A stretch of DNA of 62,344 nt, counting the filler. It is 9 parts of 9 records of this genome, joined end to end, with 100 filler letters (N's around TTAATTAATTAA, not from the genome) between each part and the next. Parts side by side here need not be neighbours in the genome. Positions count along the whole stretch, not along the records: positions 35,867 to 41,824 come from SRR31147125_108267; 8 more parts are not named here. One strand, written 5' to 3'. Positions within the stretch are counted from its first letter, which is position 1; each line of letters begins with the position of its first letter. The position numbers were made by a program, and so were the translations under genes. Below, in pieces: positions 1-62,344 of the stretch. Under the pieces are notes generated by a model. The model made no database searches and had not been told where the DNA came from. It saw only the letters and a list, made by a program, of their open reading frames with translations.

Positions 1-911
1 CCCCAATCAGTGGCTGGAAGGCTAAGGTTAGGTTTCTCAGCTATCAACAGTGACAGGCACGCTTGCAGAAGCGGATTGGGCTGACAGCCATAAGGCAACA
101 ACAGTGACAATGTGCGTTTTAATTCCAGCGGGGTTGCCAGTCCAACCAACCACCCTTGGTTCACTTCTCTTTGCACGGTCAAGCGTGAGAGGCAACCGAC
201 TCCTAAGCCTGCTTCAACGGCTTTTTTGATCGCTTCCGTGTGTCCCATTTCGACGACTGATGTCAGCTGCGTGGCAGGAAATCCCAGAGCTTGTTCGAAA
301 ACTTCACGAGTACCCGATCCCTTCTCCCTGATAATCCACTGCTCGTTGAGAAGCTGCTCTCTGGAAATGGACGTGCTGAGAGCCCAGGGATGGTTTTTCC
401 CACAAACGACCACCAACTCGTCTTCCTGCCAATCGTGGCGCTCCAGGTGGTTGATATGGCAGGGCCCCTCGATCAATGCCAGGTCGAGATCGCCATTGTC
501 CAGCGCCTCGGCAATTTCTTCTGAGTTGCCGACCTGCATGGACAGCTGTGCCTGTGGATACTGATGCGAAAAATCAGCAATCAGCAAAGGGAGCAGATAG
601 TTACCGATGGTCGTACTGGCGCCGATAAGCAATTGACCTGTCGGTTCCGTCAGTGACGCTGTCATCGTCTGTTTGAACGTATTGACCCGCTCAAGAATTT
701 CCATTGCCTGTGGCAGCAGTTGCCGCCCAAGATTGTTGGCAATCAGCTTGTGCCCCTGCCTGCGGAAGAGTTGGCTTTCACAGTGACTCTCCAGATCGGC
801 GATCGCCATACTGACTGCTGATTGGCTCAGCATCAGTTTGTCTGCAGAGCCGGATACGCTTTGTGATTTGGCGACAGCGGCGAATATTTCCAACTTTCTC
901 AGAGTAATCAT
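1..911 (-). CDS. LysR-family regulator (YeiE-like), 3' end runs off the window
   Basis: Manual translation from ATG 911: MITLRKLEIFAAVAKSQSVSGSADKLMLSQSAVSMAIADLE (LysR HTH). No stop seen in the last 130 nt before position 1, which explains its absence from the ORF track. Divergent from the YeiH-family gene. Confidence 0.92.
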   Translation of the reverse strand, partial: MITLRKLEIFAAVAKSQSVSGSADKLMLSQSAVSMAIADLESHCESQLFRRQGHKLIANNLGRQLLPQAMEILERVNTFKQTMTASLTEPTGQLLIGASTTIGNYLLPLLIADFSHQYPQAQLSMQVGNSEEIAEALDNGDLDLALIEGPCHINHLERHDWQEDELVVVCGKNHPWALSTSISREQLLNEQWIIREKGSGTREVFEQALGFPATQLTSVVEMGHTEAIKKAVEAGLGVGCLSRLTVQREVNQGWLVGLATPLELKRTLSLLLPYGCQPNPLLQACLSLLIAEKPNLSLPATDW

Positions 912-915
912 GAAG

Positions 916-932
916 TATCAATCCGATTGATA
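916..932. promoter_or_regulatory. LysR-type operator (ATC-N9-GAT, T-N11-A)
   Basis: TATCAATC-C-GATTGATA is a perfect 8-bp inverted repeat just upstream of the LysR start, in the divergent intergenic region. Confidence 0.7.
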
Positions 933-1023
933 GAAAGAATAAAAATTATCTATTTTTATTTATAGATTGTTCGCGCTATTTTGCCAAGTCGAACGGATTA
1001 AAAAAATGGCTAGGAATTTTGTT

Positions 1024-1941
1024 ATGAAGAAAATACTGTTTGCGGGGTTGGCGAGCCTTTGCCTCATACCAGGAGTCACAACTCCAATGGCTCTGGTTGC
1101 AGGTCTTCTCTTCAGCCTAATCTGGGGGAATCCTTGGGGACAAAGGACGGCCACATGCTCGCAGCTGCTGTTAAAAATGTCCGTTGTCGGTCTAGGATTC
1201 GGACTGAGTATCGGTGACGTCTGGACTATTGGAAAGCACTCGGCTGCATATACCTTAGTGGGAATCCTTCTGACGATTGGTGTTGGTTTGCTCTTGGGTC
1301 GGATGATGCGTTTGCAGGGCAATACGGCGGCATTGATTTCCTGTGGAACGGCAATCTGTGGTGGGAGTGCGATCGCTGCTATGGCTCCCGTACTCAATTC
1401 CAAGAATGACGAGACGGTCATTGCACTCGCAACGGTATTTACCCTCAACGCAATCGCTCTAATTCTTTACCCGATGGTCGGCCATCTCGGGGACTTGAGC
1501 CAGCATCAGTTCGGAGTCTGGGCCGGAATGGCCATTCATGACACCAGCAGCGTTGTTGGAGCCGCTTCCAGCTATGGCGTTGAGGCGCTTCAGACGGGAG
1601 TTACCGTCAAATTGACCCGAGCAGCCTGGATCGCACCGGTCGCCATGAGTGCCGCTTTGCTTGTACGCTCTGCCGGGCGAGTGACGTTTCCCCTGTTTAT
1701 CCTCGGGTTCGTGGCCGCTGCCCTGGTGAACAGCCTGCTTCCACAATTGACCAGTGTGTGGTCGCTTTTTGCTGCTCTGGCCAAACAGAGTCTGGTTCTG
1801 ACACTTTTTCTTGTCGGGGCCGGTTTGAACCGCTCGTTGCTACGCTCTATCGGCGTCAGACCCTTTTTGCATGGGACCCTGTTGTGGTTGATTGTGAGTG
1901 TCGTAACCTTCGGTTGTGTGAGTCGCGGTCTGATCAGCTGA
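1024..1941 (+). CDS. YeiH/PSE-family membrane protein (putative sulfite/sulfate exporter)
   Basis: Multi-TM protein with GTAICGGSAIAA, AIHDTSSVVGA and TVKLTR motifs. Start at ATG 1024 is uncertain (alternative 1006). Confidence 0.88.
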   Translation: MKKILFAGLASLCLIPGVTTPMALVAGLLFSLIWGNPWGQRTATCSQLLLKMSVVGLGFGLSIGDVWTIGKHSAAYTLVGILLTIGVGLLLGRMMRLQGNTAALISCGTAICGGSAIAAMAPVLNSKNDETVIALATVFTLNAIALILYPMVGHLGDLSQHQFGVWAGMAIHDTSSVVGAASSYGVEALQTGVTVKLTRAAWIAPVAMSAALLVRSAGRVTFPLFILGFVAAALVNSLLPQLTSVWSLFAALAKQSLVLTLFLVGAGLNRSLLRSIGVRPFLHGTLLWLIVSVVTFGCVSRGLIS

Positions 1942-1995
1942 AGCGAGCTGCTGTGAGAACGGCGTGTGGAGAGTCCGGCGAGACTGTCACCTGAG

Positions 1996-2751
1996 TCAGA
2001 TTATCCCTTCAAGATAGGTTGCAATGTTTGTTCTGATCGGCATGAAATAGATGTTGCCGTTTGTCTGCCGGGCAAATTGAAGGGCTTTACGGGCAAATTC
2101 CCGGTTCCATTCAAGAGTCGGCTGGAAATCAGGTGGGAACACCGCGTTGTTTTTGTTCTCCCAGTAATTGCGACTGTTTTCCGTCAGCACGGGAGAGATC
2201 CCCCAGAAGATGGTGAAATCCTGCAGGAAACCATGGTAAATTTCCATCAGGCGCAGGTCAAAAAAAGGTTGAGTCAAAAATGCCTCGGCTCCGGCATCCC
2301 GTTTCGCTAAAATGTAGTCGATTTCTTCTTTGATGCCGCTGCGGTATGGATCCATGCCGGCAAAAACCCGTAAGTCCGGTATCTCACGTTTAAGACGACG
2401 GATCATCTCCAGGCAACTGGTTCGGTAGCTTCTGTGGCTCATGTCCTGTGGCGGGTCCCCGGTAATGACGAGAACCGCTTCAACCTTATCGTCTGTGATT
2501 TGATCAACAATTTTTAACGGTGCATTCGGGTCAAAGTCGATCGCGCGCAGGTGAGGAATGGTTTTTGGGAAAAAGTCACCGGCAATGGAACAACCTTCCC
2601 AGCTACGCATTTCGAATCGAAGAATATCCGGAATGTTGATCCGATTTACGGTAGGAAAGCGCGTGCGGATAATCTCCAGCTCACGTCTCAAGGCGGCATC
2701 ATTCCTGGGAACAAGCTCTATGGATATTTCAGTTGTCTGCTGTTGTATCAC
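1996..2751 (-). CDS. Methylenetetrahydrofolate reductase family protein (short type)
   Basis: SIELVP, PHLRAID, ITGDPP and FLTQPFFD motifs. GTG start overlaps the upstream TGA (GTGA). Confidence 0.8.
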   Translation of the reverse strand: MIQQQTTEISIELVPRNDAALRRELEIIRTRFPTVNRINIPDILRFEMRSWEGCSIAGDFFPKTIPHLRAIDFDPNAPLKIVDQITDDKVEAVLVITGDPPQDMSHRSYRTSCLEMIRRLKREIPDLRVFAGMDPYRSGIKEEIDYILAKRDAGAEAFLTQPFFDLRLMEIYHGFLQDFTIFWGISPVLTENSRNYWENKNNAVFPPDFQPTLEWNREFARKALQFARQTNGNIYFMPIRTNIATYLEGII

Positions 2752-3302
2752 TCTACGGTACCCTTGCTGCTGATAATCTGTCCGCTGAAAATGTAGATAT
2801 CGGCGTCCGCGGATGTCCAGGTGTCTTCCTGGAGGCCGGCCTTCAGACAGGTCTGTCGTAAAAACGTTTCCCGGTCCCAGTTGTATTCACTGGCCACCTG
2901 AGGAAGAAGGACCCCTCGGTGAATGCCTTTCTCGATGTAGATGCCGTGGGTTCCGACTATGATCTCACTGGTGTCTCCTATTTTTTTCAGCGGAGATAGA
3001 ACGGTTATTTCCAGGTCAAAGTCATCCAGCTCTGCAGCCGTCATCGGCTCAAAACGTGGGTCTTGTGTCGCTGATGCTTCGGCCATTTCGACCACTTCGC
3101 GGTAGAGAGGCTGCTGCGACTGGAAATTGCCGATACAGCCACGCAGCTGGCCTTTCTGCTTGATGGTGACAAAGCAGCCAGCGCGTTCATTCAGCTTCTT
3201 TTCTTCACGCGGAGACGCTTCGTACGGTTGACCTGTGACAATGTGCTTAATGGCTTCGCGGGCTATGGACAGTAAAACGGATGTGTCAGATGCTGTCAGC
3301 AT
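2748..3302 (-). CDS. AMMECR1-domain protein (AmmeMemoRadiSam system protein A)
   Basis: GCFVTI, LRGCIG, DPRF, GVLLPQVA and CLKAG signatures. Confidence 0.9.
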   Translation of the reverse strand: MLTASDTSVLLSIAREAIKHIVTGQPYEASPREEKKLNERAGCFVTIKQKGQLRGCIGNFQSQQPLYREVVEMAEASATQDPRFEPMTAAELDDFDLEITVLSPLKKIGDTSEIIVGTHGIYIEKGIHRGVLLPQVASEYNWDRETFLRQTCLKAGLQEDTWTSADADIYIFSGQIISSKGTVE

Positions 3303-3412
3303 TCATGTATTCCTTGATGTTGTCAGAAAAGTATGCGTCATTTATAGTTGCTGAGATAGTCTCGTGCAAGGATTTTAACCGTTTTTTCTGTCGCTGTGCC
3401 CCGGAGAGAAAT

Positions 3413-4558
3413 GTGAAAAATATCTGCTGGTTGATGCTTCTGACTGTTCTGCTCATCGTGATGGCCGGTTGCGCGGTTGAACCGATCTCCAGTCGTTATG
3501 AGCAGGCGCGTAGCGAACTGACTTTGTCGCAGGAGATGTCTCTTGGGAAGCGGGCTCAGGATCAGGTACTTCAGGCTCTGGGTGGAATATACCCTGACCG
3601 GGAGCTGGGCCAGTATATCGACAGTCTCGGTCAGCAATTGGCGCGCTACAATCACCGGTCGCAGTTGACCTACCGGTTTTCGATTGCTAATGATTCCTCA
3701 CCTGATGCATACGCTCTTCCCGGAGGTTTTATTGTCATCACGCGTGGACTTTTAGCCGACCTATCGAGCGAAGTACAGCTGGCGTCTGTTCTGGCGCGTG
3801 AAATTGCGCATTGTTCAGCGCGGCACAGTGTACAGGTGCTGCGTCGAAGTCTCCGCTCCACCGGCCGCGATCTGGCCGATATTTTAACGCTGGACCATTC
3901 TGGCTATGCGGGGCGCATTCTGCAGGCCAGGGTCCTAACGGAAGAGATTCTTGACCTTGGTTACAGTGAAGGTCAGAGGCTTGAAGCAGACAACTTGAGT
4001 GCCGAGATCCTTACAAGGGCGGGTTATTCGGCTCAAAATCCGCCAGCTGCTGACGAAGAGCGCTTCATCCGGGAAACAACGAATCTGACGGCTGGTCTTG
4101 AGGCCTATCAACTGTACGATTCTGCGAAAATGGTGGAGAGAGAGGGAGCATACGGGCCCGCGATTGAGATTTATCACAGGGCGATGCAGAAAGCACCGGA
4201 TCACGGGTTGCTGTTGACGGCTCTGGGGATGGCTTACCTGAGGAATGAGGACCTTGTCCCGGCGCGCAGATATCTGTTGAAAGCTGTCCGGGCTGACTCG
4301 GATTATTACCGCTCACATATGGGTCTGGGTTACGTCTATCTCGCAAACGAGCAGGCGGATCAAGCTGCCAGACATCTTCAGCTCTCGGTTGATCTGCTCC
4401 CTACTGTTGAAGGTGTCTTCCTGCTTGCGGAAGTGCAATTACTTCAGGCACATTTAGTCCGCGCACGCGAACTGTATCAGGATGTGATTGAAAGCGATGA
4501 CAATGGGCGCTTGAAACGTGCGGCCACGGAACGATTAAAAATTCTGGACCTGCAATAG
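3413..4558 (+). CDS. M48-peptidase-like lipoprotein with C-terminal TPRs; zinc site degenerate
   Basis: GTG start after GGAGAG, lipobox MAG-C, AYALPGG, LAREIAH in place of HEXXH, and TPR repeats in the C-terminal half. Confidence 0.85.
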   Translation: MKNICWLMLLTVLLIVMAGCAVEPISSRYEQARSELTLSQEMSLGKRAQDQVLQALGGIYPDRELGQYIDSLGQQLARYNHRSQLTYRFSIANDSSPDAYALPGGFIVITRGLLADLSSEVQLASVLAREIAHCSARHSVQVLRRSLRSTGRDLADILTLDHSGYAGRILQARVLTEEILDLGYSEGQRLEADNLSAEILTRAGYSAQNPPAADEERFIRETTNLTAGLEAYQLYDSAKMVEREGAYGPAIEIYHRAMQKAPDHGLLLTALGMAYLRNEDLVPARRYLLKAVRADSDYYRSHMGLGYVYLANEQADQAARHLQLSVDLLPTVEGVFLLAEVQLLQAHLVRARELYQDVIESDDNGRLKRAATERLKILDLQ

Positions 4559-4584
4559 AGGTCCTTTCAGAAGAAGGGTATACC

Positions 4585-5088
4585 ATGCAATCTGCTATCG
4601 ACTGGCCACTGCAGGAGGGAGAAACCCTTCTATGGCAGGGGCGCCCAGCCCCACGCTGCTACACCTTTCGTCATTGGCTTCAAGCTCTTATCGGGACAGT
4701 TCTGTTTCTGGCGAGCAGCTTCTGGCTTATGGTTGGCGTTCATTTGGTCAGGGATGAAAATCATTCGCCCTGGCTTCTGGTGTTTCCTCTGGTGATTGTT
4801 CTGGGCTCTTTTCTGGTGGGCCCCGGTCAGGTCCTCTACTTTCGGATCCGCTGGGGAAAAATCTTCTATGCGCTGACGGATCAGCGGCTTCTGGTTCGGA
4901 ATCGACTGTCCGGAACGACAATTGACTGCTACCCGATGGAAGATTTTCAGAAGTGTAAAAGTAAAAAATATGGACAGCAGTTGCGGAGTTTACGGCTGAC
5001 ATTCCATGGCCGTAAACCTGTCGCGCTTGACTGCCTCGAACATCCGGAAACATTGGAACAACACCTTCCTGAAGAGCGGACAACCTGA
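4585..5088 (+). CDS. Membrane protein with bacterial PH-like domain
   Basis: LQEGETLLWQGRP N-terminus, two TM helices, YALTDQRLLV motif. Confidence 0.65.
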   Translation: MQSAIDWPLQEGETLLWQGRPAPRCYTFRHWLQALIGTVLFLASSFWLMVGVHLVRDENHSPWLLVFPLVIVLGSFLVGPGQVLYFRIRWGKIFYALTDQRLLVRNRLSGTTIDCYPMEDFQKCKSKKYGQQLRSLRLTFHGRKPVALDCLEHPETLEQHLPEERTT

Positions 5089-5168
5089 AACCGACTGTGT
5101 TGACTTCTGCGACCCCGCTCTCGTATGATCCGCGACTTGTCTTTCAACAACAATTTTAATGGTGATAA

Positions 5169-6485
5169 ATGAAGTACTTCTATCTGGAAACCTTCGGCTG
5201 TCAGATGAACGTGGTTGATTCGGAACAGATCGTCGATCTGCTGTCCGGGATCGGTTACAGTCAGGTCGAATCGGCCGATAAAGCTGACCTTGTCCTGCTA
5301 AATACCTGTTCTGTTCGCGATAAAGCCGAACGGAAGGTCTATGGTCATCTGGGCCGTTTTAAACCAATTAAGGATGTGCGGCCGGACCTGATGATTGGGG
5401 TCGGCGGCTGTGTCGCTCAGCAGGAAGGTGACGCGATGCTGGAGAAGGTCGCTTACCTTGATTTTGTCTTTGGAACGCACAATATCCATCGACTGCCCGA
5501 ACTGGTTGGGCAGGTAGAGAAAAAACGACAGCGTGGTGCTGAGACGGAGTTTCTCGATCATGAGACGCGGCAGAATCTGTTTCCGGAGAGAACACAGAGC
5601 GATTCCGTGACCCGCTTTGTGACCGTTATGCAGGGCTGCGACAATTTCTGCTCTTACTGCATTGTTCCCCATGTTCGTGGACGTGAGATCAGCCGCCCCA
5701 GTGACGCGGTCATTGAAGAGGTGACCTCCCTGGTTAAAGGTGGCGCACGCGAAGTGACTCTGCTTGGGCAGAATGTGAACTCCTATGGCATCAAAGATGA
5801 GAATGAAATCTCTTTTGCTGAATTGCTGCAGCGTATTGACGGAATTGATGGCTTGAAGCGTTTGCGCTTTGCGACGTCCCATCCCAAGGATATGACTGAT
5901 GAACTGATTGATTGTTTCGGTTCATTGAAGACTTTATGTCAGCACATCCACCTCCCGTTACAGAGTGGGTCGGATCGTATTCTCTCGTTGATGAATCGTG
6001 GCTACAGCGCCGCGGATTATCTGCAGAGGGTCGAGCGGTTGAAAAAGGCCTGTCCGGATATCCGCCTGACGACGGATATTATTGTCGGCTTCCCACGCGA
6101 GACAGAGGAAGATTTTCAGGCGACCCTTGATGTTGTTGAACAAGTCGGATACGCTGATGCCTTCACCTTCCTGTATTCACCACGAACAGGAACCAGTGCT
6201 GCGGATATGGTCGATGATCAGAGCAGCCTCCAGCGGCAGCAGCGGTTTGAACGTTTGCTGGAGCTTCAGCAGCGCAACAGCGCCAGTATCTGGAAAGAGG
6301 ACGAAGGTCAGGTCCTGCCGGTTCTGGTTGAAGGTGTCAGCAAGCAGGGAGACGGGCAGATTTTCGGCCGCACAGTGTGGAACAGGATCGTCAACTTTTC
6401 AGGGTCTGGACGCCTGATCGGTGAAATAGTTCCTGTTGAGATATTGAAGTCTCTCAGGAATTCCCATCTCGGGGTCATCGCTTGA
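5169..6485 (+). CDS. miaB: tRNA-2-methylthio-N6-dimethylallyladenosine synthase
   Basis: TFGCQMN, LNTCSVR, GCVAQ, radical SAM CDNFCSYC and a C-terminal TRAM domain. Confidence 0.97.
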   Translation: MKYFYLETFGCQMNVVDSEQIVDLLSGIGYSQVESADKADLVLLNTCSVRDKAERKVYGHLGRFKPIKDVRPDLMIGVGGCVAQQEGDAMLEKVAYLDFVFGTHNIHRLPELVGQVEKKRQRGAETEFLDHETRQNLFPERTQSDSVTRFVTVMQGCDNFCSYCIVPHVRGREISRPSDAVIEEVTSLVKGGAREVTLLGQNVNSYGIKDENEISFAELLQRIDGIDGLKRLRFATSHPKDMTDELIDCFGSLKTLCQHIHLPLQSGSDRILSLMNRGYSAADYLQRVERLKKACPDIRLTTDIIVGFPRETEEDFQATLDVVEQVGYADAFTFLYSPRTGTSAADMVDDQSSLQRQQRFERLLELQQRNSASIWKEDEGQVLPVLVEGVSKQGDGQIFGRTVWNRIVNFSGSGRLIGEIVPVEILKSLRNSHLGVIA

Positions 6486-6523
6486 CCCTGATGAGATAAA
6501 CGTAAAATGATGGAGGGGGCCCC

Positions 6524-7078
6524 ATGCGTCGTTTGATTCTGTTAGTCGGATTATTCTTGTTTTTGAGCACATCTGTGAGTGCCGGGACTGACTCTGAAAC
6601 GGTAGATACTTCTATCGGATCCAGCATAGAAGCCCTTCAGAGTGCTATTCAGCAGTTGAACAGGCACAATCAACAGGCGGAAAAATTACAGAAGCTTCAA
6701 ATCGCCATTTCTTACGTCGATTACAGGTCTAGACGGATAGAAGACAGAGAAAAGGTCATGCGCGAGAAGCAGACTGCTCTTGATCGATTGGAAGACCTGT
6801 TAACAACTATTGAAGCGGATCCGGATGCGTGGGAAAATTACTATTACGCGTTCAAGAAAGATACGAAGAACAAAGATCTTTTTAGTAAGACGCGTCCTTC
6901 AGAGTATCGCAAGAAATTATTGCGCGATCGGATCGAACGCTACCAGAGTGAAATTCTTGAGTTGGAGATTGAAATCTCCTATACGAAAGATGATTTGTCG
7001 ACAGCAAACAGGATTATTGAAGAGGGGTTGGATCTGATTAACAGCGACCCTTATGAAACGGAGTCTAAAAATGATTGA
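6524..7078 (+). CDS. Hypothetical secreted coiled-coil protein
   Basis: RBS GGAGG, signal peptide MRRLILLVGLFLFLSTSVSA, heptad-rich helical sequence. Confidence 0.7.
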   Translation: MRRLILLVGLFLFLSTSVSAGTDSETVDTSIGSSIEALQSAIQQLNRHNQQAEKLQKLQIAISYVDYRSRRIEDREKVMREKQTALDRLEDLLTTIEADPDAWENYYYAFKKDTKNKDLFSKTRPSEYRKKLLRDRIERYQSEILELEIEISYTKDDLSTANRIIEEGLDLINSDPYETESKND

Positions 7079-7721
7079 CCTTCATACTCACACTTTTTTC
7101 AGCGACGGGGAACTTGTTCCAGCCGAACTGATCCGCCGTGCCGCTGTTGCCGGTTACAGTGCTATGGCAGTGACCGATCATGCTGATAAAAGTAATATCG
7201 CCTGGCTTTTGTCTAATATCGTCGATGTTGTCGATGAACTAGGTGATGCTAATGGGATGAAAGTTCTAGCGGGTGTTGAGTTGACGCATGTCCCGCCATC
7301 AGCCATGGCTGATGCAGCACAAATGGCCAGAGATAATGGGGCCGAACTGGTTGTCGTTCATGGTGAAACGATCGTTGAGCCGGTTATGAGTGGAACAAAC
7401 CGGGCTGCAATCTTAGCTGGGGTCGACATCCTTTCGCACCCGGGATTGATTGCTCCAGAAGATGTTCAACTGGCGGTCGATAAGGGTGTCTGTCTTGAGA
7501 TCACCACTCGCAAAGGACATTCGTTGACAAACGGCCATGTAGCTAAATTAGCTGCAGAGTTTGGCGCTAAACTGGTGATCAATAATGATGCTCACGCTCC
7601 CGGCGATCTTGTCTCGCCAGAGTTGATGAAGAACGTCGCCCTCGGAGCGGGAATGTCGGAAGAACAGTATCGTCAGGCGTTGCAGAACTCTGAAGCCCTG
7701 GTTGCCAGAGCCAAAGGATAA
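7071..7721 (+). CDS. PHP-domain phosphoesterase (histidinol-phosphatase-like)
   Basis: DLHTHT..SDG, TDH, GVELTH, ILSHPG and NNDAH motifs. Start at ATG 7071. Confidence 0.9.
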   Translation: MIDLHTHTFFSDGELVPAELIRRAAVAGYSAMAVTDHADKSNIAWLLSNIVDVVDELGDANGMKVLAGVELTHVPPSAMADAAQMARDNGAELVVVHGETIVEPVMSGTNRAAILAGVDILSHPGLIAPEDVQLAVDKGVCLEITTRKGHSLTNGHVAKLAAEFGAKLVINNDAHAPGDLVSPELMKNVALGAGMSEEQYRQALQNSEALVARAKG

Positions 7722-7724
7722 ACA

Positions 7725-8789
7725 ATGAACGAGACCGAGTTCGAGTTTTTAAAAGAGTTGGTTGAAATTCCAAGCCCGTCAGGCTACGAGCAACCTGCTC
7801 AGAGGATCATCCGACGTCAGCTGGAACCGGTTGCGGACAGCCTCGATACAGACGTTATGGGCAATCTGATAGCGCGTCTGGAAAACGAACAGGGCCCCCG
7901 TGTCATGTTGGCCGGTCACTGTGACGAGATCGGTTTCATGGTTCAGTATGTCGACGACAACGGCTTCATCTCGTTCGGTGCGATCGGCGGGGTTGATCCG
8001 CATCTGTCGCCGGGGCAGCGAATTACGATTCACAGTCGGCAGGGGGATGTTCCGGGAATCATTGGTAAAAAAGCGATTCACCTGATTGAACCGAAAGATC
8101 GCGATAGCGTGATTAAGCTCAAACATCAGACTATCGATATCGGCTGTTCAAGCCGTGATGAAGTCGAAAAGTTGGTGCAGATTGGTGACCCGATTACTTT
8201 TTCTGTGGGGCTGCAGAAGTTGCAGGGAGATCGTGTGACCTCACGCGCCTTTGATGACAAGATGGGTGCATTCATTGTTGCCGAGGTGATGAAAAAGCTC
8301 AGCAAAGTAGGCTCATGTCCCTGTGATTTTTACGCGGTGTCGACGGTTCAGGAAGAGATCGGTTTGCGTGGTGGCGCAACCAGCAGCTACGGCGTGAACC
8401 CGGATGTTGGTATCGTGGTCGAGGTGACGCATGCGACTGACTACCCGGACGTGGATCAGAAAACGATTGGCAGAGTTGCTCTGGGTAAGGGTCCGGTCAT
8501 CGCACGGGGTGCGAATATCAATCCGGTCCTGTTTGATCTGATCGTTGAAACGGCCGCCGCAGAGGAGATCCCGATTCAGATTATCGGGGTGCCACGCGCG
8601 ACCGGGACAGACGCCAACGTCATGCAGTTGTCGCGCGGTGGCGTTGCGACGGCACTTCTCGGGATTCCGCTACGCTACATGCACACCCCGGTTGAAACCT
8701 TGTCTCTGGCTGATTTGGATGCGGCCATTGATCTGCTGACCGCTGTTGTTCTGCGGATCGACAAAGAGCAGTCGTTTATTCCCCTGTAA
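7725..8789 (+). CDS. M42 family aminopeptidase
   Basis: GHCDEIG, AFDDK, QEEIG, GTDA and RYMHTP motifs. Confidence 0.93.
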   Translation: MNETEFEFLKELVEIPSPSGYEQPAQRIIRRQLEPVADSLDTDVMGNLIARLENEQGPRVMLAGHCDEIGFMVQYVDDNGFISFGAIGGVDPHLSPGQRITIHSRQGDVPGIIGKKAIHLIEPKDRDSVIKLKHQTIDIGCSSRDEVEKLVQIGDPITFSVGLQKLQGDRVTSRAFDDKMGAFIVAEVMKKLSKVGSCPCDFYAVSTVQEEIGLRGGATSSYGVNPDVGIVVEVTHATDYPDVDQKTIGRVALGKGPVIARGANINPVLFDLIVETAAAEEIPIQIIGVPRATGTDANVMQLSRGGVATALLGIPLRYMHTPVETLSLADLDAAIDLLTAVVLRIDKEQSFIPL

Positions 8790-8794
8790 GACCG

Positions 8795-9947
8795 CTAGCG
8801 TGGACGACGCTTCGGAAGCTGTTTCCGTCGGTTTCTGTTCGCTTTCGGGAATTGACCTGTACCGGAACGTTTTCTGGGCTTTCTATCTGAGCTGCTTTCT
8901 TGAACCGACCCTCTGTCAGGACTGATCTGGAGCTGCTCATCACAAACCCAGACCGATTTCAGTTTGTGCAGCTTGTCTGAGTTCAGTTCTATGGCGATGT
9001 CGACCAGGCTGAATTGGTCGAAAATTCTGATCCGCCCAATATCCTTACTCTTGATTTTCCCCTCATTACTGATCGCGCCAACAATATTTCCTGGTTCGAC
9101 ACCGTGAACTCGACCGACTTCAATTCTGTAGGTATTCATTGAACTATCGGTTGCTGTCGCAAAGCGATCCGTGGTTTTTGACCGAGCCGATTTTGATTCG
9201 ATGTGCTGTTCTTCGGCAAAGCGCTCTTCCATCTTCAGCGGACGATCTTTCTGGAGTAAGTAGGCGAGGGTGGCCGCTATTTTACGGTGACCGATATCGT
9301 ATTCCGATTGATACGCGTCAATCATTTCCTCGAAGAACTCTAAATCTTCCGATTCCATGGTCTCTGCGATCTGCTCTTTGAATTGTTGAATGCGCCGATT
9401 GGTGATGTCCTTGCGGCTTGGCAGCGCCATCGCTTTGATCGGTTGCCGCGTTGTCCGTTCGATCGCAGCTAGCATCCGCTTTTCACGCGGTGCGACAAAA
9501 AGAATAGCCTTGCCGTCACGCCCGGCGCGCCCGGTGCGTCCGATCCGGTGGATATAGGCCTCAATGTCGTGAGGAATATCATAATTGACCACGTGGCTGA
9601 TCCGCTTGACATCCAACCCGCGTGCAGCAACGTCGGTAGCAACGACAATGTCGAGTGTTCCGTCTTTGAGGCGCTCGATGGTTTTTTCCCTGTGCATCTG
9701 ACTCATGTCGCCGTTGAGCGGCGCGCTGGAGAATCCGCGGCCTTCGAGCTTTTCAGCCAGCTCGACAGTCATGACCTTGGTGCGCACAAAGATGATCATG
9801 CCGTCGGTTTCTTCCGCTTCAAGGATCCGTGTCAAGGCGTCAAGCTTATGCAACCCCTTGACCTGCCAGAAAAACTGGGAGATTTTCTCAACGGTCGAGG
9901 TCTTGCTTTTGATGCGGATTTCAACCGGATCGTTCAGGTGTCTGCGG
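8795..9947 (-). CDS. deaD: DEAD-box RNA helicase (DeaD/CsdA-like), 5'-truncated by contig end
   Basis: ATDVAARGLD and YIHRIGRTGRAG motifs, plus a DbpA-type RNA-binding domain (PGNIVGAISNE). Confidence 0.9.
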
Positions 9948-10047
9948 NNNNNNNNNNNNNNNNNNNNNNNNNNNNNNNNNNNNNNNNNNNNTTAATTAAT
10001 TAANNNNNNNNNNNNNNNNNNNNNNNNNNNNNNNNNNNNNNNNNNNN
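9948..10047. other. Artificial contig linker
   Basis: 44 N + TTAATTAATTAA (stop codons in all six frames) + 44 N. Confidence 0.99.
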
Positions 10048-10644
10048 CGTGTGTGCTGGCATGGTATTCCAAACACTGCCTGGCTTAAGTTCTGTCATTC
10101 CCATTTGTAGCTGACAGGTTTCAACAACTGTGTTGATTAAGAGTTGATTGATATCTCGCTCATTAGAAGTTTCCAGTGAACCTAAATGAAGCACATTTGC
10201 ATCTTTTAAGGTAACTTGTTTTACTGGGTATTCTTTGTGAGCAGGTGCTGAATTAAAATAGAAATGTGCCGGTTTTTTTGAAACAGCTGATTTGAAAATA
10301 ACCTCTTTGTTTCCTTTCCCGATATAGAGAGCATCTTTAAATTCAAGGATATATTCTTTACCATCAACCAAAACACTTCCGGTATTTCCTACATTGATAA
10401 TACCAACTTCTCGTCTTTCGCAGAAATATTCTGCTTTAAGCGGCTCAATAGCTTCAAGTAATAATGGTTTTGATGCAGGTACAGCACCGCCAACAATGTA
10501 ACGCTCTATGTGAGAGTAAACCAGGTGAACATCGCCTGGAGTCATTAGTTCTTCTACTAAAAATTCTTTGCGAATTTTTTCTGTGTCGTATTGCTTAAAA
10601 TCGTCTGGATGATAAGCATACCTTTCTTCATAAATTGTTGCCAT
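10048..10644 (-). CDS. kduI: 5-keto-4-deoxyuronate isomerase, 3'-truncated
   Basis: RREVGIINVG, FYFNSAPAH and CQLQMGMTELKPGSVWNTMPAHT motifs. Confidence 0.95.
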
Positions 10645-10655
10645 AATTTTAAATT

Positions 10656-11822
10656 TTATTTGTTAATTTCTTTTTGTCTTACAAGTGCTTCAACATAATA
10701 ATAGTCAGCATAGTTTAATGCCACGTCAATTTCACTGTTCTTAGGTTTGTGTCCGGTGCTGTGAAGTAATAAAAATCCACTATTTGCACCAACTTCGGCT
10801 CTGTATTTTTTTGAATTTAGCGATTCTAAAATTTTGTCAGCGGCTGTAATGTATGTTTCTGCATTTTCAGGACTATAACCACTTAATTCAAATAGTGCAG
10901 ATGCGATTAACGCTGCAGCAGATACATCTTTAGGTTCATTTGGTATTTCAGGTGCATCATAATCCCAGAACGGAATCATATCATCAGGTGCATTTTGTAA
11001 TATAAAGTCAGCAATTTTTTTTGCAAAATCGAGGTATTTTATATCATTTGTTTCACGGTAGCACATGGTATAACCATAAAGTCCCCAGGCTTGTCCTCGC
11101 GCCCATGCTGAATCATCGCTGTAACCTTGGTGAGTTTGCTTTTGAATTGCATTTCCAGTGATTGTATCATAGCTAACAACATGGTAGCATGTCATGTTTT
11201 CCCGATAATGATTTGCCATTGTTGTATCTGCATGTGAAATAGCGATATCTTTATATTTGCTGTCACCAGTAACTTTACTAGCCCAAAATAACATTTCAAG
11301 ATTCATCATGTTGTCAATAATCACGGGGTATTGCCAGTCGCCATGATCCCAGGATTTTATACAGCCAACTGAGGGATTGAAACGCGAGATAAGTGTCTCA
11401 GACGTTTCAATTATTACATCTTTATAGCTTTCGTTTTCAGTAAGTCTTAGCCCATTTCCGTAGCTGCAATAAATCATGAAACCTAAATCGTGAGTACCAG
11501 TATAGCTTTTTACTTCTTCAAGTTTAACTGTATTTACTTCAGCTGCATTTTTCCATTTCTCATCACCTGTTAATTCATACATATACCACATGGTGCCAGC
11601 AGGAAAACCAGATGTCCAGTCTTTTGGTGAAGCTAGTTTCATTCCTTGTTCTTTGGAGTATGAACGAGGTACTTGTTTTCCTTCAGGTATCTGAGTCAGA
11701 AAGTGAGTGAGTTGCTTATCTAATTCTGTAATCAAATCTGTTGATGAATTTTTCGAGTTGTTATCCTTACAAGCAAACAGGCTTAAAGTAATTAATACCA
11801 GAACATAATTTTTAAGTTTCAT
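10656..11822 (-). CDS. GH88 unsaturated glucuronyl hydrolase (lipoprotein)
   Basis: Lipobox LFA-C; WTSGF, THDLGF, IIDNMMNL, WARGQAW and YADYYYVEAL motifs. Confidence 0.92.
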   Translation of the reverse strand: MKLKNYVLVLITLSLFACKDNNSKNSSTDLITELDKQLTHFLTQIPEGKQVPRSYSKEQGMKLASPKDWTSGFPAGTMWYMYELTGDEKWKNAAEVNTVKLEEVKSYTGTHDLGFMIYCSYGNGLRLTENESYKDVIIETSETLISRFNPSVGCIKSWDHGDWQYPVIIDNMMNLEMLFWASKVTGDSKYKDIAISHADTTMANHYRENMTCYHVVSYDTITGNAIQKQTHQGYSDDSAWARGQAWGLYGYTMCYRETNDIKYLDFAKKIADFILQNAPDDMIPFWDYDAPEIPNEPKDVSAAALIASALFELSGYSPENAETYITAADKILESLNSKKYRAEVGANSGFLLLHSTGHKPKNSEIDVALNYADYYYVEALVRQKEINK

Positions 11823-11849
11823 TTTAGAGTTAGTTTAGAGTTAATAATG

Positions 11850-11880
11850 CAAATATAGTACGAAATGGATGAAAATGCAA
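11850..11880 (-). promoter_or_regulatory. Bacteroidota-type promoter for GH88-kduI
   Basis: TATATTTG (11857-11850) matches the TAnnTTTG -7 box, with TTG 20 nt upstream (11880-11878). Confidence 0.6.
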
Positions 11881-11890
11881 TCGATTGCAT
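11875..11890. promoter_or_regulatory. LacI-family operator
   Basis: Perfect 16-bp palindrome ATGCAATCGATTGCAT with the AAnCGnTT core. It lies between the divergent LacI and GH88 genes and overlaps the -33 element. Confidence 0.8.
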
Positions 11891-11950
11891 CAATATTTAA
11901 TTAACACTTCATTTTTAAAAAATAATTGTCATATTTGTATCGCATTGATT

Positions 11951-12982
11951 ATGAAAAAGACATCTGTAACGATACACGATTTAGCCAAAGAACTAAATAT
12001 TTCAGCATCAACAGTTTCAAGGGCATTAAATGATAATCCTAGAATTAGTGAAGCTACAAAAGAAAAAATTAGAAAACTGGCTACAAAGTTGGGATACCAA
12101 CCCAATACAATAGCTTCTAATCTTAGAACTCAGAAAACACATACGATTGGTATTGTGGTTCCGTTAATTAACAGACATTTTTTTTCAACCTTTATTACAG
12201 GGGTTGAAGATGTTTCTTTTGATGCTGGTTATAGTGTTATTATTGCACAATCAAAAGATTCACTGGATAAAGAGAGCAGGGTTGTGCATTCTCTTTTTTC
12301 AAATCGGGTAGATGGTTTAATAACTTCAGTTGGAATGGAAACGAACCAATACGATCATTTTAGTTTGTTTGCTGATAAAAACATTCCAATGGTGTTTTTT
12401 GACCGTATTGCCCCTGATTTTGAAGCCCATAAAATTGTTGTGGATGATTTTAATTGTGGGAAAAGTGCAACTCAGCATTTAATTAATCAAGGATGCAAAC
12501 GAATAGCACATTTAGCTGGACCAACTTCGTTAAATACCTATAGGGAAAGAATGAATGGTTATTTGCATGCTTTGAAAGAAAACCAGCTTAAGATTGAGGA
12601 TGATTTAATTGTATACAACCGCCTAACGCGTATTGATGGGCTTACAGCAATAAAACAGTTGCTTAAGTTGAAGAATCCTCCAGATGCTGTGTTTTGTGGA
12701 AATGATACATCAGCATTAAGTATGATTGTTTATTTACAGGAAAGAGGCATTCGTGTTCCTGAAGATATTTGTATTGTTGGATTTAGTAATGAGCCTTTTT
12801 CTGAAGTTGTAACGCCTTCTATTTCAACGATTAGGCAGCCTGCTTATGAGATGGGACAGAAGGCAGCAGAATTATTAATTCAGGAAATTAATCAGAAGAG
12901 ACCTTCTGTTTCTTTCCGAACAATTGTTATGCCTACAGAATTGATAATTAGACAATCGTCTAATAAGAAAATGTTTGAGTAG
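11951..12982 (+). CDS. LacI-family transcriptional regulator
   Basis: TIHDLAKELNISASTVSRAL HTH, YQPN hinge and sugar-binding domain. Start at ATG 11951. Confidence 0.95.
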   Translation: MKKTSVTIHDLAKELNISASTVSRALNDNPRISEATKEKIRKLATKLGYQPNTIASNLRTQKTHTIGIVVPLINRHFFSTFITGVEDVSFDAGYSVIIAQSKDSLDKESRVVHSLFSNRVDGLITSVGMETNQYDHFSLFADKNIPMVFFDRIAPDFEAHKIVVDDFNCGKSATQHLINQGCKRIAHLAGPTSLNTYRERMNGYLHALKENQLKIEDDLIVYNRLTRIDGLTAIKQLLKLKNPPDAVFCGNDTSALSMIVYLQERGIRVPEDICIVGFSNEPFSEVVTPSISTIRQPAYEMGQKAAELLIQEINQKRPSVSFRTIVMPTELIIRQSSNKKMFE

Positions 12983-13035
12983 TATTTTTTCTGTTTGTTA
13001 GATTACATCTTACCATTTTGATTTAAGCACTGGGT

Positions 13036-13428
13036 TTACTTATTAAACCTGGCTTGTGAGAAAATCCATCCTTTTTCAATAGCCCAAATTGCTTTGTAAA
13101 TTTCGTATTGACAGAGCATGATGTCATGTTTACCTTTACATGTTTCACCTTTTGGATCGTTTTGATATAGATTTTTCAGAATAGGTAAAGCTTTTTCTGA
13201 TCGAATTCTACCTAAAGTCCAGATTGCAATATGTGTTCGATCTGTAACTGATTTTTTTTCATCTAATAAGTAAGCAATTAAAGCATCTTCTGCTGAGCCT
13301 TCATATTCCAGTTGAACGAGTTGTATCCTTTCCTTTACATCGCTTGCAATCCATGCATTCAAAACAAAAAATGATATAATTACAAGTAGAAGTAAGGCTG
13401 ATAATATGATGGTTATGCGTTTTTTCAT
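13036..13428 (-). CDS. Small membrane-anchored HEAT-repeat-like hypothetical protein
   Basis: N-terminal hydrophobic helix and AIWTLGRIRSEKALPIL HEAT-like motif. Confidence 0.65.
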   Translation of the reverse strand: MKKRITIILSALLLLVIISFFVLNAWIASDVKERIQLVQLEYEGSAEDALIAYLLDEKKSVTDRTHIAIWTLGRIRSEKALPILKNLYQNDPKGETCKGKHDIMLCQYEIYKAIWAIEKGWIFSQARFNK

Positions 13429-13516
13429 AGATACAAGTTATGAAAAAAAGAATTTTCTTGTCTGGGAAATGTATCTTATTATCAGCTGAGTTTGGGTATT
13501 AATTTACTTTTTAGAA

Positions 13517-13546
13517 ACAAAAAATCCGATCTGTAAGACCGGATTT
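13517..13546 (-). terminator. Intrinsic terminator after guaB
   Basis: Minus strand AAATCCGGTCT-TAC-AGATCGGATTT followed by a T-run. Confidence 0.7.
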
Positions 13547-13569
13547 AATTCAAAAGTATATGTTGTATC

Positions 13570-15066
13570 TTACATGTTCGCATCTTTTAAAATTACATCG
13601 TGAGCACCACCTTCAACAATGCTGGTAGCAGATACCAATGTAATTTTGCCTTCTTCTTTTAATTGATTTATTGATGTTACTCCACAGCTACACATGGTTG
13701 ATTTCATTTTTCCAATTGTAAGTTCAAGATTGTCTTTCAATTTACCTGCATATGGAACGTAACTGTCAACACCTTCTTCAAATTTAAGATTTTCGCTTCC
13801 TCCCATGTCATAACGTTGCCAGTTGCGGGCGCGGTTAGAACCTTCACCCCAGTATTCTTTAACATAGCGGTTGTTTAGCATGAGTTTTCGCGTTGGACTT
13901 TCGTCAAATCGAGCAAAGTAACGTCCCATCATAAGGAAATCTGCTCCCATCGCTAATGCAAGAACCATATGGTAATCCTGAACAATACCACCATCAGAGC
14001 AGATTGGGATATAAGTGCCGGTTTTTTCAAAGTATTCATCTCGGGCAGCTGCAACATCTATAATTGAGGTTGCCTGACCACGACCAATGCCTTTTTGTTC
14101 ACGAGTAATACAAATTGAGCCACCACCAATACCAACTTTAATGAAGTCAGCACCTGCCTCAGCTAAATATAAAAAGCCTTCTTTGTCAACTACATTTCCA
14201 GCTCCAACTTTCACTTTTCCATCATATTCCTTTTTAACCCATTCTAAAGTTTGTCTTTGCCATTCAGAATAACCATCAGAAGAGTCAATACATAAAACAT
14301 CAGCTCCAGCTTTAATGAGGGCTGGGACACGTTCTTTGTAATCACGACTGTTAATGCCTGCACCTACAATAAGTTTTTTACTTGAGTCTGAAAGTTCGTT
14401 TGGGTGCTGTTTGTGGCTTTCGTAATCTTTACGGAAAACGAAGAAATGTAATTTTTGATTTTCATCTATGATTGGGAGGCTGTTAAGCTTATTGTCCCAT
14501 ATAATATCGTTTGCTTCATTTAGTGAAATTCCAAGTTTACCGTAAACCAACTTGCTAAATGGAGTCATGAAATCTTTTATCTTTTTATCTAGAGGATCAC
14601 GACTAGGTCTGTAGTCACGTCCGGTAACAATTCCGACCAACTTGCCATTAGCAGTTCCATCTTCAGTAATTCCAATGGTCGCATGTCCTGTGTTGTTTTT
14701 AATGTTAATAACATCGGCAAGGGTTTGCTCGGGAGTTAGATTTGAATCACTAATAACAAATCCAGCTTTGAATTTTTTGACTTTCTTAACCATTTCAGTC
14801 TGGCTTTCGATTGACTGCGAGCCAAAGATGAAGGAAAGACCTCCATTTCGGGCGAGGGCTATTCCCATTTCGCTGCCTGAAACAGATTGCATTATCGCTG
14901 AAACAAAAGGAATGTTTAGCTCAATTGAAGGTTCTTCGCCCTTTTTAAAACTAACCAAAGGGGCTTTCAGAGAAACATTCTGCGGAAAACAGTTTTTGTC
15001 GGTAAGGCCTGGGATTAGCAGATATTCGCTAAAGGTTCTGGAAACTTCGTTTGAGATTTTTGCCAT
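13570..15066 (-). CDS. guaB: IMP dehydrogenase
   Basis: CBS pair, [12 protein letters not shown] catalytic loop, SDGGI and YWGEGS. Confidence 0.95.
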
Positions 15067-15097
15067 AATTTGTCACCATTTAAATTAAAAAATTGCG

Positions 15098-15105
15098 CAA
15101 AGCTA
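15098..15105 (-). promoter_or_regulatory. Bacteroidota -7 promoter box for guaB
   Basis: TAGCTTTG on the minus strand, about 30 nt upstream of the ATG. Confidence 0.5.
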
Positions 15106-15145
15106 CTATTAATTTACAAAGTAACGACTATTTTGCTTTCAAAAA

Positions 15146-15895
15146 TTAGCTATTCCAAATTTCCCATGAACGGATAGCTTGCAAATGAAGCATTTCCAGT
15201 CCGTTTTTTACATCAGCACCTTTTTCCTTTCCTTTTTTCATAAAAAGGGTTTCTTCCGGATTGTAAACCAAATCGAAAAGAACATGATCTACTGAAAGGT
15301 GCTCGTATGGTATGTTTGGATAAGAATCAACCTTAGGGAATGTTCCAAGAGGTGTTGCATTAATGATAACCAAATGACTTTTAATCAATTCTTCATTAAT
15401 GGATTCATATCTAATTTCATTTTCAAAAAGTTCATCTTCAATAGAAGCAGAAACATAAGAAACTCCAAGCTTATCAAGTATATGTTTTATTGCTTTTGAA
15501 GCGCCTCCAGTTCCTAAAATTAGTGCTTTTTTGTGTTTCTCATTTAACATTGGTTTTAATGAGTTTTCAAAACCATATACATCTGAATTGTAGCCTTTAA
15601 GTTTTGTAGTGTTACCTTCTTTGATAATTTTGACAGTATTAACAGCTCCCACAATTTTTGCTTCTTCTTCAATTTCATCCAAATAAGGCATGATTTGCTG
15701 CTTGTATGGGATTGTACAATTTAATCCACCAATGTTTTCATTTTTTTCAAAAATTGAAGGGAATTCGTCAATTTTATCTAGTTCAAAGTTTACGTATTCA
15801 TAATCTTTTAAATCTTCTTTCTCAAATTTTTCAGTAAAAAATCCTTTTGAAAAAGAGTATCCAAGTCGGTATCCAATTAATCCAAATGTTTTCAT
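15146..15895 (-). CDS. aroE: Shikimate dehydrogenase
   Basis: NCTIPYK, GAVNT, ILGTGGA, INATPLG and DLVYNP motifs. Confidence 0.93.
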   Translation of the reverse strand: MKTFGLIGYRLGYSFSKGFFTEKFEKEDLKDYEYVNFELDKIDEFPSIFEKNENIGGLNCTIPYKQQIMPYLDEIEEEAKIVGAVNTVKIIKEGNTTKLKGYNSDVYGFENSLKPMLNEKHKKALILGTGGASKAIKHILDKLGVSYVSASIEDELFENEIRYESINEELIKSHLVIINATPLGTFPKVDSYPNIPYEHLSVDHVLFDLVYNPEETLFMKKGKEKGADVKNGLEMLHLQAIRSWEIWNS

Positions 15896-15903
15896 TAATT
15901 CAA

Positions 15904-16670
15904 TTATTTTTTCAATTTTTTTGAAAGACCTTCAATGACGAAGATCAATAAAAATCCAAATACAGCCAACAATAATGCATACATGAATTGCGGATTATTG
16001 CTGGTTATTTCAGCATATGTATTGGGTAGAACGTTTTGCTCAACTAAAGGTTTTAGTTCACCATGCCGGTCTGTAAATGTTTCAATAACTTCTTTCCATG
16101 GCCATACTTTGTTTAAAGATCCAATCATGAAACCTGATAGCAATGCAATAGTAAGGTTGTAGTATTTTTTTAGCAGCCATGATAGAATATTCGAGAATAC
16201 AATAATTCCAATTACAGCACCTACAAGGAAAACAGCAATAATTGGTAGGTTAAAATTGGAAAGTGCTCCTAATATGAATTTATACATTCCCAGTAATACC
16301 AATATAAAACTTCCAGATATGCCAGGCAGAATCATTGCACAAATGGCTATTGAGCCAGATAAGAATACAAAACCATAGCTTGTGTTTGCTTCAGCTGGTG
16401 TAATTACTGTAATTACATATGCAATTGCAGCTCCGGCTAGTAGTGATACTATGGTTCCAATTTTCCATTGTTTAATATCGCGAGCAACATAAATAGCTGA
16501 GGCAATGATTAATCCGAAAAAGAATGACCAAATCAAAATAGGGTGGTGGTCTAGCAAATATTTAAGCCCTTTTGCTAAAGACAAAACACTGATGCCGATT
16601 CCAATAATCAATGCAAATAGGAAATTGCCATTTATGGAATTCCAGAAATCTTTTATTTGAAATGAAAATA
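15904..16670 (-). CDS. DUF368 membrane protein (undecaprenyl-phosphate translocase family), 5'-truncated
   Basis: AMILPGISGS and GSLNKVWPW motifs. Frame is open to the contig end (FWNSINGNFL). Confidence 0.88.
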
Positions 16671-16770
16671 NNNNNNNNNNNNNNNNNNNNNNNNNNNNNN
16701 NNNNNNNNNNNNNNTTAATTAATTAANNNNNNNNNNNNNNNNNNNNNNNNNNNNNNNNNNNNNNNNNNNN
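16671..16770. other. Artificial contig linker
   Basis: 44 N + TTAATTAATTAA + 44 N. Confidence 0.99.
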
Positions 16771-16939
16771 TGCGTAAAACGTATTATTCAAGGTTCCCAT
16801 CAAAGTAAGTAAAAGTAATGATATTCGGTTATCCTCCTATGAAGTGGCGCCTGCAAAACGGTGATTGCCTCACCTGGTACAGAGATGGTGATTCGTAATT
16901 TTGACTGATTGATCGACCATTAATCTGAACCTCATACTG

Positions 16940-17533
16940 TCATATAATCCCAAGATCCTTGTAAATGTTAGGAAGTTTCTCTTGTATTATTTCCTCTACT
17001 TTAGCGTAAAGGCTGTTTCCGTGACTATCCATTGCCACAGTCAGAGGACCAAAATCTTTAACTCGAAATCGGTACAAAGCTTCTGGGTGAAGGTGTTCGA
17101 AATAAACCTCTTCAACTGCTTCGATTTGTTGTGTTTCAAGAGCGGCTGCCCCTCCAACTATTGCCAAATATACTGCACCATGTTGCTCCATAGCTTCAAG
17201 ACTTGATTGATAAAGGCCTCCTTTTCCTATGATTGCCCGAACTCCATAATCAGATATGAGTGGTGGAGTGAACCTGTCCATTCGTGTACTTGTCGTAGTA
17301 CCTATGCATATTTTCTCCCATGTATTGCCATTTTTTCGCAAGCTTGGAGCCGTATGGATACATGGCATTCCATCAAGACTGACAGGTGGACGGTTTCCTT
17401 GATCAAAAATGTATATTTGTGTCAAATCTCTTATCCCAAATAATGGACCGTCAAAATAAACGAGATCACCAACATGGAGATTGCGAATTTCGTCTTCACT
17501 AAAAGGTGAATTGAGGTGATGAATATTGCTCAT
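16940..17533 (-). CDS. Fe-S hydro-lyase beta subunit (class I fumarase / tartrate dehydratase family)
   Basis: IRD, GTTTSTRM, IIGKGG and FGPLTVAMDSHGNSL motifs. Confidence 0.9.
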   Translation of the reverse strand: MSNIHHLNSPFSEDEIRNLHVGDLVYFDGPLFGIRDLTQIYIFDQGNRPPVSLDGMPCIHTAPSLRKNGNTWEKICIGTTTSTRMDRFTPPLISDYGVRAIIGKGGLYQSSLEAMEQHGAVYLAIVGGAAALETQQIEAVEEVYFEHLHPEALYRFRVKDFGPLTVAMDSHGNSLYAKVEEIIQEKLPNIYKDLGII

Positions 17534-17575
17534 AGTTCTCTCTTCAATTTTTTTGGGAATTGTAATAATAGCAGA

Positions 17576-18457
17576 CTAATATCCGTAGGTTACCGAGCCA
17601 CCAGAGGTGATTGTCGCTTTTGATCTTCTTGCAGCCCAACATTGGGTGTTCACGGCAACAGGATTCTGCGTGATGTGCGTATATGCGCATTCTATGTGTA
17701 CTGCCAAACAGGAAACGTCCCCTCCGAGTCCCATTGGTCCTCGTCCTGTGGAGTTAATAGCCTTTTCTAACGCTACCTCCATTTCCGCAATTTCAGAATC
17801 CGGGTGCCGTTGTCCAACTGGACGACAGATCGCATCTTTTGCTAACTTTGCCACCAAGTCTGATGAACCACCCAGCCCAACACCAATAATTCCAGGTGGG
17901 CATGGATTGGCCGCGCTCTCTATTACAGCATCAAGCACAAATTTTTTTACACCTTTGATGCCATGTTGCGGATAAAGCATTTTCATTTGACTCATATTTT
18001 CTGAACCAGAACCTTTGGGAACCATCAAAATTTCGAGCTCATCCGATTCCTCCACAAAATCCCAGTATATTATCGGAAGCCCCTGCCCTACCGAAGTTTG
18101 AGGGTTAATTCTGGTCAGCGTATGTGTAGAGCTGCCTCTGAAGGGGAATTCCTGTGTAGCTCTTCTTACTCCGGAGGTTATGCTTCTTTGCACATTTGAG
18201 CAGTTCCATTGAAAACGAGATCCCACTTTAACTTTATAGAGAGGGAGCCCTGTATCCTGACAAATAAGAGTGTTTTGGGAGTCGGCGATCTCGATTGTTT
18301 TGAAAATCGTCTCAAACACAATGCGAGCAGCTGGAACTGTTTCTCGATCATAGGCGCTTCTTAATGCAGACCGTACATCGGGCGGTAAGTCACATAGCGC
18401 CTTTATATATGTATTCTTGGCAGCTTCTTCAATTATTTCGTAGTCAAATGAAGCCAT
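17576..18457 (-). CDS. Fe-S hydro-lyase alpha subunit (class I fumarase / tartrate dehydratase family)
   Basis: Three cluster cysteines in ICQDTG, NPCPP and QCWAAR; KGSGSEN and GPMGLGG motifs. Confidence 0.92.
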   Translation of the reverse strand: MASFDYEIIEEAAKNTYIKALCDLPPDVRSALRSAYDRETVPAARIVFETIFKTIEIADSQNTLICQDTGLPLYKVKVGSRFQWNCSNVQRSITSGVRRATQEFPFRGSSTHTLTRINPQTSVGQGLPIIYWDFVEESDELEILMVPKGSGSENMSQMKMLYPQHGIKGVKKFVLDAVIESAANPCPPGIIGVGLGGSSDLVAKLAKDAICRPVGQRHPDSEIAEMEVALEKAINSTGRGPMGLGGDVSCLAVHIECAYTHITQNPVAVNTQCWAARRSKATITSGGSVTYGY

Positions 18458-18497
18458 TGATATCTCCTTCTATTTCTTGACGTATTCGTGAGAATCT

Positions 18498-20405
18498 TTA
18501 AGCTGCGATCTGATCCGCGGATATCGATCGTTTTCTTGAATTGAAAAAACAAAGAGCAGCAAATCCTGTAACTCCGATGAAATCAGTTGTAATCTCGGGC
18601 CATAAAGCTGCTATACCGGTAAGGAAAAATAGAGCTCGTGTGAGCGGTGTGACCTTCTGCCACATATATCCTTCAATAGCAACCGTAAGAGACAAGGCTC
18701 CTATCAGAGCTGTGGCAATTGAAATAACAATCATGTATAAGGGGCCATCCAATAGTAAGGATGTGTTGTAAACGAACATGTACGGAATAATGAAGATCAC
18801 TATCCCTAGTTTTGATGCGTTTACCGCAGTCAACATGACCTTCCCCTCTGCGATAGCCGCTCCAGCAAAAGCTGCCAGTGCAACCGGTGGGGTTATTGCA
18901 CTAAGCAATGCTGAGTAGAATACAAACATGTGAGCAGCAACAGGATCTACTCCGAATTCAATCAAAGTTGGAGCAGCAATCATTGCTGCTATGATATAAG
19001 CGGGTGCGGTTGGTACTCCCATACCTAAAATGAGGCAGGACACCATAACCAATACCATCGCCAAGGGAAGAAAACCCATTGAAAGGCTTGTAATAATCGT
19101 CACGAACTTAATGCCAACGCCAGTGACATCTAATACACCAACAACAATACCAGCACACGCACATGCGACAGCTATGACAACACTGTTCTTTGCACCATCT
19201 ATGAATGCTTCGAAGTAGTTCCTTAATGACAATCGACTGCTTTTTTTGAAAGCCGCCACTATCCAGAGTGTTACTATTGCGATAAGAGCTGCTCTAAACG
19301 GTGTATACCCCGCAATTAAAACAACAACGAGCAGGACAAGTGGTATGAAAAAATGGGAACCTTTTGCTAAAACCTCCCGCATCTGTGGTAAGTCTCCGGC
19401 TCCGACACCTTCTATGTTCATTTTTAGCGCTTTCACATGGCACGTTATAAAAACAACAACGTAATATAATAACGCTGGAAACAGAGCGGCTTTCATGACT
19501 GACACATAACTGACCCCTAGCATTTCAGCCATGATGAATGCCGCGGCTCCCATAATCGGCGGCATAATTTGTCCACCGCAACTTGCCGCCGCCTCAACAG
19601 CCCCAGCAAATTCTGGTTTGTAGCCAGCTCGTTTCATTAAGGGGATGGTTATTGTTCCGGTTCCATAAACATTCGCTACTGAGTGCCCCGAAACGGTTCC
19701 AAAAAGACTGCTCGCAACAACAGCAACCTTCGCAGGCCCACCAACGGATCTTCCAACCAAAGCCATGCTAAAATCGATAATAAATTGTGATGCTCCAGTC
19801 TTTTGAAGAAATGCAGCCAACAATATAAATAAATAAACAAAGGTTGCAGATACTCCGGTAGGAACACCAAAAATCGCCTGCGTTGTAAGAAATGTGTGAT
19901 CTATAAATACAAGGGGAGGAACTTCTCGAATTGTAAAGGGATAAGGTAGATGGCCTCCAAATAGGGCATAACCCATAAAACATACTGCAATTATTGGTAA
20001 TGCTGGCCCAACAACCCTTCGTGCAGATTCCAAGGTAAGCAGTATTGTTAAAACCCCCAAGGTAATGTCGACTTTAGTAATTGGTCCCCAATACCACTCC
20101 CTTGTAACCAGTCTTCCATGATGCATTACGAGATAAACTCCAATCGCTAGGCACAGAAGAGCCAGTGGAATGTCAATTAATGCATTTTTTTCCGCAGTCC
20201 ATTTCGAAAACGTTGGTTTTATAAGAAATGCCAGGGACATAAGAGTCATCAAATGAACACTTCGCTGGAGGTAGGCATCAAAAACACCGAAAGCACCGGT
20301 ATACAAATGAAAAATACTTATGGATATGCCGATAGATGCAATCAAAGCCTTCGAAACTCTTATTGGCGTACTTGGATTAATTTGAGAATTTTCCTTTGGC
20401 ATCAT
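18498..20405 (-). CDS. TRAP transporter fused 4TM/12TM permease
   Basis: GGPAKVAV, GGQIMPPIMGAAAF, LGMGVPT and ITPPVALAA motifs. Confidence 0.93.
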   Translation of the reverse strand: MMPKENSQINPSTPIRVSKALIASIGISISIFHLYTGAFGVFDAYLQRSVHLMTLMSLAFLIKPTFSKWTAEKNALIDIPLALLCLAIGVYLVMHHGRLVTREWYWGPITKVDITLGVLTILLTLESARRVVGPALPIIAVCFMGYALFGGHLPYPFTIREVPPLVFIDHTFLTTQAIFGVPTGVSATFVYLFILLAAFLQKTGASQFIIDFSMALVGRSVGGPAKVAVVASSLFGTVSGHSVANVYGTGTITIPLMKRAGYKPEFAGAVEAAASCGGQIMPPIMGAAAFIMAEMLGVSYVSVMKAALFPALLYYVVVFITCHVKALKMNIEGVGAGDLPQMREVLAKGSHFFIPLVLLVVVLIAGYTPFRAALIAIVTLWIVAAFKKSSRLSLRNYFEAFIDGAKNSVVIAVACACAGIVVGVLDVTGVGIKFVTIITSLSMGFLPLAMVLVMVSCLILGMGVPTAPAYIIAAMIAAPTLIEFGVDPVAAHMFVFYSALLSAITPPVALAAFAGAAIAEGKVMLTAVNASKLGIVIFIIPYMFVYNTSLLLDGPLYMIVISIATALIGALSLTVAIEGYMWQKVTPLTRALFFLTGIAALWPEITTDFIGVTGFAALCFFNSRKRSISADQIAA

Positions 20406-20551
20406 AAAACCTTTGTCCTGGATGTATTAGAATCTGATCGATTGTAGATTTCTCTTCAATGTCAGTAATACCCTGACATTACTTGAGTTGTATCCCTCTA
20501 ACGGGAAATCGAACTTTTTCTGCCAAATGCTCAATCTGCTTGTTAGTCTAA

Positions 20552-20586
20552 ACAAGGTGCTCCCCTAAAAAAACAGAGCACCTTGT
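20552..20586 (-). terminator. Stem-loop between the TAXI and permease genes
   Basis: Perfect 11-bp arms ACAAGGTGCTC / GAGCACCTTGT. Could be an mRNA stabiliser or partial terminator. Confidence 0.55.
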
Positions 20587-20608
20587 CTATGATTAGAGAT
20601 CCTGTGTG

Positions 20609-21628
20609 CTAATCAAGTGGAATACTGTGCTCTTTGTAAAATGCTTCAGCAGCCGGATGAAGTGGTAATTGCAGCCCTTTGGCCATTCCATCAGTGGTGA
20701 ATTCAGACAAGCTGGGATGATGTTTTGAATACATATCGGCATTCTCAAATGCACCCGTTAAAATAGCTTTAACGACTTTGTCTGGAACACCTTTGTTGAT
20801 TATAAATTGACATGGCGTGTAAGGAACGACGGTATCTTCTTTTATACCCTCATATGTCCCCCCCGGAATTTTCCCTTCAAGCAGACCAAAATTGTCCATG
20901 GCATAGTCGAGAATTTCAGGATCCCACTTCAACAATTTAAGATCCCTCGCGTGGGAAAGTTCCAATAACCATCCAATTTTATTTGAACCTACTGCCAATA
21001 TCCCGTCTGCATGCCCGTCTTTTACTAAATTTACGGCATCAGCCCACGAGACGAAACTAATGTTGCCGCCCCATTCACTTTTTACATCTTCCCAGCCGAT
21101 TCCCTGGGATTTTAGGATAGATCCCCAAACCAATTCAGTTGCTGTTCCTTTGTGTAAAGTGGCTAATTTTACAGGTAACTTCTTTGTAAAGAGATCGCCA
21201 ATGCTATCTGCTTCGAGGTCTTTTCTGACTACTGCGAAAAAGTTGAATTTATTCTGTGCAGACATTAGCGCTCTAACATTTGATAAATCTTCCTTATCGT
21301 ACGGGGGAGTTTTTTTATCGCCCATTGCAGCTAATGATATTGTTGTTGCCGCAATATCAATTTCACCAACATTCGTCCGCATGAGGTTCCCAACAAATCC
21401 ACCAGGAACTACAGTTATTTCAACCCTTGGATAAGAATTTGATACTACTTTAGATAGTCCCGTGAGAATAACAAAACCCACCCCACCAGGGGATGCTCCC
21501 GCTGCTTTCAAAACAGCTGATGTTTTAGGATCAGGCTTATCCGCAGCCGATACGGCTGAAACCAATAAAAAGAGCACGGTAAATGTTATCGTTAATATTC
21601 GCATTCTCCTTCCAGTTGTTTGTCTCAT
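20609..21628 (-). CDS. TAXI-family TRAP solute-binding protein
   Basis: Signal peptide, GASPGG, VKDGHADG and C-terminal PLHPAAEAFYKE. ATG 21628 follows GGAGGA. Confidence 0.9.
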   Translation of the reverse strand: MRQTTGRRMRILTITFTVLFLLVSAVSAADKPDPKTSAVLKAAGASPGGVGFVILTGLSKVVSNSYPRVEITVVPGGFVGNLMRTNVGEIDIAATTISLAAMGDKKTPPYDKEDLSNVRALMSAQNKFNFFAVVRKDLEADSIGDLFTKKLPVKLATLHKGTATELVWGSILKSQGIGWEDVKSEWGGNISFVSWADAVNLVKDGHADGILAVGSNKIGWLLELSHARDLKLLKWDPEILDYAMDNFGLLEGKIPGGTYEGIKEDTVVPYTPCQFIINKGVPDKVVKAILTGAFENADMYSKHHPSLSEFTTDGMAKGLQLPLHPAAEAFYKEHSIPLD

Positions 21629-21758
21629 GTCATCCTCCAAGTTTGTAGTAATGACAGAAAAGCATCCAATTTATACTTTTTCTGTCGACAAGTTCGATCG
21701 CTATCTTTCTTCAGGAATTTTTAGCACTGTCAATATATATAATGATTGGAATGTGTTA

Positions 21759-22014
21759 TCAGCAAGATACAATCACGCACTCGTACAGTTTGGTCATGAT
21801 GAATTCATGATGACCCATTACCTCGGCGGAGGTCATGCGGCCGTTCGCGGTGCGCATCATTACGTCCAGAGCCAGATCTCCGGCCTGGTCGAGGTTCATC
21901 TCGCAGCGCAGCAGGCCGGAAACGTCCACGTCGAAATGCTCGGACATCGTCCTGAGTGTGCGCGGATTTGAGCAGAGCTTGATAACCGGCAGAATCGGGT
22001 TGCCGATGATGTTG
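21759..22014 (-). CDS. UxaA-family lyase C-terminus, SuyB (sulfolactate sulfo-lyase beta)-like; 5'-truncated
   Basis: Manual translation [35 protein letters not shown]...[25 protein letters not shown] resembles SuyB-type C-termini from recall. Confidence 0.7.
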
Positions 22015-22114
22015 NNNNNNNNNNNNNNNNNNNNNNNNNNNNNNNNNNNNNNNNNNNNTTAATTAATTAANNNNNNNNNNNNNNNNNNNNNNNNNNNNNN
22101 NNNNNNNNNNNNNN
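22015..22114. other. Artificial contig linker
   Basis: 44 N + TTAATTAATTAA + 44 N. Confidence 0.99.
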
Positions 22115-22166
22115 TTGCCTGACTTGTTCCCACCAATTCGATGACTTTATAAACGCTTTTGCTCAT
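22115..22166 (-). CDS. Dodecin family protein, N-terminal fragment
   Basis: RBS AAGGAG, then MSKSVYKVIELVGTSQA, the typical dodecin N-terminus (YKxxELVGTS). Cut by the contig end and not in the ORF track. Confidence 0.8.
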
Positions 22167-22533
22167 TGACGTCTCCTTTTTGCTTTTCAGTTGATAGCCG
22201 AATAGCCCCTACTCACAACATAGTGAAGGTCGCGACATAGATTAAGCGTATTTCAATAGGATGGGGACAGGCAACTGCTATGATTACATACCAGTATCTG
22301 TTGGTTAGCTCAAGTTGAGGTTATAAACGGTTATCTGGAAATCAGGCAGAATGCAAAGCTTCTTGCTTACGCCAACATACCTGAATAGCAATAAAAATTG
22401 GTATCAGGTCGAAGTGTCCGTATCGATACAAGGTAACCATTTTTATGATGGCCTGACAGTTTGAGTTTGATTTATGTGTGTTCGTTTTTATCCTGTATTT
22501 GTATATATGACTCCGGGTCGAAAAGGGTTCGGT

Positions 22534-22878
22534 ATGATAGAGAGCTGTTCATTCGGTGCTATGACCGTTGATGGTCGCAGGTATACGTCCGATCTGATGA
22601 TTTTTGCGGACGGTCGCGTAGCAGATCAGTGGTGGCGGGCGGAGGGGCACCGGTTGTCCTTGAAGGACATGATGCCGCTCATTGAGTCTGCGCCTCGCAT
22701 GATCGTGGCCGGCATGGGTATTTACGGCCGGATGAAAGCGGATTCCGGGCTGGAAAAGGCACTGAAGGCTAAGGGTATCATTCTGGTTACCGAGAACTCC
22801 GAGGCTGCGGCTCGGCGGTTTAATGATCTATGCAAGGAGCAGACTGGCGTTGCGGCCTGCTTTCATCTGACTTGCTGA
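22534..22878 (+). CDS. Mth938-like (DUF498) protein
   Basis: MIESCSFG..VDG..YTSDL, WWR.EGH, G.G..G.M and C-terminal FHLTC. Start at ATG 22534. Confidence 0.88.
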   Translation: MIESCSFGAMTVDGRRYTSDLMIFADGRVADQWWRAEGHRLSLKDMMPLIESAPRMIVAGMGIYGRMKADSGLEKALKAKGIILVTENSEAAARRFNDLCKEQTGVAACFHLTC

Positions 22879-22886
22879 CCTCTTCA

Positions 22887-22924
22887 AAGTGCGGGGACGG
22901 GCTTTGCGCCCGCCGCACCTTTTT
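22887..22924 (+). terminator. Intrinsic terminator
   Basis: GTGCGG..CGGGC-loop-GCCCG CCGCAC followed by CTTTTT. Confidence 0.65.
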
Positions 22925-23014
22925 CTGGCAACCTGCTCCTTGTAAAAGGATACTCGAATTGTACCCGTACACGTGCGAGGATGAGTTCGCTGCGACTCAT
23001 CGGCAGCTTCGTTT

Positions 23015-23989
23015 TTATGCTGTGGATACAGATTCACCGGCACCCGCATTGATTGTTACCGATTTGCAGATTTCGGTGACGTGGCGGTGATCGGTGCCGC
23101 AGCAGCCGCCGAATATGTTCAGATGCGGCAGCAACCGCTTTAATTCGGCGTAGCGCGTTCCAAGGTCGGTGGGGTCGCCTGCATCGAGTTCATCGGATCC
23201 GTCCAGTTCTTCGTGGCTTTTGTCCGAGGCGTTGGCCTGGATGGCGCGCACCCGCCTGACCCATGATTCGCCGGTTGTCAGGGCTTCTGCGAAATGGGTG
23301 GGGTGAGCGCAGTTGATCATGTAGTAGGCCGGTCCGTTGGTGGTGGCGGCGTCGACGGCCTGGATGGCTTCGCCGAGGGGCTGCCCTGAGGGCAGGAGTC
23401 CGTTGGTTTCCACGGTAAATGAGATGACCACGGGGATTCGGGCAGATTGGGCGGCCTGGACCATACCGATGGCCTCTTCTGCGTAGTTGATGGTGAAGGC
23501 CGAGATGAGGTCGGCTGCAGTCCGGCTCAAGGTGTCGATCTGCTCCTGGTGATAGGCCTTGGCCTCTTCGATGGTCATCTTTTCGTCGATCTGGTAGCCG
23601 TCACCGCGCGGCCCGATGCAGCCGCTGATCACCATGGGGCTGTCGTCTGTTTCCCATTCCCTGCGCAGATCGCTGAGCAGGGCGATGGCGGTGTGATTCA
23701 TCTCCGTCAACTCCCCCGGTGTATATCCGATTTTGCGGCCCCAGTCGCGGCTGGCCCGCCAGGTGGGGCTTTCAAGGATGAATCCGACCCGATGGTTTCG
23801 CGCCAGGTCGATGTAGGGCAGGAAGTAGTCGTGCAGGATGCGGTAGCCGTCCTTTTTTCGAAAAATATCAAAAGCGGCGACTTCGGGAAGATCGTGGCCT
23901 TGATCGAAGATGAGGGTTGTTTCCAGTCCGCCGTCTGTGATGAAGATGTCGTCTGCCAGTTGGGGCAGTGGGTTGCGATGGGTGTTCAT
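23015..23989 (-). CDS. Homocysteine S-methyltransferase family protein
   Basis: DGGLET, GPRGDGY, INCAHP and GGCCG zinc motif. ATG 23989 follows GGAGG. Confidence 0.92.
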   Translation of the reverse strand: MNTHRNPLPQLADDIFITDGGLETTLIFDQGHDLPEVAAFDIFRKKDGYRILHDYFLPYIDLARNHRVGFILESPTWRASRDWGRKIGYTPGELTEMNHTAIALLSDLRREWETDDSPMVISGCIGPRGDGYQIDEKMTIEEAKAYHQEQIDTLSRTAADLISAFTINYAEEAIGMVQAAQSARIPVVISFTVETNGLLPSGQPLGEAIQAVDAATTNGPAYYMINCAHPTHFAEALTTGESWVRRVRAIQANASDKSHEELDGSDELDAGDPTDLGTRYAELKRLLPHLNIFGGCCGTDHRHVTEICKSVTINAGAGESVSTA

Positions 23990-24045
23990 ATTGGGCCTCC
24001 TTTTGGGTAGTGTTTTCATGTTTAGAATGCTTTTTACCTGATAGG

Positions 24046-24073
24046 CGTAAGTTAGGGCCTTACGATGTAAGGC
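24046..24073. promoter_or_regulatory. Candidate operator with three YGTAAG half-sites
   Basis: CGTAAG 24046, CTTACG 24059 and TGTAAG 24066, forming GCCTTAC-GAT-GTAAGGC, 57-84 nt upstream of the methyltransferase start. Confidence 0.45.
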
Positions 24074-24136
24074 GGAGGTGTTTGACAGATTTTTATTTGG
24101 AGTGTGGGAGGAAATCACCTGTGAGAAGGGGAGGTC

Positions 24137-24263
24137 GTAGGGGTATCCCATGCGATGCTTACTGGTTTAACTGGCGCTAAGATGCGCTACGAGCGGTCCG
24201 CTGTTCCTCCGCTGCATCCAAGCGCCAGTAAAACCATCCACTGAACGCATGGGACGCTGCTAC
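24137..24263. repeat. GTAG-type REP doublet (REPIN-like long hairpin)
   Basis: Both ends read inward as GTAG-N5-TCCCATGCG. Inner arms TGGTTTAACTGGCGCT / AGCGCCAGTAAAACCA (1 mismatch) and GATGC / GCATC. Confidence 0.6.
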
Positions 24264-24346
24264 ACGCTGCCATCCACACCTCCATCGTGGCATAGATCCA
24301 AAGATTGATTTAGAATACATCTCTATAGTTACAGATAGATGCTGCA

Positions 24347-26718
24347 TTAAAGTTGCCAATGAATTGTCTTTTCCGGTGTGTAGCTGCAGAAGGTGCCGGT
24401 GTGGACGGCGTTGGTGAGGTGGCGGCCGAGGAGGGGGTGGGCGGCTTCTATCTTGCGGATGGCACTGCGGATGCGCCAGGTGACGGCGGCACGGGCACGT
24501 TCCACAGGTGTGTTTGTTTTGCGGGTGCGGCCGCCGAGACCCAGGGCTTTGGTGAGGTGTTCAGTGAGCCTGTCGAGTTCGGCGGCGGCTCGTTCGGCAC
24601 GGGGCGGGTCGTTCATCGATTCGGCGTCCTCGATCTCCTGCTGCAGGTCACGGATGCGCGTTTCATATTCGTGACGGGCTTGATCGTCGAAAAATGTTTC
24701 CGTCTCTTGGTCTACAATGATCCCGCCCATCAGATCCGCGCAGTGGATTTCCCTGCCCGGTTCGGTCAGCAGGCGCGACAGGTCGTGAAAGCCTTTCACT
24801 TCGGGGAGCTGAACCGTGGTACCTTCGAATGAGATTTGCCACATGCCGTTTTCAAGTGCAAATTGATTGGCCTGCAGGTTTAGGGCAGCTCGCCCTGAAT
24901 GGCCGGATTGCCGAACAACGGTATCCTCGAGTCCGGCCAGTCTCAATCCTTCCAGCAGTTGCTGACGGTCGTCTTCCTCTTTGAACGGGTTGGCCAGCGT
25001 CATCCAATCGATGATTTCATCGGGGCGCGGTGTTCGGCCAATGGTGATCTTCTCCTTAAAGTTCTCCCGGAGTATTTCGAGGTAGTATGTCGCTTTTTGA
25101 TGATTGCCGGTGTAAGCATACGACACGGCCAGAAAGCCGGGCAGGTCGATCCAGACGTCGGTCAGAGGCCCTTTCAGCGCCGTTTCGATACACGCTTCAT
25201 ACTTTCGCCGGACGAAATAGGTGAAAGAACCCAAGGTGTGGTACCAGGTGTTTCGATAGGGGTTGAGCCGTATCGCTTTGTGGTACAGCCGTTCGCTCTC
25301 TTCGCCTCTACCCAGGAAGGCCTTGCCGGTGGCGATCTGCATCAGGTTGTCAGCGTCGTTGGTGTTGAGTGCCAGGGATCGGTCCAGGTGCGCCTCGGCC
25401 TGGTCGAACCGGCGGCGGTAGAGCAGAATGCGGCCCAGAATGAGCTGAACGACATAGTCGCTGTGGTTCAGTTGCTCCGCCTTCAGGGCGTATTCAAAAG
25501 CGTTCTTTTCAGTGGTTTCCCATTCTCCCCACAGCTGGCAGCTCCAGTCGTTGAAGTAGGAGAGCGAGATGCCGGCATAGGCGCGGCTGTAATTGGGGTC
25601 GATGGCCAGGGCCTGGTGGAAGATCTCCCTGGCCGCTTTGTCGGCGGTTGGCGTTCCCTGGCGCATCAGGTCCATGCCGCGCAGCCAGCAGTCGTAGGCG
25701 GCCAGGCTCGTGACAGGTTTGTTGCGGGCTGCAGCCAGCAACACGTTGTCGATTTGGGCGGAGATCGCCCCCACTACCCGGGCGACGATGTCATCCTGTA
25801 TATCGAACAGGTCATGCATGGAAGCGTCGTAGCGTTCCGCCCATAGGATACCGCCGTCGGTGGTGGCGAGCAGCTGGGTCGAGATGCGGATCTGTTCGCC
25901 TTTGCGGCGCAGGTTGCCCCTGAGGAGATAGCCGATGCCGAGGTCGGCAGCCGTCCGAACGGCATCTTCTTCTCCTGTGCCGATCTTGCGCGATGTATAA
26001 GAGGAGATAACCTGAAGGCTGGGGAAGTGGGCGATGTCGGTGATCAGGTCCTCGACGAACCCGAGTGAGAAGTAATCGTGTTCCCGGTTTCCGGAGAAGT
26101 TGTCGAACGGTAGCACGGCAACGCAGGCGGCCTGAGAAACAGACGCCGGCTCGGATGAAGGGATGTTGCTGAATATCTTGTCTTTGTCTTCAGGGTTGGT
26201 TAGGACGCGGTAGATTCTTACCGGCTCGGAGATGTTCTTAACCCGGTGCTCGCCCATGAAGGCGTAGCCGAAGTCGAGCTTTCCTTGACCTGGTCGAAGA
26301 CCGGCCCTGTGATGCATATGCCCTCCCCGGCGGCAAAGGCCTCCACCCGGGCGGCGATGTTTACACCGTCTCCGAACAGATCCTTTCCTTTTCGGATCAC
26401 ATCCCCCAGGTTGATACCGATGCGGAAATGCATGCGCTGGGTATCGGGCAGTGCGGCATTTTTCTCTTCCAGGAGGGTCTGTACCCGGACTGCACCGCTG
26501 ACCGCATCCACAACACTGGGGAATTCAGCCAGAACGGCATCGCCGGGCGCATTGACGATCCGTCCGCCATGCTGGCGGGCCGTCTGCTCGAAGAGTTTCC
26601 GGCAGGCGGTAATCGTCTTTACGGTGAGAGGCTCGTCGTCTCCCATCAGGCGGCTGTATCCTTGGGCATCCGCACTCAGGATGGCGGCAAGTTTGCGCTT
26701 TTGTGTGGATGTGGCCAT
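24347..26718 (-). CDS. Class III nucleotide cyclase - TolB_N-like - TPR - C-terminal putative DNA-binding domain; 1-nt frameshift at about 26280-26284
   Basis: ILSADAQGYS, GDAVL and GDGVNIAARVE in one frame. Adding one base gives VFDQVK-x-KLDFGYAFMGEHRVKNI, continuing into AVLPFDN, TPRs and ERARAAVTWRIR...TGTFCSY. Confidence 0.85.
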
Positions 26719-27039
26719 GCTGGGGTCCTCTCATCGCCGGGGCGGTCGGGTAACCCAATCTGTATCGACCGGCGCTTGGATGCTTTGGAGTCTTGCCGTT
26801 CAACATAAACATGTCAATTGCACCCTGCAACCGGGTTGGCGATGATGTCCTCGCACTGCCGGATGGTTGAAAGTTTAAGGTTGAAGGGTTAATGTTGAGG
26901 AAAGCTGTTAATCGAATTCACAGTGAAGCCCCAACGTCCCCCTATCCCAAAGGGGGAGTTGTGATTTCGGTCATCAATAATCTGAAAACAGCAAAAAGCA
27001 GATCCAAATAAGAAAATTGGATAAGAGAGGAGAGACAGG

Positions 27040-27249
27040 ATGCCTTCTACCACACAGATTGAGACCACCGGAGCCCCGGCAGCCATCGGACCCTATTCCC
27101 AGGGCAGGATCGGTGGCAACACGGTATTTGTCAGCGGACAACTGGGGTTGGACCCCAAAAGCGGTGAGTTTGTCGGAGATGACTTCGATGCCCAGGCACG
27201 CCAGGCGCTGGCCAACATGCAGGCCATTCTGCAGGCCGGTGGATGCAAG
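27040..27249 (+). CDS. RidA family enamine deaminase, 3'-truncated
   Basis: APAAIGPYSQ and FVSGQLG motifs. Confidence 0.9.
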
Positions 27250-27349
27250 NNNNNNNNNNNNNNNNNNNNNNNNNNNNNNNNNNNNNNNNNNNNTTAATTA
27301 ATTAANNNNNNNNNNNNNNNNNNNNNNNNNNNNNNNNNNNNNNNNNNNN
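27250..27349. other. Artificial contig linker
   Basis: 44 N + TTAATTAATTAA + 44 N. Confidence 0.99.
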
Positions 27350-27583
27350 AAATCTTTCCCCTGTTTTTCCAGGCGGCAAGGCCCCGGGAACCGGTTTTGA
27401 TTTCTTTTTAGAAAAAGTATCATCAAATTAATTTCAATCTATCCAAAACCATGGGTTACCTGTTTTTGCAGACCTTCTTTTGCCTTGGCAATTTCATGCC
27501 ATATCCTTTCCGCCCACCATAAAATTATCTCAAAAATTAATCCCCTGATACATACAAATACCCGCTTTTCATTTCCTGTTTCA

Positions 27584-27598
27584 AGGCACCTTTATTGA
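27584..27598 (+). promoter_or_regulatory. Possible sigma54 promoter (GG-N10-GA variant)
   Basis: AGGCAC-CTTTA-TTGA versus the consensus TGGCAC-N5-TTGC, 82 nt upstream of flgD. Confidence 0.4.
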
Positions 27599-27680
27599 TA
27601 CTGAAAAGGTGCAGCAAAGAAGGTTTTGCGCCGAATGGAAACTTAAAACCCTAATTTAAAGAACCGTATAAGGAGGGGAT

Positions 27681-28787
27681 ATGTCAGACTCAACCACTAT
27701 TTTAAGCTCCCTTATCTCCGGTTACACCTCTTATGAGACCGAAGACACCACCACCGGGAGCTCAGAGCTGACCACCGATGATTTTCTGACCCTGCTGGTG
27801 GCCCAGCTGGAAAACCAGAATCCCCTGGACCCTGCCGACACAGATGAGTTCACGGATCAATTGGCCCAGTTTTCCCAATTGGAGCAGCTCATCACCGTCA
27901 ATGACAACCTGGATGAAATCATTGAGGACTCCGAGACTGTGGACTCGGAAATCAACGCCATGGACTATGTGGGCATGCAGGTCACGGGCACGGCCAATAC
28001 CATGACCGTAGATGACGGCAGCATCACCTCAGGATACTATTCTTTGGATGAAACCGCAGATGTCTATGTATTGGTTTATGATGAAGACGGCAGCCTGATC
28101 TCCACCATTGACGAGGGACAGGTGGATTCCGGATCCTATCTGGTCACCTGGGACGGCACGGACACAGAAGGGGACAGCGTGGATGACGGTACGTACTACT
28201 ATGCGGTCATGGCCAATACCGGTGACGGGTATGAGGAGATCACCTCATCTCTGACCGGCACGGTGGACTCGGTGGTCTTTCTCTCTGACACCCCCTATCT
28301 GGTCGTCAGCGGGGTTCTCATGGATGTTTCCTCGGTGACCACGGCCACGGATGCCACCTCCAGCGACTCGGACACCACCTCTATTCTGGAATATCTGGGC
28401 ATGACCGTCAGCACCTACTATCCCATTGTCCAGGTGGATGACGGGGCCGTATCAGGCAGCGATCTGACCTATTATCTGGAAAGCCAGGAAGGCGTCACCA
28501 TTTCCATTTACAACGCCAGTGATGAAAATATTGCCACCATTGAAGTGGATTCCGACGACACCGTTGCCGGAGACAACTCCGTGACCTGGGATGGCCTGGC
28601 CGATACCGGATACACGGCCTCAGACGGACTTTACTACTATACCGTGACCACAGAGAGCGGGGATTCCGCCACCACACCGACATCAGGTGAGGTTACGGCC
28701 ATTACCACGGTGAACGGGACCCAATACCTGACTCTCGGCGAATCCGGCCGCCTGATCTCCGTATCCAATGTCACATCAGTCGAATAA
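27681..28787 (+). CDS. flgD: Flagellar hook cap FlgD with duplicated Tudor/Ig region; hyperacidic
   Basis: DFLTLLVAQLENQNPLDP and QLAQFSQLEQL, two TWDG..DG.YYY units, RBS AAGGAGG. Confidence 0.92.
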   Translation: MSDSTTILSSLISGYTSYETEDTTTGSSELTTDDFLTLLVAQLENQNPLDPADTDEFTDQLAQFSQLEQLITVNDNLDEIIEDSETVDSEINAMDYVGMQVTGTANTMTVDDGSITSGYYSLDETADVYVLVYDEDGSLISTIDEGQVDSGSYLVTWDGTDTEGDSVDDGTYYYAVMANTGDGYEEITSSLTGTVDSVVFLSDTPYLVVSGVLMDVSSVTTATDATSSDSDTTSILEYLGMTVSTYYPIVQVDDGAVSGSDLTYYLESQEGVTISIYNASDENIATIEVDSDDTVAGDNSVTWDGLADTGYTASDGLYYYTVTTESGDSATTPTSGEVTAITTVNGTQYLTLGESGRLISVSNVTSVE

Positions 28788-28826
28788 TTGCAGCCACGAT
28801 ATTGACGCTAACTTAAGGAGCACCCC

Positions 28827-31579
28827 ATGTCTTTAACCAGTTCCCTTTATACCGGCACCAGCGGCTTAGGCAACACCAGTGAAGCCCTTCAGGTCACCAG
28901 TAATAATATTGCCAACATCAATACTGTGGCGTTTAAATCGGGGAGCACGACCTTTGCCGATACCCTGTACCAGAGCATCGGCACCCAGTCGGGTGCGGCC
29001 CAGGTCGGCCTGGGTATGTCTGTGGACAACATCTCCTCAGACTTTTCCACAGGATCCGTTGAGACCACCACCAACTCCACGGACCTTGCCATTGACGGCA
29101 GCGGGTTTTTCATCGTCTCCCAGGCAGACTCGGATGAGGTCTACTATACCCGGGCCGGCAACTTCTCCTTTGACGAAAGCGGGGCCCTGTGCAACTCCTC
29201 AGGGTATATCCTCCAGGGATGGGATGTGGATCCGGACACCGGGGACGCCACCGGGGCCATCACCGACCTGATTCTTACGGCCTTTACCAGTTCCCCGGAC
29301 GAAACCGAGGAAATAACGGTTATTACCAACCTGGATTCGGACTCAGACTCCAACACCGAGGTATTGGCCAATGTCTATGAGTATGATGAGGAGGATGACG
29401 AGTCCGTTGCGGTGGACTCGGATACCTATGAATACCAGACCGTGGTCACGGTTTACGACTCTCTAGGTCTGAGCACGAGATCACCATCTACTACGACAAA
29501 TTATCAGACACCACCTGGGAGTATATCATTGTCTGCGACGGGGAGGAGGACGCCCGAAGCCTCCTGGAAGACACCACTGCCGCAGGGCTGCTTGCCCAGG
29601 GTACCATTGAATTTTCCGAAAGTTCCGGTGAAATCGTGAGTATGACCATGATGGAACTGACCGGCCGGGTGGGCAACATAGAAAGCGTCGGCCAGAACGA
29701 CGAGGATGATATCAACTTTGAAGTCGTGGATTCCGATGCCATGCTGGTGGACGGATACGGAATCTCTCTCTCCTTTGACGGAGAGGACTGGAACCTGGAC
29801 ACAAGCTCCCTGCCGGACAGCTACCAGGACGCAGAGGTCATTTATTCTGACGACCAGGAGATCCAGATCCTCCTGGACCCGGACTCCAGCGGCGGAGAGG
29901 ACGAGGCCGACCTTATCATCACCCTCAATGAGGTCGCCATGGCCGGGGATACCCTCTCCTTTGACATCAACGACGTCACAGATCTTCATGTCCAGGATCT
30001 TGAAAACATTGTCTACGGCAATGAAGCCTACAACAACACCACCCTGTCCATTAATGATGCAAGTGTCCTGACCACCAGCATTGAAGATGTCAGCATCGTC
30101 TGGAATCCCTATTCAGAGACCTGGACCTGGAGCAACCCGGAAGATGCGGCAGAGGCCGGCACCCTGGTCACAGGCCTTGACACCAACAGCTCCTCGGCGG
30201 TCACCGTAACCACCTCGGCCATTGATATCACCAATGCCGAGGACCTGACCATGACCGTAGAGGATATTGATCTTATCTACAACGCCACTTTGGGAAGCTG
30301 GGACTGGAATGAAGCCCTGAGGGATGATGACATCACCAATGTCACCACCTCATTGGACGTGGACACGGACTATGAGATGGAAATTGTCACCTCCGGGGAT
30401 GAAGGTGCCATGGCCACAACCTCGGTGGACGGCATTGAACTGGAGTGGGACGGCACCACCTGGTCGGTCACTGATGACGGCGGGCTTAACGTGGCCATTC
30501 TCACCTCGGGCAACAGCAGTACCGAGGTGTCACTCACGGTATATGACTCCAGTTCCTCCGGGGCATCCACCATTTCCTACACCTTTGACTCCGCCCTGAC
30601 CACAGCGGCCGGTCAGACCCTCTCCTTTGACATTGATCCGTCTCCCCCGGCCGAATACGGAGATGCCGAAATTGTGGCCACCACAGACAACAGCGTGGCC
30701 ATTGACTTTGACGCCGACGGCACCACAGACCTGACCATCAACGTCACCTCAGGTGCCACCACAGCCCTGGCCGGCGGGGAAACCCTAAGCTTTGACGTGG
30801 ACCCCGACGTTCCCCCGGCAGAATATGCCGACGCCACCCTTTCCGGGGATGAGAACGAGGTGACCATTGATCTGGACGGATCCGGCGGGGATGACGATTC
30901 CGAGGATTTGGTCTTTACCTTTGAAGATTCTTTGTCCACCGGAACAGATACCGATCCCCTGGATGACAGCACCACCATCACCTTTGATATCGAAGGCTCC
31001 ACCGCCTGGACCGAAGTCTCCACCGACGATGCCGAAGAGACCGGATACTTCACGTTTACCGCAGATTTTCTCGGGGGCGACTCCGGCTCCACTGAACAGG
31101 ATATCTCCTTTAACATCGGTACGGAATGGGACGGCAGCAACTGGGTGAACAGCTCATTGTCCACCACCCAGTATGCCCGGTCCTCCTCCACCACCTACCA
31201 GGATGCCGACGGGTATCCCCCCGGGGACCTGACCGGGGTGGAGGTTGATTCCGACGGATATATCTACGGCACCTATTCCAACGGCCTGGAGATCGCCCTG
31301 TTTCAGGTCGCCCTGGCAGACTTCAACAACTACGACGGCCTGGAGAGCGAGGGCGGGAATCTCTACTCAGAGACCACGGACAGCGGCTCGGCCATCACCA
31401 ATTCGGCCGGGGAAAACGGACTTGGAGAGATCAACTCCTACACCCTTGAGCTGTCCAACGTGGATATCTCAGAGGAATTTGTCTCAATGATCGAACTGCA
31501 GAACGCCTACGAGGCCAATGCAAAAATTATTACCACCGTGGACGAGATGATGGACACGGTCATTTCAATGAAACGTTAG
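28827..31579 (+). CDS. flgE: Flagellar hook protein FlgE (about 917 aa); 1-nt frameshift at about 29468-29470
   Basis: NNIANINT, DLAIDGSGFF, YTRAGNF and VYDSLG. Adding one base continues EHEITIYYDK... into the 647-aa ORF ending LELSNVDISEEF...ANAKIITTVDEM. Confidence 0.92.
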
Positions 31580-31591
31580 GGAGAATCGAAT

Positions 31592-32056
31592 ATGACACCT
31601 TTATTTAAAGAGACCAAAGAAAAAGACGGATTTGACTCCCTTGAACGGAAAATGGTCAGGACCCTGGCCCTTCATCGGGAGATGAAGAAACTGCTGGAAG
31701 CCGAATACGGCGCAGGGTTAAGCTATGATGCCAAGGCCCTGGAAAAACTGACCTTGAGAAAAAACAATTGTGTCAGCCGGTTTGAGCACCTGGTGGGATC
31801 CATCCGGGACCAGATGAAACGTATGGCGGCCCAGCCCCTTGCCCCCACCTGCCCCAGAACCCTGGCCAACCGCCTGAAGGCTATCCCCGGACTGACCCCG
31901 GAACTGGAAGAGCGGCTGCTGCCCCTGGCCAGACAGCTTGAAGAAGAGAACAAGGCCCTGATCAAGGCCTCCAGACGAAACGTTAAAATGCTCAGGGGGG
32001 TTATGGACCGAATCTGGGCGGTGTACCAATATACCCGCCAGGGGCAGATGGGATGA
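31592..32056 (+). CDS. flgN: FlgN-like export chaperone
   Basis: Helical, basic 154-aa protein whose stop overlaps the flgK start (ATGA). Assigned by position and helical pattern. Confidence 0.6.
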   Translation: MTPLFKETKEKDGFDSLERKMVRTLALHREMKKLLEAEYGAGLSYDAKALEKLTLRKNNCVSRFEHLVGSIRDQMKRMAAQPLAPTCPRTLANRLKAIPGLTPELEERLLPLARQLEEENKALIKASRRNVKMLRGVMDRIWAVYQYTRQGQMG

Positions 32057-35000
32057 GCACCTTAAGTGCCATACTCAATTCGGCAGCCTCGGCCCTGAGC
32101 ACCTATCAGTCGGCCATCAGCGTCACAAGCCAGAACATCGCCAATGCTGATAATGAAGATTACAGCATGCAGACCACGGAGTATGCTGCCAGTGACTCCA
32201 TCTCATACAGCGGCGAGATTTACGGCACAGGGGTGGAGGTCAGCGCCATCACCCAGGAGGTGGATCAGCTCCTGGAAAACCAGCTGACCACGGAGCTGTC
32301 CACCCAGGCTGCCCTGGAGGAAGAGGCCACCTATATCTCCCTGATAGAAGACTATTTCACCGAAGACACCGACGACAGCATTAATACCCTTTTGGACGAG
32401 TATTGGTCGGCCTGGGAAGCCCTCAGCGACACCCCTGCCGAAACCTCGGCCCAGGAGGAGGTCTACGCTGCAGGCGTTCAGCTGGCAGAACGGTTTAACG
32501 CCATCAGCGAGGGCCTGGAGGACATGATCAATGACCTGAACACCGAGATCTCCACCTCGGTGTCCGAGATCAACACCATCACCGCCCAGATTGCAGAGCT
32601 GAACCAGGCCATCATCGAAGCCGAGGCTTCCGGGGCCAATGCCAATGACCTTTCCGACGCCCAAAACGCCCTGGTGGACGATCTGGGGGAACTCATTGAC
32701 ATTGACATCACAATCAAAGAGGACGGTTCCTATCTTATCATGACCACCGGGGGGCTGCCCCTGGTGGAAGACCAGATTTCCCATGATCTTGAAGTCAGGG
32801 ACAACCAGATATACTGGTGCGGCAGTTCCGGCAGCGACTATGACATTACAGACGATATAGAGGGCGGCCAGCTGGCCGGCTGGCTGACCATGCGGGACGA
32901 AGTCATCCTGGAAGTCCAGGCTGAACTTGACGAGCTGTCCTCCGCCCTGATCTGGAGCATCAACTACCAGCATTCCCAGGGAGCGGGTCAGACCTTTTTT
33001 ACGGATGCCCTAGAGGGCACCTATGCCACAGGGGACAGCGGTACCCTGGACAGCCTGGACTACGGAGAAAACATTGACTACACCCAGGACTTTTCCATGG
33101 TTATCAGCGATGGGGACGGCAACACCCAGACCGTTACCGTGGACATGGCAATCTCCCGATCGGACATTTCGGAGATCCAGGGCAGTGCAGAGGCCAACGC
33201 CACCTATGAACTCACCGTGGTGGATGAGGGGGTGTTAGGGGATCAGACCGTCACCCAGAGTCAGGCGGACAGCGGAGTGACTTCGGCCGCCAGTATCACC
33301 GACGCCCTGGACGCGGCTTTGGGAGAGCAGACCCTGACCATCACCAGCAGCGACGGCACCCAGACCATTGATATCAGCGACTCGGATTCCGATGTCCGCC
33401 GCAGCGCGGCAGAAATTGCCGAGGCCCTGAACGATATTGACGGGATCACGGCCACGGCCTCCGCCACTGAAGTCGAATTTTCAACTGCCGGCCTCACCAC
33501 GGCCGAGGATGGGGATACCGTCAGCTTTACCCTCTATGTGGACGGTGTGGAAACCAGTGCCTCCTTTACCGTGGACAGCTCGGAAGGCACCCTGGATGAA
33601 CAGCTTGAACAGGCCCTGGAAACTGCCGTGGAGGAGATCAACGAGGACAACCAGAACACGGATCTCATGGTGGACGGCACCACCATTGAAAGCGCATCCG
33701 GGGCCACCATCGGCATCGAAGATTTCCAAGTCACGGACAATGCAGGGGTCACCCTGAGCAATTACACGGATTTTGACACCGGCGACACCATCTCATTCAC
33801 CGTTGAAAACGGCTCTGAATCCGTAACCATCTCCGTGGATTTAGACGGGGTAGACACCACAGATGCCGTTGCCATGGGTGAAAATATTTACGAGGCCCTG
33901 GAAGAGGAACTCGCCGACTATTCATTCTATGCAAACCTGGATGAGACCACCGGGGAGATCACCCTGGCCACGACAGACGGATCTGATCTGGTATTGTCTG
34001 CGGCCAGCGGCGATACAAGCTCCGATGCCAGTATTACCGTGACCACTCTGGGCACCAGCACCACCTCCGGGGACGGGCAGCTGGACTTTGACGGCAGCGA
34101 CTCGGAAACCATCACCCCTGTCACCTCCACTGCAGACTATATCGGATTTTCCCTGGTCGGATGCGAGGACAGCAGTGCCAGCAACGCCACCACCCAGGTG
34201 GGAGAAAGCGGCGGCGCCTATGACACGGCAGCCGTTGTCACGGGAAGCGTTACCATTGTCATGGAGCCGGATATCTCCATTGAATCCGATGATGACTCCG
34301 TCACAGGCCTTTTTGGCACGGATGGAGATTCCGGAGAGGCCGACAGCATGATCACCCTCGGCGGGACCGACGGTTATGAGGGGTTTGACGACGGGGATAC
34401 CATCACCTTTGAGGTGGACGGCACCACGGTCTCCTACACGGTAACAGACCCAGGTACGGGCCTCACAGATGCAGACCAGGCGGAACAGCTCTACACCGCC
34501 TTGAGCACCACCCTGGATTCCGACCAATACACAGTGGTCCTCAACGGCACCTCCGTGAGCATTGTCAGGACCTCTGATGAAGATGATCCCATGGAGATCT
34601 CCAATTTTACCGATGCCACAGGAAATGACGCCACCCTGGCCGTGTCCACGGGCACAGCCGATTCCGGCATTGATGATCCTTCAACAGATACCCTGATTTC
34701 AGGAGATACCCTGAGCAATTCAGCCACAGCCGTCACATACGGGGATGCCGCCCTGATCTATTGGGAGGAGTTTGACAGCGACGGAAATGCCACCGGAGAA
34801 TCCGGATATGTGGAAGTCGACACCCCGGGCCTTGTGGAAATCACAAACTCCGATGATGACACCATTATCAGTTTTGAGGTGTCCGAAGGCAACCTTGTGG
34901 CAGGCAATACCCTGATCATCAATACGGATTCAGAGGGCATGGTGGACGTGCTGGAGGCAGAGGCCTCGGGAACGGCCAACTCCATTGCCGACACCTACGA

Positions 35001-35766
35001 GTTCACCGTAACCACCGGCGGCACACTGCCGGACAGCGAAGAAGCCATTGTAATCACGTGGACCTCGGATACCGGATCCGGCACCATTGAACTTGAAAGC
35101 AGTGATGATGCCGATATCCCCATAACCGTTGAGGTGGACGGCATGAGCCTCACCCTGACCTCCGGCACCCTGGTGGAGGGAGATGTCTTTTACGTATCCA
35201 CAGATGAAAACGGCGAACCCATTACTTTGGAGGGGGATGGTTCGGACACCGTCACCACCCTGTCCGACTGGCATTGGACCCTGTCCTCCTTTGCAGATGA
35301 ATTCAACAGCAGCGCAGGCGGGCTCACCGCCACAGTGACGGATGACAACACCCTGTTGATTGATACCAATGAAGACTATTGCGCCATTGACGAGATCACC
35401 TACACCGATGAATACGGCATCAGCGAGGAGAACACCACCATCACCGTCACCAACTATACCGCCCTTGAAATCGAGGCAGACAGCCTCTCCTTTGTTCGCA
35501 CCGACGGGACCTGGGAGGTGGAGAACGACCCCACCGGCGGCACCATCCAGATCCTTCCCGAAGGCGGGGATGATGACGGTTTTTCTGTGGACCTTGACGG
35601 AGACGGCATTGGAGACATTGAGGTCACCTTTGACCAGGCTGTTTCCGGAGACGGCACCATTGAAATGGCGCTTGTGGAAACCGAATCCGAAGATTTCTCC
35701 TATGCCTTTGCCGGAACCGAGGACGGGGACAGCGGCCTGGCCGCAGCCCTGGGCCTGAACACCTTT
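32053..35766 (+). CDS. flgK: Giant hook-associated protein FlgK (>1238 aa), 3'-truncated
   Basis: SQNIANA..YS.Q, YGTGVEV, IAELNQAI, GGQLAGWL..RD, INYQHSQG, and LAAALGLNTF at the truncation. Confidence 0.9.
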
Positions 35767-35866
35767 NNNNNNNNNNNNNNNNNNNNNNNNNNNNNNNNNN
35801 NNNNNNNNNNTTAATTAATTAANNNNNNNNNNNNNNNNNNNNNNNNNNNNNNNNNNNNNNNNNNNN
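35767..35866. other. Artificial contig linker
   Basis: 44 N + TTAATTAATTAA + 44 N. Confidence 0.99.
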
Positions 35867-35909
35867 AAGGGCAGAGGTCCGGACCTCTGCCCTTGGCCTT
35901 TTGTCTTTT
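35867..35909 (+). terminator. Perfect 28-bp palindrome followed by a T-rich tract; likely terminator of an upstream gene outside the contig
   Basis: AAGGGCAGAGGTCC|GGACCTCTGCCCTT, then GGCCTTTTGTCTTTT. Confidence 0.55.
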
Positions 35910-36206
35910 ATGGCGGGTACCATAACCTGTCGACACAAGAATAAATCATTTAAAACCATAGACAATGAATACAGCTTTTATCAATCAATCAAATTGATAA
36001 TAGGTATATTCCGTTTATGAAAGATAAAATATGGAGAATTTTACCTGGAAAATTTTATAGGGCCGGGCACCTAACCCCCTGGATTGCAGCTCAATGGCGT
36101 CTGGAACGATGGTCGTGATTCTGCGCATGTACAATTTCGATGTTGTCTGATATTTTAAAATAGTTTAGATTAGCCATTTTAAAATTATTTATAATAAAGA
36201 GGGATT

Positions 36207-36710
36207 GTGGATCAACAGTTGAGCGAGCAGCGTTGCAGGGAATTGCTGGTATCATTGAGGAAAATTATCCAGGCCATTGATATCCATTCAAGGAAATTGA
36301 ACAAATTATTCGGATTGACAGGCCCTCAACTCGTTGTCCTTCAGGAAATCGCTGCTTTAAAGGAAATAAGCATCACCCCATTATCAAAGGCAACCAGTCT
36401 GAGCCAGGCAACGATTACGGATATCTGTAAGCGATTGGAAGTTAAAGGGTATTTGACCCGGAAGCGAAGAGAGGATGATAAGCGTTCCGTGAGCGTGGCT
36501 TTAACGGAAAAGGGAAAAGACGCCATAGAGGATTTGCCGCCCCTTTTGCAGGAAACATTTACCCATCGGTTTTCAAACATGGAAAACTGGGAACAGATGA
36601 TGATCCTGAGCGCATTTGAACGGGTTGTCCACTTAATGTCCGCAGATGAGATTGATGCATCCCCGATTATGGTAACCGGTCCGATTCAGACCTCCAATAA
36701 TCAGGCATAG
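36207..36710 (+). CDS. MarR-family regulator, EctR/CosR-like
   Basis: LRKIIQAIDIHSRKL..GLTGPQL, LSQAT, DKR, NWEQMMIL and MSADEIDASP resemble the EctR/CosR subfamily from recall. Confidence 0.82.
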   Translation: MDQQLSEQRCRELLVSLRKIIQAIDIHSRKLNKLFGLTGPQLVVLQEIAALKEISITPLSKATSLSQATITDICKRLEVKGYLTRKRREDDKRSVSVALTEKGKDAIEDLPPLLQETFTHRFSNMENWEQMMILSAFERVVHLMSADEIDASPIMVTGPIQTSNNQA

Positions 36711-36795
36711 CCCCCCCCAGGAATATATCCTCTGTGAATATGGTTGCTCAGTTTCCCGCGGACCGGGGGGGCATTGGTTCTGTTCGGCGCTGTGA

Positions 36796-38127
36796 TCAGA
36801 CGTCTCTGTATTTATAATGTTCCCGCTGTGTAACGTGAACCCTGTCTTCCTCCCACTCCCTGACCTTAAGGGTCATCATATTATTAAAAATGGCCTCCCC
36901 CATGGTTTCTTTTAAGAAATTGCTGCCTTCCGCTTCTACCAGGGCTTCATAAAAGCTTCTGGGTAAATAGGCTTCATCCCAGACCTTTAAACGGTTATTC
37001 TGATGATATGAGTTCCCTTTGTCGGCTTTGCCGCAATCTATTTTTTCCCTCATTCCGGCCAGCCCCATTGATATCAATACCGCCATTTGAAGGTAAACAT
37101 TTCCGGCCGGATCTGGATTGCGAAGCTCAATTCGGGTACTTTCCGGCGAGAGGGTATAGGGCACCCGGACCATGGAACTCCGGTTTCGGAGCCCCCATCC
37201 CCCGACAACAGGCGCCTCTTTTCCAAGTACATAGGCTTTGTAGGAATTCACCGTTGATGCCATGACAATGGAGGTCTGTCTTGCATATCTGAGAATACCC
37301 CCTATGAAATACCGGGCAAGGTCGCTTAACTGATATTTTGCATTGCTGTCATAGAAGAGATTTTGCCCGTTTAAATCCTGCATGGACAGATGGATGTGGA
37401 AGGCATTTCGATTATAATTTTCAAATGGCTTGGGCATGAAGCTGGCCGTAAAGCCGTTTTTTTCGGCAATTTGCTTTGCCGTATATGAAAAGAGCAGGGT
37501 CCGGTCTGCCGCTGCAAGGGCATCCGTGCATTCCAGATTGATTTCATGCTGTGAGGGGGTGACTTCATGGTGGGTTTTTTCATACTGGATGCCGCACCCG
37601 GCCAGGACATTGACAATATCCTGGCGGATGGATTCACCTTTGTCCGTGGGAGACGAAACAAAATAGCCGATATCATCGGAATGCTCCAACGCCGACATTT
37701 CATGGTCCGGGCCAACCGCCGGTTCCTCTTTGTTAAAGAGGAAAAATTCATATTCAGGCCCCACAATAAACCGAACCTGAAATTCTTGTTCTGCAGTCTT
37801 CAATACCTTTTTCAGCAGGTCCCTGGGATCCGTTGCAGAAGGATCTTTTTTTTCGTCGTAAATGTCTCCGATCAAAAACCCCACTGTTTTGTCGCCGAAA
37901 TCTATTCTTTTATAGGTGGACAAATCCGGGACCAGAAGGCGGTCGCTGTTTTCCACAGATGTATAACCGGCAATGGAACTGCCGTCGAAACCGACCCCGG
38001 TTTCACTCATTTTGTCAAGCATCGCCGGATTGACGAAGAGGTTCATGAGCCTTCCATTGATGTCGGTAAAAAATATTTTTGTAAAATCCACATCATTGTA
38101 TGGGTCATTTTCGGAATTTTCTTCCAT
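36796..38127 (-). CDS. Glutamine synthetase family protein (GSI-alpha-like) with atypical substrate pocket
   Basis: FDGSS, GPEYEFF, HHEV..QHEI, FMPKP, HIHLS, EAP, NRS..VR and RIELR.PD present. NSYKAY and NRNAFH replace NSYKRL and NGSGMH. Confidence 0.9.
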   Translation of the reverse strand: MEENSENDPYNDVDFTKIFFTDINGRLMNLFVNPAMLDKMSETGVGFDGSSIAGYTSVENSDRLLVPDLSTYKRIDFGDKTVGFLIGDIYDEKKDPSATDPRDLLKKVLKTAEQEFQVRFIVGPEYEFFLFNKEEPAVGPDHEMSALEHSDDIGYFVSSPTDKGESIRQDIVNVLAGCGIQYEKTHHEVTPSQHEINLECTDALAAADRTLLFSYTAKQIAEKNGFTASFMPKPFENYNRNAFHIHLSMQDLNGQNLFYDSNAKYQLSDLARYFIGGILRYARQTSIVMASTVNSYKAYVLGKEAPVVGGWGLRNRSSMVRVPYTLSPESTRIELRNPDPAGNVYLQMAVLISMGLAGMREKIDCGKADKGNSYHQNNRLKVWDEAYLPRSFYEALVEAEGSNFLKETMGEAIFNNMMTLKVREWEEDRVHVTQREHYKYRDV

Positions 38128-38363
38128 TTTTGCTTCATCCTTTTTCTATTTAAATAGGGTGATAAGATTGCAGGGTTATTCGGCTTTCATCATTGTCCGG
38201 GGGGCCCGGCAGAGTTGCCGGGGGGCGGAAATTGGCCGGGAACTATCCATGGCCAGGCTGCAGGGATTGGATATACCAGATATAAAAACGCGGCTGTGGC
38301 ATGGGTTTAAATATGCAGGTGCCGGGTCATCAAACCCGGATAAAAAGCATCAAGGGATATATA

Positions 38364-39290
38364 TTAGGATATCACATAGCCGTGCCCATTTGCTTTGTCG
38401 ATGTCGGCAAGCCCCTCCCTTACTTCCTCCATCTTTTTTTTGAAAGAAGAAAACTGATCCGGGCGCCCGGCAATGTAGACACCTGCATACAGTCCGCCCT
38501 TTTCTTCAACAGGCAATACCGTTTTTTGGCGATGGCTGAGTATGCTGAGCACATCCTCTCTTTCCTTGTCATCAACAAATTGCCTCTGGTGCAAATAGAT
38601 GCCCGGGATCCTGCCAAAGGCGTATCCGTGGGATTCAAAAGCCTTTTGAATGGGCTGGTCATCAAACATTCTCAATATGGTCAATACGGCAAACGGGCCG
38701 TATGCCGAAGGGTGGGAGTTCCCAAAAATATCAAGAACCTGGCGAAGGGTCTTCTGGGTGACATAGCCGATGGCCCCTGTACTGACCATAAGATTACAGG
38801 CGCTGATCCAGTCTTTTTCCTTTTTAGATAATTCATGGGACCCATTCTCAAGATTTTTGGATATGCCGAAATCAAGGAGCCCTGATTTGACAGCAAAGTC
38901 GATGGCTTCTTTTGAACAGTCAAGACCGGCGCAGCGAATTCCCCCCAAGGGTGACACAACATTGAGCCACATCCGGGTGGCATCACAGCAGGATTTCCTC
39001 TCCACCGGTGCCCTGGATCCAAAAAAGGAAACGATTTCATCAAAGGAACAGCCATATCTTAAAAGGGCGGAGCCTATTCCGTAGGAGCATCCGATATCAA
39101 GCATCTGAACGGGAAAGGCTTCCCCGTTTCTGTCAGCTAAAAACTGGGCTGCCGCCAGAATAAACGGCCGGGCGTTTTCACCAATCCGGTATTGATGGTC
39201 ATCCATTGTTGCCAGATAATCATGGGGCGTATCTGCGATATATACATTGTTAAAATCTGCTTTTACCTCATTCCCCTCTTTGTATCCCAT
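38364..39290 (-). CDS. Class I SAM-dependent methyltransferase-like protein
   Basis: Motif I MLDIGCSYG, motif II GLDCS, STGAIGY. ATG 39290 follows GGAGG. Confidence 0.72.
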   Translation of the reverse strand: MGYKEGNEVKADFNNVYIADTPHDYLATMDDHQYRIGENARPFILAAAQFLADRNGEAFPVQMLDIGCSYGIGSALLRYGCSFDEIVSFFGSRAPVERKSCCDATRMWLNVVSPLGGIRCAGLDCSKEAIDFAVKSGLLDFGISKNLENGSHELSKKEKDWISACNLMVSTGAIGYVTQKTLRQVLDIFGNSHPSAYGPFAVLTILRMFDDQPIQKAFESHGYAFGRIPGIYLHQRQFVDDKEREDVLSILSHRQKTVLPVEEKGGLYAGVYIAGRPDQFSSFKKKMEEVREGLADIDKANGHGYVIS

Positions 39291-39876
39291 AAGTCCTCCA
39301 TATAGTTTTATCATTTTAGGAGTTCAATTGTAGCCGATAGAAGCGTTTCAAGAACACGTAGCAAGATGTTCTATGGGGTATAATAGAAAAGCATAGATGT
39401 CAATATACTTTTTTGGAAAAAAGTCTTTTGAAATCAAGGATTGGGTATGATTTGGGTGTGAAATTTACATACAACACAATGTATCTGTCCGAATTATCAC
39501 ATTATAGGGGGCAGGTGTAAAATTACAAAGTGGATATTGTGAAAATATTTTGAGTACGATGGATTCTTTATGCGACCTTTTTAAGTGCGTTTCCTGAATC
39601 GACTGTTTTAATAGTGTTTTGTGGGCTGGCTGGGTGGTGTGAGTTGAAGGGGGCTTGATTTTTTTGTTTGAATACAATATAAGCTAAGCCTGTTAATTGT
39701 TTAGAGTGCAAAACGATATAGGCGGAATAATCTTAATTTTAGAGATGATTGATAGGGTGCATACAATATAGCTTGATTCAATTGGCTGTTTTCCATGGGG
39801 TTTAGGCTTTTGGAAAGCAGTTTTTTTGTTCCGATCCATTGCCGGCAACTTGAAAGGAATACGTTAACAAGAGCAT

Positions 39877-41067
39877 ATGACAGTAAAAATAAAGATTGAA
39901 AACATAGTGAAGGTATTCGGAAAAAAGCCGAAACAGGCTTTGTCAATGATAGAAAAGGGGATGTCCAAAGGAGAAATTCTTGAAAAGACCGGCTTGGGCG
40001 TGGGCGTAAGCCATGCCAGCTTTGAGGTTTTTGAAGGTGAAATTGTCGTTGTCATGGGGCTTTCCGGAAGTGGGAAATCCACACTTGTCAGGTGTCTTAA
40101 CCGATTGATTGAGCCCACGCTCGGAAAAATCATTGTCGACGGTACGAATGTCACCCAATTGTCTCCGGAGGAACTCAGACTCTTCAGGCAGAATAAATTC
40201 GGCATGGTCTTCCAGAATTTCGCCCTTTTCCCCCATAGAACAGTGGTGCAGAATACGGAATACGGCCTGGAAGTCAAAGGGGTTGACAAAGATGTCCGCC
40301 GGAAAAAGGCCATGGAGGTCTTGGAACAGGTCGGCCTTTCCGAGTGGAAAGATTCCCTGCCGGATCAGCTGAGCGGGGGGATGAAGCAGCGGGTCGGGCT
40401 TGCCAGGGCCCTTGCCCTGGATCCGGATATTCTGTTGATGGACGAAGCCTTCAGTGCATTGGATCCCCTGATCCGGCGCGACATGCAGGATGAATTGATC
40501 GAGCTCCAGAGCAGGCTGAATAAAACCATCATCTTTATCAGTCACGATCTTGACGAAGCATTAAAACTTGGGGACCGGATCGTTCTGATGAAGGACGGCG
40601 CCATTGTCCAGGTGGGAACTCCTGATGAAATTCTTTCCAATCCCGCCACTCGCTATGTGGAAAAATTTGTAGAAGACGTGGACATGACCAAGGTGCTCAC
40701 AGCGGATTCCATCAAGAGAAAAACAAAGGCCTATGGCATCATAAATAATGACGGACCCAAATCCATCCTGAGAAAAATGGATAAGGCCGGGGTTTCATAT
40801 GTATGCATGGTTTCAAAGGATAGCCGGTTTATCGGCATGGTGAGCGATGATGACGCCGCAGGCGCATTGAAAGCCGGCGCCACAAAGCTGGACCATATCA
40901 TTCAAAAAGAGATCAGGACCGCCAGTCCTGAAACGCCTGCAGTGGAACTTTTGGACCTGCTCAAGGATATCTCCTATCCTTTGGCCGTGGTGACCGATGA
41001 GGGGAAACTCAGCGGTGTGATAACCAAAGGTTCTCTTTTATCTGCGCTATCCCAGGGAGGTCACTAA
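39877..41067 (+). CDS. proV: Glycine betaine/proline ABC transporter ATPase with CBS domains
   Basis: GLSGSGKST, LSGGMKQR, MDEAFSALDPLIR and a C-terminal CBS pair. Confidence 0.95.
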   Translation: MTVKIKIENIVKVFGKKPKQALSMIEKGMSKGEILEKTGLGVGVSHASFEVFEGEIVVVMGLSGSGKSTLVRCLNRLIEPTLGKIIVDGTNVTQLSPEELRLFRQNKFGMVFQNFALFPHRTVVQNTEYGLEVKGVDKDVRRKKAMEVLEQVGLSEWKDSLPDQLSGGMKQRVGLARALALDPDILLMDEAFSALDPLIRRDMQDELIELQSRLNKTIIFISHDLDEALKLGDRIVLMKDGAIVQVGTPDEILSNPATRYVEKFVEDVDMTKVLTADSIKRKTKAYGIINNDGPKSILRKMDKAGVSYVCMVSKDSRFIGMVSDDDAAGALKAGATKLDHIIQKEIRTASPETPAVELLDLLKDISYPLAVVTDEGKLSGVITKGSLLSALSQGGH

Positions 41068-41824
41068 TGCCGGTATCCATACCCAAAATACCCATCGGAG
41101 AGATCATCGAAGCCAGTATCGATTTTCTGGTTGAGCATTTTTCATCGGTGACCAAGATTGTATCGGATGTCACGGAAACCGGGATTGATGGATTAATCGA
41201 CGCTATGCTTTTTTTGCCGCCGATATTTTTTATCATATTGATTTCATTCGGGGTCTTCCTGGTGACCCGCAAGAAATCCATTTCAGTTTTTTCTTTATTA
41301 GGCTTTTCACTGATCCTGAACATGGGGCTCTGGGATGCCACCGTCAGCACCTTGGCCCTTGTCTGTGTGGCTACCCTGGTGACCATTGCAGTGGGGCTTC
41401 CTCTGGGCATCCTTGCGGCCTTGAATGATACTGCACATAAAATCATTATCCCTATTCTCGATTTTATGCAGACCATGCCTGCATTTGTTTACCTGATCCC
41501 TGCCATTCCCTTTTTTGGCCTTGGAAAAGTGGCCGCCATATTCTCGACCATGATATTTGCCATGCCCCCGACCATCCGGCTGACTTCTCTGGGAATCCGC
41601 CAGATTCCGGAGGAACTTATCGAGGCTGCCGATGCCTTTGGGTCAACAAAGGCCCAGAAATTATTCAAACTTCAAATTCCCATGGCATCCCCAACCATTA
41701 TGGCGGGTATCAATCAGGCCATAATGCTGGCACTTTCCATGGTGGTGATTGCCGCCATGATCGGGGCAAAGGGGCTTGGCGGCGAAGTCTGGAAAGCCAT
41801 TCAGCGCCTTCAGCCGGGCAGGGG
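41067..41824 (+). CDS. proW: Glycine betaine/proline ABC transporter permease, 3'-truncated
   Basis: LDFMQTMPAFVYLIP, EAA motif and GINQAIMLALSMVV. Confidence 0.95.
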
Positions 41825-41924
41825 NNNNNNNNNNNNNNNNNNNNNNNNNNNNNNNNNNNNNNNNNNNNTTAATTAATTAANNNNNNNNNNNNNNNNNNNN
41901 NNNNNNNNNNNNNNNNNNNNNNNN
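41825..41924. other. Artificial contig linker
   Basis: 44 N + TTAATTAATTAA + 44 N. Confidence 0.99.
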
Positions 41925-42122
41925 AAACCAAAAGGCCCCGACCTCGCTTCGCTCGCACGGGTGAGTTAAGCAGCCTGGGTTGAATGCTCTTCCGATCAGC
42001 AAGTCTATCTCTGCGTTTGTATGGAATTAGAATCAATCCCTCATGTCAGCGTTGTAGCGCAGCATAGAGGCGAGTTTTGCTCGCTCATTGCCGATGGGCG
42101 AAGCGGAGAAAGGGCACAATTC

Positions 42123-43166
42123 TTAAGGCAGAAACACCGTCTGCTGAAACACATTCTGGACAATAAACAGAAACACAAAGCTGATCAAACAGGCAAAAAT
42201 CGGAGTTGTGATCCAGCTGCCCGCGATCCCACCTACAGTTCGCCAGCGGATATTGTGCTTCCCCTTTAACAGCCCCATGCCGACTACGGCACCGACAATC
42301 GCCTGCGAGCTGGAGACCGGAACCAGCGGCAGGGTTGGCAGGCCGGCCCCTTGAAGGAAGGCTTCCAGATGTTGAGAGGCGAACAGAAAAAGAACCACTG
42401 AGTGGGCCCAGACGGCAACGAAGGCCATGACCGGTGAGAGTTTGAAAATTCCTCCGCCGACTGTTTCCATGACCCGGTGCGAGTAAGTCATGACGCCGAC
42501 GGCAATGGCCAGGCTGCCGATAAAGAACAGTTGTTGTGCTGCACTGATGTGGATGCCAAGCAGGCTCATGTCATGAAAAGGAGCCACTGGAAGGAAGACA
42601 CCGACGACGTTGGCGATATTGTTTGCGCCCAGGGCAAAGGATCCGAAGATCCCGGTTAAAACAAGTGCATACCGGGTCATTTCGTCCAGCTTGAACATGT
42701 GAACTTTGAACTTCATGATGTAAAAGCTGACGATTTTGTATGAGACAACGGCGATGATGGCGGACAGGAACGGGCAGGCGATCCAGGTGGTGACAATCTT
42801 GATCAGAGCACTACTGTCTGTTGGGGAACCGGAAAACAGGTTCCAGCCGACGATGGCGCCGACGATCGCCTGTGAGGTGGAAACCGGGTAGCGGGCCAGG
42901 GTCATCAGGTAGACGCTGATCGCGGCAGCGAAGGCAACGACAAAGGCCCCCGCGACGGCATTGACTGCGCCCAGTTTCCCCAGGGTGTGGGTGGCTCCGG
43001 CGCCACTGACGACGGCTCCGATAATCACGAACACACTGCACAGGATCGCGGCGGTTCGAAATCTGAGCATGCGCGATCCAACGGCTGTGCCGAAGACGTT
43101 GGAGGCATCGTTAGCACCCAGCGACCAGCCGAGAAAGATGCCACTGGAGAGGAAGAAAAGGAACAT
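42123..43166 (-). CDS. PiT family inorganic phosphate transporter
   Basis: GANDASN / GANNIAN and PVSTSQ / PVSSSQ inverted-repeat motifs. Confidence 0.92.
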   Translation of the reverse strand: MFLFFLSSGIFLGWSLGANDASNVFGTAVGSRMLRFRTAAILCSVFVIIGAVVSGAGATHTLGKLGAVNAVAGAFVVAFAAAISVYLMTLARYPVSTSQAIVGAIVGWNLFSGSPTDSSALIKIVTTWIACPFLSAIIAVVSYKIVSFYIMKFKVHMFKLDEMTRYALVLTGIFGSFALGANNIANVVGVFLPVAPFHDMSLLGIHISAAQQLFFIGSLAIAVGVMTYSHRVMETVGGGIFKLSPVMAFVAVWAHSVVLFLFASQHLEAFLQGAGLPTLPLVPVSSSQAIVGAVVGMGLLKGKHNIRWRTVGGIAGSWITTPIFACLISFVFLFIVQNVFQQTVFLP

Positions 43167-43175
43167 CTGCTGCCT

Positions 43176-43829
43176 TTACAGTGAGCGTTTGATGACGAAG
43201 ATTGCCAATCGATCGGCCAGATCTTCTGCCTGGTCGGCGATGTTGTCCGTGTGTTTAATGATGCCACGTAGCTGCATCTTTTCAGCAAGGTCGAGCTTGT
43301 CGTCAGAAAAGATGGCTTTTTGCAGGCGGGTTGCAGCCTTGTCCGATTCCGTTTCCCAGAAAGCGACTTTGTGCATGTGATCCGCAACCTGGGAGATGTC
43401 TTTGAAATAGGCCCGAAGTGACAGCGTCATCGATTCGACGGTTTGAACAGAGCAGTTATTGAGCGCTTTCAATTCGTCCCGATACGCTTCCGGAATAAAG
43501 GGCCGCTCATTCTCGATTCTGAACATGACGCCTTTAAACTGACCGAGCAGGGCATCCATCCGCTCGATCAGCTCTAGAACATCCCCCCGTGATTCTGGAA
43601 TTAATGTCTTGCGGTAAAGCAGATCCTCGATCGAGCGGCGCAGGGTGTCGGCTTCCTTCTCCGTTTCGACCATCTGGTGCAGATGATGTTCAAACTGCTC
43701 TGTTTTGTCGGCCAGATAGGCATTCATCCCCTGGACAAAAATCAGTCCCGATTCGCTGGCCAGATCAAGAAAGTTATCAATCTCTTTTTCAATGCCGGTT
43801 CGGTTCTTAAAAATACTGATGAATGCCAT
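43176..43829 (-). CDS. DUF47 / PhoU-like phosphate transport regulator
   Basis: EKEAD, ETESD and IADQAED motifs, directly upstream of PiT. ATG 43829 follows GGAGAGGA. Confidence 0.88.
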   Translation of the reverse strand: MAFISIFKNRTGIEKEIDNFLDLASESGLIFVQGMNAYLADKTEQFEHHLHQMVETEKEADTLRRSIEDLLYRKTLIPESRGDVLELIERMDALLGQFKGVMFRIENERPFIPEAYRDELKALNNCSVQTVESMTLSLRAYFKDISQVADHMHKVAFWETESDKAATRLQKAIFSDDKLDLAEKMQLRGIIKHTDNIADQAEDLADRLAIFVIKRSL

Positions 43830-43875
43830 TTTGCTATCCTCTCCACTACGCATTGTTGCGTTGCAGCATATATTT

Positions 43876-46031
43876 TTAAAGAGCTTCCAATCGCTGTATC
43901 TCTGAAATCAACTTTTCCGATTCATAGGCAAGGTTTCTTGAAACCGAGAATAGGAGGTCAGCATATAGGCCCGCTTTCATTTTTGCAGAGACCTGTTCGA
44001 TATCAGCTTTCCTGAGTTTATACAGAGTCGTCTCTCCCTGAGCGATGTAGCGTGTAGTCGTCGGCCCCAGCCCGAAAAACGAGGGTTTTCCAAAATAAAC
44101 ACCGGGGGCGTATTTTGCCAGCACTTTGTAAGATGTATGACCGTTGTAGAGTCTGCGTTCAACACATCCTTTTTTAACCATATAAATGGATGTGCCGCTA
44201 TCACCCTCTTTGAGAACCACCTCTTTATTATTATACCGTTTTTTGTCTGCGATCTCTTTGAGTAAGGCGATTCCGGTTGCATCAATGGACGTACACAGCT
44301 CATTCTTATCAAAAGGAACGGAGTAGGTTGCAGATCGTATGCTTTCGATATCGATGTTGTGCTTTTTTAAAATTTGATCTTCTGCATATTCAAGTGCCCT
44401 CACCGTTGATTTGAAAATGATGATTCGGCTCCAATCTCGGTTTCTTTCTATTGAGGCAAAGGTTTTCTTTGCTTTTTTCCCAAAGCCCAGGCGCTTGTGA
44501 AGATGGGTAAAAACGATTTTTGTCCCACTTTTTCTAGCCATTTCAACCATTTGCATGAGGATGACCATTCCGCTCATGTCGATCGATGGAACCCGGCGAA
44601 AATGGAGAATAATCACCAGTCTCCCCTGGGCCTCTTTCATGACTCTGGTATACAGCTGGTCCGTTCTGGCAAAATAAAGACTGCCCTGAAGTTCGATCAA
44701 TATCGCCTGGTCGCCATGTTCTTTCAGAATCTTGCCGTGTTGTTCATTCCATCTCCGCGGTGAGTGATATTCGACGATATTGGTCTGGCGTCTTATGACA
44801 GATCTCTGCATGTTCCTGCGGATGAAAGCTATGATGGAAAAAGCATTCCGAGAGCAACTGCTTTTGTGACGTCGAAAAAAATCGTTACCGCAATCACCAT
44901 GATAGCGTTGAGCGCGTCCAGTCGAGTATATTTGCCTGCGAACCAGAGAAAGATATTGGGATTAATCATTTTTATGCCGATATAAATAATTACTCCCGAC
45001 AGCGCTGAAAGAGGAAGAAATGTTCCTAAATTTCTTCCAAAAAATGTAACAAGGATAATAATCACTGCAGCAAAAATAGGGCTCCAGCGCCTGCCACCGG
45101 CCATGATACATGCCAGAGTCGACCCTTTTGTTCCTCCACCACCGACACCGCCGGTAATACCGATGATTATCTGTGCGATACCCTGAGCGACCAGTTCTTT
45201 TTTGGCGTTGTGGCGTGTATATGTCTGACTGTCTGCTACGAGTGCTGTCAGCAAACAGTCAATCATGACAAGGACCGTCAATGCTATTGCCGAAACGATG
45301 ATCAGTCTCCACGGCAATTGAGATAGGTGGATGGTGTCAAACCGATCGAAAATATTGTTAATACTGATTTCAGGGAGGGCACCTACAACCCAGTTAGGGT
45401 AGCCCCGGTTAGCTGTTACGGATTCCAGGATGGTGTATGTCGCAATGCCGCTCAACAGACCCATGAGGATTGAAGGAAGTCTGGGGATATAGACTTTAAA
45501 GCAGTAAATGGCGCTGAGAGTGGCGATCGTGACAATGACTGGAATATAACGACTCCATCCGTCAATCGCTGGGTCTGGAATGATCTGCTTGACTTGAGAC
45601 CAGATCATCAATATCCCGATGGCGGTTATCATGCTTGCCACGACCGGATAAGGAATAATCTTTATGATTTCGCCGCCTTTAAGCAGGCCGAACAGTATTT
45701 GGAATATGCCGGTAAAAAAAAGAACCGCCCCTAAAATGATCAGGATTTCCGAATGTGAGTATGTGGGAGACAGCTTTACGACCAGGCCGGAGAGAAGAAT
45801 CGTGACCGGACCATTTGGTGCACTTATCATTCCTGATGTTGCACCCATAAGACCTGATGCTAGGAGCAGGATCGTCGCACCGAGCAACCCGGCCATGGCA
45901 CCTGAGGATGCGTCGAGGCCAATGGCTGTGAATAGCAGAACGCTTAATCCGATGGTTTGCGGCAACACAGCGATAGCGCCGGTCAATCCGCCAAAAAAAT
46001 CGTTTTGCCATGTTGAAAAAGAGTCACGCAC
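43876..46031 (-). CDS. SulP anion transporter with STAS and cNMP-binding domains; 1-nt frameshift at the A5 run 44838-44842; start uncertain (up to 46226)
   Basis: LPQTIG, ISAPNG and KELVAQG. Adding one T gives GMLFSIIAFIRRNMQRSV, joining GSLYF / IDMSG (STAS) and LKEGDSG..GVYFG (cNMP). Confidence 0.85.
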
Positions 46032-46249
46032 GAGGGTCTGCTTTCTGAAGAGAAATTTTATTCTGACGTCGCTCCGATCTGACGTTTTTCTGTGCGGGAG
46101 AAAGCTTATTTCCGGTGCGGTGGCGGTGCGCTTCTCATCTGTCTGGATCGGAAGTGATTGTTTTCTCCGGCCGCCTAAAATCTCAGCGGAGATAACGACG
46201 GGTGTTACGCTGAGATGAGCAGCCACTGGGCCCTGATTATTATTTGAAT

Positions 46250-46269
46250 GCCCTCCTCGGAGGGAGGGC
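46250..46269. terminator. GC-rich hairpin after tctA
   Basis: GCCCTCC-TCGGAG-GGAGGGC, with no clear U-tract on the minus strand. Confidence 0.4.
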
Positions 46270-46284
46270 TCGTTTGTCGATCGA

Positions 46285-47760
46285 TTATTTTTGTTGTCGT
46301 TGCTGTTTGAGTATCTGGTAGATCGGTGGAGCGAGTAATAAGAAAATTATAATCCATAGAGCGATTGCCTGCGGACGGTTAAAGAAGATGGCGTAACTTC
46401 CGCGACTCATGATCAAGGCCTGAGCGAAGCCGGTTTCGGCAATCGGTCCGAGGATCAGCCCAAGGATCAGTGCTCCGAGGGAGAATCCGCATTTCGATAA
46501 GATCAGGGCAATAAAACCGCAGGCCAGGGCGATGAAAATATCCAGAATACTGTTATTCATGGCGTAGGATCCCAGGACTGAGAAGAGGCAGACCACCGGA
46601 ATCAGCAGACCGATCGGTGTCAGGGATATTTTGGCAAAGTAGGGCGCCATGAACAGGCCGAGAACCAGAAAGACAACGTTGGCAACGAAGAGGGACATGA
46701 TAAAGGCGTAAGTCATGACCCCGTACTTTGTGAACAGTTCCGGTCCCGGGATCAGTCCGTGAATCAACAGGCCTCCGAGCAGAGCTGCTGCAACACTGTT
46801 GCCGGGGATGCCGAGGGTCAGGGTTGGGACCAGCGATCCGCCGACGCAGCCGTTGTTCCCCGCCTCCGCAGCGGCTATCCCTTCTGGGTTGCCTTTCCCG
46901 AAGAGGTGTTTGTTCTTTGATCTGCGGCGGTCGATATTGTAGGACATGAAGGCCGCGATGGTTGCCCCTTCACCAGGAAGAATACCGACAATGGTGCCGA
47001 CGATCGAGCCGAGTGTAATCGGCTTGTGAATTCCCTTCGGCAAGGGTTCGCGTTTTAATTCCTTGATGTGTGTTGTATCGGAGACAATATTCTTTGCTCC
47101 GGTCAATTCGAGCATCTGCGAGATCGAGAACATCCCGATCAGGGCCGGCATGAAAGCGACACCATCAAACAGATCGTGGAGGCCCAGGGTATAGCGGAGC
47201 ATTCCCGACATTGGATCGGTTCCAACGACAGCCAGGATCAAACCGATCAGTCCGGAGATCAGAGCCTTGACCAGGCGATTTTCATCATCCGCCATGGAGA
47301 CAATGCCGGCCAGGCCCAGCAGGGCCAGCAAAAAATATTCCGGGGGGCCGAAAGTCAGAGCAAAAGTCGCCAGGATCGGAGCGATCAGCAGAAGGATAAA
47401 GGCAGAGAAGATGCCCCCGGTAAAGCTGGCAACAACCGAGACTTTAAGTGCCAGGCCGCCATGCCCGTTCTGGGTCATGGTGTAGCCTTCCAGTGACGTT
47501 GCAACAGCCGCTGGGGTTCCTGGTGTTCTCAGTAGAATCGCCGGGATCGACCCACCATACATGGCACCACAGTAGACACCGCCCATCAGCAGCAACCCTG
47601 TTAACGGTTCAAGAGCGAAGGTGACCGGGATCAGCAGAGCGACGGCCATGGTCGCGGTCAGCCCGGGCATGCCACCGACAATAACACCGGAGGTTGTGCC
47701 GATAAACACTGCCAGTAAAGACGTGGGGGTGAAAAGAGCTTGCAGCGCTTGCAGTAACAT
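46285..47760 (-). CDS. tctA: Tripartite tricarboxylate transporter permease
   Basis: GGMPGLTATM, YGGSIPAILL.TPGTP, AAEAGNN and TLGIPG motifs. Confidence 0.93.
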   Translation of the reverse strand: MLLQALQALFTPTSLLAVFIGTTSGVIVGGMPGLTATMAVALLIPVTFALEPLTGLLLMGGVYCGAMYGGSIPAILLRTPGTPAAVATSLEGYTMTQNGHGGLALKVSVVASFTGGIFSAFILLLIAPILATFALTFGPPEYFLLALLGLAGIVSMADDENRLVKALISGLIGLILAVVGTDPMSGMLRYTLGLHDLFDGVAFMPALIGMFSISQMLELTGAKNIVSDTTHIKELKREPLPKGIHKPITLGSIVGTIVGILPGEGATIAAFMSYNIDRRRSKNKHLFGKGNPEGIAAAEAGNNGCVGGSLVPTLTLGIPGNSVAAALLGGLLIHGLIPGPELFTKYGVMTYAFIMSLFVANVVFLVLGLFMAPYFAKISLTPIGLLIPVVCLFSVLGSYAMNNSILDIFIALACGFIALILSKCGFSLGALILGLILGPIAETGFAQALIMSRGSYAIFFNRPQAIALWIIIFLLLAPPIYQILKQQRQQK

Positions 47761-47772
47761 AGACGGACACCT

Positions 47773-48228
47773 TTAGTAAAAGAGCGAGCCTTCGGGGAGC
47801 GGCACTTCGAGCAGCTTTGCGAAAACGAGATAGACAAAGAGGATCGTTCCGCCGCTGGTTAAAGTAATCCGCAGCGGTTTCTTTTCTCCCAGGAGAACCA
47901 TCCCGAGAGGCAGGTAGACAGCCGAAGTCAGATAAAAACCGAAGGTCGAAAGCAGGGCTGAGTACAGGATCAAAAGGACCAGAAGTCCCCAGAAACGGAC
48001 CGGTGCTGCCGCGAGGTGAAGGCGATCACTGGTTGCCTCTTTGCGTTGACGGACCCAAAGGAGCAGTTCAAACGCACAAAGCACGCCGAGGGCGACTCCG
48101 AGAAAGCGGACGTACATGGCGGTTGAGCCCTGGACCGACTGGGGATAACCTGCCGTGCTGCGGTAAAGCAGCACGGCGAGGATCAGATAGCCGATAAGAA
48201 TAATCAGTTCAGCTAAACGTTTTGTCAT
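47773..48228 (-). CDS. tctB: Tripartite tricarboxylate transporter small subunit
   Basis: Four TM helices, FGFY and C-terminal LEVPLPEG; lies between tctC and tctA. Confidence 0.88.
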   Translation of the reverse strand: MTKRLAELIILIGYLILAVLLYRSTAGYPQSVQGSTAMYVRFLGVALGVLCAFELLLWVRQRKEATSDRLHLAAAPVRFWGLLVLLILYSALLSTFGFYLTSAVYLPLGMVLLGEKKPLRITLTSGGTILFVYLVFAKLLEVPLPEGSLFY

Positions 48229-48234
48229 ATCCGA

Positions 48235-49176
48235 TTACCATGGGGTCTTGTCATAAAATTTCTGTGTCTCTGCCTGAAGATCAGTCAGGTAGGCCAGGTA
48301 GTCGTCACCGCTCATCGGCAGACGGAACATGACGGCTTTGTCACAGGCAGCCTGGAACTCAGAGTCATTGTTGACCTTCTGAACCAGATCTTCGAGCTTG
48401 GCGAGGATTTTCCTGTCGATTTTCGCCGGGGCGACGAAACCACGGGTCGCGGTCATGCTGACCGGGTAGCCCTGCTCTTTGGCGGTCTTGACGTCGGGAA
48501 GGATATCGGAGCGCTCGTCATTGAGGATTGCGATGATGCGGGCCTTCCCTGCTTTGTGCTGCGCCTGAAGCTGAGACAGGTTCATAATGCTGGCGTCAAT
48601 GTGGCCGCCGAGGATCATGGCTTTCTGCTCGGTGGACCCTTTGGTCGGCATCAGGTTAAAGGTCACACCTGTCTGCAACTCAAGCTTCTTGGCGGCGACG
48701 AAGTCGTCCGAGCCGATGCCGTTAACAGCAGTCGTCAGGCTCTTTGCCTTGGCGCCCTTGATGAATTCATCAAGTGAGTTGTAAGGGCTATCTGCGGTCA
48801 CCGCGACGATCAACGGATCCTGCATCGAGTTGCCGAGAATGCGGAAGCTGTCCAGAGTGTAGCGAGCGCGCTTGGAGACCACATGTGCGACAATCTGAGT
48901 TGTGAAGACCATGCCGAAGGTGTAGCCGTTTGGTCTGGCGCTGGCGATTTCTTCAAAACCCTTCTGACCGCCGGAGCCGCCAACATTTTTAATGACAAAG
49001 TCAGCATCAGGCCAGAACTTCTTGGCCGACTTGATGAACAGGCGCGCTGTGGTGTCTGTCGATCCAGCCGCTTTTGAAGGAACGATCAGTTTGATCGGCT
49101 TTTCTGGGTAAGCGGCCAGTGCTGAGAGCGGAAAAATCAGGGCCAGTGCGATGGCCAGGACGATAAATTTACGCAT
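48235..49176 (-). CDS. tctC: Tripartite tricarboxylate transporter substrate-binding protein (Bug/TctC)
   Basis: True start MRKFIVLA at 49176 after GGAGG; YPEKPIKLIVP, NVGGSGG, PNGYT and LPDVKTAKEQG. Confidence 0.92.
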   Translation of the reverse strand: MRKFIVLAIALALIFPLSALAAYPEKPIKLIVPSKAAGSTDTTARLFIKSAKKFWPDADFVIKNVGGSGGQKGFEEIASARPNGYTFGMVFTTQIVAHVVSKRARYTLDSFRILGNSMQDPLIVAVTADSPYNSLDEFIKGAKAKSLTTAVNGIGSDDFVAAKKLELQTGVTFNLMPTKGSTEQKAMILGGHIDASIMNLSQLQAQHKAGKARIIAILNDERSDILPDVKTAKEQGYPVSMTATRGFVAPAKIDRKILAKLEDLVQKVNNDSEFQAACDKAVMFRLPMSGDDYLAYLTDLQAETQKFYDKTPW

Positions 49177-49243
49177 TTTACCTCCGATGAAGTGGAATGA
49201 AATCAAGTTGATACGCTTGTTGAGACTGACAATCACGAGTGGA

Positions 49244-49648
49244 TTATTTGGCAAAGGAGACAACGACAGATGACAGCTTGTCATAATCTTCATTGACGAT
49301 GTCAACGGTGTAGCTGCCGGCCTTGATAATCTTTTTCTTGACCATGCGGCCATAGGACCAGGTTGTGGCCCAGGCGCCGTTGGCGTTGACCTTGGGAGCC
49401 GGTTTAAGGGCATCGCTCAGGTCACTTTTAATCCCGTCACTGGAATTGAAGATCAGGACGATGTCTGTTCCAGGAGCAAAGCCATTGCCACTGAAATCGA
49501 GCTTCCCTTTTTTATCGAGAGAGAAGGGGCCGGCAGTCGAGACTTGAATGCTGGTTTTGTCCATCCCCTGTTTAGAGGTGACGCCAGCGCAACCGACGAC
49601 GAGTGTCGCCACCATTAGAAACACGATTGAGACCATGAGACGTTTCAT
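49244..49648 (-). CDS. Small lipoprotein, beta-rich (Ig-like), first gene of the tct operon
   Basis: RBS AAGGAG, lipobox VVG-C, GNGFAPG and AGSYTV patterns. Confidence 0.75.
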   Translation of the reverse strand: MKRLMVSIVFLMVATLVVGCAGVTSKQGMDKTSIQVSTAGPFSLDKKGKLDFSGNGFAPGTDIVLIFNSSDGIKSDLSDALKPAPKVNANGAWATTWSYGRMVKKKIIKAGSYTVDIVNEDYDKLSSVVVSFAK

Positions 49649-49732
49649 TCTGTTCTCTCCTTTGCTGTCATATGAACGTTAATGCAGTTGGACTGGCGAG
49701 CAGTCCCCGATAGGATTCTGTCCTGATCCATA

Positions 49733-49747
49733 TCAATCACTATGCCA
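49733..49747 (-). promoter_or_regulatory. Possible sigma54 promoter (GG-N10-GA variant)
   Basis: TGGCAT-AGTGA-TTGA, about 85 nt upstream of the lipoprotein start. Confidence 0.5.
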
Positions 49748-49876
49748 ATGAGAGGGTCGCAAAAAGGCGATTCAAAAGGAATTTATAAAGGGTTGGTTTT
49801 GTAAGGAGTTTTAATGGTTACAGCAGGGGATGTCTGATTCCCGCCCTGCCCGGATCGCAGAGGCGGGAGCCCTTTT

Positions 49877-49976
49877 NNNNNNNNNNNNNNNNNNNNNNNN
49901 NNNNNNNNNNNNNNNNNNNNTTAATTAATTAANNNNNNNNNNNNNNNNNNNNNNNNNNNNNNNNNNNNNNNNNNNN
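49877..49976. other. Artificial contig linker
   Basis: 44 N + TTAATTAATTAA + 44 N. Confidence 0.99.
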
Positions 49977-50312
49977 TGAAGAAAGACAAAGAATCATTTC
50001 GGGAAACTCTTTACGGATTAATCGCAAAGTGGTCATTGTTTCTTTCGGATTGGCAAAAGGATCGCCAGGTCCTGCAATACCTACTACCGAAAGATGAGGC
50101 ATCTTTTCTTTTAGTTTAATCAGATACGCTAAAGCCTGCTCTGGAGACAACACTTTACTGGTTACTCCCGGACGACTTTCATTCACACAATCATTATCCC
50201 GCTTGCAATAATTACATTGAATGTTGCATTTTGGTGCTACAGGCAAATGTACCCGTGCATATTTTCCTTTCGCTTTTAAGCTAAAACATGGGTGTTTTTC
50301 AATGTCAATCAT
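49977..50312 (-). CDS. nifB: FeMo-cofactor biosynthesis radical SAM protein, 3'-truncated
   Basis: HPCF, CNIQCNYC, ESRPG and AGPGDP motifs. Confidence 0.95.
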
Positions 50313-50373
50313 ATCGTTTACTTTTTTTGTGAGTAGTTATAAGATGAATCAGCCGATAACTAGACGCTTCGTT

Positions 50374-51783
50374 CTACATATATTTATAGCCAACCGATGA
50401 ATTGTCCTGTTTGTATTCAATCAGTGCATTCACCACTTTATCAAAAAGTTCCTGTGTTCCGGTATATCCCAAATGCTTAATCCGTTGCCCACCAATACGG
50501 TCATGAATAGGAAAGCCACAACGTACAATTGGAATCTTCAATTCTCTAGCAATATAATATGCCTTGCTGTTTCCAATCATGATGTCGGGTTGGTTATCCA
50601 TACACCATTCGTGGATTTTTTCATAATCATATCCATTTTTTGCAAGAATTTTTTCACCTCGTTCCGGACAGTATTTATTTATTTCTTCTTGTAATCTGCC
50701 ACTTTCACCACCAGTTGCAGCCAAGGCTACATCAATCCCTATTTCATCAAGGAATGTGGTCATGGCTATTACAAAATCTTCTTCGCCATAAACAACAGCC
50801 TTTTTCCCGAATATATATTTGTGCCCATCAGCATAGGAATCAATGAGTCTTCCTCGCTCTCCTTTGCATTTTGCAGGGATATCTTTTCCAGTAATTTGCT
50901 GAAGGGTTTCGTAAAAACCATCGGTATTTTTCACCCCTATCGGGAATGGCAACCGATGGTTTTGCACGCCAAGCTCTTTTTCCAGATAATCTGCACCCGA
51001 ACTCGAAAGGCTTTTACTTTTTACTCTGCCAGACAAACTTCCCAAGTTCAGGATGGTTCCAAATTCGATTGATGCAGCTGCAGTACCGGTAGTTTCAATC
51101 TTTTCAACCGACGTTCCACCTTCTGGAATACGTTTATATGTTTGCCAAATTGGGTTGTCAAGCGTTTCCGAATAGTCGGGAAGCAAAACGAAATCAATAC
51201 CAAAATCATTCAATAAATATTTTAATTGTCGGATATCTTCAGTTGAAACAAATCCAGGGAAAATATTAATGTGCTTGCCTTTTTCACCGCCTTTGGCAAA
51301 GGTTTTTACAGTTGAAGCAACTGCTTCATGAAAACCATCCATATGTGAGCCCTGATAACTAGGAGTGGCAGCTGTGACAAAACGGGGCAGATCTTTTTTG
51401 TCTTTTCCCTCTTGATAATTATGAATATAAAACTTCACATCATCACCAATCGTTTCACTCAAACAGGTTGTGCTCATCGCAATCACCTCTGGTTTGTATG
51501 AACGAATTACATTGTCAATTGCCATATGACAGTTTGCCCCTCCACCAAAAATGGTTGATTCTTCAGAAAAGTTAGAAGAAGCAATATCTACTGGTTCTTT
51601 ATAATGACTAATTAAATAACGGCGAATGTATGTTGCACATCCTTGTCCGCCATGAATAATTGGTACACATCCGCGAATCCCTTTAAATGCAATTGCGGCT
51701 CCCAGTGGAGCACACATTTTACACGCATTGCGTGTTGCGGTAAATTCTTTTGTTGATTTTATGACTGGTGCGTATTCAAACAT
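50374..51783 (-). CDS. nifN: Nitrogenase cofactor scaffold NifN
   Basis: NACKMCAPLG, HGGQGC, TTCLSETIGDD and GFPIHDR, downstream of nifE. Start likely at 51783 (ORF track 51849). Confidence 0.88.
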   Translation of the reverse strand: MFEYAPVIKSTKEFTATRNACKMCAPLGAAIAFKGIRGCVPIIHGGQGCATYIRRYLISHYKEPVDIASSNFSEESTIFGGGANCHMAIDNVIRSYKPEVIAMSTTCLSETIGDDVKFYIHNYQEGKDKKDLPRFVTAATPSYQGSHMDGFHEAVASTVKTFAKGGEKGKHINIFPGFVSTEDIRQLKYLLNDFGIDFVLLPDYSETLDNPIWQTYKRIPEGGTSVEKIETTGTAAASIEFGTILNLGSLSGRVKSKSLSSSGADYLEKELGVQNHRLPFPIGVKNTDGFYETLQQITGKDIPAKCKGERGRLIDSYADGHKYIFGKKAVVYGEEDFVIAMTTFLDEIGIDVALAATGGESGRLQEEINKYCPERGEKILAKNGYDYEKIHEWCMDNQPDIMIGNSKAYYIARELKIPIVRCGFPIHDRIGGQRIKHLGYTGTQELFDKVVNALIEYKQDNSSVGYKYM

Positions 51784-51796
51784 GTTCTTCAAATTT

Positions 51797-51831
51797 TTGA
51801 GTTTCGAGTTTCGAGTCACAGGTTTCGAGTT
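51797..51831. repeat. Five tandem heptamers (consensus TCGAGTT)
   Basis: TTGAGTT TCGAGTT TCGAGTC ACAGGTT TCGAGTT between nifE and nifN. Confidence 0.75.
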
Positions 51832-51855
51832 CTTCTCCCCTCTCTTCAACCTTCT

Positions 51856-53184
51856 CTATTTAATAAATTGCCAAACCGGGCTACAAACAGAAGCATGCAC
51901 CTCTTTTGCAAAATTGAGCATACCCTCAAAGCCTGCCAAAGCTTCTTTTCGCTCGTGATTATGGTCACAAAAACCTAATCCAAGTTTATAAGCAATTGGG
52001 CGTTCCTTAACTCCTCCAATAAAAAGGTCGGCACCGGTTTGTTTCACAAATTCAGAGAGTTCGTTTGGGTTGGAATCATCCACGATAATTGTTCCATCGT
52101 CGCATAAATCTTTTAGCAGGTTGTAATCATCCTGATTTCCTGTTTGCGAACCAACCACCACGGTTTTCATTCCAATTAATCGCAATGCCTTAACCAGAGA
52201 TATTGCCTTAAAAGCACCTCCCACATAAATGGCTGCTTTTTTGCCTTCTACATCCTTTCGGTAAGGTTGCAATGCCGGCAACAATTGACTCAATTCCTCC
52301 CTAACCAATTCCCGGGCTTTCTGCATCATTTCATCCGATTTAAAAAACTTCGCTACTTCGTAAAGAGCATCTGCCATATCCTCAATTCCGAAATAAGAAA
52401 CCTTCATAAAAGGAATGTTATATTTTTCTTCCATTTCTTTTGCCAAGCCAATCATTGAGCCTGAACACTGAACCACATTTAATTGAGCGGTATGTGCTTT
52501 TCGAACCTGATCTATCCGACCATCACCTGTCATGCAGGCAACCAGATTAACTCCCATTTTCTTGTAATACTCCGATAACATCCAGAGTTCACCAGCCAGG
52601 TTGAAGTCTCCCAAGATATTTAAACTGTATTTTGGTGCCTGATACGATTTGTCAGTTCCAATTAATTTTGACAAAGCCCCACATGCTATTTTGTATCCAT
52701 CTTTTTTTGTTCCGCTGAAACCTTCAGCCATAACAGCAATTACATCGATTCCCTTTTCTTTAGTCACCCTTTTACAAATAGCTTCAACATCATCACCTAT
52801 CACCCCAACAATGCAGGTTGCATAAACAAATGCACCTTTGGGCTTATACATATCGATTAAACTAATTAGCGCATTGTAGAGGCGTTGTTCACCTCCAAAA
52901 ACAACTTCTTTTTCTTTTAAATCCGTAGTAAAACTTAGTCTGTGAATTTGAGGTCCCGAGGATAAAGCTCCTCGAATATCCCATGTATAAGCGGCACAAC
53001 CAACAGGTCCATGAATAAGATGCAACGCATCGGCAATTGGGTATAGCACAACCCGCGAGCCACAAAATACACATGCACGCTGACTAACTGAACCAGCTAA
53101 ACTTGCTTTATCGCAAACTATTTGGTTCTGATCTTTTCCTTTTTCAAGGATTTGTGTTCTTCTATCTTTTAATAATTCCTTCAT
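51856..53184 (-). CDS. nifE: Nitrogenase cofactor scaffold NifE
   Basis: SQRACVFCGS, HGPVGC, TCIVGVIGDD, VQCS and CDHNHER motifs. Confidence 0.93.
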   Translation of the reverse strand: MKELLKDRRTQILEKGKDQNQIVCDKASLAGSVSQRACVFCGSRVVLYPIADALHLIHGPVGCAAYTWDIRGALSSGPQIHRLSFTTDLKEKEVVFGGEQRLYNALISLIDMYKPKGAFVYATCIVGVIGDDVEAICKRVTKEKGIDVIAVMAEGFSGTKKDGYKIACGALSKLIGTDKSYQAPKYSLNILGDFNLAGELWMLSEYYKKMGVNLVACMTGDGRIDQVRKAHTAQLNVVQCSGSMIGLAKEMEEKYNIPFMKVSYFGIEDMADALYEVAKFFKSDEMMQKARELVREELSQLLPALQPYRKDVEGKKAAIYVGGAFKAISLVKALRLIGMKTVVVGSQTGNQDDYNLLKDLCDDGTIIVDDSNPNELSEFVKQTGADLFIGGVKERPIAYKLGLGFCDHNHERKEALAGFEGMLNFAKEVHASVCSPVWQFIK

Positions 53185-53280
53185 GATTATTCTTTTTTAT
53201 TAAAGGGGAGACCGGGAGAAATAGCCCCCCTTCTTTTGACATTATGAAGAACGATTGTTCCGAAGTGGGTTTTCCGAAAC

Positions 53281-53305
53281 TCCTTCCCTCTGGCTGAAGG
53301 AAGGA
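53281..53305 (-). terminator. Stem-loop after nifK
   Basis: TCCTTCC...GGAAGGA arms 15 nt downstream of the nifK stop. May step down expression from nifDK to nifEN. Confidence 0.4.
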
Positions 53306-53320
53306 TATCTTTAGTGTGAG

Positions 53321-54702
53321 TTACATCACTAGTTCAAATGATTCCTCAGGAGTAGTTGCATCTTGATGATCCATCAACACACTTAGTATCTTTTCAAGGA
53401 TTCGCATACCACCTACGTAACCTACCGATGGGAAGTAGCTATGTCCAATACGATCAAGAATTGGGAAACCCATGCGAACAAATGGAATACCTTCGTCTCT
53501 GGAAATGTATTTTCCGTAGGTATTTCCAATGATCAGGTCAACTGGCTCCTCTTTAATCCATTGGTGCATTAGGAACATATCGGCTTGAGCCCCGTTTTTA
53601 TATTTTGCTTCCGGACAACGTTCTGAAACTAATGCTTCCATTTTTTTGCTAAAACTTTTTCTGGAGTACCAGAAACTGTATAAACCGGTTTCATATCCAT
53701 ATCCAATAAAAATTCGATTAGCGGAAGAATATTATCAGGATCGCCAAAAACAGCAACACGCTTACCGTATAGGTATTGGTGCATATCTGTAATTGCATCA
53801 ACCAAACGACCACGCTCATCGGAAATACTCTCTGGAATAGAAACTTTTCCTGCGCTAGCCATTGCCTGAATAAAACGATCGGTTGCGCTAAGTCCAATTG
53901 GAAGATCTGTAATGTCGAAAGGAACTTTACATTTATTATCAAGACTAATTGCTGCTTGTTTTGTTCCCCATTCACCTAAGCCAATTGTTTTCATACTATC
54001 GCCCATGCTCACCATTTCAGGAATTGTAGTTCCTCCTTTAGGGTACATTTCGTATTTCCCAGTCATTGGCGTATCCAGTACATCAGACGTATCGGGCAAA
54101 AGAACAGACTTTACTTTCATTAGTTTTGTCAATCTTTTCAGCTCACGCATATCTGATGGCTCTACCCAACCAGCCAATAAGTTTACTTGTCTTACCTTTT
54201 CATCTGTTTTTTCAGCAAAGTATTTTACAATACCTTCCAACATATTGGCGTAGCCCGTAACATGAGAACCAACATAACTTGGAGTTGAAGCCTGAATTAC
54301 GTGTTTTCCCAAAGGAATTTTACCGTCTTCTTTTGCCTTAGCTACAATTTGCCCAAGGTCATCGCCAATTGTTTCAGACAAACAAGTTGAGTGAACTGCA
54401 ATAATTTCAGGTTCATAAACTGAAAAGATATTGTCAATCGAAGTTAGCAAGTTAGACTGACCTCCAAATACAGAAGACCCTTCAGTAAATGAACTGGTTG
54501 CAGCCATTACAGGCTCTTTGTAGTGACGAGTAATTGCACTTCGGTGATACGAGCAACAACCTTGTGATCCGTGGCTATGTGGAAGACATCCATGTACTCC
54601 CAATGCAGCGTACATCGCTCCAACCGGCTGGCATGTTTTTGCCGGGTTAACTGTTAAAGCTTTCCGCTCTTTTACTTTATCTGTTGTATGTTTTAATAAC
54701 AT
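53321..54702 (-). CDS. nifK: Nitrogenase MoFe protein beta chain; 1-nt frameshift at about 53641-53662
   Basis: NPAKTCQPVGA, HGSQGC and STCLSETIGDD. Adding one base gives SGTP(G)KSFSKKMEALV, joining the C-terminal ORF ending FELVM. Confidence 0.95.
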
Positions 54703-54719
54703 CTTTTATCCTCCTATTT

Positions 54720-56184
54720 TTAAGCGTCAATAGTCATACTTCCAACAATCTCTGGCTCATTCTTCCATGGAGTATCTACCAACTTCCAAATGTTTGTATC
54801 CAGCATACGTTGCATTTCTTTGTAAAAATTGATAGCACCATCGAATGCCGTGTACGGCCCACCATAATCGTAAGAGTGTAATTGTTTTAGAGGGACACCA
54901 TATTTTTGAACCACGTATTTTTCTTTAATACCGGCACAAAAAACATCAGGCTTATAGAACTCAATTAATTTTTCAGTTTCCCAGTGGTTCACATCATCAA
55001 TTACCAATGAGTTCTTTTTCATTTCAGGCATCATACCTTCATAATCGCTAAAGTTGTACCCTGATTTTTTCAAGAGACTCTTTCTTCGCTGCCAGATCAT
55101 CGCGGTAATGCGCATCATCTTTACTGACAACCAAGTCTTCAATATTCCGGGTATCTGCATCAATCTTGATGTCTGGAATTACTTTACGTCCTTCATAATC
55201 ATCGCGGTGAGCAAACTCATAACCAGCAGAAACAACATTAATTCCCAGCTCATTAAACAAATCCTGATAGTGGTGAGCACGAGATCCACCAACAAACATC
55301 ATTGCCAATTTGCCTTCAACATGAGGTTTTACTTCTGCTCTTACCAACTCAACTTTAGCGATCTCACGAGCACATATCTCGTCAACTTTAGCAATCAGAT
55401 CTGCATCAGCAAAGTATTCAGCAATTTTCTTTAATGACTTAATGGTTGATTCAGCACCAACAAAGCTTACCTTGATCCATGGAATTCCGTATTTCTCTTC
55501 CATCATTTCAGCAATGTAGTTAATGGAACGGTGACACATTACCATGTTTAAGTCGGCAGTATGTGAATACTCCATGCTTTCGATGGTTGAGTTACCAGAG
55601 AATGTTGATAATAAAGTGATGCCGGCTTCTTCAAATAGTTCTTCAATTTCGAAAGCATCACCACCAATGTTGTATTCTCCCAATAAATTCACCTGGAATT
55701 TTCCTTCGCGTTTACGATCGTTATTACCAACAACGTTTTTAAACACCCCGTTATTCGCAATGTGGTGACCAGCAGACTGAGAAACTCCACGATAACCTTC
55801 GCAGCTGAATCCAAAAATATTAATTCCCAATTCTGCTTTCATCTCACGAGATACTGAATGCACATCATCCCCAATCAGACCAACCGGACAGGTTGAGAAA
55901 ATACCAATTGATTTTGGGTTGAACATTTCATATGCTTCGCGAATGGCGTCTTTCAATTTTGCTTCACCACCAAATACAATGTTTTCATCTTGCATATCGG
56001 TAGAGAACGAGTAAGTGATGAAGTTATCACCTCCTTCAGGAACACGCGTTTGGTTACGACGGGTTAACCATGCATAAAAACTACAGCCAATTGGTCCGTG
56101 CACCAAGTTAATAATATCGCGTGTAGGTCCTAAAACCACCCCTTTACATCCAGCATAGGTACAACCACGCTGCGTAATAATACC
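54720..56184 (-). CDS. nifD: Nitrogenase MoFe protein alpha chain (group II, with insertion); 5'-truncated; 1-nt frameshift at the T6 run 55065-55070
   Basis: QRGCTYAGC, HGPIGC, TCPVGLIGDD, FeMoco ligands MCHRS and QLHSYDY. Removing one A gives SLEKSGYNFSDYEGM. Confidence 0.95.
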
Positions 56185-56284
56185 NNNNNNNNNNNNNNNN
56201 NNNNNNNNNNNNNNNNNNNNNNNNNNNNTTAATTAATTAANNNNNNNNNNNNNNNNNNNNNNNNNNNNNNNNNNNNNNNNNNNN
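56185..56284. other. Artificial contig linker
   Basis: 44 N + TTAATTAATTAA + 44 N. Confidence 0.99.
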
Positions 56285-56600
56285 GTGTCACCACCTTGAT
56301 TCCGGCTATCTCACAGGGGCAGATACTCTCTCCGTCTATATGAGGTACGCCTCCTTCAAAGTCGAGCAACTCTTGAATAACTGCTCCCTGAGCATCGACA
56401 TCAAACAATCCAACCCTGGTTCCCCTTTTCGCAAGGGCAAAAGCAAGATTAACCGCAGTGGTACTTTTCCCGACACAATCTCTTCCAGACACGACAATGA
56501 TCTTGTTTTTGACGAGCTCCATCCGACTTCCGAGGAATGACGCCCCTCCCTCAACCTGCGATGGGCAATTCCGAACAGCGCAGGCTTCACTACTTGTCAT
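56285..56600 (-). CDS. Mrp/NBP35-like P-loop protein with altered Walker A, 3'-truncated
   Basis: VKNKIIVVSGRDCVGKSTTAVNLAFALA..G.RVGLFDVD. Confidence 0.8.
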
Positions 56601-56617
56601 TCTTTTTCTCCACTTTT

Positions 56618-57598
56618 CTATTCAAAACAAAACGTGATGATAAAGTCACTCACCGCTTCGGGATTGTTGATATCAAGTTGAGGCAGATCCGTATCGATCT
56701 TTGTATCGGTTGCAACTGCGATAATGTTTTCGTGGTTGTCACTTAAACAGAGGGGGGCCTTGCCAAGTTCGGCTCGGTGCACTTCGATCCGGTTTGGCGC
56801 TTCGTTTTTCCAGCCCTCAACAACAACCAGATCAACGTCATAAAAGTTATTCGCAATCATCTGCTGAATCGTTGGCTCGGAGTCATGTTGACTGATGACG
56901 GCGCGGTGAGAACCATCGCAAATCGCGGTCACAACCGCCCCCGCCTGGGTCATCCGCCAACTATCTTTGCCCGGCTTGTCAATTTCAAACTGGTGGCCAT
57001 CATGTTTCATGGCACCGACGCTATAGTTCCTTGATGTCAGTTGAGCAATCACGCTTTCAGCCAGAGTCGTTTTCCCACTCCCTGACCAACCACAGAAAGA
57101 AATGACAGCCGGCTGACTTTTTGTATTCTGACGTTGGTATGTTCCGCTTTTTCCGCCCTCTTTGAATTCGAGTACGACATCTTCAACACAAATGCCCTTA
57201 TCCACACCTTTGCACATGTCATAGATAGTCAACGCTGCGAGAGAAGCCGAAACCATAGCCTCCATTTCAACGCCCGTCTTCTCATAGGCCTTGACTGTTG
57301 CACGAGCTGTTATCCGACCAAACTCCTCTTCACATTCGAAATCAATGGCTGCGTGATGAATGGCCAACGGGTGCGACAGAGGGATCAGGTCAGGTGTTTT
57401 TTTGCTGGCTGCGATACCCGCCAACCTTGCAACACCAAGCACATCACCTTTACGGGTATCACCGTCCAGAATAGCCCTGAGTGTGTCTTTCTGCATCACA
57501 ACACTTGCTCGAGCAACCGCAGTCCGCATGGTCTTATTCTTCGCGCTGACATCAACCATGACAGCACGACCCTCACCATCAAAATGGTTAAAACTCAT
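56618..57598 (-). CDS. moaC: MoaC-MobB fusion
   Basis: MVDVSAK, KGDVL, LIPLSHPL, TGVEMEA and IYDMCK, followed by GWSGSGKTT, KHDGH, GKDSW and VEGWK. Confidence 0.92.
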   Translation of the reverse strand: MSFNHFDGEGRAVMVDVSAKNKTMRTAVARASVVMQKDTLRAILDGDTRKGDVLGVARLAGIAASKKTPDLIPLSHPLAIHHAAIDFECEEEFGRITARATVKAYEKTGVEMEAMVSASLAALTIYDMCKGVDKGICVEDVVLEFKEGGKSGTYQRQNTKSQPAVISFCGWSGSGKTTLAESVIAQLTSRNYSVGAMKHDGHQFEIDKPGKDSWRMTQAGAVVTAICDGSHRAVISQHDSEPTIQQMIANNFYDVDLVVVEGWKNEAPNRIEVHRAELGKAPLCLSDNHENIIAVATDTKIDTDLPQLDINNPEAVSDFIITFCFE

Positions 57599-57969
57599 AC
57601 GGTTTCCTCAGCAAAAAATTCCTTTTTTGTCACAGCTTCAGCTTTAATTCTGTCAAGAAGCAGGGCTAACGCGGGCTTAACATTTTCGCGAATATCCCCG
57701 GCGACAACAAGAAAAAGGACATCATCTCCAGGCTTCATCAAGCCACTGCGAGCTTCCAGAACAATTTTATAGATACCTGGCATTCCCTCGATTTCCTGGC
57801 GAATCTGCTCAGCCTTAGCCTGGTCCACCGCAATATCGATCTTTTCGACAGTGGAATGGTCACCACGTGACCAACCTCTGACGGTTCCATTATGAATAAG
57901 AACCATCCCGACATTTTCTGCAAAAGCTTTATCCTGCTTCATTCTTTCAATTGTTTTTGAAATATCCAT
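57595..57969 (-). CDS. moaE: Molybdopterin synthase MoaE-like protein (short type)
   Basis: GMVLIHNGTVRG, VAGDIRENV and IKAEAVTKKE. ATG 57969 follows AGGAGA. Confidence 0.85.
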   Translation of the reverse strand: MDISKTIERMKQDKAFAENVGMVLIHNGTVRGWSRGDHSTVEKIDIAVDQAKAEQIRQEIEGMPGIYKIVLEARSGLMKPGDDVLFLVVAGDIRENVKPALALLLDRIKAEAVTKKEFFAEETV

Positions 57970-58017
57970 GATGTCTCCTATGTATTTAGTTGAATCTGAC
58001 GATCGAAAACTCGTTTG

Positions 58018-58033
58018 TGCAATATCCGCACCC
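58018..58033 (-). promoter_or_regulatory. Possible sigma54 promoter for moaE-moaC/mobB-mrp
   Basis: GGGTGCG-GATA-TTGCA (GG-N10-GC), about 50 nt upstream of the moaE ATG. Confidence 0.35.
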
Positions 58034-58446
58034 CAAAAATGCCAAGATATTTTTTTCACCATTATGCTCCTTAATAGCCTATTCAAGGCCTATTCTCTCA
58101 TTTTCATAAAATAGTTTTCTTCATCTATCCCTGGATTATCTCCTTTAAGTATCCACATGGAAAGTCACAGAACGCACAGCCATATTATTTTGAGACGCCC
58201 TAATCTCAAATTGGGACGAATTGTAAGGAAATGTCGCTCTTCCGATCTATCTTCTTGTTTGAAACACATGTTCAAAACATTTCATTCCAACAGGCGAACC
58301 TCCTCTATCGCAGGAAATCAGCTACTTAACCCTCAAGGGGCTGATGTCTTCCCGACCGTTTTATACTGAAAAAACTCTTGGCTTGTTTTTTGTAATGATC
58401 AGCGACCAGAACAATTAACACTGAATTAACAACTGAAGGACCGGCA

Positions 58447-59472
58447 ATGAAAAAGCTCAAGATAACGGAAGCGATCGGTGAGACCCTCGGTTACGACATC
58501 ACCGAAGTCAATCGCAGCAATCAGTATAAAGGCGTGGCGTTTAAACGAGGCCACATTATTCGTCAAGAAGATGTCGACAATCTCGCCCGACTGGGGAAGC
58601 ATCATATTTATGTCTGGGAAGGTAACGAGAAAGAAATCCACGAAGACACCGCAGCTCAATTGCTGGGCCCAAAAATCGCTGGAAAGAACATCTGCTTCGA
58701 CGAGATCCCCCATGAGGGTAAAATCAGCTTTTATGCCGAGCAACGTGGCCTGTTCAAAGTCGACATAAAACGCCTTGAGCGAATTAATGCCCTGGCGATT
58801 CCCTCGCTACCAACCATCCATAATCACTTCCCGGTCGCCAAAGGGAAACAGGTTGCTGCCTTTCGGATTATCCCACTGACCTGCTCACTGGACCTGATTG
58901 ATCAGATCCAGAACCAACTGGACACACCGCTGCTGTCCGTGGTGCCTTACAAGGTCAAGAAAGCCTCAATTCTCGTCACCGGAAATGAAGTATACAGCGG
59001 CCGGATTGTTGATGACTTTACGCCATTGCTCACAGAGAAGCTGAGCAAATACTCCGTTGACGTGAGCTACTCAACCATCCTTCCTGACCAGAAAGATCAG
59101 ATCAGCCTGGCGATAAAAAAAGCCCTCAAGGAAAGTGATCTCATCCTTTTAACCGGAGGAACCTCCGTCGACCCGGATGATGTCACCGTCTCCGCCATGA
59201 AAGAAGCTGGGATCACTTTTAAAAACCAGGGGAACCCGATTCAACCCGGCAACAACCTGACCATCGGCCGCGCAGGAAAAACAGCCATTTGTGCGGTTCC
59301 AGCGGCCGCCCTGTTTTTTGATAAAACCGCCCTTGATATTTTTCTGCCCCGCATACTGGCAGGAGAGACAGTCACGCCTAAAGAAATCACCAAAGCCGGG
59401 CACGGTGGGCTGTGCCACTTCTGTCCAACCTGTCGCTACCCGATCTGTCCATTCGGCTGGGGGACTTGCTGA
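58447..59472 (+). CDS. MoeA-like molybdopterin-binding protein with C-terminal 4-Cys motif
   Basis: FKRGH, HEDTAA, TGNEVY, TGGTSVDPDD, PG and GGLCHFCPTCRYPICPFG. Confidence 0.88.
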   Translation: MKKLKITEAIGETLGYDITEVNRSNQYKGVAFKRGHIIRQEDVDNLARLGKHHIYVWEGNEKEIHEDTAAQLLGPKIAGKNICFDEIPHEGKISFYAEQRGLFKVDIKRLERINALAIPSLPTIHNHFPVAKGKQVAAFRIIPLTCSLDLIDQIQNQLDTPLLSVVPYKVKKASILVTGNEVYSGRIVDDFTPLLTEKLSKYSVDVSYSTILPDQKDQISLAIKKALKESDLILLTGGTSVDPDDVTVSAMKEAGITFKNQGNPIQPGNNLTIGRAGKTAICAVPAAALFFDKTALDIFLPRILAGETVTPKEITKAGHGGLCHFCPTCRYPICPFGWGTC

Positions 59473-60680
59473 TGAACGCTGTCAACTCTCTCCCCCTGCC
59501 GGACGCCCAACAGACGTTGATCAACGCGGCTCAACCATTGGCCACAGAAGTGATTCCGAGCCAGTCGGCCGCAGGTCGCGTCCTGGCTGAAGACATCACC
59601 ACCGCGCACGCCTTCCCCGATACGAGGAGAAGCGCTGTCGATGGTTACGCTATCTGTGATGCCTCCCAGACAACACATACGATCGTCGAGACTCTGGGAG
59701 CTGGAGAACTGACGTCCACAACGCTGCAGGAGGGTCAGGCCGCCGCGGTTATGACCGGTGCAACCGTCCCAGATGGCAGCCAGGCGGTTGTCCGGGTCGA
59801 AGATGCAAGCGTACTGGAGCAGACACTGACACTGAATCAAACGGCTCAAAGCGGCGACAACATCAATCGCGTTGGTGAAGAGACGTATCGGGGTGAAACA
59901 GTCCTTACCCGCGGTATGCGCTTAACCCCGGTCAGGCATAGTGTCCTGTGCTGCACCGGTCAGTCAGAGGTCAAGGTTTACCGGCTGCCTCAGGTTGGCA
60001 TCCTGATTACCGGCGATGAAGTCCTGCAGTTAGGGCAGGTTCATCGCCCCGGACGTGTCTATGACAGCAATCGGCACTTTCTTGTCAGCACTCTGGCTCA
60101 GCTTGGTATTCAGGCAACTGTCCTCGGCCCGGTCAAAGATGATGAGGAAACTATCAGGTCCAGTGTGAGCACACTGGCAGAGACTTGTGACCTGGTAATC
60201 TCATCCGGAGGCGTCTCGATGGGCAAGTACGACTTCATCCGGCCCCTGCTCCACTCCAACAGATTCGATGTTCTGGTGAACCGGACAGGGATTAAACCGG
60301 GTCGTCCGCTCATCGTGGCCCAAAAAGAAGAGACACTCTTCTTCGGGATGCCGGGGTACCCGGCGGCCTGTCTGGTGAACTTCTTTTATTATCTGCTGCC
60401 GACCGTGAAACAGCTTATGGGGATGACAGAGGTTTTACCCCGAACACGAAGCGTTCAGCTTGCAGATGATCTTAAGGGGCGAAAGGGGCGCTGGGATATT
60501 ATTCGTGTCAGGCTTCAGGCTTCAGATGAGCACGAGCAGGCGCGCAAGCTGGACAGTCAACTGACATCGCACTTTTTAAACTTTGGTGTCAGCGACGGCC
60601 TGATCCTGCTCGATGGTCAGACAGATCAACTCGCGGCAGGAGAGACCGTCCCGTTTCTCGATTTCAGCCTGCAATTCTAA
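59472..60680 (+). CDS. moeA: Molybdopterin molybdotransferase
   Basis: SAVDGYA, MTGA.VP, TGDEV, YDSN, SGGVSMG..D, KPG and MPGYP. ATG overlaps the upstream TGA. Confidence 0.93.
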   Translation: MNAVNSLPLPDAQQTLINAAQPLATEVIPSQSAAGRVLAEDITTAHAFPDTRRSAVDGYAICDASQTTHTIVETLGAGELTSTTLQEGQAAAVMTGATVPDGSQAVVRVEDASVLEQTLTLNQTAQSGDNINRVGEETYRGETVLTRGMRLTPVRHSVLCCTGQSEVKVYRLPQVGILITGDEVLQLGQVHRPGRVYDSNRHFLVSTLAQLGIQATVLGPVKDDEETIRSSVSTLAETCDLVISSGGVSMGKYDFIRPLLHSNRFDVLVNRTGIKPGRPLIVAQKEETLFFGMPGYPAACLVNFFYYLLPTVKQLMGMTEVLPRTRSVQLADDLKGRKGRWDIIRVRLQASDEHEQARKLDSQLTSHFLNFGVSDGLILLDGQTDQLAAGETVPFLDFSLQF

Positions 60681-60701
60681 AGACAACCAACGGATCAGGA
60701 T

Positions 60702-61445
60702 ATGAAGGCCCTCAAACTTATTTTTGTTATTTTTGCGCTTCTGCAGTTCAGTGCTGCTCCTTCCTTTTCGGCAGAACTGCTCGCTTTTGCCGGAGCAGGA
60801 ATGCGTCAACCCCTTACTGAATTGGGGCAGTTGTACACCCGGGAGACCGGCAATCAAGTCGACTTCGACTTTGCCGGATCTGGTCGTCTCGGCGGAAAGA
60901 TCCTGATGGGGATCGAGCCCGACCTTTTTGTCCCTGGATCGACAAAGTGGGCCTCTAAACTGTCAAGCAAAGGCTACATCGAGGCCTGCGTTCCAGTCGC
61001 ATATCATACGCCTGTGATCATTACTCCCAAAGGAAACACCAAGGTTCAATCGTTAAATGATTTAACCCGGAAAGACATCAAGGTCGTCATTGGGGACCAA
61101 AAAGCCGCAGCCATTGGCCGCAATACGACCAGATTGTTCAGCCGTGCCGGTTTAAGCGCTAAAGACATGAACATCGTTGCTCTGGGGGTCAGCGTCAAAC
61201 AACTGGTCCAATGGGTTGAAACAGAGAGTGTCGACGCCGCTATTGTCTGGCGTGCTGATGCGGTGCAATCGGGCCGCGTCAACATCATTACAAGCCCTGA
61301 TTCGATCAACCTGATTGAGAGCATCCCGTTGTGCCTGCTGAAGAAACCGGCGCACCCTTCAGAAGCAAAAAAATTCTGGAATTTCCTGGTTCAAAGAAGC
61401 CCTGCTGTGTTTATGGCACATGGATTTCAACCGGTAAACCCTTGA
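60702..61445 (+). CDS. modA: Molybdate/tungstate ABC transporter substrate-binding protein
   Basis: Signal peptide, FAGAGM, FAGSG, GN.K, AAIG and DAAIVW..DA. Confidence 0.85.
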   Translation: MKALKLIFVIFALLQFSAAPSFSAELLAFAGAGMRQPLTELGQLYTRETGNQVDFDFAGSGRLGGKILMGIEPDLFVPGSTKWASKLSSKGYIEACVPVAYHTPVIITPKGNTKVQSLNDLTRKDIKVVIGDQKAAAIGRNTTRLFSRAGLSAKDMNIVALGVSVKQLVQWVETESVDAAIVWRADAVQSGRVNIITSPDSINLIESIPLCLLKKPAHPSEAKKFWNFLVQRSPAVFMAHGFQPVNP

Positions 61446-61458
61446 AATGGAAAGATAG

Positions 61459-62208
61459 ATGATGTTTTACAACGAACTCAAAAGACGCTTTACGATCCTG
61501 GCACGCGAACAAGGTCTGCTCAACTGCCTCGTCTCCGTCAATGCCAGAATTTTAAAAAATGAAGAGGCGATCGGAAATCCCAGCCGACAGGATTATCCAT
61601 TGCTTAAGGGCAAAGAGTTCCTGATGGAAGCCTCTTTCAACAGTCATCGCGGTCAGGCTTACACGGATGCTCCCTGTGAAACCATGACCACTCTGGCCGG
61701 GATACTCGATCGTCCCCTAGACAGCACCCAGGACAGGGCGCTGTTTGTCGCAACTCTGAATGCGGTCATGCGTTACTTGAAGCCATCCCTGGCAACAATC
61801 CATTGTCATGATGACGAACCAGAGGAGTGCGCCCGCGAGATCACCCGGAAGCTGGACGCTCTTAACGCAACCCGGGTCAGCCTTGTCGGTCTGCAGCCGG
61901 CCATGCTCGAAGCGTTGAGCCGGCACTTCGGCAGTGAAAACACCTCCTGCCTTGATCGCGACGAGAATCAGCGGGGAGCAACAAAGTTCGGGGTGCCTAT
62001 TCAATGGGGCGATCAAACCGAAACAACCAGCGCATTTTTAAACAGTGATGTTGTCCTGGCAACCGGGTCGACCATTGTCAACGGTTCTCTGCCGGGGTTA
62101 TTGGAGCTATCCGAAAAGACTGGCACACGACTTATTTTTTACGGCACCAGCGTGGCGGGAACTGCAGAGCTGATGAGCCTTGAACGCTTTTGTTTTAAAG
62201 CCATTTGA
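61459..62208 (+). CDS. DUF364 / Rossmann-like putative metal-chelation protein
   Basis: EAIGNP.R.DYPLLKGKE, GQAYTD, VG.QP, TGSTIVNG and FYGTS. Confidence 0.75.
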   Translation: MMFYNELKRRFTILAREQGLLNCLVSVNARILKNEEAIGNPSRQDYPLLKGKEFLMEASFNSHRGQAYTDAPCETMTTLAGILDRPLDSTQDRALFVATLNAVMRYLKPSLATIHCHDDEPEECAREITRKLDALNATRVSLVGLQPAMLEALSRHFGSENTSCLDRDENQRGATKFGVPIQWGDQTETTSAFLNSDVVLATGSTIVNGSLPGLLELSEKTGTRLIFYGTSVAGTAELMSLERFCFKAI

Positions 62209-62221
62209 CGTGAGAACAGGC

Positions 62222-62344
62222 ATGAAACAACAACGACAAAAAACGGGCTACTGCAACAGCCTAATGTCAGGTTTCGATCTGATGATGGGTTGTATTGCCG
62301 CTCTGTTTTTTGCCTTGGTGATCATGGTCCTGATCTCCCTGATC
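62222..62344 (+). CDS. Probable ABC permease (ModB-like), N-terminal fragment
   Basis: MKQQRQKTG...CIAALFFALVIMVLISLI runs off the window. Product inferred from operon position only. Confidence 0.45.
   Translation, partial: MKQQRQKTGYCNSLMSGFDLMMGCIAALFFALVIMVLISLI

Follow-up and report, generated by a model that had tools for sequence, protein, structure and literature searches.

A nearly lysine-free hook cap, hook and junction protein operon as a probable second distal flagellar module of Desulfobacteraceae

The flg operon described here codes for a flagellar hook cap protein, a hook protein and the first of the junction proteins; their outer domains consist of about 22% Asp plus Glu and contain no lysine. 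We consider it fairly likely that this flgD-flgE-flgN-flgK cluster is the 'set A' distal flagellar operon of Desulfobacteraceae, a second module that would sit on a shared basal body and whose anionic coat would be under selection. The window, as the whole 62,344-nucleotide stretch of DNA analysed is called here, was made of nine contigs joined by N44-TTAATTAATTAA-N44 spacers, the flg contig being only positions 27350-35766 (Table 1). As judged by sequence relatives, the operon belongs in the Desulfobacteraceae, a family of sulfate reducers.

Table 1. Features of the flg contig and its flanking spacers.
Feature	Position	Strand	Basis or remark
Assembly spacer N44-TTAATTAATTAA-N44	27250..27349	.	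Closes preceding contig; non-biological
Upstream leader	27350..27680	+	331 bases, the entire contig stretch ahead of flgD
flgD, hook cap protein, 368 aa	27681..28787	+	ORF and Pfam
flgE, whole, two frames	28827..31579	+	ORFs
flgE N-terminal part, D0/D1, 214 codons	28827..29468	+	Pfam, relatives' alignment; ends at frameshift
flgE C-terminal part, next frame, 703 codons	29468..31579	+	Relatives' alignment
flgN, cytoplasmic chaperone, 154 aa	31592..32056	+	Pfam; 4-base overlap of its stop with the start of flgK
flgK, hook-filament junction protein 1, 1238 codons visible	32053..35766	+	Cut by contig end
Assembly spacer	35767..35866	.	End of flg contig

The identity of the products was assigned by domain searches. 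FlgD exceeded the Pfam cut-offs for PF03963 (76.1 bits), PF13860 (83.8 bits, in two stretches) and PF13861 (32.4 bits), revealing a FlgD N-terminal domain, a duplicated Ig-like domain and a Tudor domain. The rod N-terminus, D1, D2 and C-terminus domains of FlgE (PF00460, PF22692, PF07559 and PF06429) were found over their cut-offs across both parts of the protein, and in a PDB sequence search known hooks matched its C-terminal core only. The D1 domain of FlgK scored 183.9 bits (PF22638, FlgK_D1) and residues 5-311, again the core only, matched the solved FlgK structures 9go6, 4ut1 and 2d4y. Its N-terminal PF00460 reached 18.8 bits against a cut-off of 20.7, and its C-terminus lies beyond the contig end; in orthologues, which are 1390-1391 aa long, PF06429 is present (for example, in P0121 and P0122). 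FlgN, with 31.1 bits for PF05130 against a cut-off of 30.5, is by domain and by position next to flgK, the same in loci L001 and L002, the predicted chaperone of FlgK and FlgL. In the core domains of its three structural proteins and in its FlgN chaperone, the operon agrees with the canonical enterobacterial flgBCDEFGHIJKL operon, as in Escherichia coli K-12, from which it differs in gene order, D-E-N-K(-L), and in having no rod or ring genes.

The composition of these proteins was compared with that of the E. coli K-12 counterparts (231, 402 and 547 aa for FlgD, FlgE and FlgK; D+E 7-10%; K+R+H 3.9, 4.7 and 6.4%, respectively). In the 368 residues of FlgD there were no Lys or His and one Arg against 45 Asp and 25 Glu (D+E 19.0%, acid:base 70:1); FlgE, counted as two parts of 214 and 703 aa, had K4 R6 H2 in 917 aa (D+E 16.8 and 21.6%), and FlgK had K1 R8 H3 in 1238 aa (D+E 21.2%), with a net charge of about -250. 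The hand counts of the original prediction were exact on this recount. Compared to E. coli, protein length is greater by a factor of 1.6 to 2.5, with about twice the D+E and 4 to 14 times less K+R+H; more Asp, Glu, Thr and Ser is present, and Lys was lost far more than Arg, FlgK of E. coli having K18 and R16. The depletion reaches positions that are basic elsewhere: LKNQ of E. coli FlgD is LENQ, LGK(T/G) of three relatives is LGMTV, GYTRQ of FlgK is DYSMQ, and QR(N/G)Y, found in FlgE of both E. coli and set B (see below), is QNAY. A further replacement proposed earlier, FLKLL to FLTLL, had to be dropped, as E. coli also has FLTLL. DxDxDG-type calcium loops were not enriched, with one each in FlgE and FlgK, a count reached by 21-28% of shuffles. 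A salt-in halophile proteome was discarded, since the cytoplasmic FlgN of the same operon is ordinary, with K14 and R16 in 154 aa and a pI of 9.9.

Lysine was absent from the outer-domain inserts of FlgE (about 455 aa within the C-terminal part, K0 R2 H1, acid:base 104:2) and FlgK (908 aa, K0 R5 H1, 198 D+E, acid:base 198:5). An AlphaFold2 model of the latter (pLDDT 88) matched in Foldseek the outer domains of Pseudomonas aeruginosa flagellin (probability 1.00 for 8sug and 0.99 for 8erm) and the D2-D3 domains of FliD (0.91 for 6iwy, and 0.82), whereas the best E-value was obtained with the giant flagellin of Geovibrio (PDB 9au6). The FlgK insert is therefore predicted to fold as flagellin/FliD-type outer domains. 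For the FlgE insert, structure comparison of the model gave only weak fold matches (Z 5-6) and no clear one. On these models, the large size of the hook cap, hook and junction proteins appears to come from arrays of surface outer domains.

The closest precedent is that same flagellin of Geovibrio thiophilus, with which one part of the FlgE insert was also weakly matched by VIA (Z 5.3). It is a very large, negatively charged protein of an anaerobe, with about three acidic residues per basic one, in which strongly acidic outer domains fully coat the core (PMC11532411). Such an acidic coat is fitted by the FlgK insert in both predicted fold and acid:base ratio, although the PDB sequence search detected no similarity of the FlgK or FlgE inserts to this flagellin. 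The Geovibrio case concerns the filament protein only (PMC11532411), whereas here the acidity extends to hook cap, hook and junction, at the higher ratios given above and with inserts devoid of Lys. Enlargement of flagellar proteins by outer-domain expansion is likewise described for environmental bacteria such as Bermanella and Oleibacter, with giant flagellins and thick filaments, and delta/epsilon-proteobacteria are listed among the giant-flagellin lineages, although its main text makes no mention of FlgK, lysine, acidity or charge, and the passages found there do not deal with how large the hook, junction or cap is (PMC6248924). Campylobacter jejuni has a FlgE (PDB 5jxl, 851 aa) that is also more than twice the enterobacterial size, with extra domains inserted in its outer part, but it aligns at the C-terminal core only (520-702 of the C-terminal part of FlgE with 673-850 of the chain).

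To place the operon within its family, relatives of each protein were collected: 1301 for FlgD at E <= 1e-5, the best 120 of which were used for composition statistics, 74 of 840 aa or more for FlgE, and 91 for FlgK (729-1491 aa, full-length ones about 1120-1490). The best 120 FlgD relatives were all about 370 aa long, and the named ones among them came from Desulfobacter, Desulfospira or Desulfobacula. The family norm was about 370 aa for FlgD, 910 aa for FlgE and 1390 aa for FlgK, all acidic. The operon had been predicted to be unusual as a giant hyperacidic set unless its lineage had this composition as a rule; size and acidity are indeed normal for FlgD, FlgE and FlgK of Desulfobacteraceae, and it is the near-total loss of Lys, Arg and His that is exceptional. 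In K+R+H the window proteins lay below the minimum of their relatives, with 1 residue against 2 for FlgD (best 120 of 1301), 1.31% against 1.64% for FlgE and 0.97% against 1.57% for FlgK. The K+R+H contents of FlgD, FlgE and FlgK encoded on one contig were correlated (Spearman rho 0.79-0.83, n = 13-23). The window copy stands at the far end of a gradient that runs through the family and in which the products of a single operon change together. Within FlgD, clade A, which holds the window sequence (63 hits), had a median of 8 K+R+H per ~370 aa and clade B (57 hits) one of 19, in a comparison that ignores kinship and with a weak root split in the FastTree tree (support 18). Lys differed sharply even between sister FlgD sequences, with 3 in P0004 and 19 in P0013, which suggests tuning to habitat.

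The extent of the depletion was assayed in two related Desulfobacter genomes, G001 and G002. In G002 and G001, respectively, K+R+H was 9.4 and 10.6% in FlgF, 5.4 and 6.5% in FlgG (5.8% in E. coli), 9.6 and 9.0% in FlgH, 11.0 and 11.5% in FlgI and 14.0 and 15.4% in FlgA. For 27 signal-peptide ORFs from 400 kb of G002, classed by a crude heuristic, the median was 12.5% (minimum 3.9%; D+E 12.3%), compared to 0.8-3.4% in the set A proteins of the same genome. As rod, ring and Sec-exported proteins are ordinary in these relatives, the depletion is specific to the flagellar parts outside the outer membrane, and is tied neither to the export route nor to exported proteins at large nor to the proteome of the organism. 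These data make it unlikely that the flagellum is only the most visible case of a general salt or alkaline adaptation, with salt kept out of the cytoplasm and everything beyond the inner membrane acidic and Lys-poor. Such an adaptation would account for the halophile-like purge of Lys far beyond Arg, the raised Asp, Glu, Thr and Ser, the ordinary FlgN and the differences between sister sequences; however, G002 combines a FlgD with K2 R1 H0 with the ordinary signal-peptide ORFs, FlgH, FlgI and FlgA described above, and the solute-binding proteins of the window, which may be of another organism than the flg contig, are basic (pI 9.6-9.7).

The same two genomes carry the evidence for a second distal set, the search for which had been proposed with the original prediction. 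Each has two FlgD, FlgE, FlgK and FlgL but one FlhA (FHIPEP), one FliF and one FlgF/FlgG pair, an arrangement seen in two relatives only, with FlgD 74% and 63% identical to that of the window. In set A, fliD lies divergently upstream of flgD-E-N-K-L, a giant flagellin is encoded a few kb away, and fliK, flgF-J and flgM are missing from the cluster; set B is a second giant acidic set (D+E about 13-17%, K+R+H 3.3-6.8%) inside the main flagellar cluster, and in G002 both are on a single 6.9-Mb chromosome. By extension from these genomes, the set A proteins would share one basal body with the products of set B. The prediction of a second hook and junction set on a shared basal body therefore fits the gene content of both relatives, except in the charge of the other set, which is not normal either. 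That the operon skips fliK, flgFGHIJ and flgM is in turn borne out by the clusters of these genomes, but neither this nor its standing alone can be read from the window, because the flg contig ends within flgK and begins just 331 bases ahead of flgD. Dual polar and lateral systems, such as that of Vibrio parahaemolyticus, comprise two full sets of basal body and motor; they resemble G001 and G002 in having two hook, junction and filament gene sets per genome, but the single FlhA, FliF and FlgF/FlgG pair of the latter led us to reject such a system for these two relatives.

Separate regulation of set A is suggested by its surroundings. The consensus of sigma-54 promoters has GG at -24 and GC at -12. 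When the leader was aligned with its counterparts in L001 and L002, a conserved box (27536-27552) and a sigma-54-like motif, GGCAC-N5-TTGAT (27585-27599), were detected, the latter kept in L001, weaker in L002 and deviating at -12, with GA instead of GC; a ribosome-binding site, AAGGAGG, follows at 27670-27676. The leader of its own that had been proposed for the operon is supported by this conserved motif. In G002, a sigma-54 activator, an ECF sigma factor and a zf-HC2 anti-sigma factor adjoin the set A flagellin, so that set A may be a distal module controlled apart from set B by a sigma-54-like promoter, with the activator and the ECF sigma/anti-sigma pair nearby. A comparable separate distal cluster beside the main one, flgK-flgL-fliD-fliS-fliC2 with an adjoining ECF sigma and anti-sigma factor, is the RpoE6 cluster of Azospirillum brasilense, which delivers its product into the same polar flagellum; it differs in having no flgD or flgE and in coding for a small minor flagellin, and no extreme charge is reported for it (PMC12826043).

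The earlier proposal that set A is a special polyanionic hook and junction set beside a primary one of normal charge, with a dedicated role in, for example, nucleating minerals or capturing cations, seems improbable. In G002, set A is indeed more depleted of basic residues than set B (0.8 vs. 3.3% K+R+H in FlgD, 2.3 vs. 3.6% in FlgE and 2.2 vs. 4.1% in FlgL), FlgD clades A and B differ in the same direction, and conserved core Arg positions are replaced in set A only. However, set B is likewise giant and acidic, the two sets barely differ in G001, and the calcium loops are at shuffle level.

If set A is the second module proposed here, the weakest step in explaining its coat is a selection that would act against Lys, and less against Arg, on all parts exposed to sediment porewater. 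This would yield a coat that is anionic throughout, screened by cations and non-sticky, and that is matched to the habitat. That FlgD, a transient cap, is the most depleted protein fits poorly with selection on the surface of the assembled flagellum. Trypsin-, clostripain- or gingipain-like peptidases are common in sediments, and escape from such peptidases, from amine-reactive chemistry or from phages or predators sensing basic patches, with acidity being secondary and for solubility, would explain why the cap, at the exposed growing tip, is most depleted, and why Lys and Arg were lost even at conserved core positions, although the last few matter little for a net charge that is already about -250 in FlgK. 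Arg is, however, retained more than Lys, contrary to a trypsin-type pressure, and we give this explanation little credence.

The flgE frame is interrupted by one missing T at GGT|TCT (29468), where relatives read YDSLG-SEHE, and orthologues are uninterrupted (903-936 aa). In the single public run containing any of this sequence, the pieces seen were covered about 2-fold, which makes an error of sequencing or assembly plausible; if the frameshift is real, no hook would be made from this copy. That the cluster is a redundant set decaying under loss, its composition the result of relaxed selection, is very unlikely: the missing base and the single FlgD match in 42 of the 49 FlgD-positive genomes (61 family genomes sampled, only 7 with two), with set A missing from most, would agree with it, but the 703 codons past the shift remain open and 68-76% identical to intact orthologues, flgD, flgN and flgK are intact as far as the contig end, and the directional composition is common to intact relatives.

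It was known that flagellar outer domains vary widely and that the filament of one anaerobe is strongly negative, to which the cap, hook and junction are added here. Across an abundant marine sulfate-reducer family, each part of the flagellum outside the cell follows the same charge rule, the briefly used cap included, and this can extend to the loss of essentially all lysine, which raises the question of how a hook could flex and a junction assemble with almost no positive charges. Trypsin-based proteomics would see these proteins poorly. Some members of the family appear to carry the whole distal half of the flagellum in duplicate, with a single motor. Quite tentatively, Desulfobacter-type sulfate reducers might possess two interchangeable outfits of hook cap, hook, both junction proteins, filament and filament cap for that motor, under separate regulators, with set A providing a Lys-free polyanionic coat tuned to habitat. 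The window would then show the end point, in which the surface arrays of hook and junction, about 450 and 900 residues without lysine, would have to rely on porewater Mg2+/Ca2+ for packing rather than on salt bridges. Should the sets prove to be alternative coats, they would offer a simple natural system for testing the purpose of flagellar surface chemistry in sediments.

The 62,344-base window is interrupted by eight N44-TTAATTAATTAA-N44 spacers, which leave nine contigs of 5.1-9.9 kb each, so it is not a single stretch of chromosome. As G+C content of the contigs ranges from 0.35 to 0.56, and as the piece at the lower end encodes a GH88 lipoprotein and a LacI regulator (see table), the bin may combine several organisms. 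The best matches of the window's solute-binding proteins in two related Desulfobacter genomes, G001 and G002, are 28-32% identical, and therefore the other contigs are not attributable to the organism of the flagellar contig; for the same reason, these proteins were dropped as a same-organism control for composition. The flagellar contig comprises 8,417 bases, with 331 of them ahead of flgD, and its end cuts flgK. Gaps of 39 bases (flgD-flgE) and 12 bases (flgE-flgN) separate the genes, with flgN and flgK overlapping by 4 bases.

Coordinates of features in the window and, where an L-number is given, in loci of the relatives G001 and G002
Feature	Position	Strand	Remarks
Spacers	9948-10047, 16671-16770, 22015-22114, 27250-27349, 35767-35866, 41825-41924, 49877-49976, 56185-56284
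GH88 lipoprotein and LacI regulator	10048-16670		piece with G+C 0.35
Flagellar contig	27350-35766
17-base leader box	27536-27552
15-base leader element	27585-27599		GGCAC-N5-TTGAT
flgD	27681-28787	+	Pfam
flgE	28827-31579	+	Pfam; two frames
flgE frameshift	29468
flgN	31592-32056	+	Pfam
flgK	32053 to contig end	+	Pfam
ABC ATPase with CBS domains, then permease	39877-41824		by appearance a putative glycine-betaine/proline type osmolyte importer
Four consecutive nitrogenase component-1 type genes	49977-56184		PF00148, nifDK/nifEN-like; contig with G+C 0.40
Regulators upstream of set A flagellin, G002	L027:5013-9115
Genes matching these regulators, G001	L030:9629-13631
Giant flagellins, G002	L027:9516-11936; L026:7640-10495 and 10858-13245		795-951 aa
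Protein directly after fliA, G002	L025:6411-8144
Protein directly after fliA, G001	L028:6079-8013

The frame of flgE is broken by the absence of one T between GGT and TCT, where an alignment with intact orthologues gives YDSLG-SEHE; 703 codons downstream are still open and the gene is otherwise conserved. Among public runs, a single DNA run, and no listed RNA run, contained part (6%) of the words sampled from the sequence. Short pieces of that run, at a depth of about 2, agree exactly with the window in four places, with the frameshift position lacking clean cover, so that the missing T may be an error or genuine. In the leader, a 15-base element located 82 bases ahead of the flgD ATG and a 17-base box are common to the window and to the corresponding locus of G001 (L001), and are partly kept in that of G002 (L002). 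The 15-base element resembles the sigma-54 promoter consensus, though with GA instead of GC at -12, and this candidate promoter is a lead rather than a finding. Regular expressions for sigma-28 and strict sigma-54 promoters had zero matches, and a scan for sigma-70 promoters and terminators was uninformative (7 and 7 sites vs. 4.8 and 6.4 in shuffles).

The composition of the encoded proteins was recounted and compared by the same script with that of E. coli K-12. FlgD (368 aa) has no Lys, one Arg and no His, with 19.0% Asp+Glu (D+E); FlgE (917 aa, counted separately in its two parts) has 4 Lys, 6 Arg and 2 His, with 16.8% and 21.6% D+E; and the visible 1238 aa of FlgK have 1 Lys, 8 Arg and 3 His, with 21.2% D+E. 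The hand counts behind the original prediction of a polyanionic hook/junction operon were thus exact. The E. coli proteins, of 231, 402 and 547 aa, respectively, contain 3.9%, 4.7% and 6.4% Lys+Arg+His (K+R+H) and 7-10% D+E. Basic residues at conserved positions have been replaced, as had been claimed: E. coli LKNQ reads LENQ in the window, LGK of three relatives reads LGM, the Arg of QR(N/G)Y in FlgE, found in E. coli and in the copy of the main flagellar cluster (set B), is Asn in operons of the window's type (set A, flgD-flgE-flgN-flgK(-flgL)), and in FlgK, set A has Met, Thr or Ile in place of the Arg of GYTRQ. A further supposed replacement, FLKLL by FLTLL, is no change, since E. coli itself reads FLTLL. 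The calcium-loop motif D.[DN].[DN]G was not enriched compared with 1000 shuffles, and BLAST self-comparisons of the proteins revealed no internal repeats. The cytoplasmic FlgN is ordinary and basic (14 Lys and 16 Arg in 154 aa, pI 9.9). As the A-rich coding strand would favour Lys codons and FlgN from the same operon is Lys-rich, nucleotide bias was ruled out as the cause of the composition.

A search with FlgD yielded 1301 relatives (E <= 1e-5), of which the best 120 are all of about 370 aa with a doubled Ig-like domain, those that bear a name being listed as Desulfobacter, Desulfospira or Desulfobacula, or simply as Desulfobacterales. Each of them is acidic (no fewer than 43 D+E in about 370 residues), with 1-33 Lys (median 9) and medians of 2 Arg and 1 His, and their minimum of K+R+H is 2 residues vs. 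1 in the window. For FlgK, 91 relatives of 729-1491 aa (1120-1491 when full-length) showed a median of 4.8% and a minimum of 1.57% K+R+H, compared with 0.97% in the window, and for FlgE, 74 relatives of at least 840 aa showed 4.1% and 1.64%, compared with 1.31%. The second lowest in each list was one 9-kb contig of about 80% identity. Therefore, the exceptional standing originally given to these proteins holds for their basic residues, the lowest in all three lists, but not for size and acidity, which are the norm in the family; the composition of the window proteins lies at the extreme of a gradient that runs through the family and is no singular invention.

The K+R+H shares of FlgD, FlgE and FlgK were correlated among contigs with two or three of the genes, as assigned to the same contig by printed length (Spearman rho 0.79-0.83, n = 13-23), and sister FlgD sequences can diverge strongly in Lys (e.g. 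3 vs. 19 and 4 vs. 33). When metagenomes were scanned, a single protein recovered zero relatives, whereas the protein alignment A2 recovered 80 loci, with a best identity of 57% and no close kin of the window, which served as a composition baseline alone. The 34 distant metagenomic FlgD, of about 227 aa, have 2.3-11.0% K+R+H (median 6.7) and 5.4-17.7% D+E (median 10.2). Four distant FlgE of 435-811 aa (P0311, P0314, P0320 and P0326), one of them named Pirellulales, have just 1.5-2.1% K+R+H, so that base-poor hooks may have arisen in further lineages too.

All genome-wide statements were drawn from G001 and G002, two species-representative genomes in which the FlgD of the set A locus is 74% and 63% identical to that of the window, respectively. 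Both loci have fliD on the minus strand and then flgD-flgE-flgN-flgK-flgL (369-377, 910-915 for the intact flgE, 154-158, 1391-1395 and 650-654 aa), with a giant flagellin a few kb beyond flgL. Directly upstream of this flagellin, G002 encodes a sigma-54 activator, an ECF sigma, a membrane protein, a zf-HC2 anti-sigma and an HTH protein, and a PAS/hybrid histidine kinase follows it; the G001 counterparts match in order and sizes, the Pfam scan being that of the G002 genes. The G002 giant flagellins listed in the table have a hexapeptide-repeat (left-handed beta-helix) region between their flagellin N- and C-terminal domains.

A second flgD-flgE pair lies within the main flagellar cluster of both genomes. 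This cluster starts with fliE-F-G-H-I-J, an ORF without Pfam match and fliK-flgD-flgE-fliL-M-N-P, and runs on with flhB-A-F-G and fliA; flgF-G-A-H-I, flgN, flgK and flgL; and flagellins, fliD, fliS and flaG. The protein directly after fliA (577-644 aa) is about 30% D+E (109 Asp and 65 Glu in 577 aa), and in G002 it matched no Pfam family. FHIPEP (FlhA) and FliF each have a single match per genome, and FlgF/FlgG form a single pair, so that these relatives have two complete distal sets for one basal body; in G002 both sets are on one 6.9-Mb chromosome. The gene content of the relatives agrees with the second hook/junction set on a shared basal body of the original prediction, but not with a counterpart of normal charge, as set B is also giant and acidic. 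The operon appeared to stand alone in the window because of the contig boundaries, although in the relatives the cluster is indeed apart from the main flagellar genes.

In a FastTree tree of FlgD, the window protein falls among the set A copies (clade of 65 rows, support 96), set B forms a clade of 56 rows (support 100) and the root split is weak (support 18). Median K+R+H was 8 residues in clade A (63 database matches) vs. 19 in clade B (57), with four unresolved rows put into a clade by position (Mann-Whitney p 2e-12, kinship ignored). Desulfospira joergensenii has one FlgD in each clade, both listed with the same 2.4-Mb contig. Of 61 family genomes sampled, 49 had a FlgD match and 7 had two, so the double set is a minority state. 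The window operon encodes hook cap, hook and junction proteins and belongs to the set A type of Desulfobacteraceae, and from the two relatives set A would be a second distal module on a single basal body, under its own control. A secondary cluster, flgK-flgL-fliD-fliS-fliC2 with ECF sigma/anti-sigma, has been described in Azospirillum, where a minor flagellin enters the same polar flagellum (PMC12826043). In the library searched, no paper turned up on duplicated distal sets in Desulfobacteraceae, nor on hook, cap or junction proteins that are acidic or free of Lys.

Matches of the window proteins to solved structures by sequence were limited to the cores (FlgK 5-377, FlgE C-part 520-703). Modelling of the FlgK insert with AlphaFold2 (window residues 331-1238, 66 aligned sequences) was confident (pLDDT 88, pTM 0.77), and the model was compared with the PDB by Foldseek, matching outer domains of P. 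aeruginosa flagellin (probability 1.00 for 8sug and 0.99 for 8erm) and FliD D2-D3 (0.91 for 6iwy and 0.82 for 5h5t), with the best E-value for the giant flagellin of Geovibrio thiophilus (9au6). The FlgE model is also confident over its insert (pLDDT 85-97 per block across most of residues 60-520), and Foldseek gave no clear match for this insert (top, Salmonella hook core, probability 0.54); VIA-align over 48,161 chains reached Z <= 6.0, under the trust level, and ranked outer domains of FlgK, FlgL and Geovibrio first. The FlgK insert (908 aa) contains no Lys, 5 Arg, 1 His and 198 D+E, and that of FlgE (455 aa) no Lys, 2 Arg, 1 His and 104 D+E. The proteins of this operon bear very large outer-domain arrays. 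Giant flagellins have already been described (PMC6248924), and that of G. thiophilus has a strongly negative surface with about three acidic residues per basic one and a proposed role in adhesion to positively charged minerals (PMC11532411).

Within set A, K+R+H in G002 was 0.8% in FlgD, 2.3% in FlgE, 1.9% in FlgK, 2.2% in FlgL, 3.4% in FliD and 2.4% in the flagellin, and in G001 2.7%, 4.5%, 4.8%, 6.1%, 6.3% and 4.6%, respectively; set B ranged over 3.3-4.7% in G002 and 3.8-6.8% in G001. The rod proteins FlgF (9.4-10.6%) and FlgG (5.4-6.5%; E. coli 5.8%) are ordinary despite following the same type III export route, which rules out that basic residues hinder the export of giant substrates. FlgH (9.0-9.6%), FlgI (11.0-11.5%), FlgA (14.0-15.4%) and FliK (6.2-8.8%) are ordinary as well. 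Exported proteins at large are not equally acidic either, at least in G002: among 342 ORFs from 400 kb sampled evenly across this genome and classed by a simple heuristic of our own, the 27 that carry a signal peptide but lack other membrane spans had a median K+R+H of 12.5% (minimum 3.9%; D+E 12.3%), compared with 14.4% in 217 cytoplasmic ones. Therefore, depletion tracks location outside the outer membrane, and neither export route nor secretion at large. Taken together, the acidity and the depletion of basic residues are confined to the extracellular flagellar parts, coordinated per operon and fast-changing among close relatives.

Why this is so is the weakest step of the explanation, in which the parts exposed to porewater would be selected to be uniformly anionic and Lys-free. 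A pure net-charge model is insufficient, because FlgK, at a net charge near -250, is hardly affected by its last few Lys and Arg, and yet these are gone even at core positions. As the short-lived cap FlgD is also the most depleted protein, Lys, and Arg less so, may be harmful in itself outside the cell, the candidate reasons being sticky patches on a polyanion, peptidase sites, amine chemistry or salting-out of the long aliphatic side chain.

What the first reader, a model, noticed from the sequence alone, without database searches (positions are those of the whole stretch)
36796..38127. Glutamine synthetase with a rewired glutamate pocket in an osmostress locus: candidate beta-glutamine (or other amide osmolyte) synthetase
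Seen: the metal and ATP residues (EYE, HHEV..QHE, HIH, NRS..VR, ELR) and the ammonium-site motifs (FDGSS, GYF, flap EAP) are intact. However, NSYKRL is NSYKAY (Ala codon 37234-37236), NGSGMH is NRNAFH (Arg codon 37408-37410), and the flap GYEAP is GKEAP. Established: in Salmonella GS, Arg321 of NSYKRL binds the glutamate alpha-carboxylate and Asn264/Gly265 contact the amino group. Beta-glutamate and beta-glutamine are known compatible solutes. Inference: losing one Arg and gaining another nearby moves the carboxylate anchor, so the enzyme probably amidates a substrate other than alpha-glutamate. Beta-glutamate is the best guess given the flanking EctR/CosR-like regulator and proVW.
Basis: partly seen in the sequence, partly recalled or inferred. 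Interest (0 to 1): 0.75.

Follow-up and report, generated by a model that had tools for sequence, protein, structure and literature searches.

The report
Glutamine-synthetase paralog with rewired pocket
A relative of marine sulfate-reducing bacteria carries an intact glutamine-synthetase-like enzyme whose glutamate-holding residues have been swapped; in related genomes this enzyme nearly always sits beside an enzyme that makes beta-amino acids, so it probably makes an amide solute such as beta-glutamine for salt protection.

Summary
The ORF at 36796-38127 (-) encodes a 443-aa GS-fold protein. All metal, ATP, phosphate and ammonium residues are intact. NGSGMH reads NRNAFH, NSYKRL reads NSYKAY, and the flap Tyr/Phe is Lys.

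These changes define a sharply separated Desulfobacterota clade (R240 in 166 of 166 rows, A298 in 165 of 166). The 12 ordinary GS sequences aligned as an outgroup all keep Gly and Arg at these positions.

The test is positive in relatives: 40 of 48 clade-positive genomes have a KamA-family radical-SAM gene next to the GS-like gene. Three have asnO-ngg (NAGGN osmolyte genes) beside it, including the closest cultured relative, Desulfocicer vacuolatum.

In this window there is no aminomutase within 62 kb. The gene lies between a MarR regulator, an uncharacterised SAM methyltransferase and proVW, which form an osmoprotectant module.

[quoted passage not shown] The commonest partner aminomutase has no cationic pocket residue for glutamate, so the substrate remains unproven.

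The scan noted the same gene pair before on other DNA (e1-1355153). My searches of the held library found no paper on it.

The parts
36796..38127 (-). GS-like amide synthetase (443 aa) with a rewired acyl-substrate pocket
   Evidence: ORF and translation. Pfam Gln-synt_N/C. TIGR00653 score 372 bits, below the cut-off of 429. Clade signature.
37408..37410 (-). Codon of Arg240. It replaces the Gly of NGSGMH (Gly265 in Salmonella numbering, which is recalled).
   Evidence: R in 166/166 clade rows versus G in 12/12 ordinary GS.
37234..37236 (-). Codon of Ala298. It replaces the Arg of NSYKR (Arg321 in Salmonella numbering, which is recalled).
   Evidence: A in 165/166 versus R in 12/12.
37219..37221 (-). 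Codon of Lys303, the flap residue before the catalytic Glu304. It is Tyr/Phe in ordinary GS.
   Evidence: K/R in 159/166 clade rows.
37201..37203 (-). Codon GGG of Gly309, a window-specific departure from the clade's Arg
   Evidence: R in 150/166 rows. All closest relatives shown (P0002-P0007, L117, L156, L001) have R.
38364..39314 (-). 316-aa class I SAM-dependent methyltransferase of an uncharacterised family, upstream on the same strand (236-bp gap)
   Evidence: The window protein has no Pfam or NCBIfam hit. 23 of 101 family members hit Methyltransf_12. AF2 with an alignment gives pLDDT 94. Foldseek top hits are small-molecule methyltransferases, with TM only 0.3-0.4.
36207..36710 (+). MarR-family regulator, convergent with the GS-like gene
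   Evidence: Pfam MarR. 59-63% identical MarRs sit next to the GS-like gene or asnO-ngg in L134-L136.
39877..41067 (+). proV: betaine/proline/choline-type ABC ATPase with CBS domains
   Evidence: TIGR01186 score 454.5 bits, above the cut-off of 326.6. Pfam ABC_tran plus CBS.
41067..41876 (+). proW-like permease. Its end lies in a masked N stretch.
   Evidence: BPD_transp_1. Best NCBIfam hits are choline and ProW permeases, both below their cut-offs. No OpuAC binding-protein gene is found in the window.
39315..39876 (.). Divergent intergenic region between the methyltransferase gene and proV, with sigma-70-like matches on both strands
   Evidence: Simple consensus scan: 11 promoter-like sites against 8.0 +/- 3.2 expected, so not significant on its own. 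Rfam gives no hit.

Best explanation
The gene encodes an active, ATP- and ammonia-dependent amide synthetase of the glutamine-synthetase fold. That the machinery is intact is shown. The two-metal site, the ATP and phosphate arginines, the Asp50'-loop ammonium site and the catalytic flap Glu are all conserved, so a carboxylate should be phosphorylated and then attacked by ammonia.

That the acyl-substrate pocket was rebuilt is also shown. The Arg that holds the glutamate alpha-carboxylate is Ala. The Gly whose backbone contacts the amino group is Arg. The flap Tyr/Phe is Lys/Arg, and several neighbouring residues differ.

The substrate is inferred. The clade is tied to KamA-family 2,3-aminomutases, so the acyl substrate is most likely a beta-amino dicarboxylate, beta-glutamate, and the product is beta-glutamine, an uncharged compatible solute.

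In this window the gene is detached from the aminomutase. It sits inside an osmoprotectant module (MarR, SAM methyltransferase, proVW). The beta-glutamate would therefore have to come from an unlinked gene or from uptake.
For: Catalytic residues are kept in 165-166 of 166 clade rows, and the pocket signature is invariant.

The clade is split from ordinary GS by a branch of 2.29 changes per site with SH-aLRT 100 (quick tree). The other GS or GS-like sequences tabulated from the and loci (<=39% identity, about 100 rows) keep the NSY[KR]R arginine, apart from a few misaligned rows.

A KamA-family gene is adjacent in 40 of 48 clade-positive genomes out of 401 sampled. No other neighbour family exceeds 8 of 46 loci.

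The partner type changed several times on the GS-like tree, while the GS-like pocket stayed the same. This argues for one substrate supplied by interchangeable aminomutases.

Ten partners (K728, K600 and R429 types) carry Lys or Arg at the position of Asp293 of lysine 2,3-aminomutase, which fits an acidic side chain.

The osmolyte context is consistent. D. vacuolatum (86% identical ortholog) has asnO-ngg-GS-like-Kam728 on one strand, with asnO and ngg above their NCBIfam cut-offs. proVW and a conserved MarR lie here.

The clade lacks the Arg62-type residue that mediates glutamine feedback in B. subtilis GS (0 of 166 rows; mechanism read in passages of PMC10799026).

G001 and G002 each also carry canonical GS genes.

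Beta-glutamine is a known solute made by GS from beta-glutamate in Methanohalophilus (review PMC1224877, passages).
Against: No KamA-family gene, asnO, ngg or second GS lies within the 62-kb window. No genome is held for the window, so the partner's presence cannot be checked.

The commonest partner (E/A type, 30 of 40) has Glu/Ala at the two Asp positions. A Glu there should repel a glutamate side chain and fits a neutral amide (glutamine) better.

The pocket gains up to four cationic residues (R63, R240, K/R303, R309) and loses one. That could mean a more anionic substrate than beta-glutamate.

An ordinary-looking GS already accepts beta-glutamate in Methanohalophilus, so rewiring is not strictly needed.

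The window protein has R309G and 5 departures at columns conserved >=90%, against a median of 2.

Kam362-type genes also occur without the GS-like gene in 25 genomes.

No RNA, solute or enzyme data exist. My searches found no report of beta-glutamate or beta-glutamine in Desulfobacterota.
Confidence: 0.45

Rival explanations
1. It is a dedicated alpha-glutamate-to-glutamine synthetase that escapes feedback. Arg240 takes over the anchoring role of the lost Arg. The enzyme supplies large amounts of glutamine for nitrogen-rich solutes: NAGGN through Ngg/AsnO, and beta-glutamine through a 'glutamine 2,3-aminomutase' (the E/A-type partner).
For: The E/A partner pocket (Glu/Ala) suits a neutral amide side chain better than a carboxylate. 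The gene is adjacent to asnO-ngg, whose pathway consumes glutamine, in L135, L136 and L156. The Arg62-type feedback residue is absent. The amino-group ligand Glu127 and all chemistry residues are kept.
Against: G001 and G002, the two genomes checked, each already hold one or two canonical GS genes. In Desulfuromusa a canonical-type GlnA sits in the same cluster as the GS-like gene. About a dozen invariant pocket changes are hard to explain if the substrate is unchanged. Glutamate-binding residues are described as perfectly conserved across bacterial and archaeal GS (PMC10799026, passages).
Confidence: 0.2
2. It amidates a different acid. Candidates are another beta-amino acid made by the aminomutases, an N-acylated or more anionic dicarboxylate, or a solute precursor handled together with the neighbouring methyltransferase. 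The product would be an undescribed amide solute.
For: There is a net gain of cationic residues around the pocket. Partner aminomutases have four different pocket types: E/A, K/N-like, R and S. In this window the upstream gene is a small-molecule-type SAM methyltransferase. Its homologs sit beside Asn-synthase-like amidotransferases in L172, L183, L219 and L255.
Against: The methyltransferase's conserved partners are MarR and OpuA-type transporters, not the GS-like gene. It was found in only 3 of 401 genomes, against 48 for the GS-like gene. No candidate compound is indicated by any data.
Confidence: 0.25
3. In this particular genome the gene is drifting after losing its aminomutase partner, and it is weakly active or inactive.
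For: All three closest relatives keep Kam728 directly downstream, and the window does not. The window has R309G and H126Y, with 5 departures at conserved columns against 0-2 in its nearest relatives. R/K309 is lost in 3 of 8 partner-less rows against 1 of 34 partnered rows (small numbers).
Against: The reading frame is full length and every catalytic and signature residue is intact. Five departures lie within the clade's range (90th percentile 7.5). In G244, G195 and G024 the GS-like gene and a partner-type aminomutase lie on different contigs.
Confidence: 0.07

Closest known systems
Type I-alpha glutamine synthetase (Methanosarcina mazei GS, PDB 8tfb/8ufj; Bacillus subtilis GS, 4lni)
   Same: Same two-domain fold and length. 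The alignment is gap-free over the active-site motifs, at about 40% identity by my estimate from the printed alignment. Metal, ATP, phosphate and ammonium residues and the flap Glu are identical.
   Different: The glutamate-holding Arg (NSYKR) is Ala. The Gly of NGSG is Arg. The flap Tyr/Phe is Lys/Arg, and there are further invariant changes. The score lies below the NCBIfam GlnA cut-off.
Methanohalophilus portucalensis GS acting on beta-glutamate (Robinson et al. 2001; seen only as cited in review PMC1224877 and in a reference list)
   Same: The proposed reaction is the same: beta-glutamate plus ammonia plus ATP gives beta-glutamine as a compatible solute.
   Different: That enzyme is the organism's general GS with a side activity. 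The present clade is an extra paralog with a rebuilt pocket, found in bacteria.
Gamma-glutamyl-amine ligases of the GS family (PuuA/GGputSyn NF045547; glutamate-methylamine ligase, PDB 9qur, 7cql)
   Same: They are GS-fold paralogs with changed specificity. They give weak matches (214 bits to NF045547, cut-off 650; 9qur E 1.9e-45).
   Different: As I recall, those enzymes keep the glutamate site and alter the ammonium site. Here the pattern is the reverse. The GMAS-like Pelagibacter and Hoeflea sequences fetched keep NSY[KR]R but have lost FDGSS.
[quoted passage not shown] 2022; both seen only in reference lists)
   Same: The logic is the same: a KamA-family aminomutase makes a beta-amino acid, and a second enzyme neutralises a charge to give a solute.
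   Different: The second enzyme here is a GS-type amidase of a carboxylate, not an acetyltransferase. None of the partner aminomutases reaches the cut-off of TIGR04368, TIGR03820 or TIGR04468. No bona fide TIGR04368 member was found in 301 genomes searched.
NAGGN system (asnO-ngg; TIGR03104/TIGR03103)
   Same: It is adjacent to the GS-like gene in D. vacuolatum and two other genomes. Both concern glutamine-derived amide solutes.
   Different: asnO and ngg are absent from this window. No role for a GS paralog in the NAGGN pathway is known to me (recalled).

Membership tests
Type I glutamine synthetase (GlnA, NCBIfam TIGR00653) | Gln-synt_N beta-grasp domain plus Gln-synt_C catalytic domain | tested here: met
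   PF03951 at 65.9 bits and PF00120 at 333.2 bits, both above their cut-offs.
Type I glutamine synthetase (GlnA, NCBIfam TIGR00653) | Score above the curated equivalog cut-off | tested here: not met
   372.3 bits against a cut-off of 429.15. The Desulfuromusa ortholog scores 348.5, while its canonical neighbour scores 468.6.
Type I glutamine synthetase (GlnA, NCBIfam TIGR00653) | Metal, ATP and phosphate ligands and the ammonium site (Asp50', Ser53', Tyr179, flap Glu) | tested here: met
   E125, E127, E188, E195, H244, H246, E334, R316, R321, R336, D48, S51, Y155 and E304 are kept in 165-166 of 166 clade rows.
Type I glutamine synthetase (GlnA, NCBIfam TIGR00653) | Glutamate-binding Gly (NGSG) and Arg (NSYKR), described as perfectly conserved in bacterial and archaeal GS | tested here: not met
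   R240 and A298. The conservation statement comes from passages of PMC10799026. Mapping its numbering onto this protein is my inference from the motifs.
Gamma-glutamyl-amine ligases (PuuA, GMAS) | Glutamate site kept and ammonium site altered to take an amine (recalled definition); score above the family cut-off | tested here: not met
   NF045547 scores 213.9 against a cut-off of 650. The ammonium site is intact and the glutamate site is altered.
Aminomutase-linked GS-like clade of Desulfobacterota (this scan, e1-1355153; no published name found) | NR[NS]A.H plus NSYKAY signature and clade membership | tested here: met
   (a 4-row group with three K728-partnered relatives, support 100).
Aminomutase-linked GS-like clade of Desulfobacterota (this scan, e1-1355153; no published name found) | KamA-family gene adjacent | tested here: not met
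   None in the window at tblastn E<=1e-3 or among NCBIfam hits. It is met in 40 of 48 other genomes.
Beta-glutamate-ammonia ligase (proposed activity) | Preference for beta-glutamate over alpha-glutamate | not testable with these tools
   This needs an enzyme assay. No model coordinates or docking were available.
ProU/OpuA-type osmoprotectant ABC transporter | ATPase with CBS domains, permease, and substrate-binding protein | tested here: inconclusive
   proV is above the TIGR01186 cut-off. The permease is below the ProW and choline-permease cut-offs. No OpuAC-type binding protein is in the window.
Class I SAM-dependent methyltransferase (upstream 316-aa gene) | Rossmann-like methyltransferase fold with a glycine-rich SAM motif | tested here: met
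   Family consensus LDxGCSYG. 23 of 101 members hit PF08242. The model has pLDDT 94. 188 PDB matches at E<=0.001, and the listed top hits are methyltransferases. The window protein itself has no Pfam hit.

The most novel reading that the evidence does not exclude
Marine sulfate reducers and their relatives possess a dedicated two-enzyme route to beta-glutamine: a radical-SAM 2,3-aminomutase plus a glutamine-synthetase paralog re-specialised for the beta-amino acid. Beta-glutamine is so far known only from halophilic methanogens. In this genome the synthetase has been uncoupled from the aminomutase and recruited into a MarR/methyltransferase/ProVW module. This may extend the chemistry to a methylated amide solute or to amidation of an imported beta-amino acid.
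Probability: 0.35. Interest if true: 0.75.

Novelty: new variant of a known kind. Interest (0 to 1): 0.6.

Why it matters
According to the 2005 review I read in passages, beta-glutamine is a compatible solute detected in Methanohalophilus species, where the housekeeping GS makes it. My searches of the held library found no dedicated enzyme or bacterial producer. This clade occurs in 48 of 401 sampled genomes of one class of Desulfobacterota, a group important in marine sediments.

If it is a beta-glutamate-ammonia ligase, three things follow:
- It would define the residues that switch GS from alpha- to beta-amino acids.
- It would add a nitrogen-rich solute to the osmoadaptation and nitrogen budget of sulfate reducers.
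- It would give function to very large unnamed KamA families. At least 7,994 proteins matched the 728-aa type at E<=1e-10.

A cultured strain with the full operon (Desulfocicer vacuolatum DSM 3385) makes the question directly testable.

Tried and rejected
1. The window's own genome is not held, so an unlinked aminomutase could not be sought.

2. EpmB idea. EpmA-like genes lie 3-5 kb from Kam362 in 4 loci. I rejected the reading that Kam362 is the EF-P lysine aminomutase. E. coli EpmB has Asp at the first lysine-binding position. G024, G136 and G162 carry separate Asp/Asp-type paralogs (EpmB-like and AblA-like), and G195 an AblA-like one. Kam362 scores 197 against a cut-off of 369 on TIGR03821.

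3. AF2 of the methyltransferase without an alignment failed (pLDDT 35.6). It was repeated with 101 sequences.

4. Rfam gave no family at gathering score in the whole window.

5. The promoter/terminator scan was not above the shuffled expectation. Co-transcription of the methyltransferase and GS-like genes is therefore only a possibility.

6. Sequencing runs: no RNA holder is listed.

7. The protein atlas was unreachable in two tries.

8. Verifying the recalled Lys/Asn rule for glutamate 2,3-aminomutase failed. No TIGR04368 member above the cut-off was found in 301 genomes. The one near-hit (550 bits) has Gln/Thr. The rule therefore remains recalled.

9. Tunckanat 2022 and Robinson 2001 are not held and were seen only in reference lists. 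No supplements were consulted.

10. Contexts of Kam362 in genomes without the GS-like gene showed no consistent partner.

11. My ORF caller missed Kam362 in L142, L153 and L155. This was corrected by tblastn.
Full report
**The observation.** The ORF at 36796-38127 on the minus strand encodes 443 residues. It has Gln-synt_N and Gln-synt_C domains. It scores 372 bits on NCBIfam GlnA, below the curated cut-off of 429.

The best solved relatives are GSI-alpha enzymes of Methanosarcina, Methanothermococcus and Bacillus (E about 1e-88 to 1e-82). In the printed gap-free alignment, NRNAFH lies over NGSGMH and NSYKAYVLGKEAP lies over NSYKRLVPGYEAP. The assignment of these residues to glutamate binding rests on two things. 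One is my recollection of the Salmonella GS literature. The other is passages of Müller et al. 2024 (PMC10799026), which list the equivalent Gly and Arg among glutamate-binding residues 'perfectly conserved' in bacterial and archaeal GS.

**It is a clade, not an accident.** A database search returned 120 listed homologs at 55-86% identity, mostly from Desulfobacterales. Of these, 119 carry NSYKAY, and all but one that my pattern could read carry NR[NS]A.H.

I aligned 166 clade rows (these proteins plus those read from fetched loci, not de-duplicated) against 12 ordinary GS sequences. The differences are:
- R240: 166/166 versus Gly 12/12
- A242: 166/166 versus Gly 11/12
- A290: 99% versus Asn 12/12
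- A298: 165/166 versus Arg 12/12
- Y299: 165/166 versus Leu/Ile
- K/R303: 159/166 versus Tyr/Phe
- R309: 150/166
- R/K63, in the Asp50' loop: 163/166 versus mostly Met

All metal, nucleotide, phosphate and ammonium ligands and the flap Glu are kept in 165-166 rows. The Arg that locks the flap during glutamine feedback in B. subtilis GS is never present (0 of 166).

The roughly 100 other GS or GS-like sequences tabulated from the and loci (<=39% identity) include Dehalococcoidia, Asgard archaea, and Pelagibacter and Hoeflea GMAS-like proteins. Apart from a few misaligned rows, all keep the NSY[KR]R arginine. A quick IQ-TREE puts the clade on a branch of 2.29 changes per site with SH-aLRT 100. 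The careful search did not finish, so this is the quick tree only.

**Genomic company elsewhere.** With E<=1e-120, the GS-like gene was found in 48 of 401 genomes sampled from the class of Desulfocicer vacuolatum. I fetched about +/-9 kb around 40 of them and used seven Desulfuromonadales and Desulfobacter loci from an earlier scan.

By ORF comparison, tblastn and the coordinates of a second genome search, a KamA-family radical-SAM aminomutase lies next to the GS-like gene in 40 of the 48 genomes:
- 30 of a 357-362-aa type
- 5 of a 728-aa type
- 4 of a ~600-aa type
- 1 of a 429-aa type

The eight without it are G024, G244, G206, G195, G136, G162, G029 and G130. In G130 the contig ends 345 bases after the gene. 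Three of these eight (G244, G195, G024) hold a partner-type aminomutase on another contig. My ORF caller had missed the aminomutase in L142, L153 and L155, and tblastn corrected this.

No other neighbour family is found in more than 8 of 46 loci. The runners-up are ABC ATPases, hydantoinase/oxoprolinase-like proteins, M20 peptidases and HDAC-like deacetylases.

At genome level, the GS-like gene and the 357-aa aminomutase type co-occur in 32 genomes, with 16 having the GS-like gene only, 25 the aminomutase only, and 328 neither. These genomes are related to each other, so this is not an independent-sample statistic.

**What the partners say about the substrate.** The 357-aa type aligns without gaps to Clostridium lysine 2,3-aminomutase (2a5h). 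It keeps the CxxxCxxC cluster, the carboxylate Arg and the PLP Lys. It has Glu and Ala at the positions of the two lysine-binding Asp residues. The 600-aa and 728-aa types have Lys, and the 429-aa type has Arg, at the first of those positions.

A cationic residue there fits an acidic side chain. As I recall from Ruzicka & Frey 2007, the Clostridioides glutamate 2,3-aminomutase has Lys/Asn. I could not verify this: no member above the TIGR04368 cut-off was found in 301 genomes, and the one near-hit has Gln/Thr.

None of the partners reaches the cut-off of the lysine, arginine or glutamate aminomutase models. The GS-like pocket residues are the same whichever partner is present, and partner type changed several times on the tree. 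This argues that the different aminomutases serve one GS-like function. The Glu/Ala pocket of the majority type is the main obstacle to calling that function 'beta-glutamate amidation'. It would suit glutamine better.

The idea that this type is merely the EF-P enzyme EpmB was rejected. E. coli EpmB has Asp at the first lysine-binding position. G024, G136 and G162 also carry Asp/Asp-type EpmB-like and AblA-like paralogs, and G195 carries an AblA-like one.

**Osmolyte context.** In D. vacuolatum (86% identical ortholog) the order on one strand is asnO, ngg, GS-like, Kam728. asnO scores 952 bits against a cut-off of 570, and ngg scores 790 against 569, so both are the N-acetylglutaminylglutamine-amide genes. 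Two further genomes have asnO-ngg and a MarR gene beside the GS-like gene (L135, L136). The MarR proteins of L134, L135 and L136 are 63%, 59% and 60% identical to the window's MarR. One genome has proV and proW-like genes directly after the GS-like gene (L119).

**The window itself.** Here the gene order is MarR (+), GS-like (-), a 316-aa gene (-), then divergent proV-proW (+). The 62-kb window has no KamA-family gene, asnO, ngg, second GS or OpuAC binding protein. Sixteen masked N runs total 704 bases and are too short to hide a gene.

The 316-aa protein has no Pfam or NCBIfam hit itself, but it belongs to a family of 431 representatives. Of 101 members scanned, 23 hit Methyltransf_12. A model built with 101 sequences has pLDDT 94. 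It matches class I small-molecule methyltransferases: MmtN, BamL, NmbA, PNMT and NNMT. The TM-scores are only 0.3-0.4, so this fixes the fold class and not the function.

Its homologs are rare in the class sample (3 of 401). In genomes and metagenome contigs the close homologs (>=39% identity, 18 loci) show a recurring order of MarR, methyltransferase, ProV-like ATPase, OpuA permease/binding fusion. MarR lies upstream in 6 loci and the ATPase directly downstream in 5. Asn-synthase-like amidotransferases lie nearby in 4 loci overall. The methyltransferase therefore belongs with MarR and the transporter. The GS-like gene appears to have been placed inside that osmoprotectant module.

The window protein departs from its clade at R309 (Gly, codon GGG 37201-37203) and at four other well-conserved columns. 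That is more than its nearest relatives show (0-2) but within the clade's spread.

**Interpretation.** Three things are shown:
- The amide-synthetase machinery is intact and the acyl pocket is rebuilt in a conserved way.
- The clade has a strong and specific linkage to 2,3-aminomutases.
- The gene is repeatedly placed next to osmolyte genes.

The rest is inferred: that the acyl substrate is the aminomutase product, most simply beta-glutamate, giving beta-glutamine. Passages of the 2005 review (PMC1224877) describe beta-glutamine as a Methanohalophilus solute made by GS from beta-glutamate. I put this reading at about 0.45.

The rivals are:
- a feedback-free alpha-glutamate GS that feeds glutamine to NAGGN synthesis and to a glutamine aminomutase (0.2)
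- amidation of some other acid (0.25)
- functional drift in this genome (0.07)

**Novelty and earlier scan notes.** The following searches of the held library found no description of this clade or of beta-glutamate or beta-glutamine in Desulfobacterota:
- 'beta-glutamine' + 'osmolyte'
- 'glutamate 2 3-aminomutase'
- four terms on aminomutase, beta-glutamate and methanogens
- 'beta-glutamate' + 'glutamine synthetase' + 'aminomutase'
- 'beta-glutamate' + 'Desulfo'
- NAGGN + GS + Desulfo

Subscription-journal papers are mostly not held, so this is not proof of absence.

The scan itself noted the same gene pair earlier on other DNA (e1-1355153), and noted the orphan aminomutase clades (e1-5275144, e1-4656268). 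My adjacency counts and residue analysis were made independently and agree with those notes. What this window adds is a member detached from the aminomutase and embedded in a MarR/methyltransferase/ProVW module. No RNA data were available.

Noticed in passing
window 38364-39314 (-); L172-L174, L176-L195: An uncharacterised family of ~300-aa class I SAM methyltransferases (431 representatives). Its close members recur in the order MarR, methyltransferase, ProV-like ATPase, OpuA permease/binding fusion, sometimes with an Asn-synthase-like amidotransferase. It may be a solute-modifying enzyme tied to osmoprotectant uptake.
   Followed up: partly
L002/L156 (Desulfocicer vacuolatum) 6125-13995 of L002: A single-strand cluster of asnO, ngg, GS-like and a 728-aa KamA-family gene. 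NAGGN genes are fused with the GS-like/aminomutase pair in a cultured strain, which makes it a convenient experimental system.
   Followed up: partly
L003 6587-11263 (Desulfuromusa MAG); also L005, L009: A cluster of GntR, a 362-aa aminomutase, a canonical-type GlnA (473 aa, above the TIGR00653 cut-off) and the GS-like gene. Two different GS enzymes lie in one putative operon.
   Followed up: partly
L117 10510-12696 and homologs: The 728-aa KamA-family protein belongs to a very large unnamed family. At least 7,994 proteins match at E<=1e-10, with about 60% identity across Bacteroidota, Ignavibacteriales, Nitrospinales and Desulfobacterota. It has Lys at the lysine-aminomutase Asp293 position and a large insertion before the PLP lysine.
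   Followed up: partly
window 37201-37203 and 37750-37752: The window's GS-like protein has Gly309 and Tyr126, where 150/166 and 160/166 clade rows have Arg and His. R/K309 is missing in 3 of 8 rows without an adjacent aminomutase but in only 1 of 34 with one.
   Followed up: partly
window 53321-54702 (-): nifK appears as two overlapping ORFs: 357 aa matching model positions 54-402, and 106 aa matching 423-505. This may be a frameshift or a sequencing error within a nifDK-nifEN cluster (50374-56139).
   Followed up: no
window 32053-35814 (+): A very long (at least 1253 aa), highly acidic FlgK hook-associated protein with a large Asp/Glu/Thr/Ser-rich insertion. Its end runs into a masked stretch.
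   Followed up: no
window, 16 runs, e.g. 35767-35810 and 35823-35866: Paired 44-base N runs separated by 12 bases recur every 5-8 kb (704 N in all). These are masked stretches, not assembly gaps of unknown size.
   Followed up: no
L268 (G052:C22): A 451-aa KamA-family protein scores 550 bits on the glutamate 2,3-aminomutase model (cut-off 650). It has Gln and Thr at the two lysine-binding Asp positions, yet another pocket type.
   Followed up: no
L174 (G022:C2) 2183-11940: A same-strand cluster of Asn-synthase-like, metallo-beta-lactamase-fold, MttB-like (non-Pyl trimethylamine methyltransferase family), CN-hydrolase, MarR, PAS, a 171-aa unknown, the methyltransferase, and an OpuA ABC transporter. 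It lies about 5 kb from a Kam362/GS-like pair and looks like a quaternary-amine or amide solute island.
   Followed up: no
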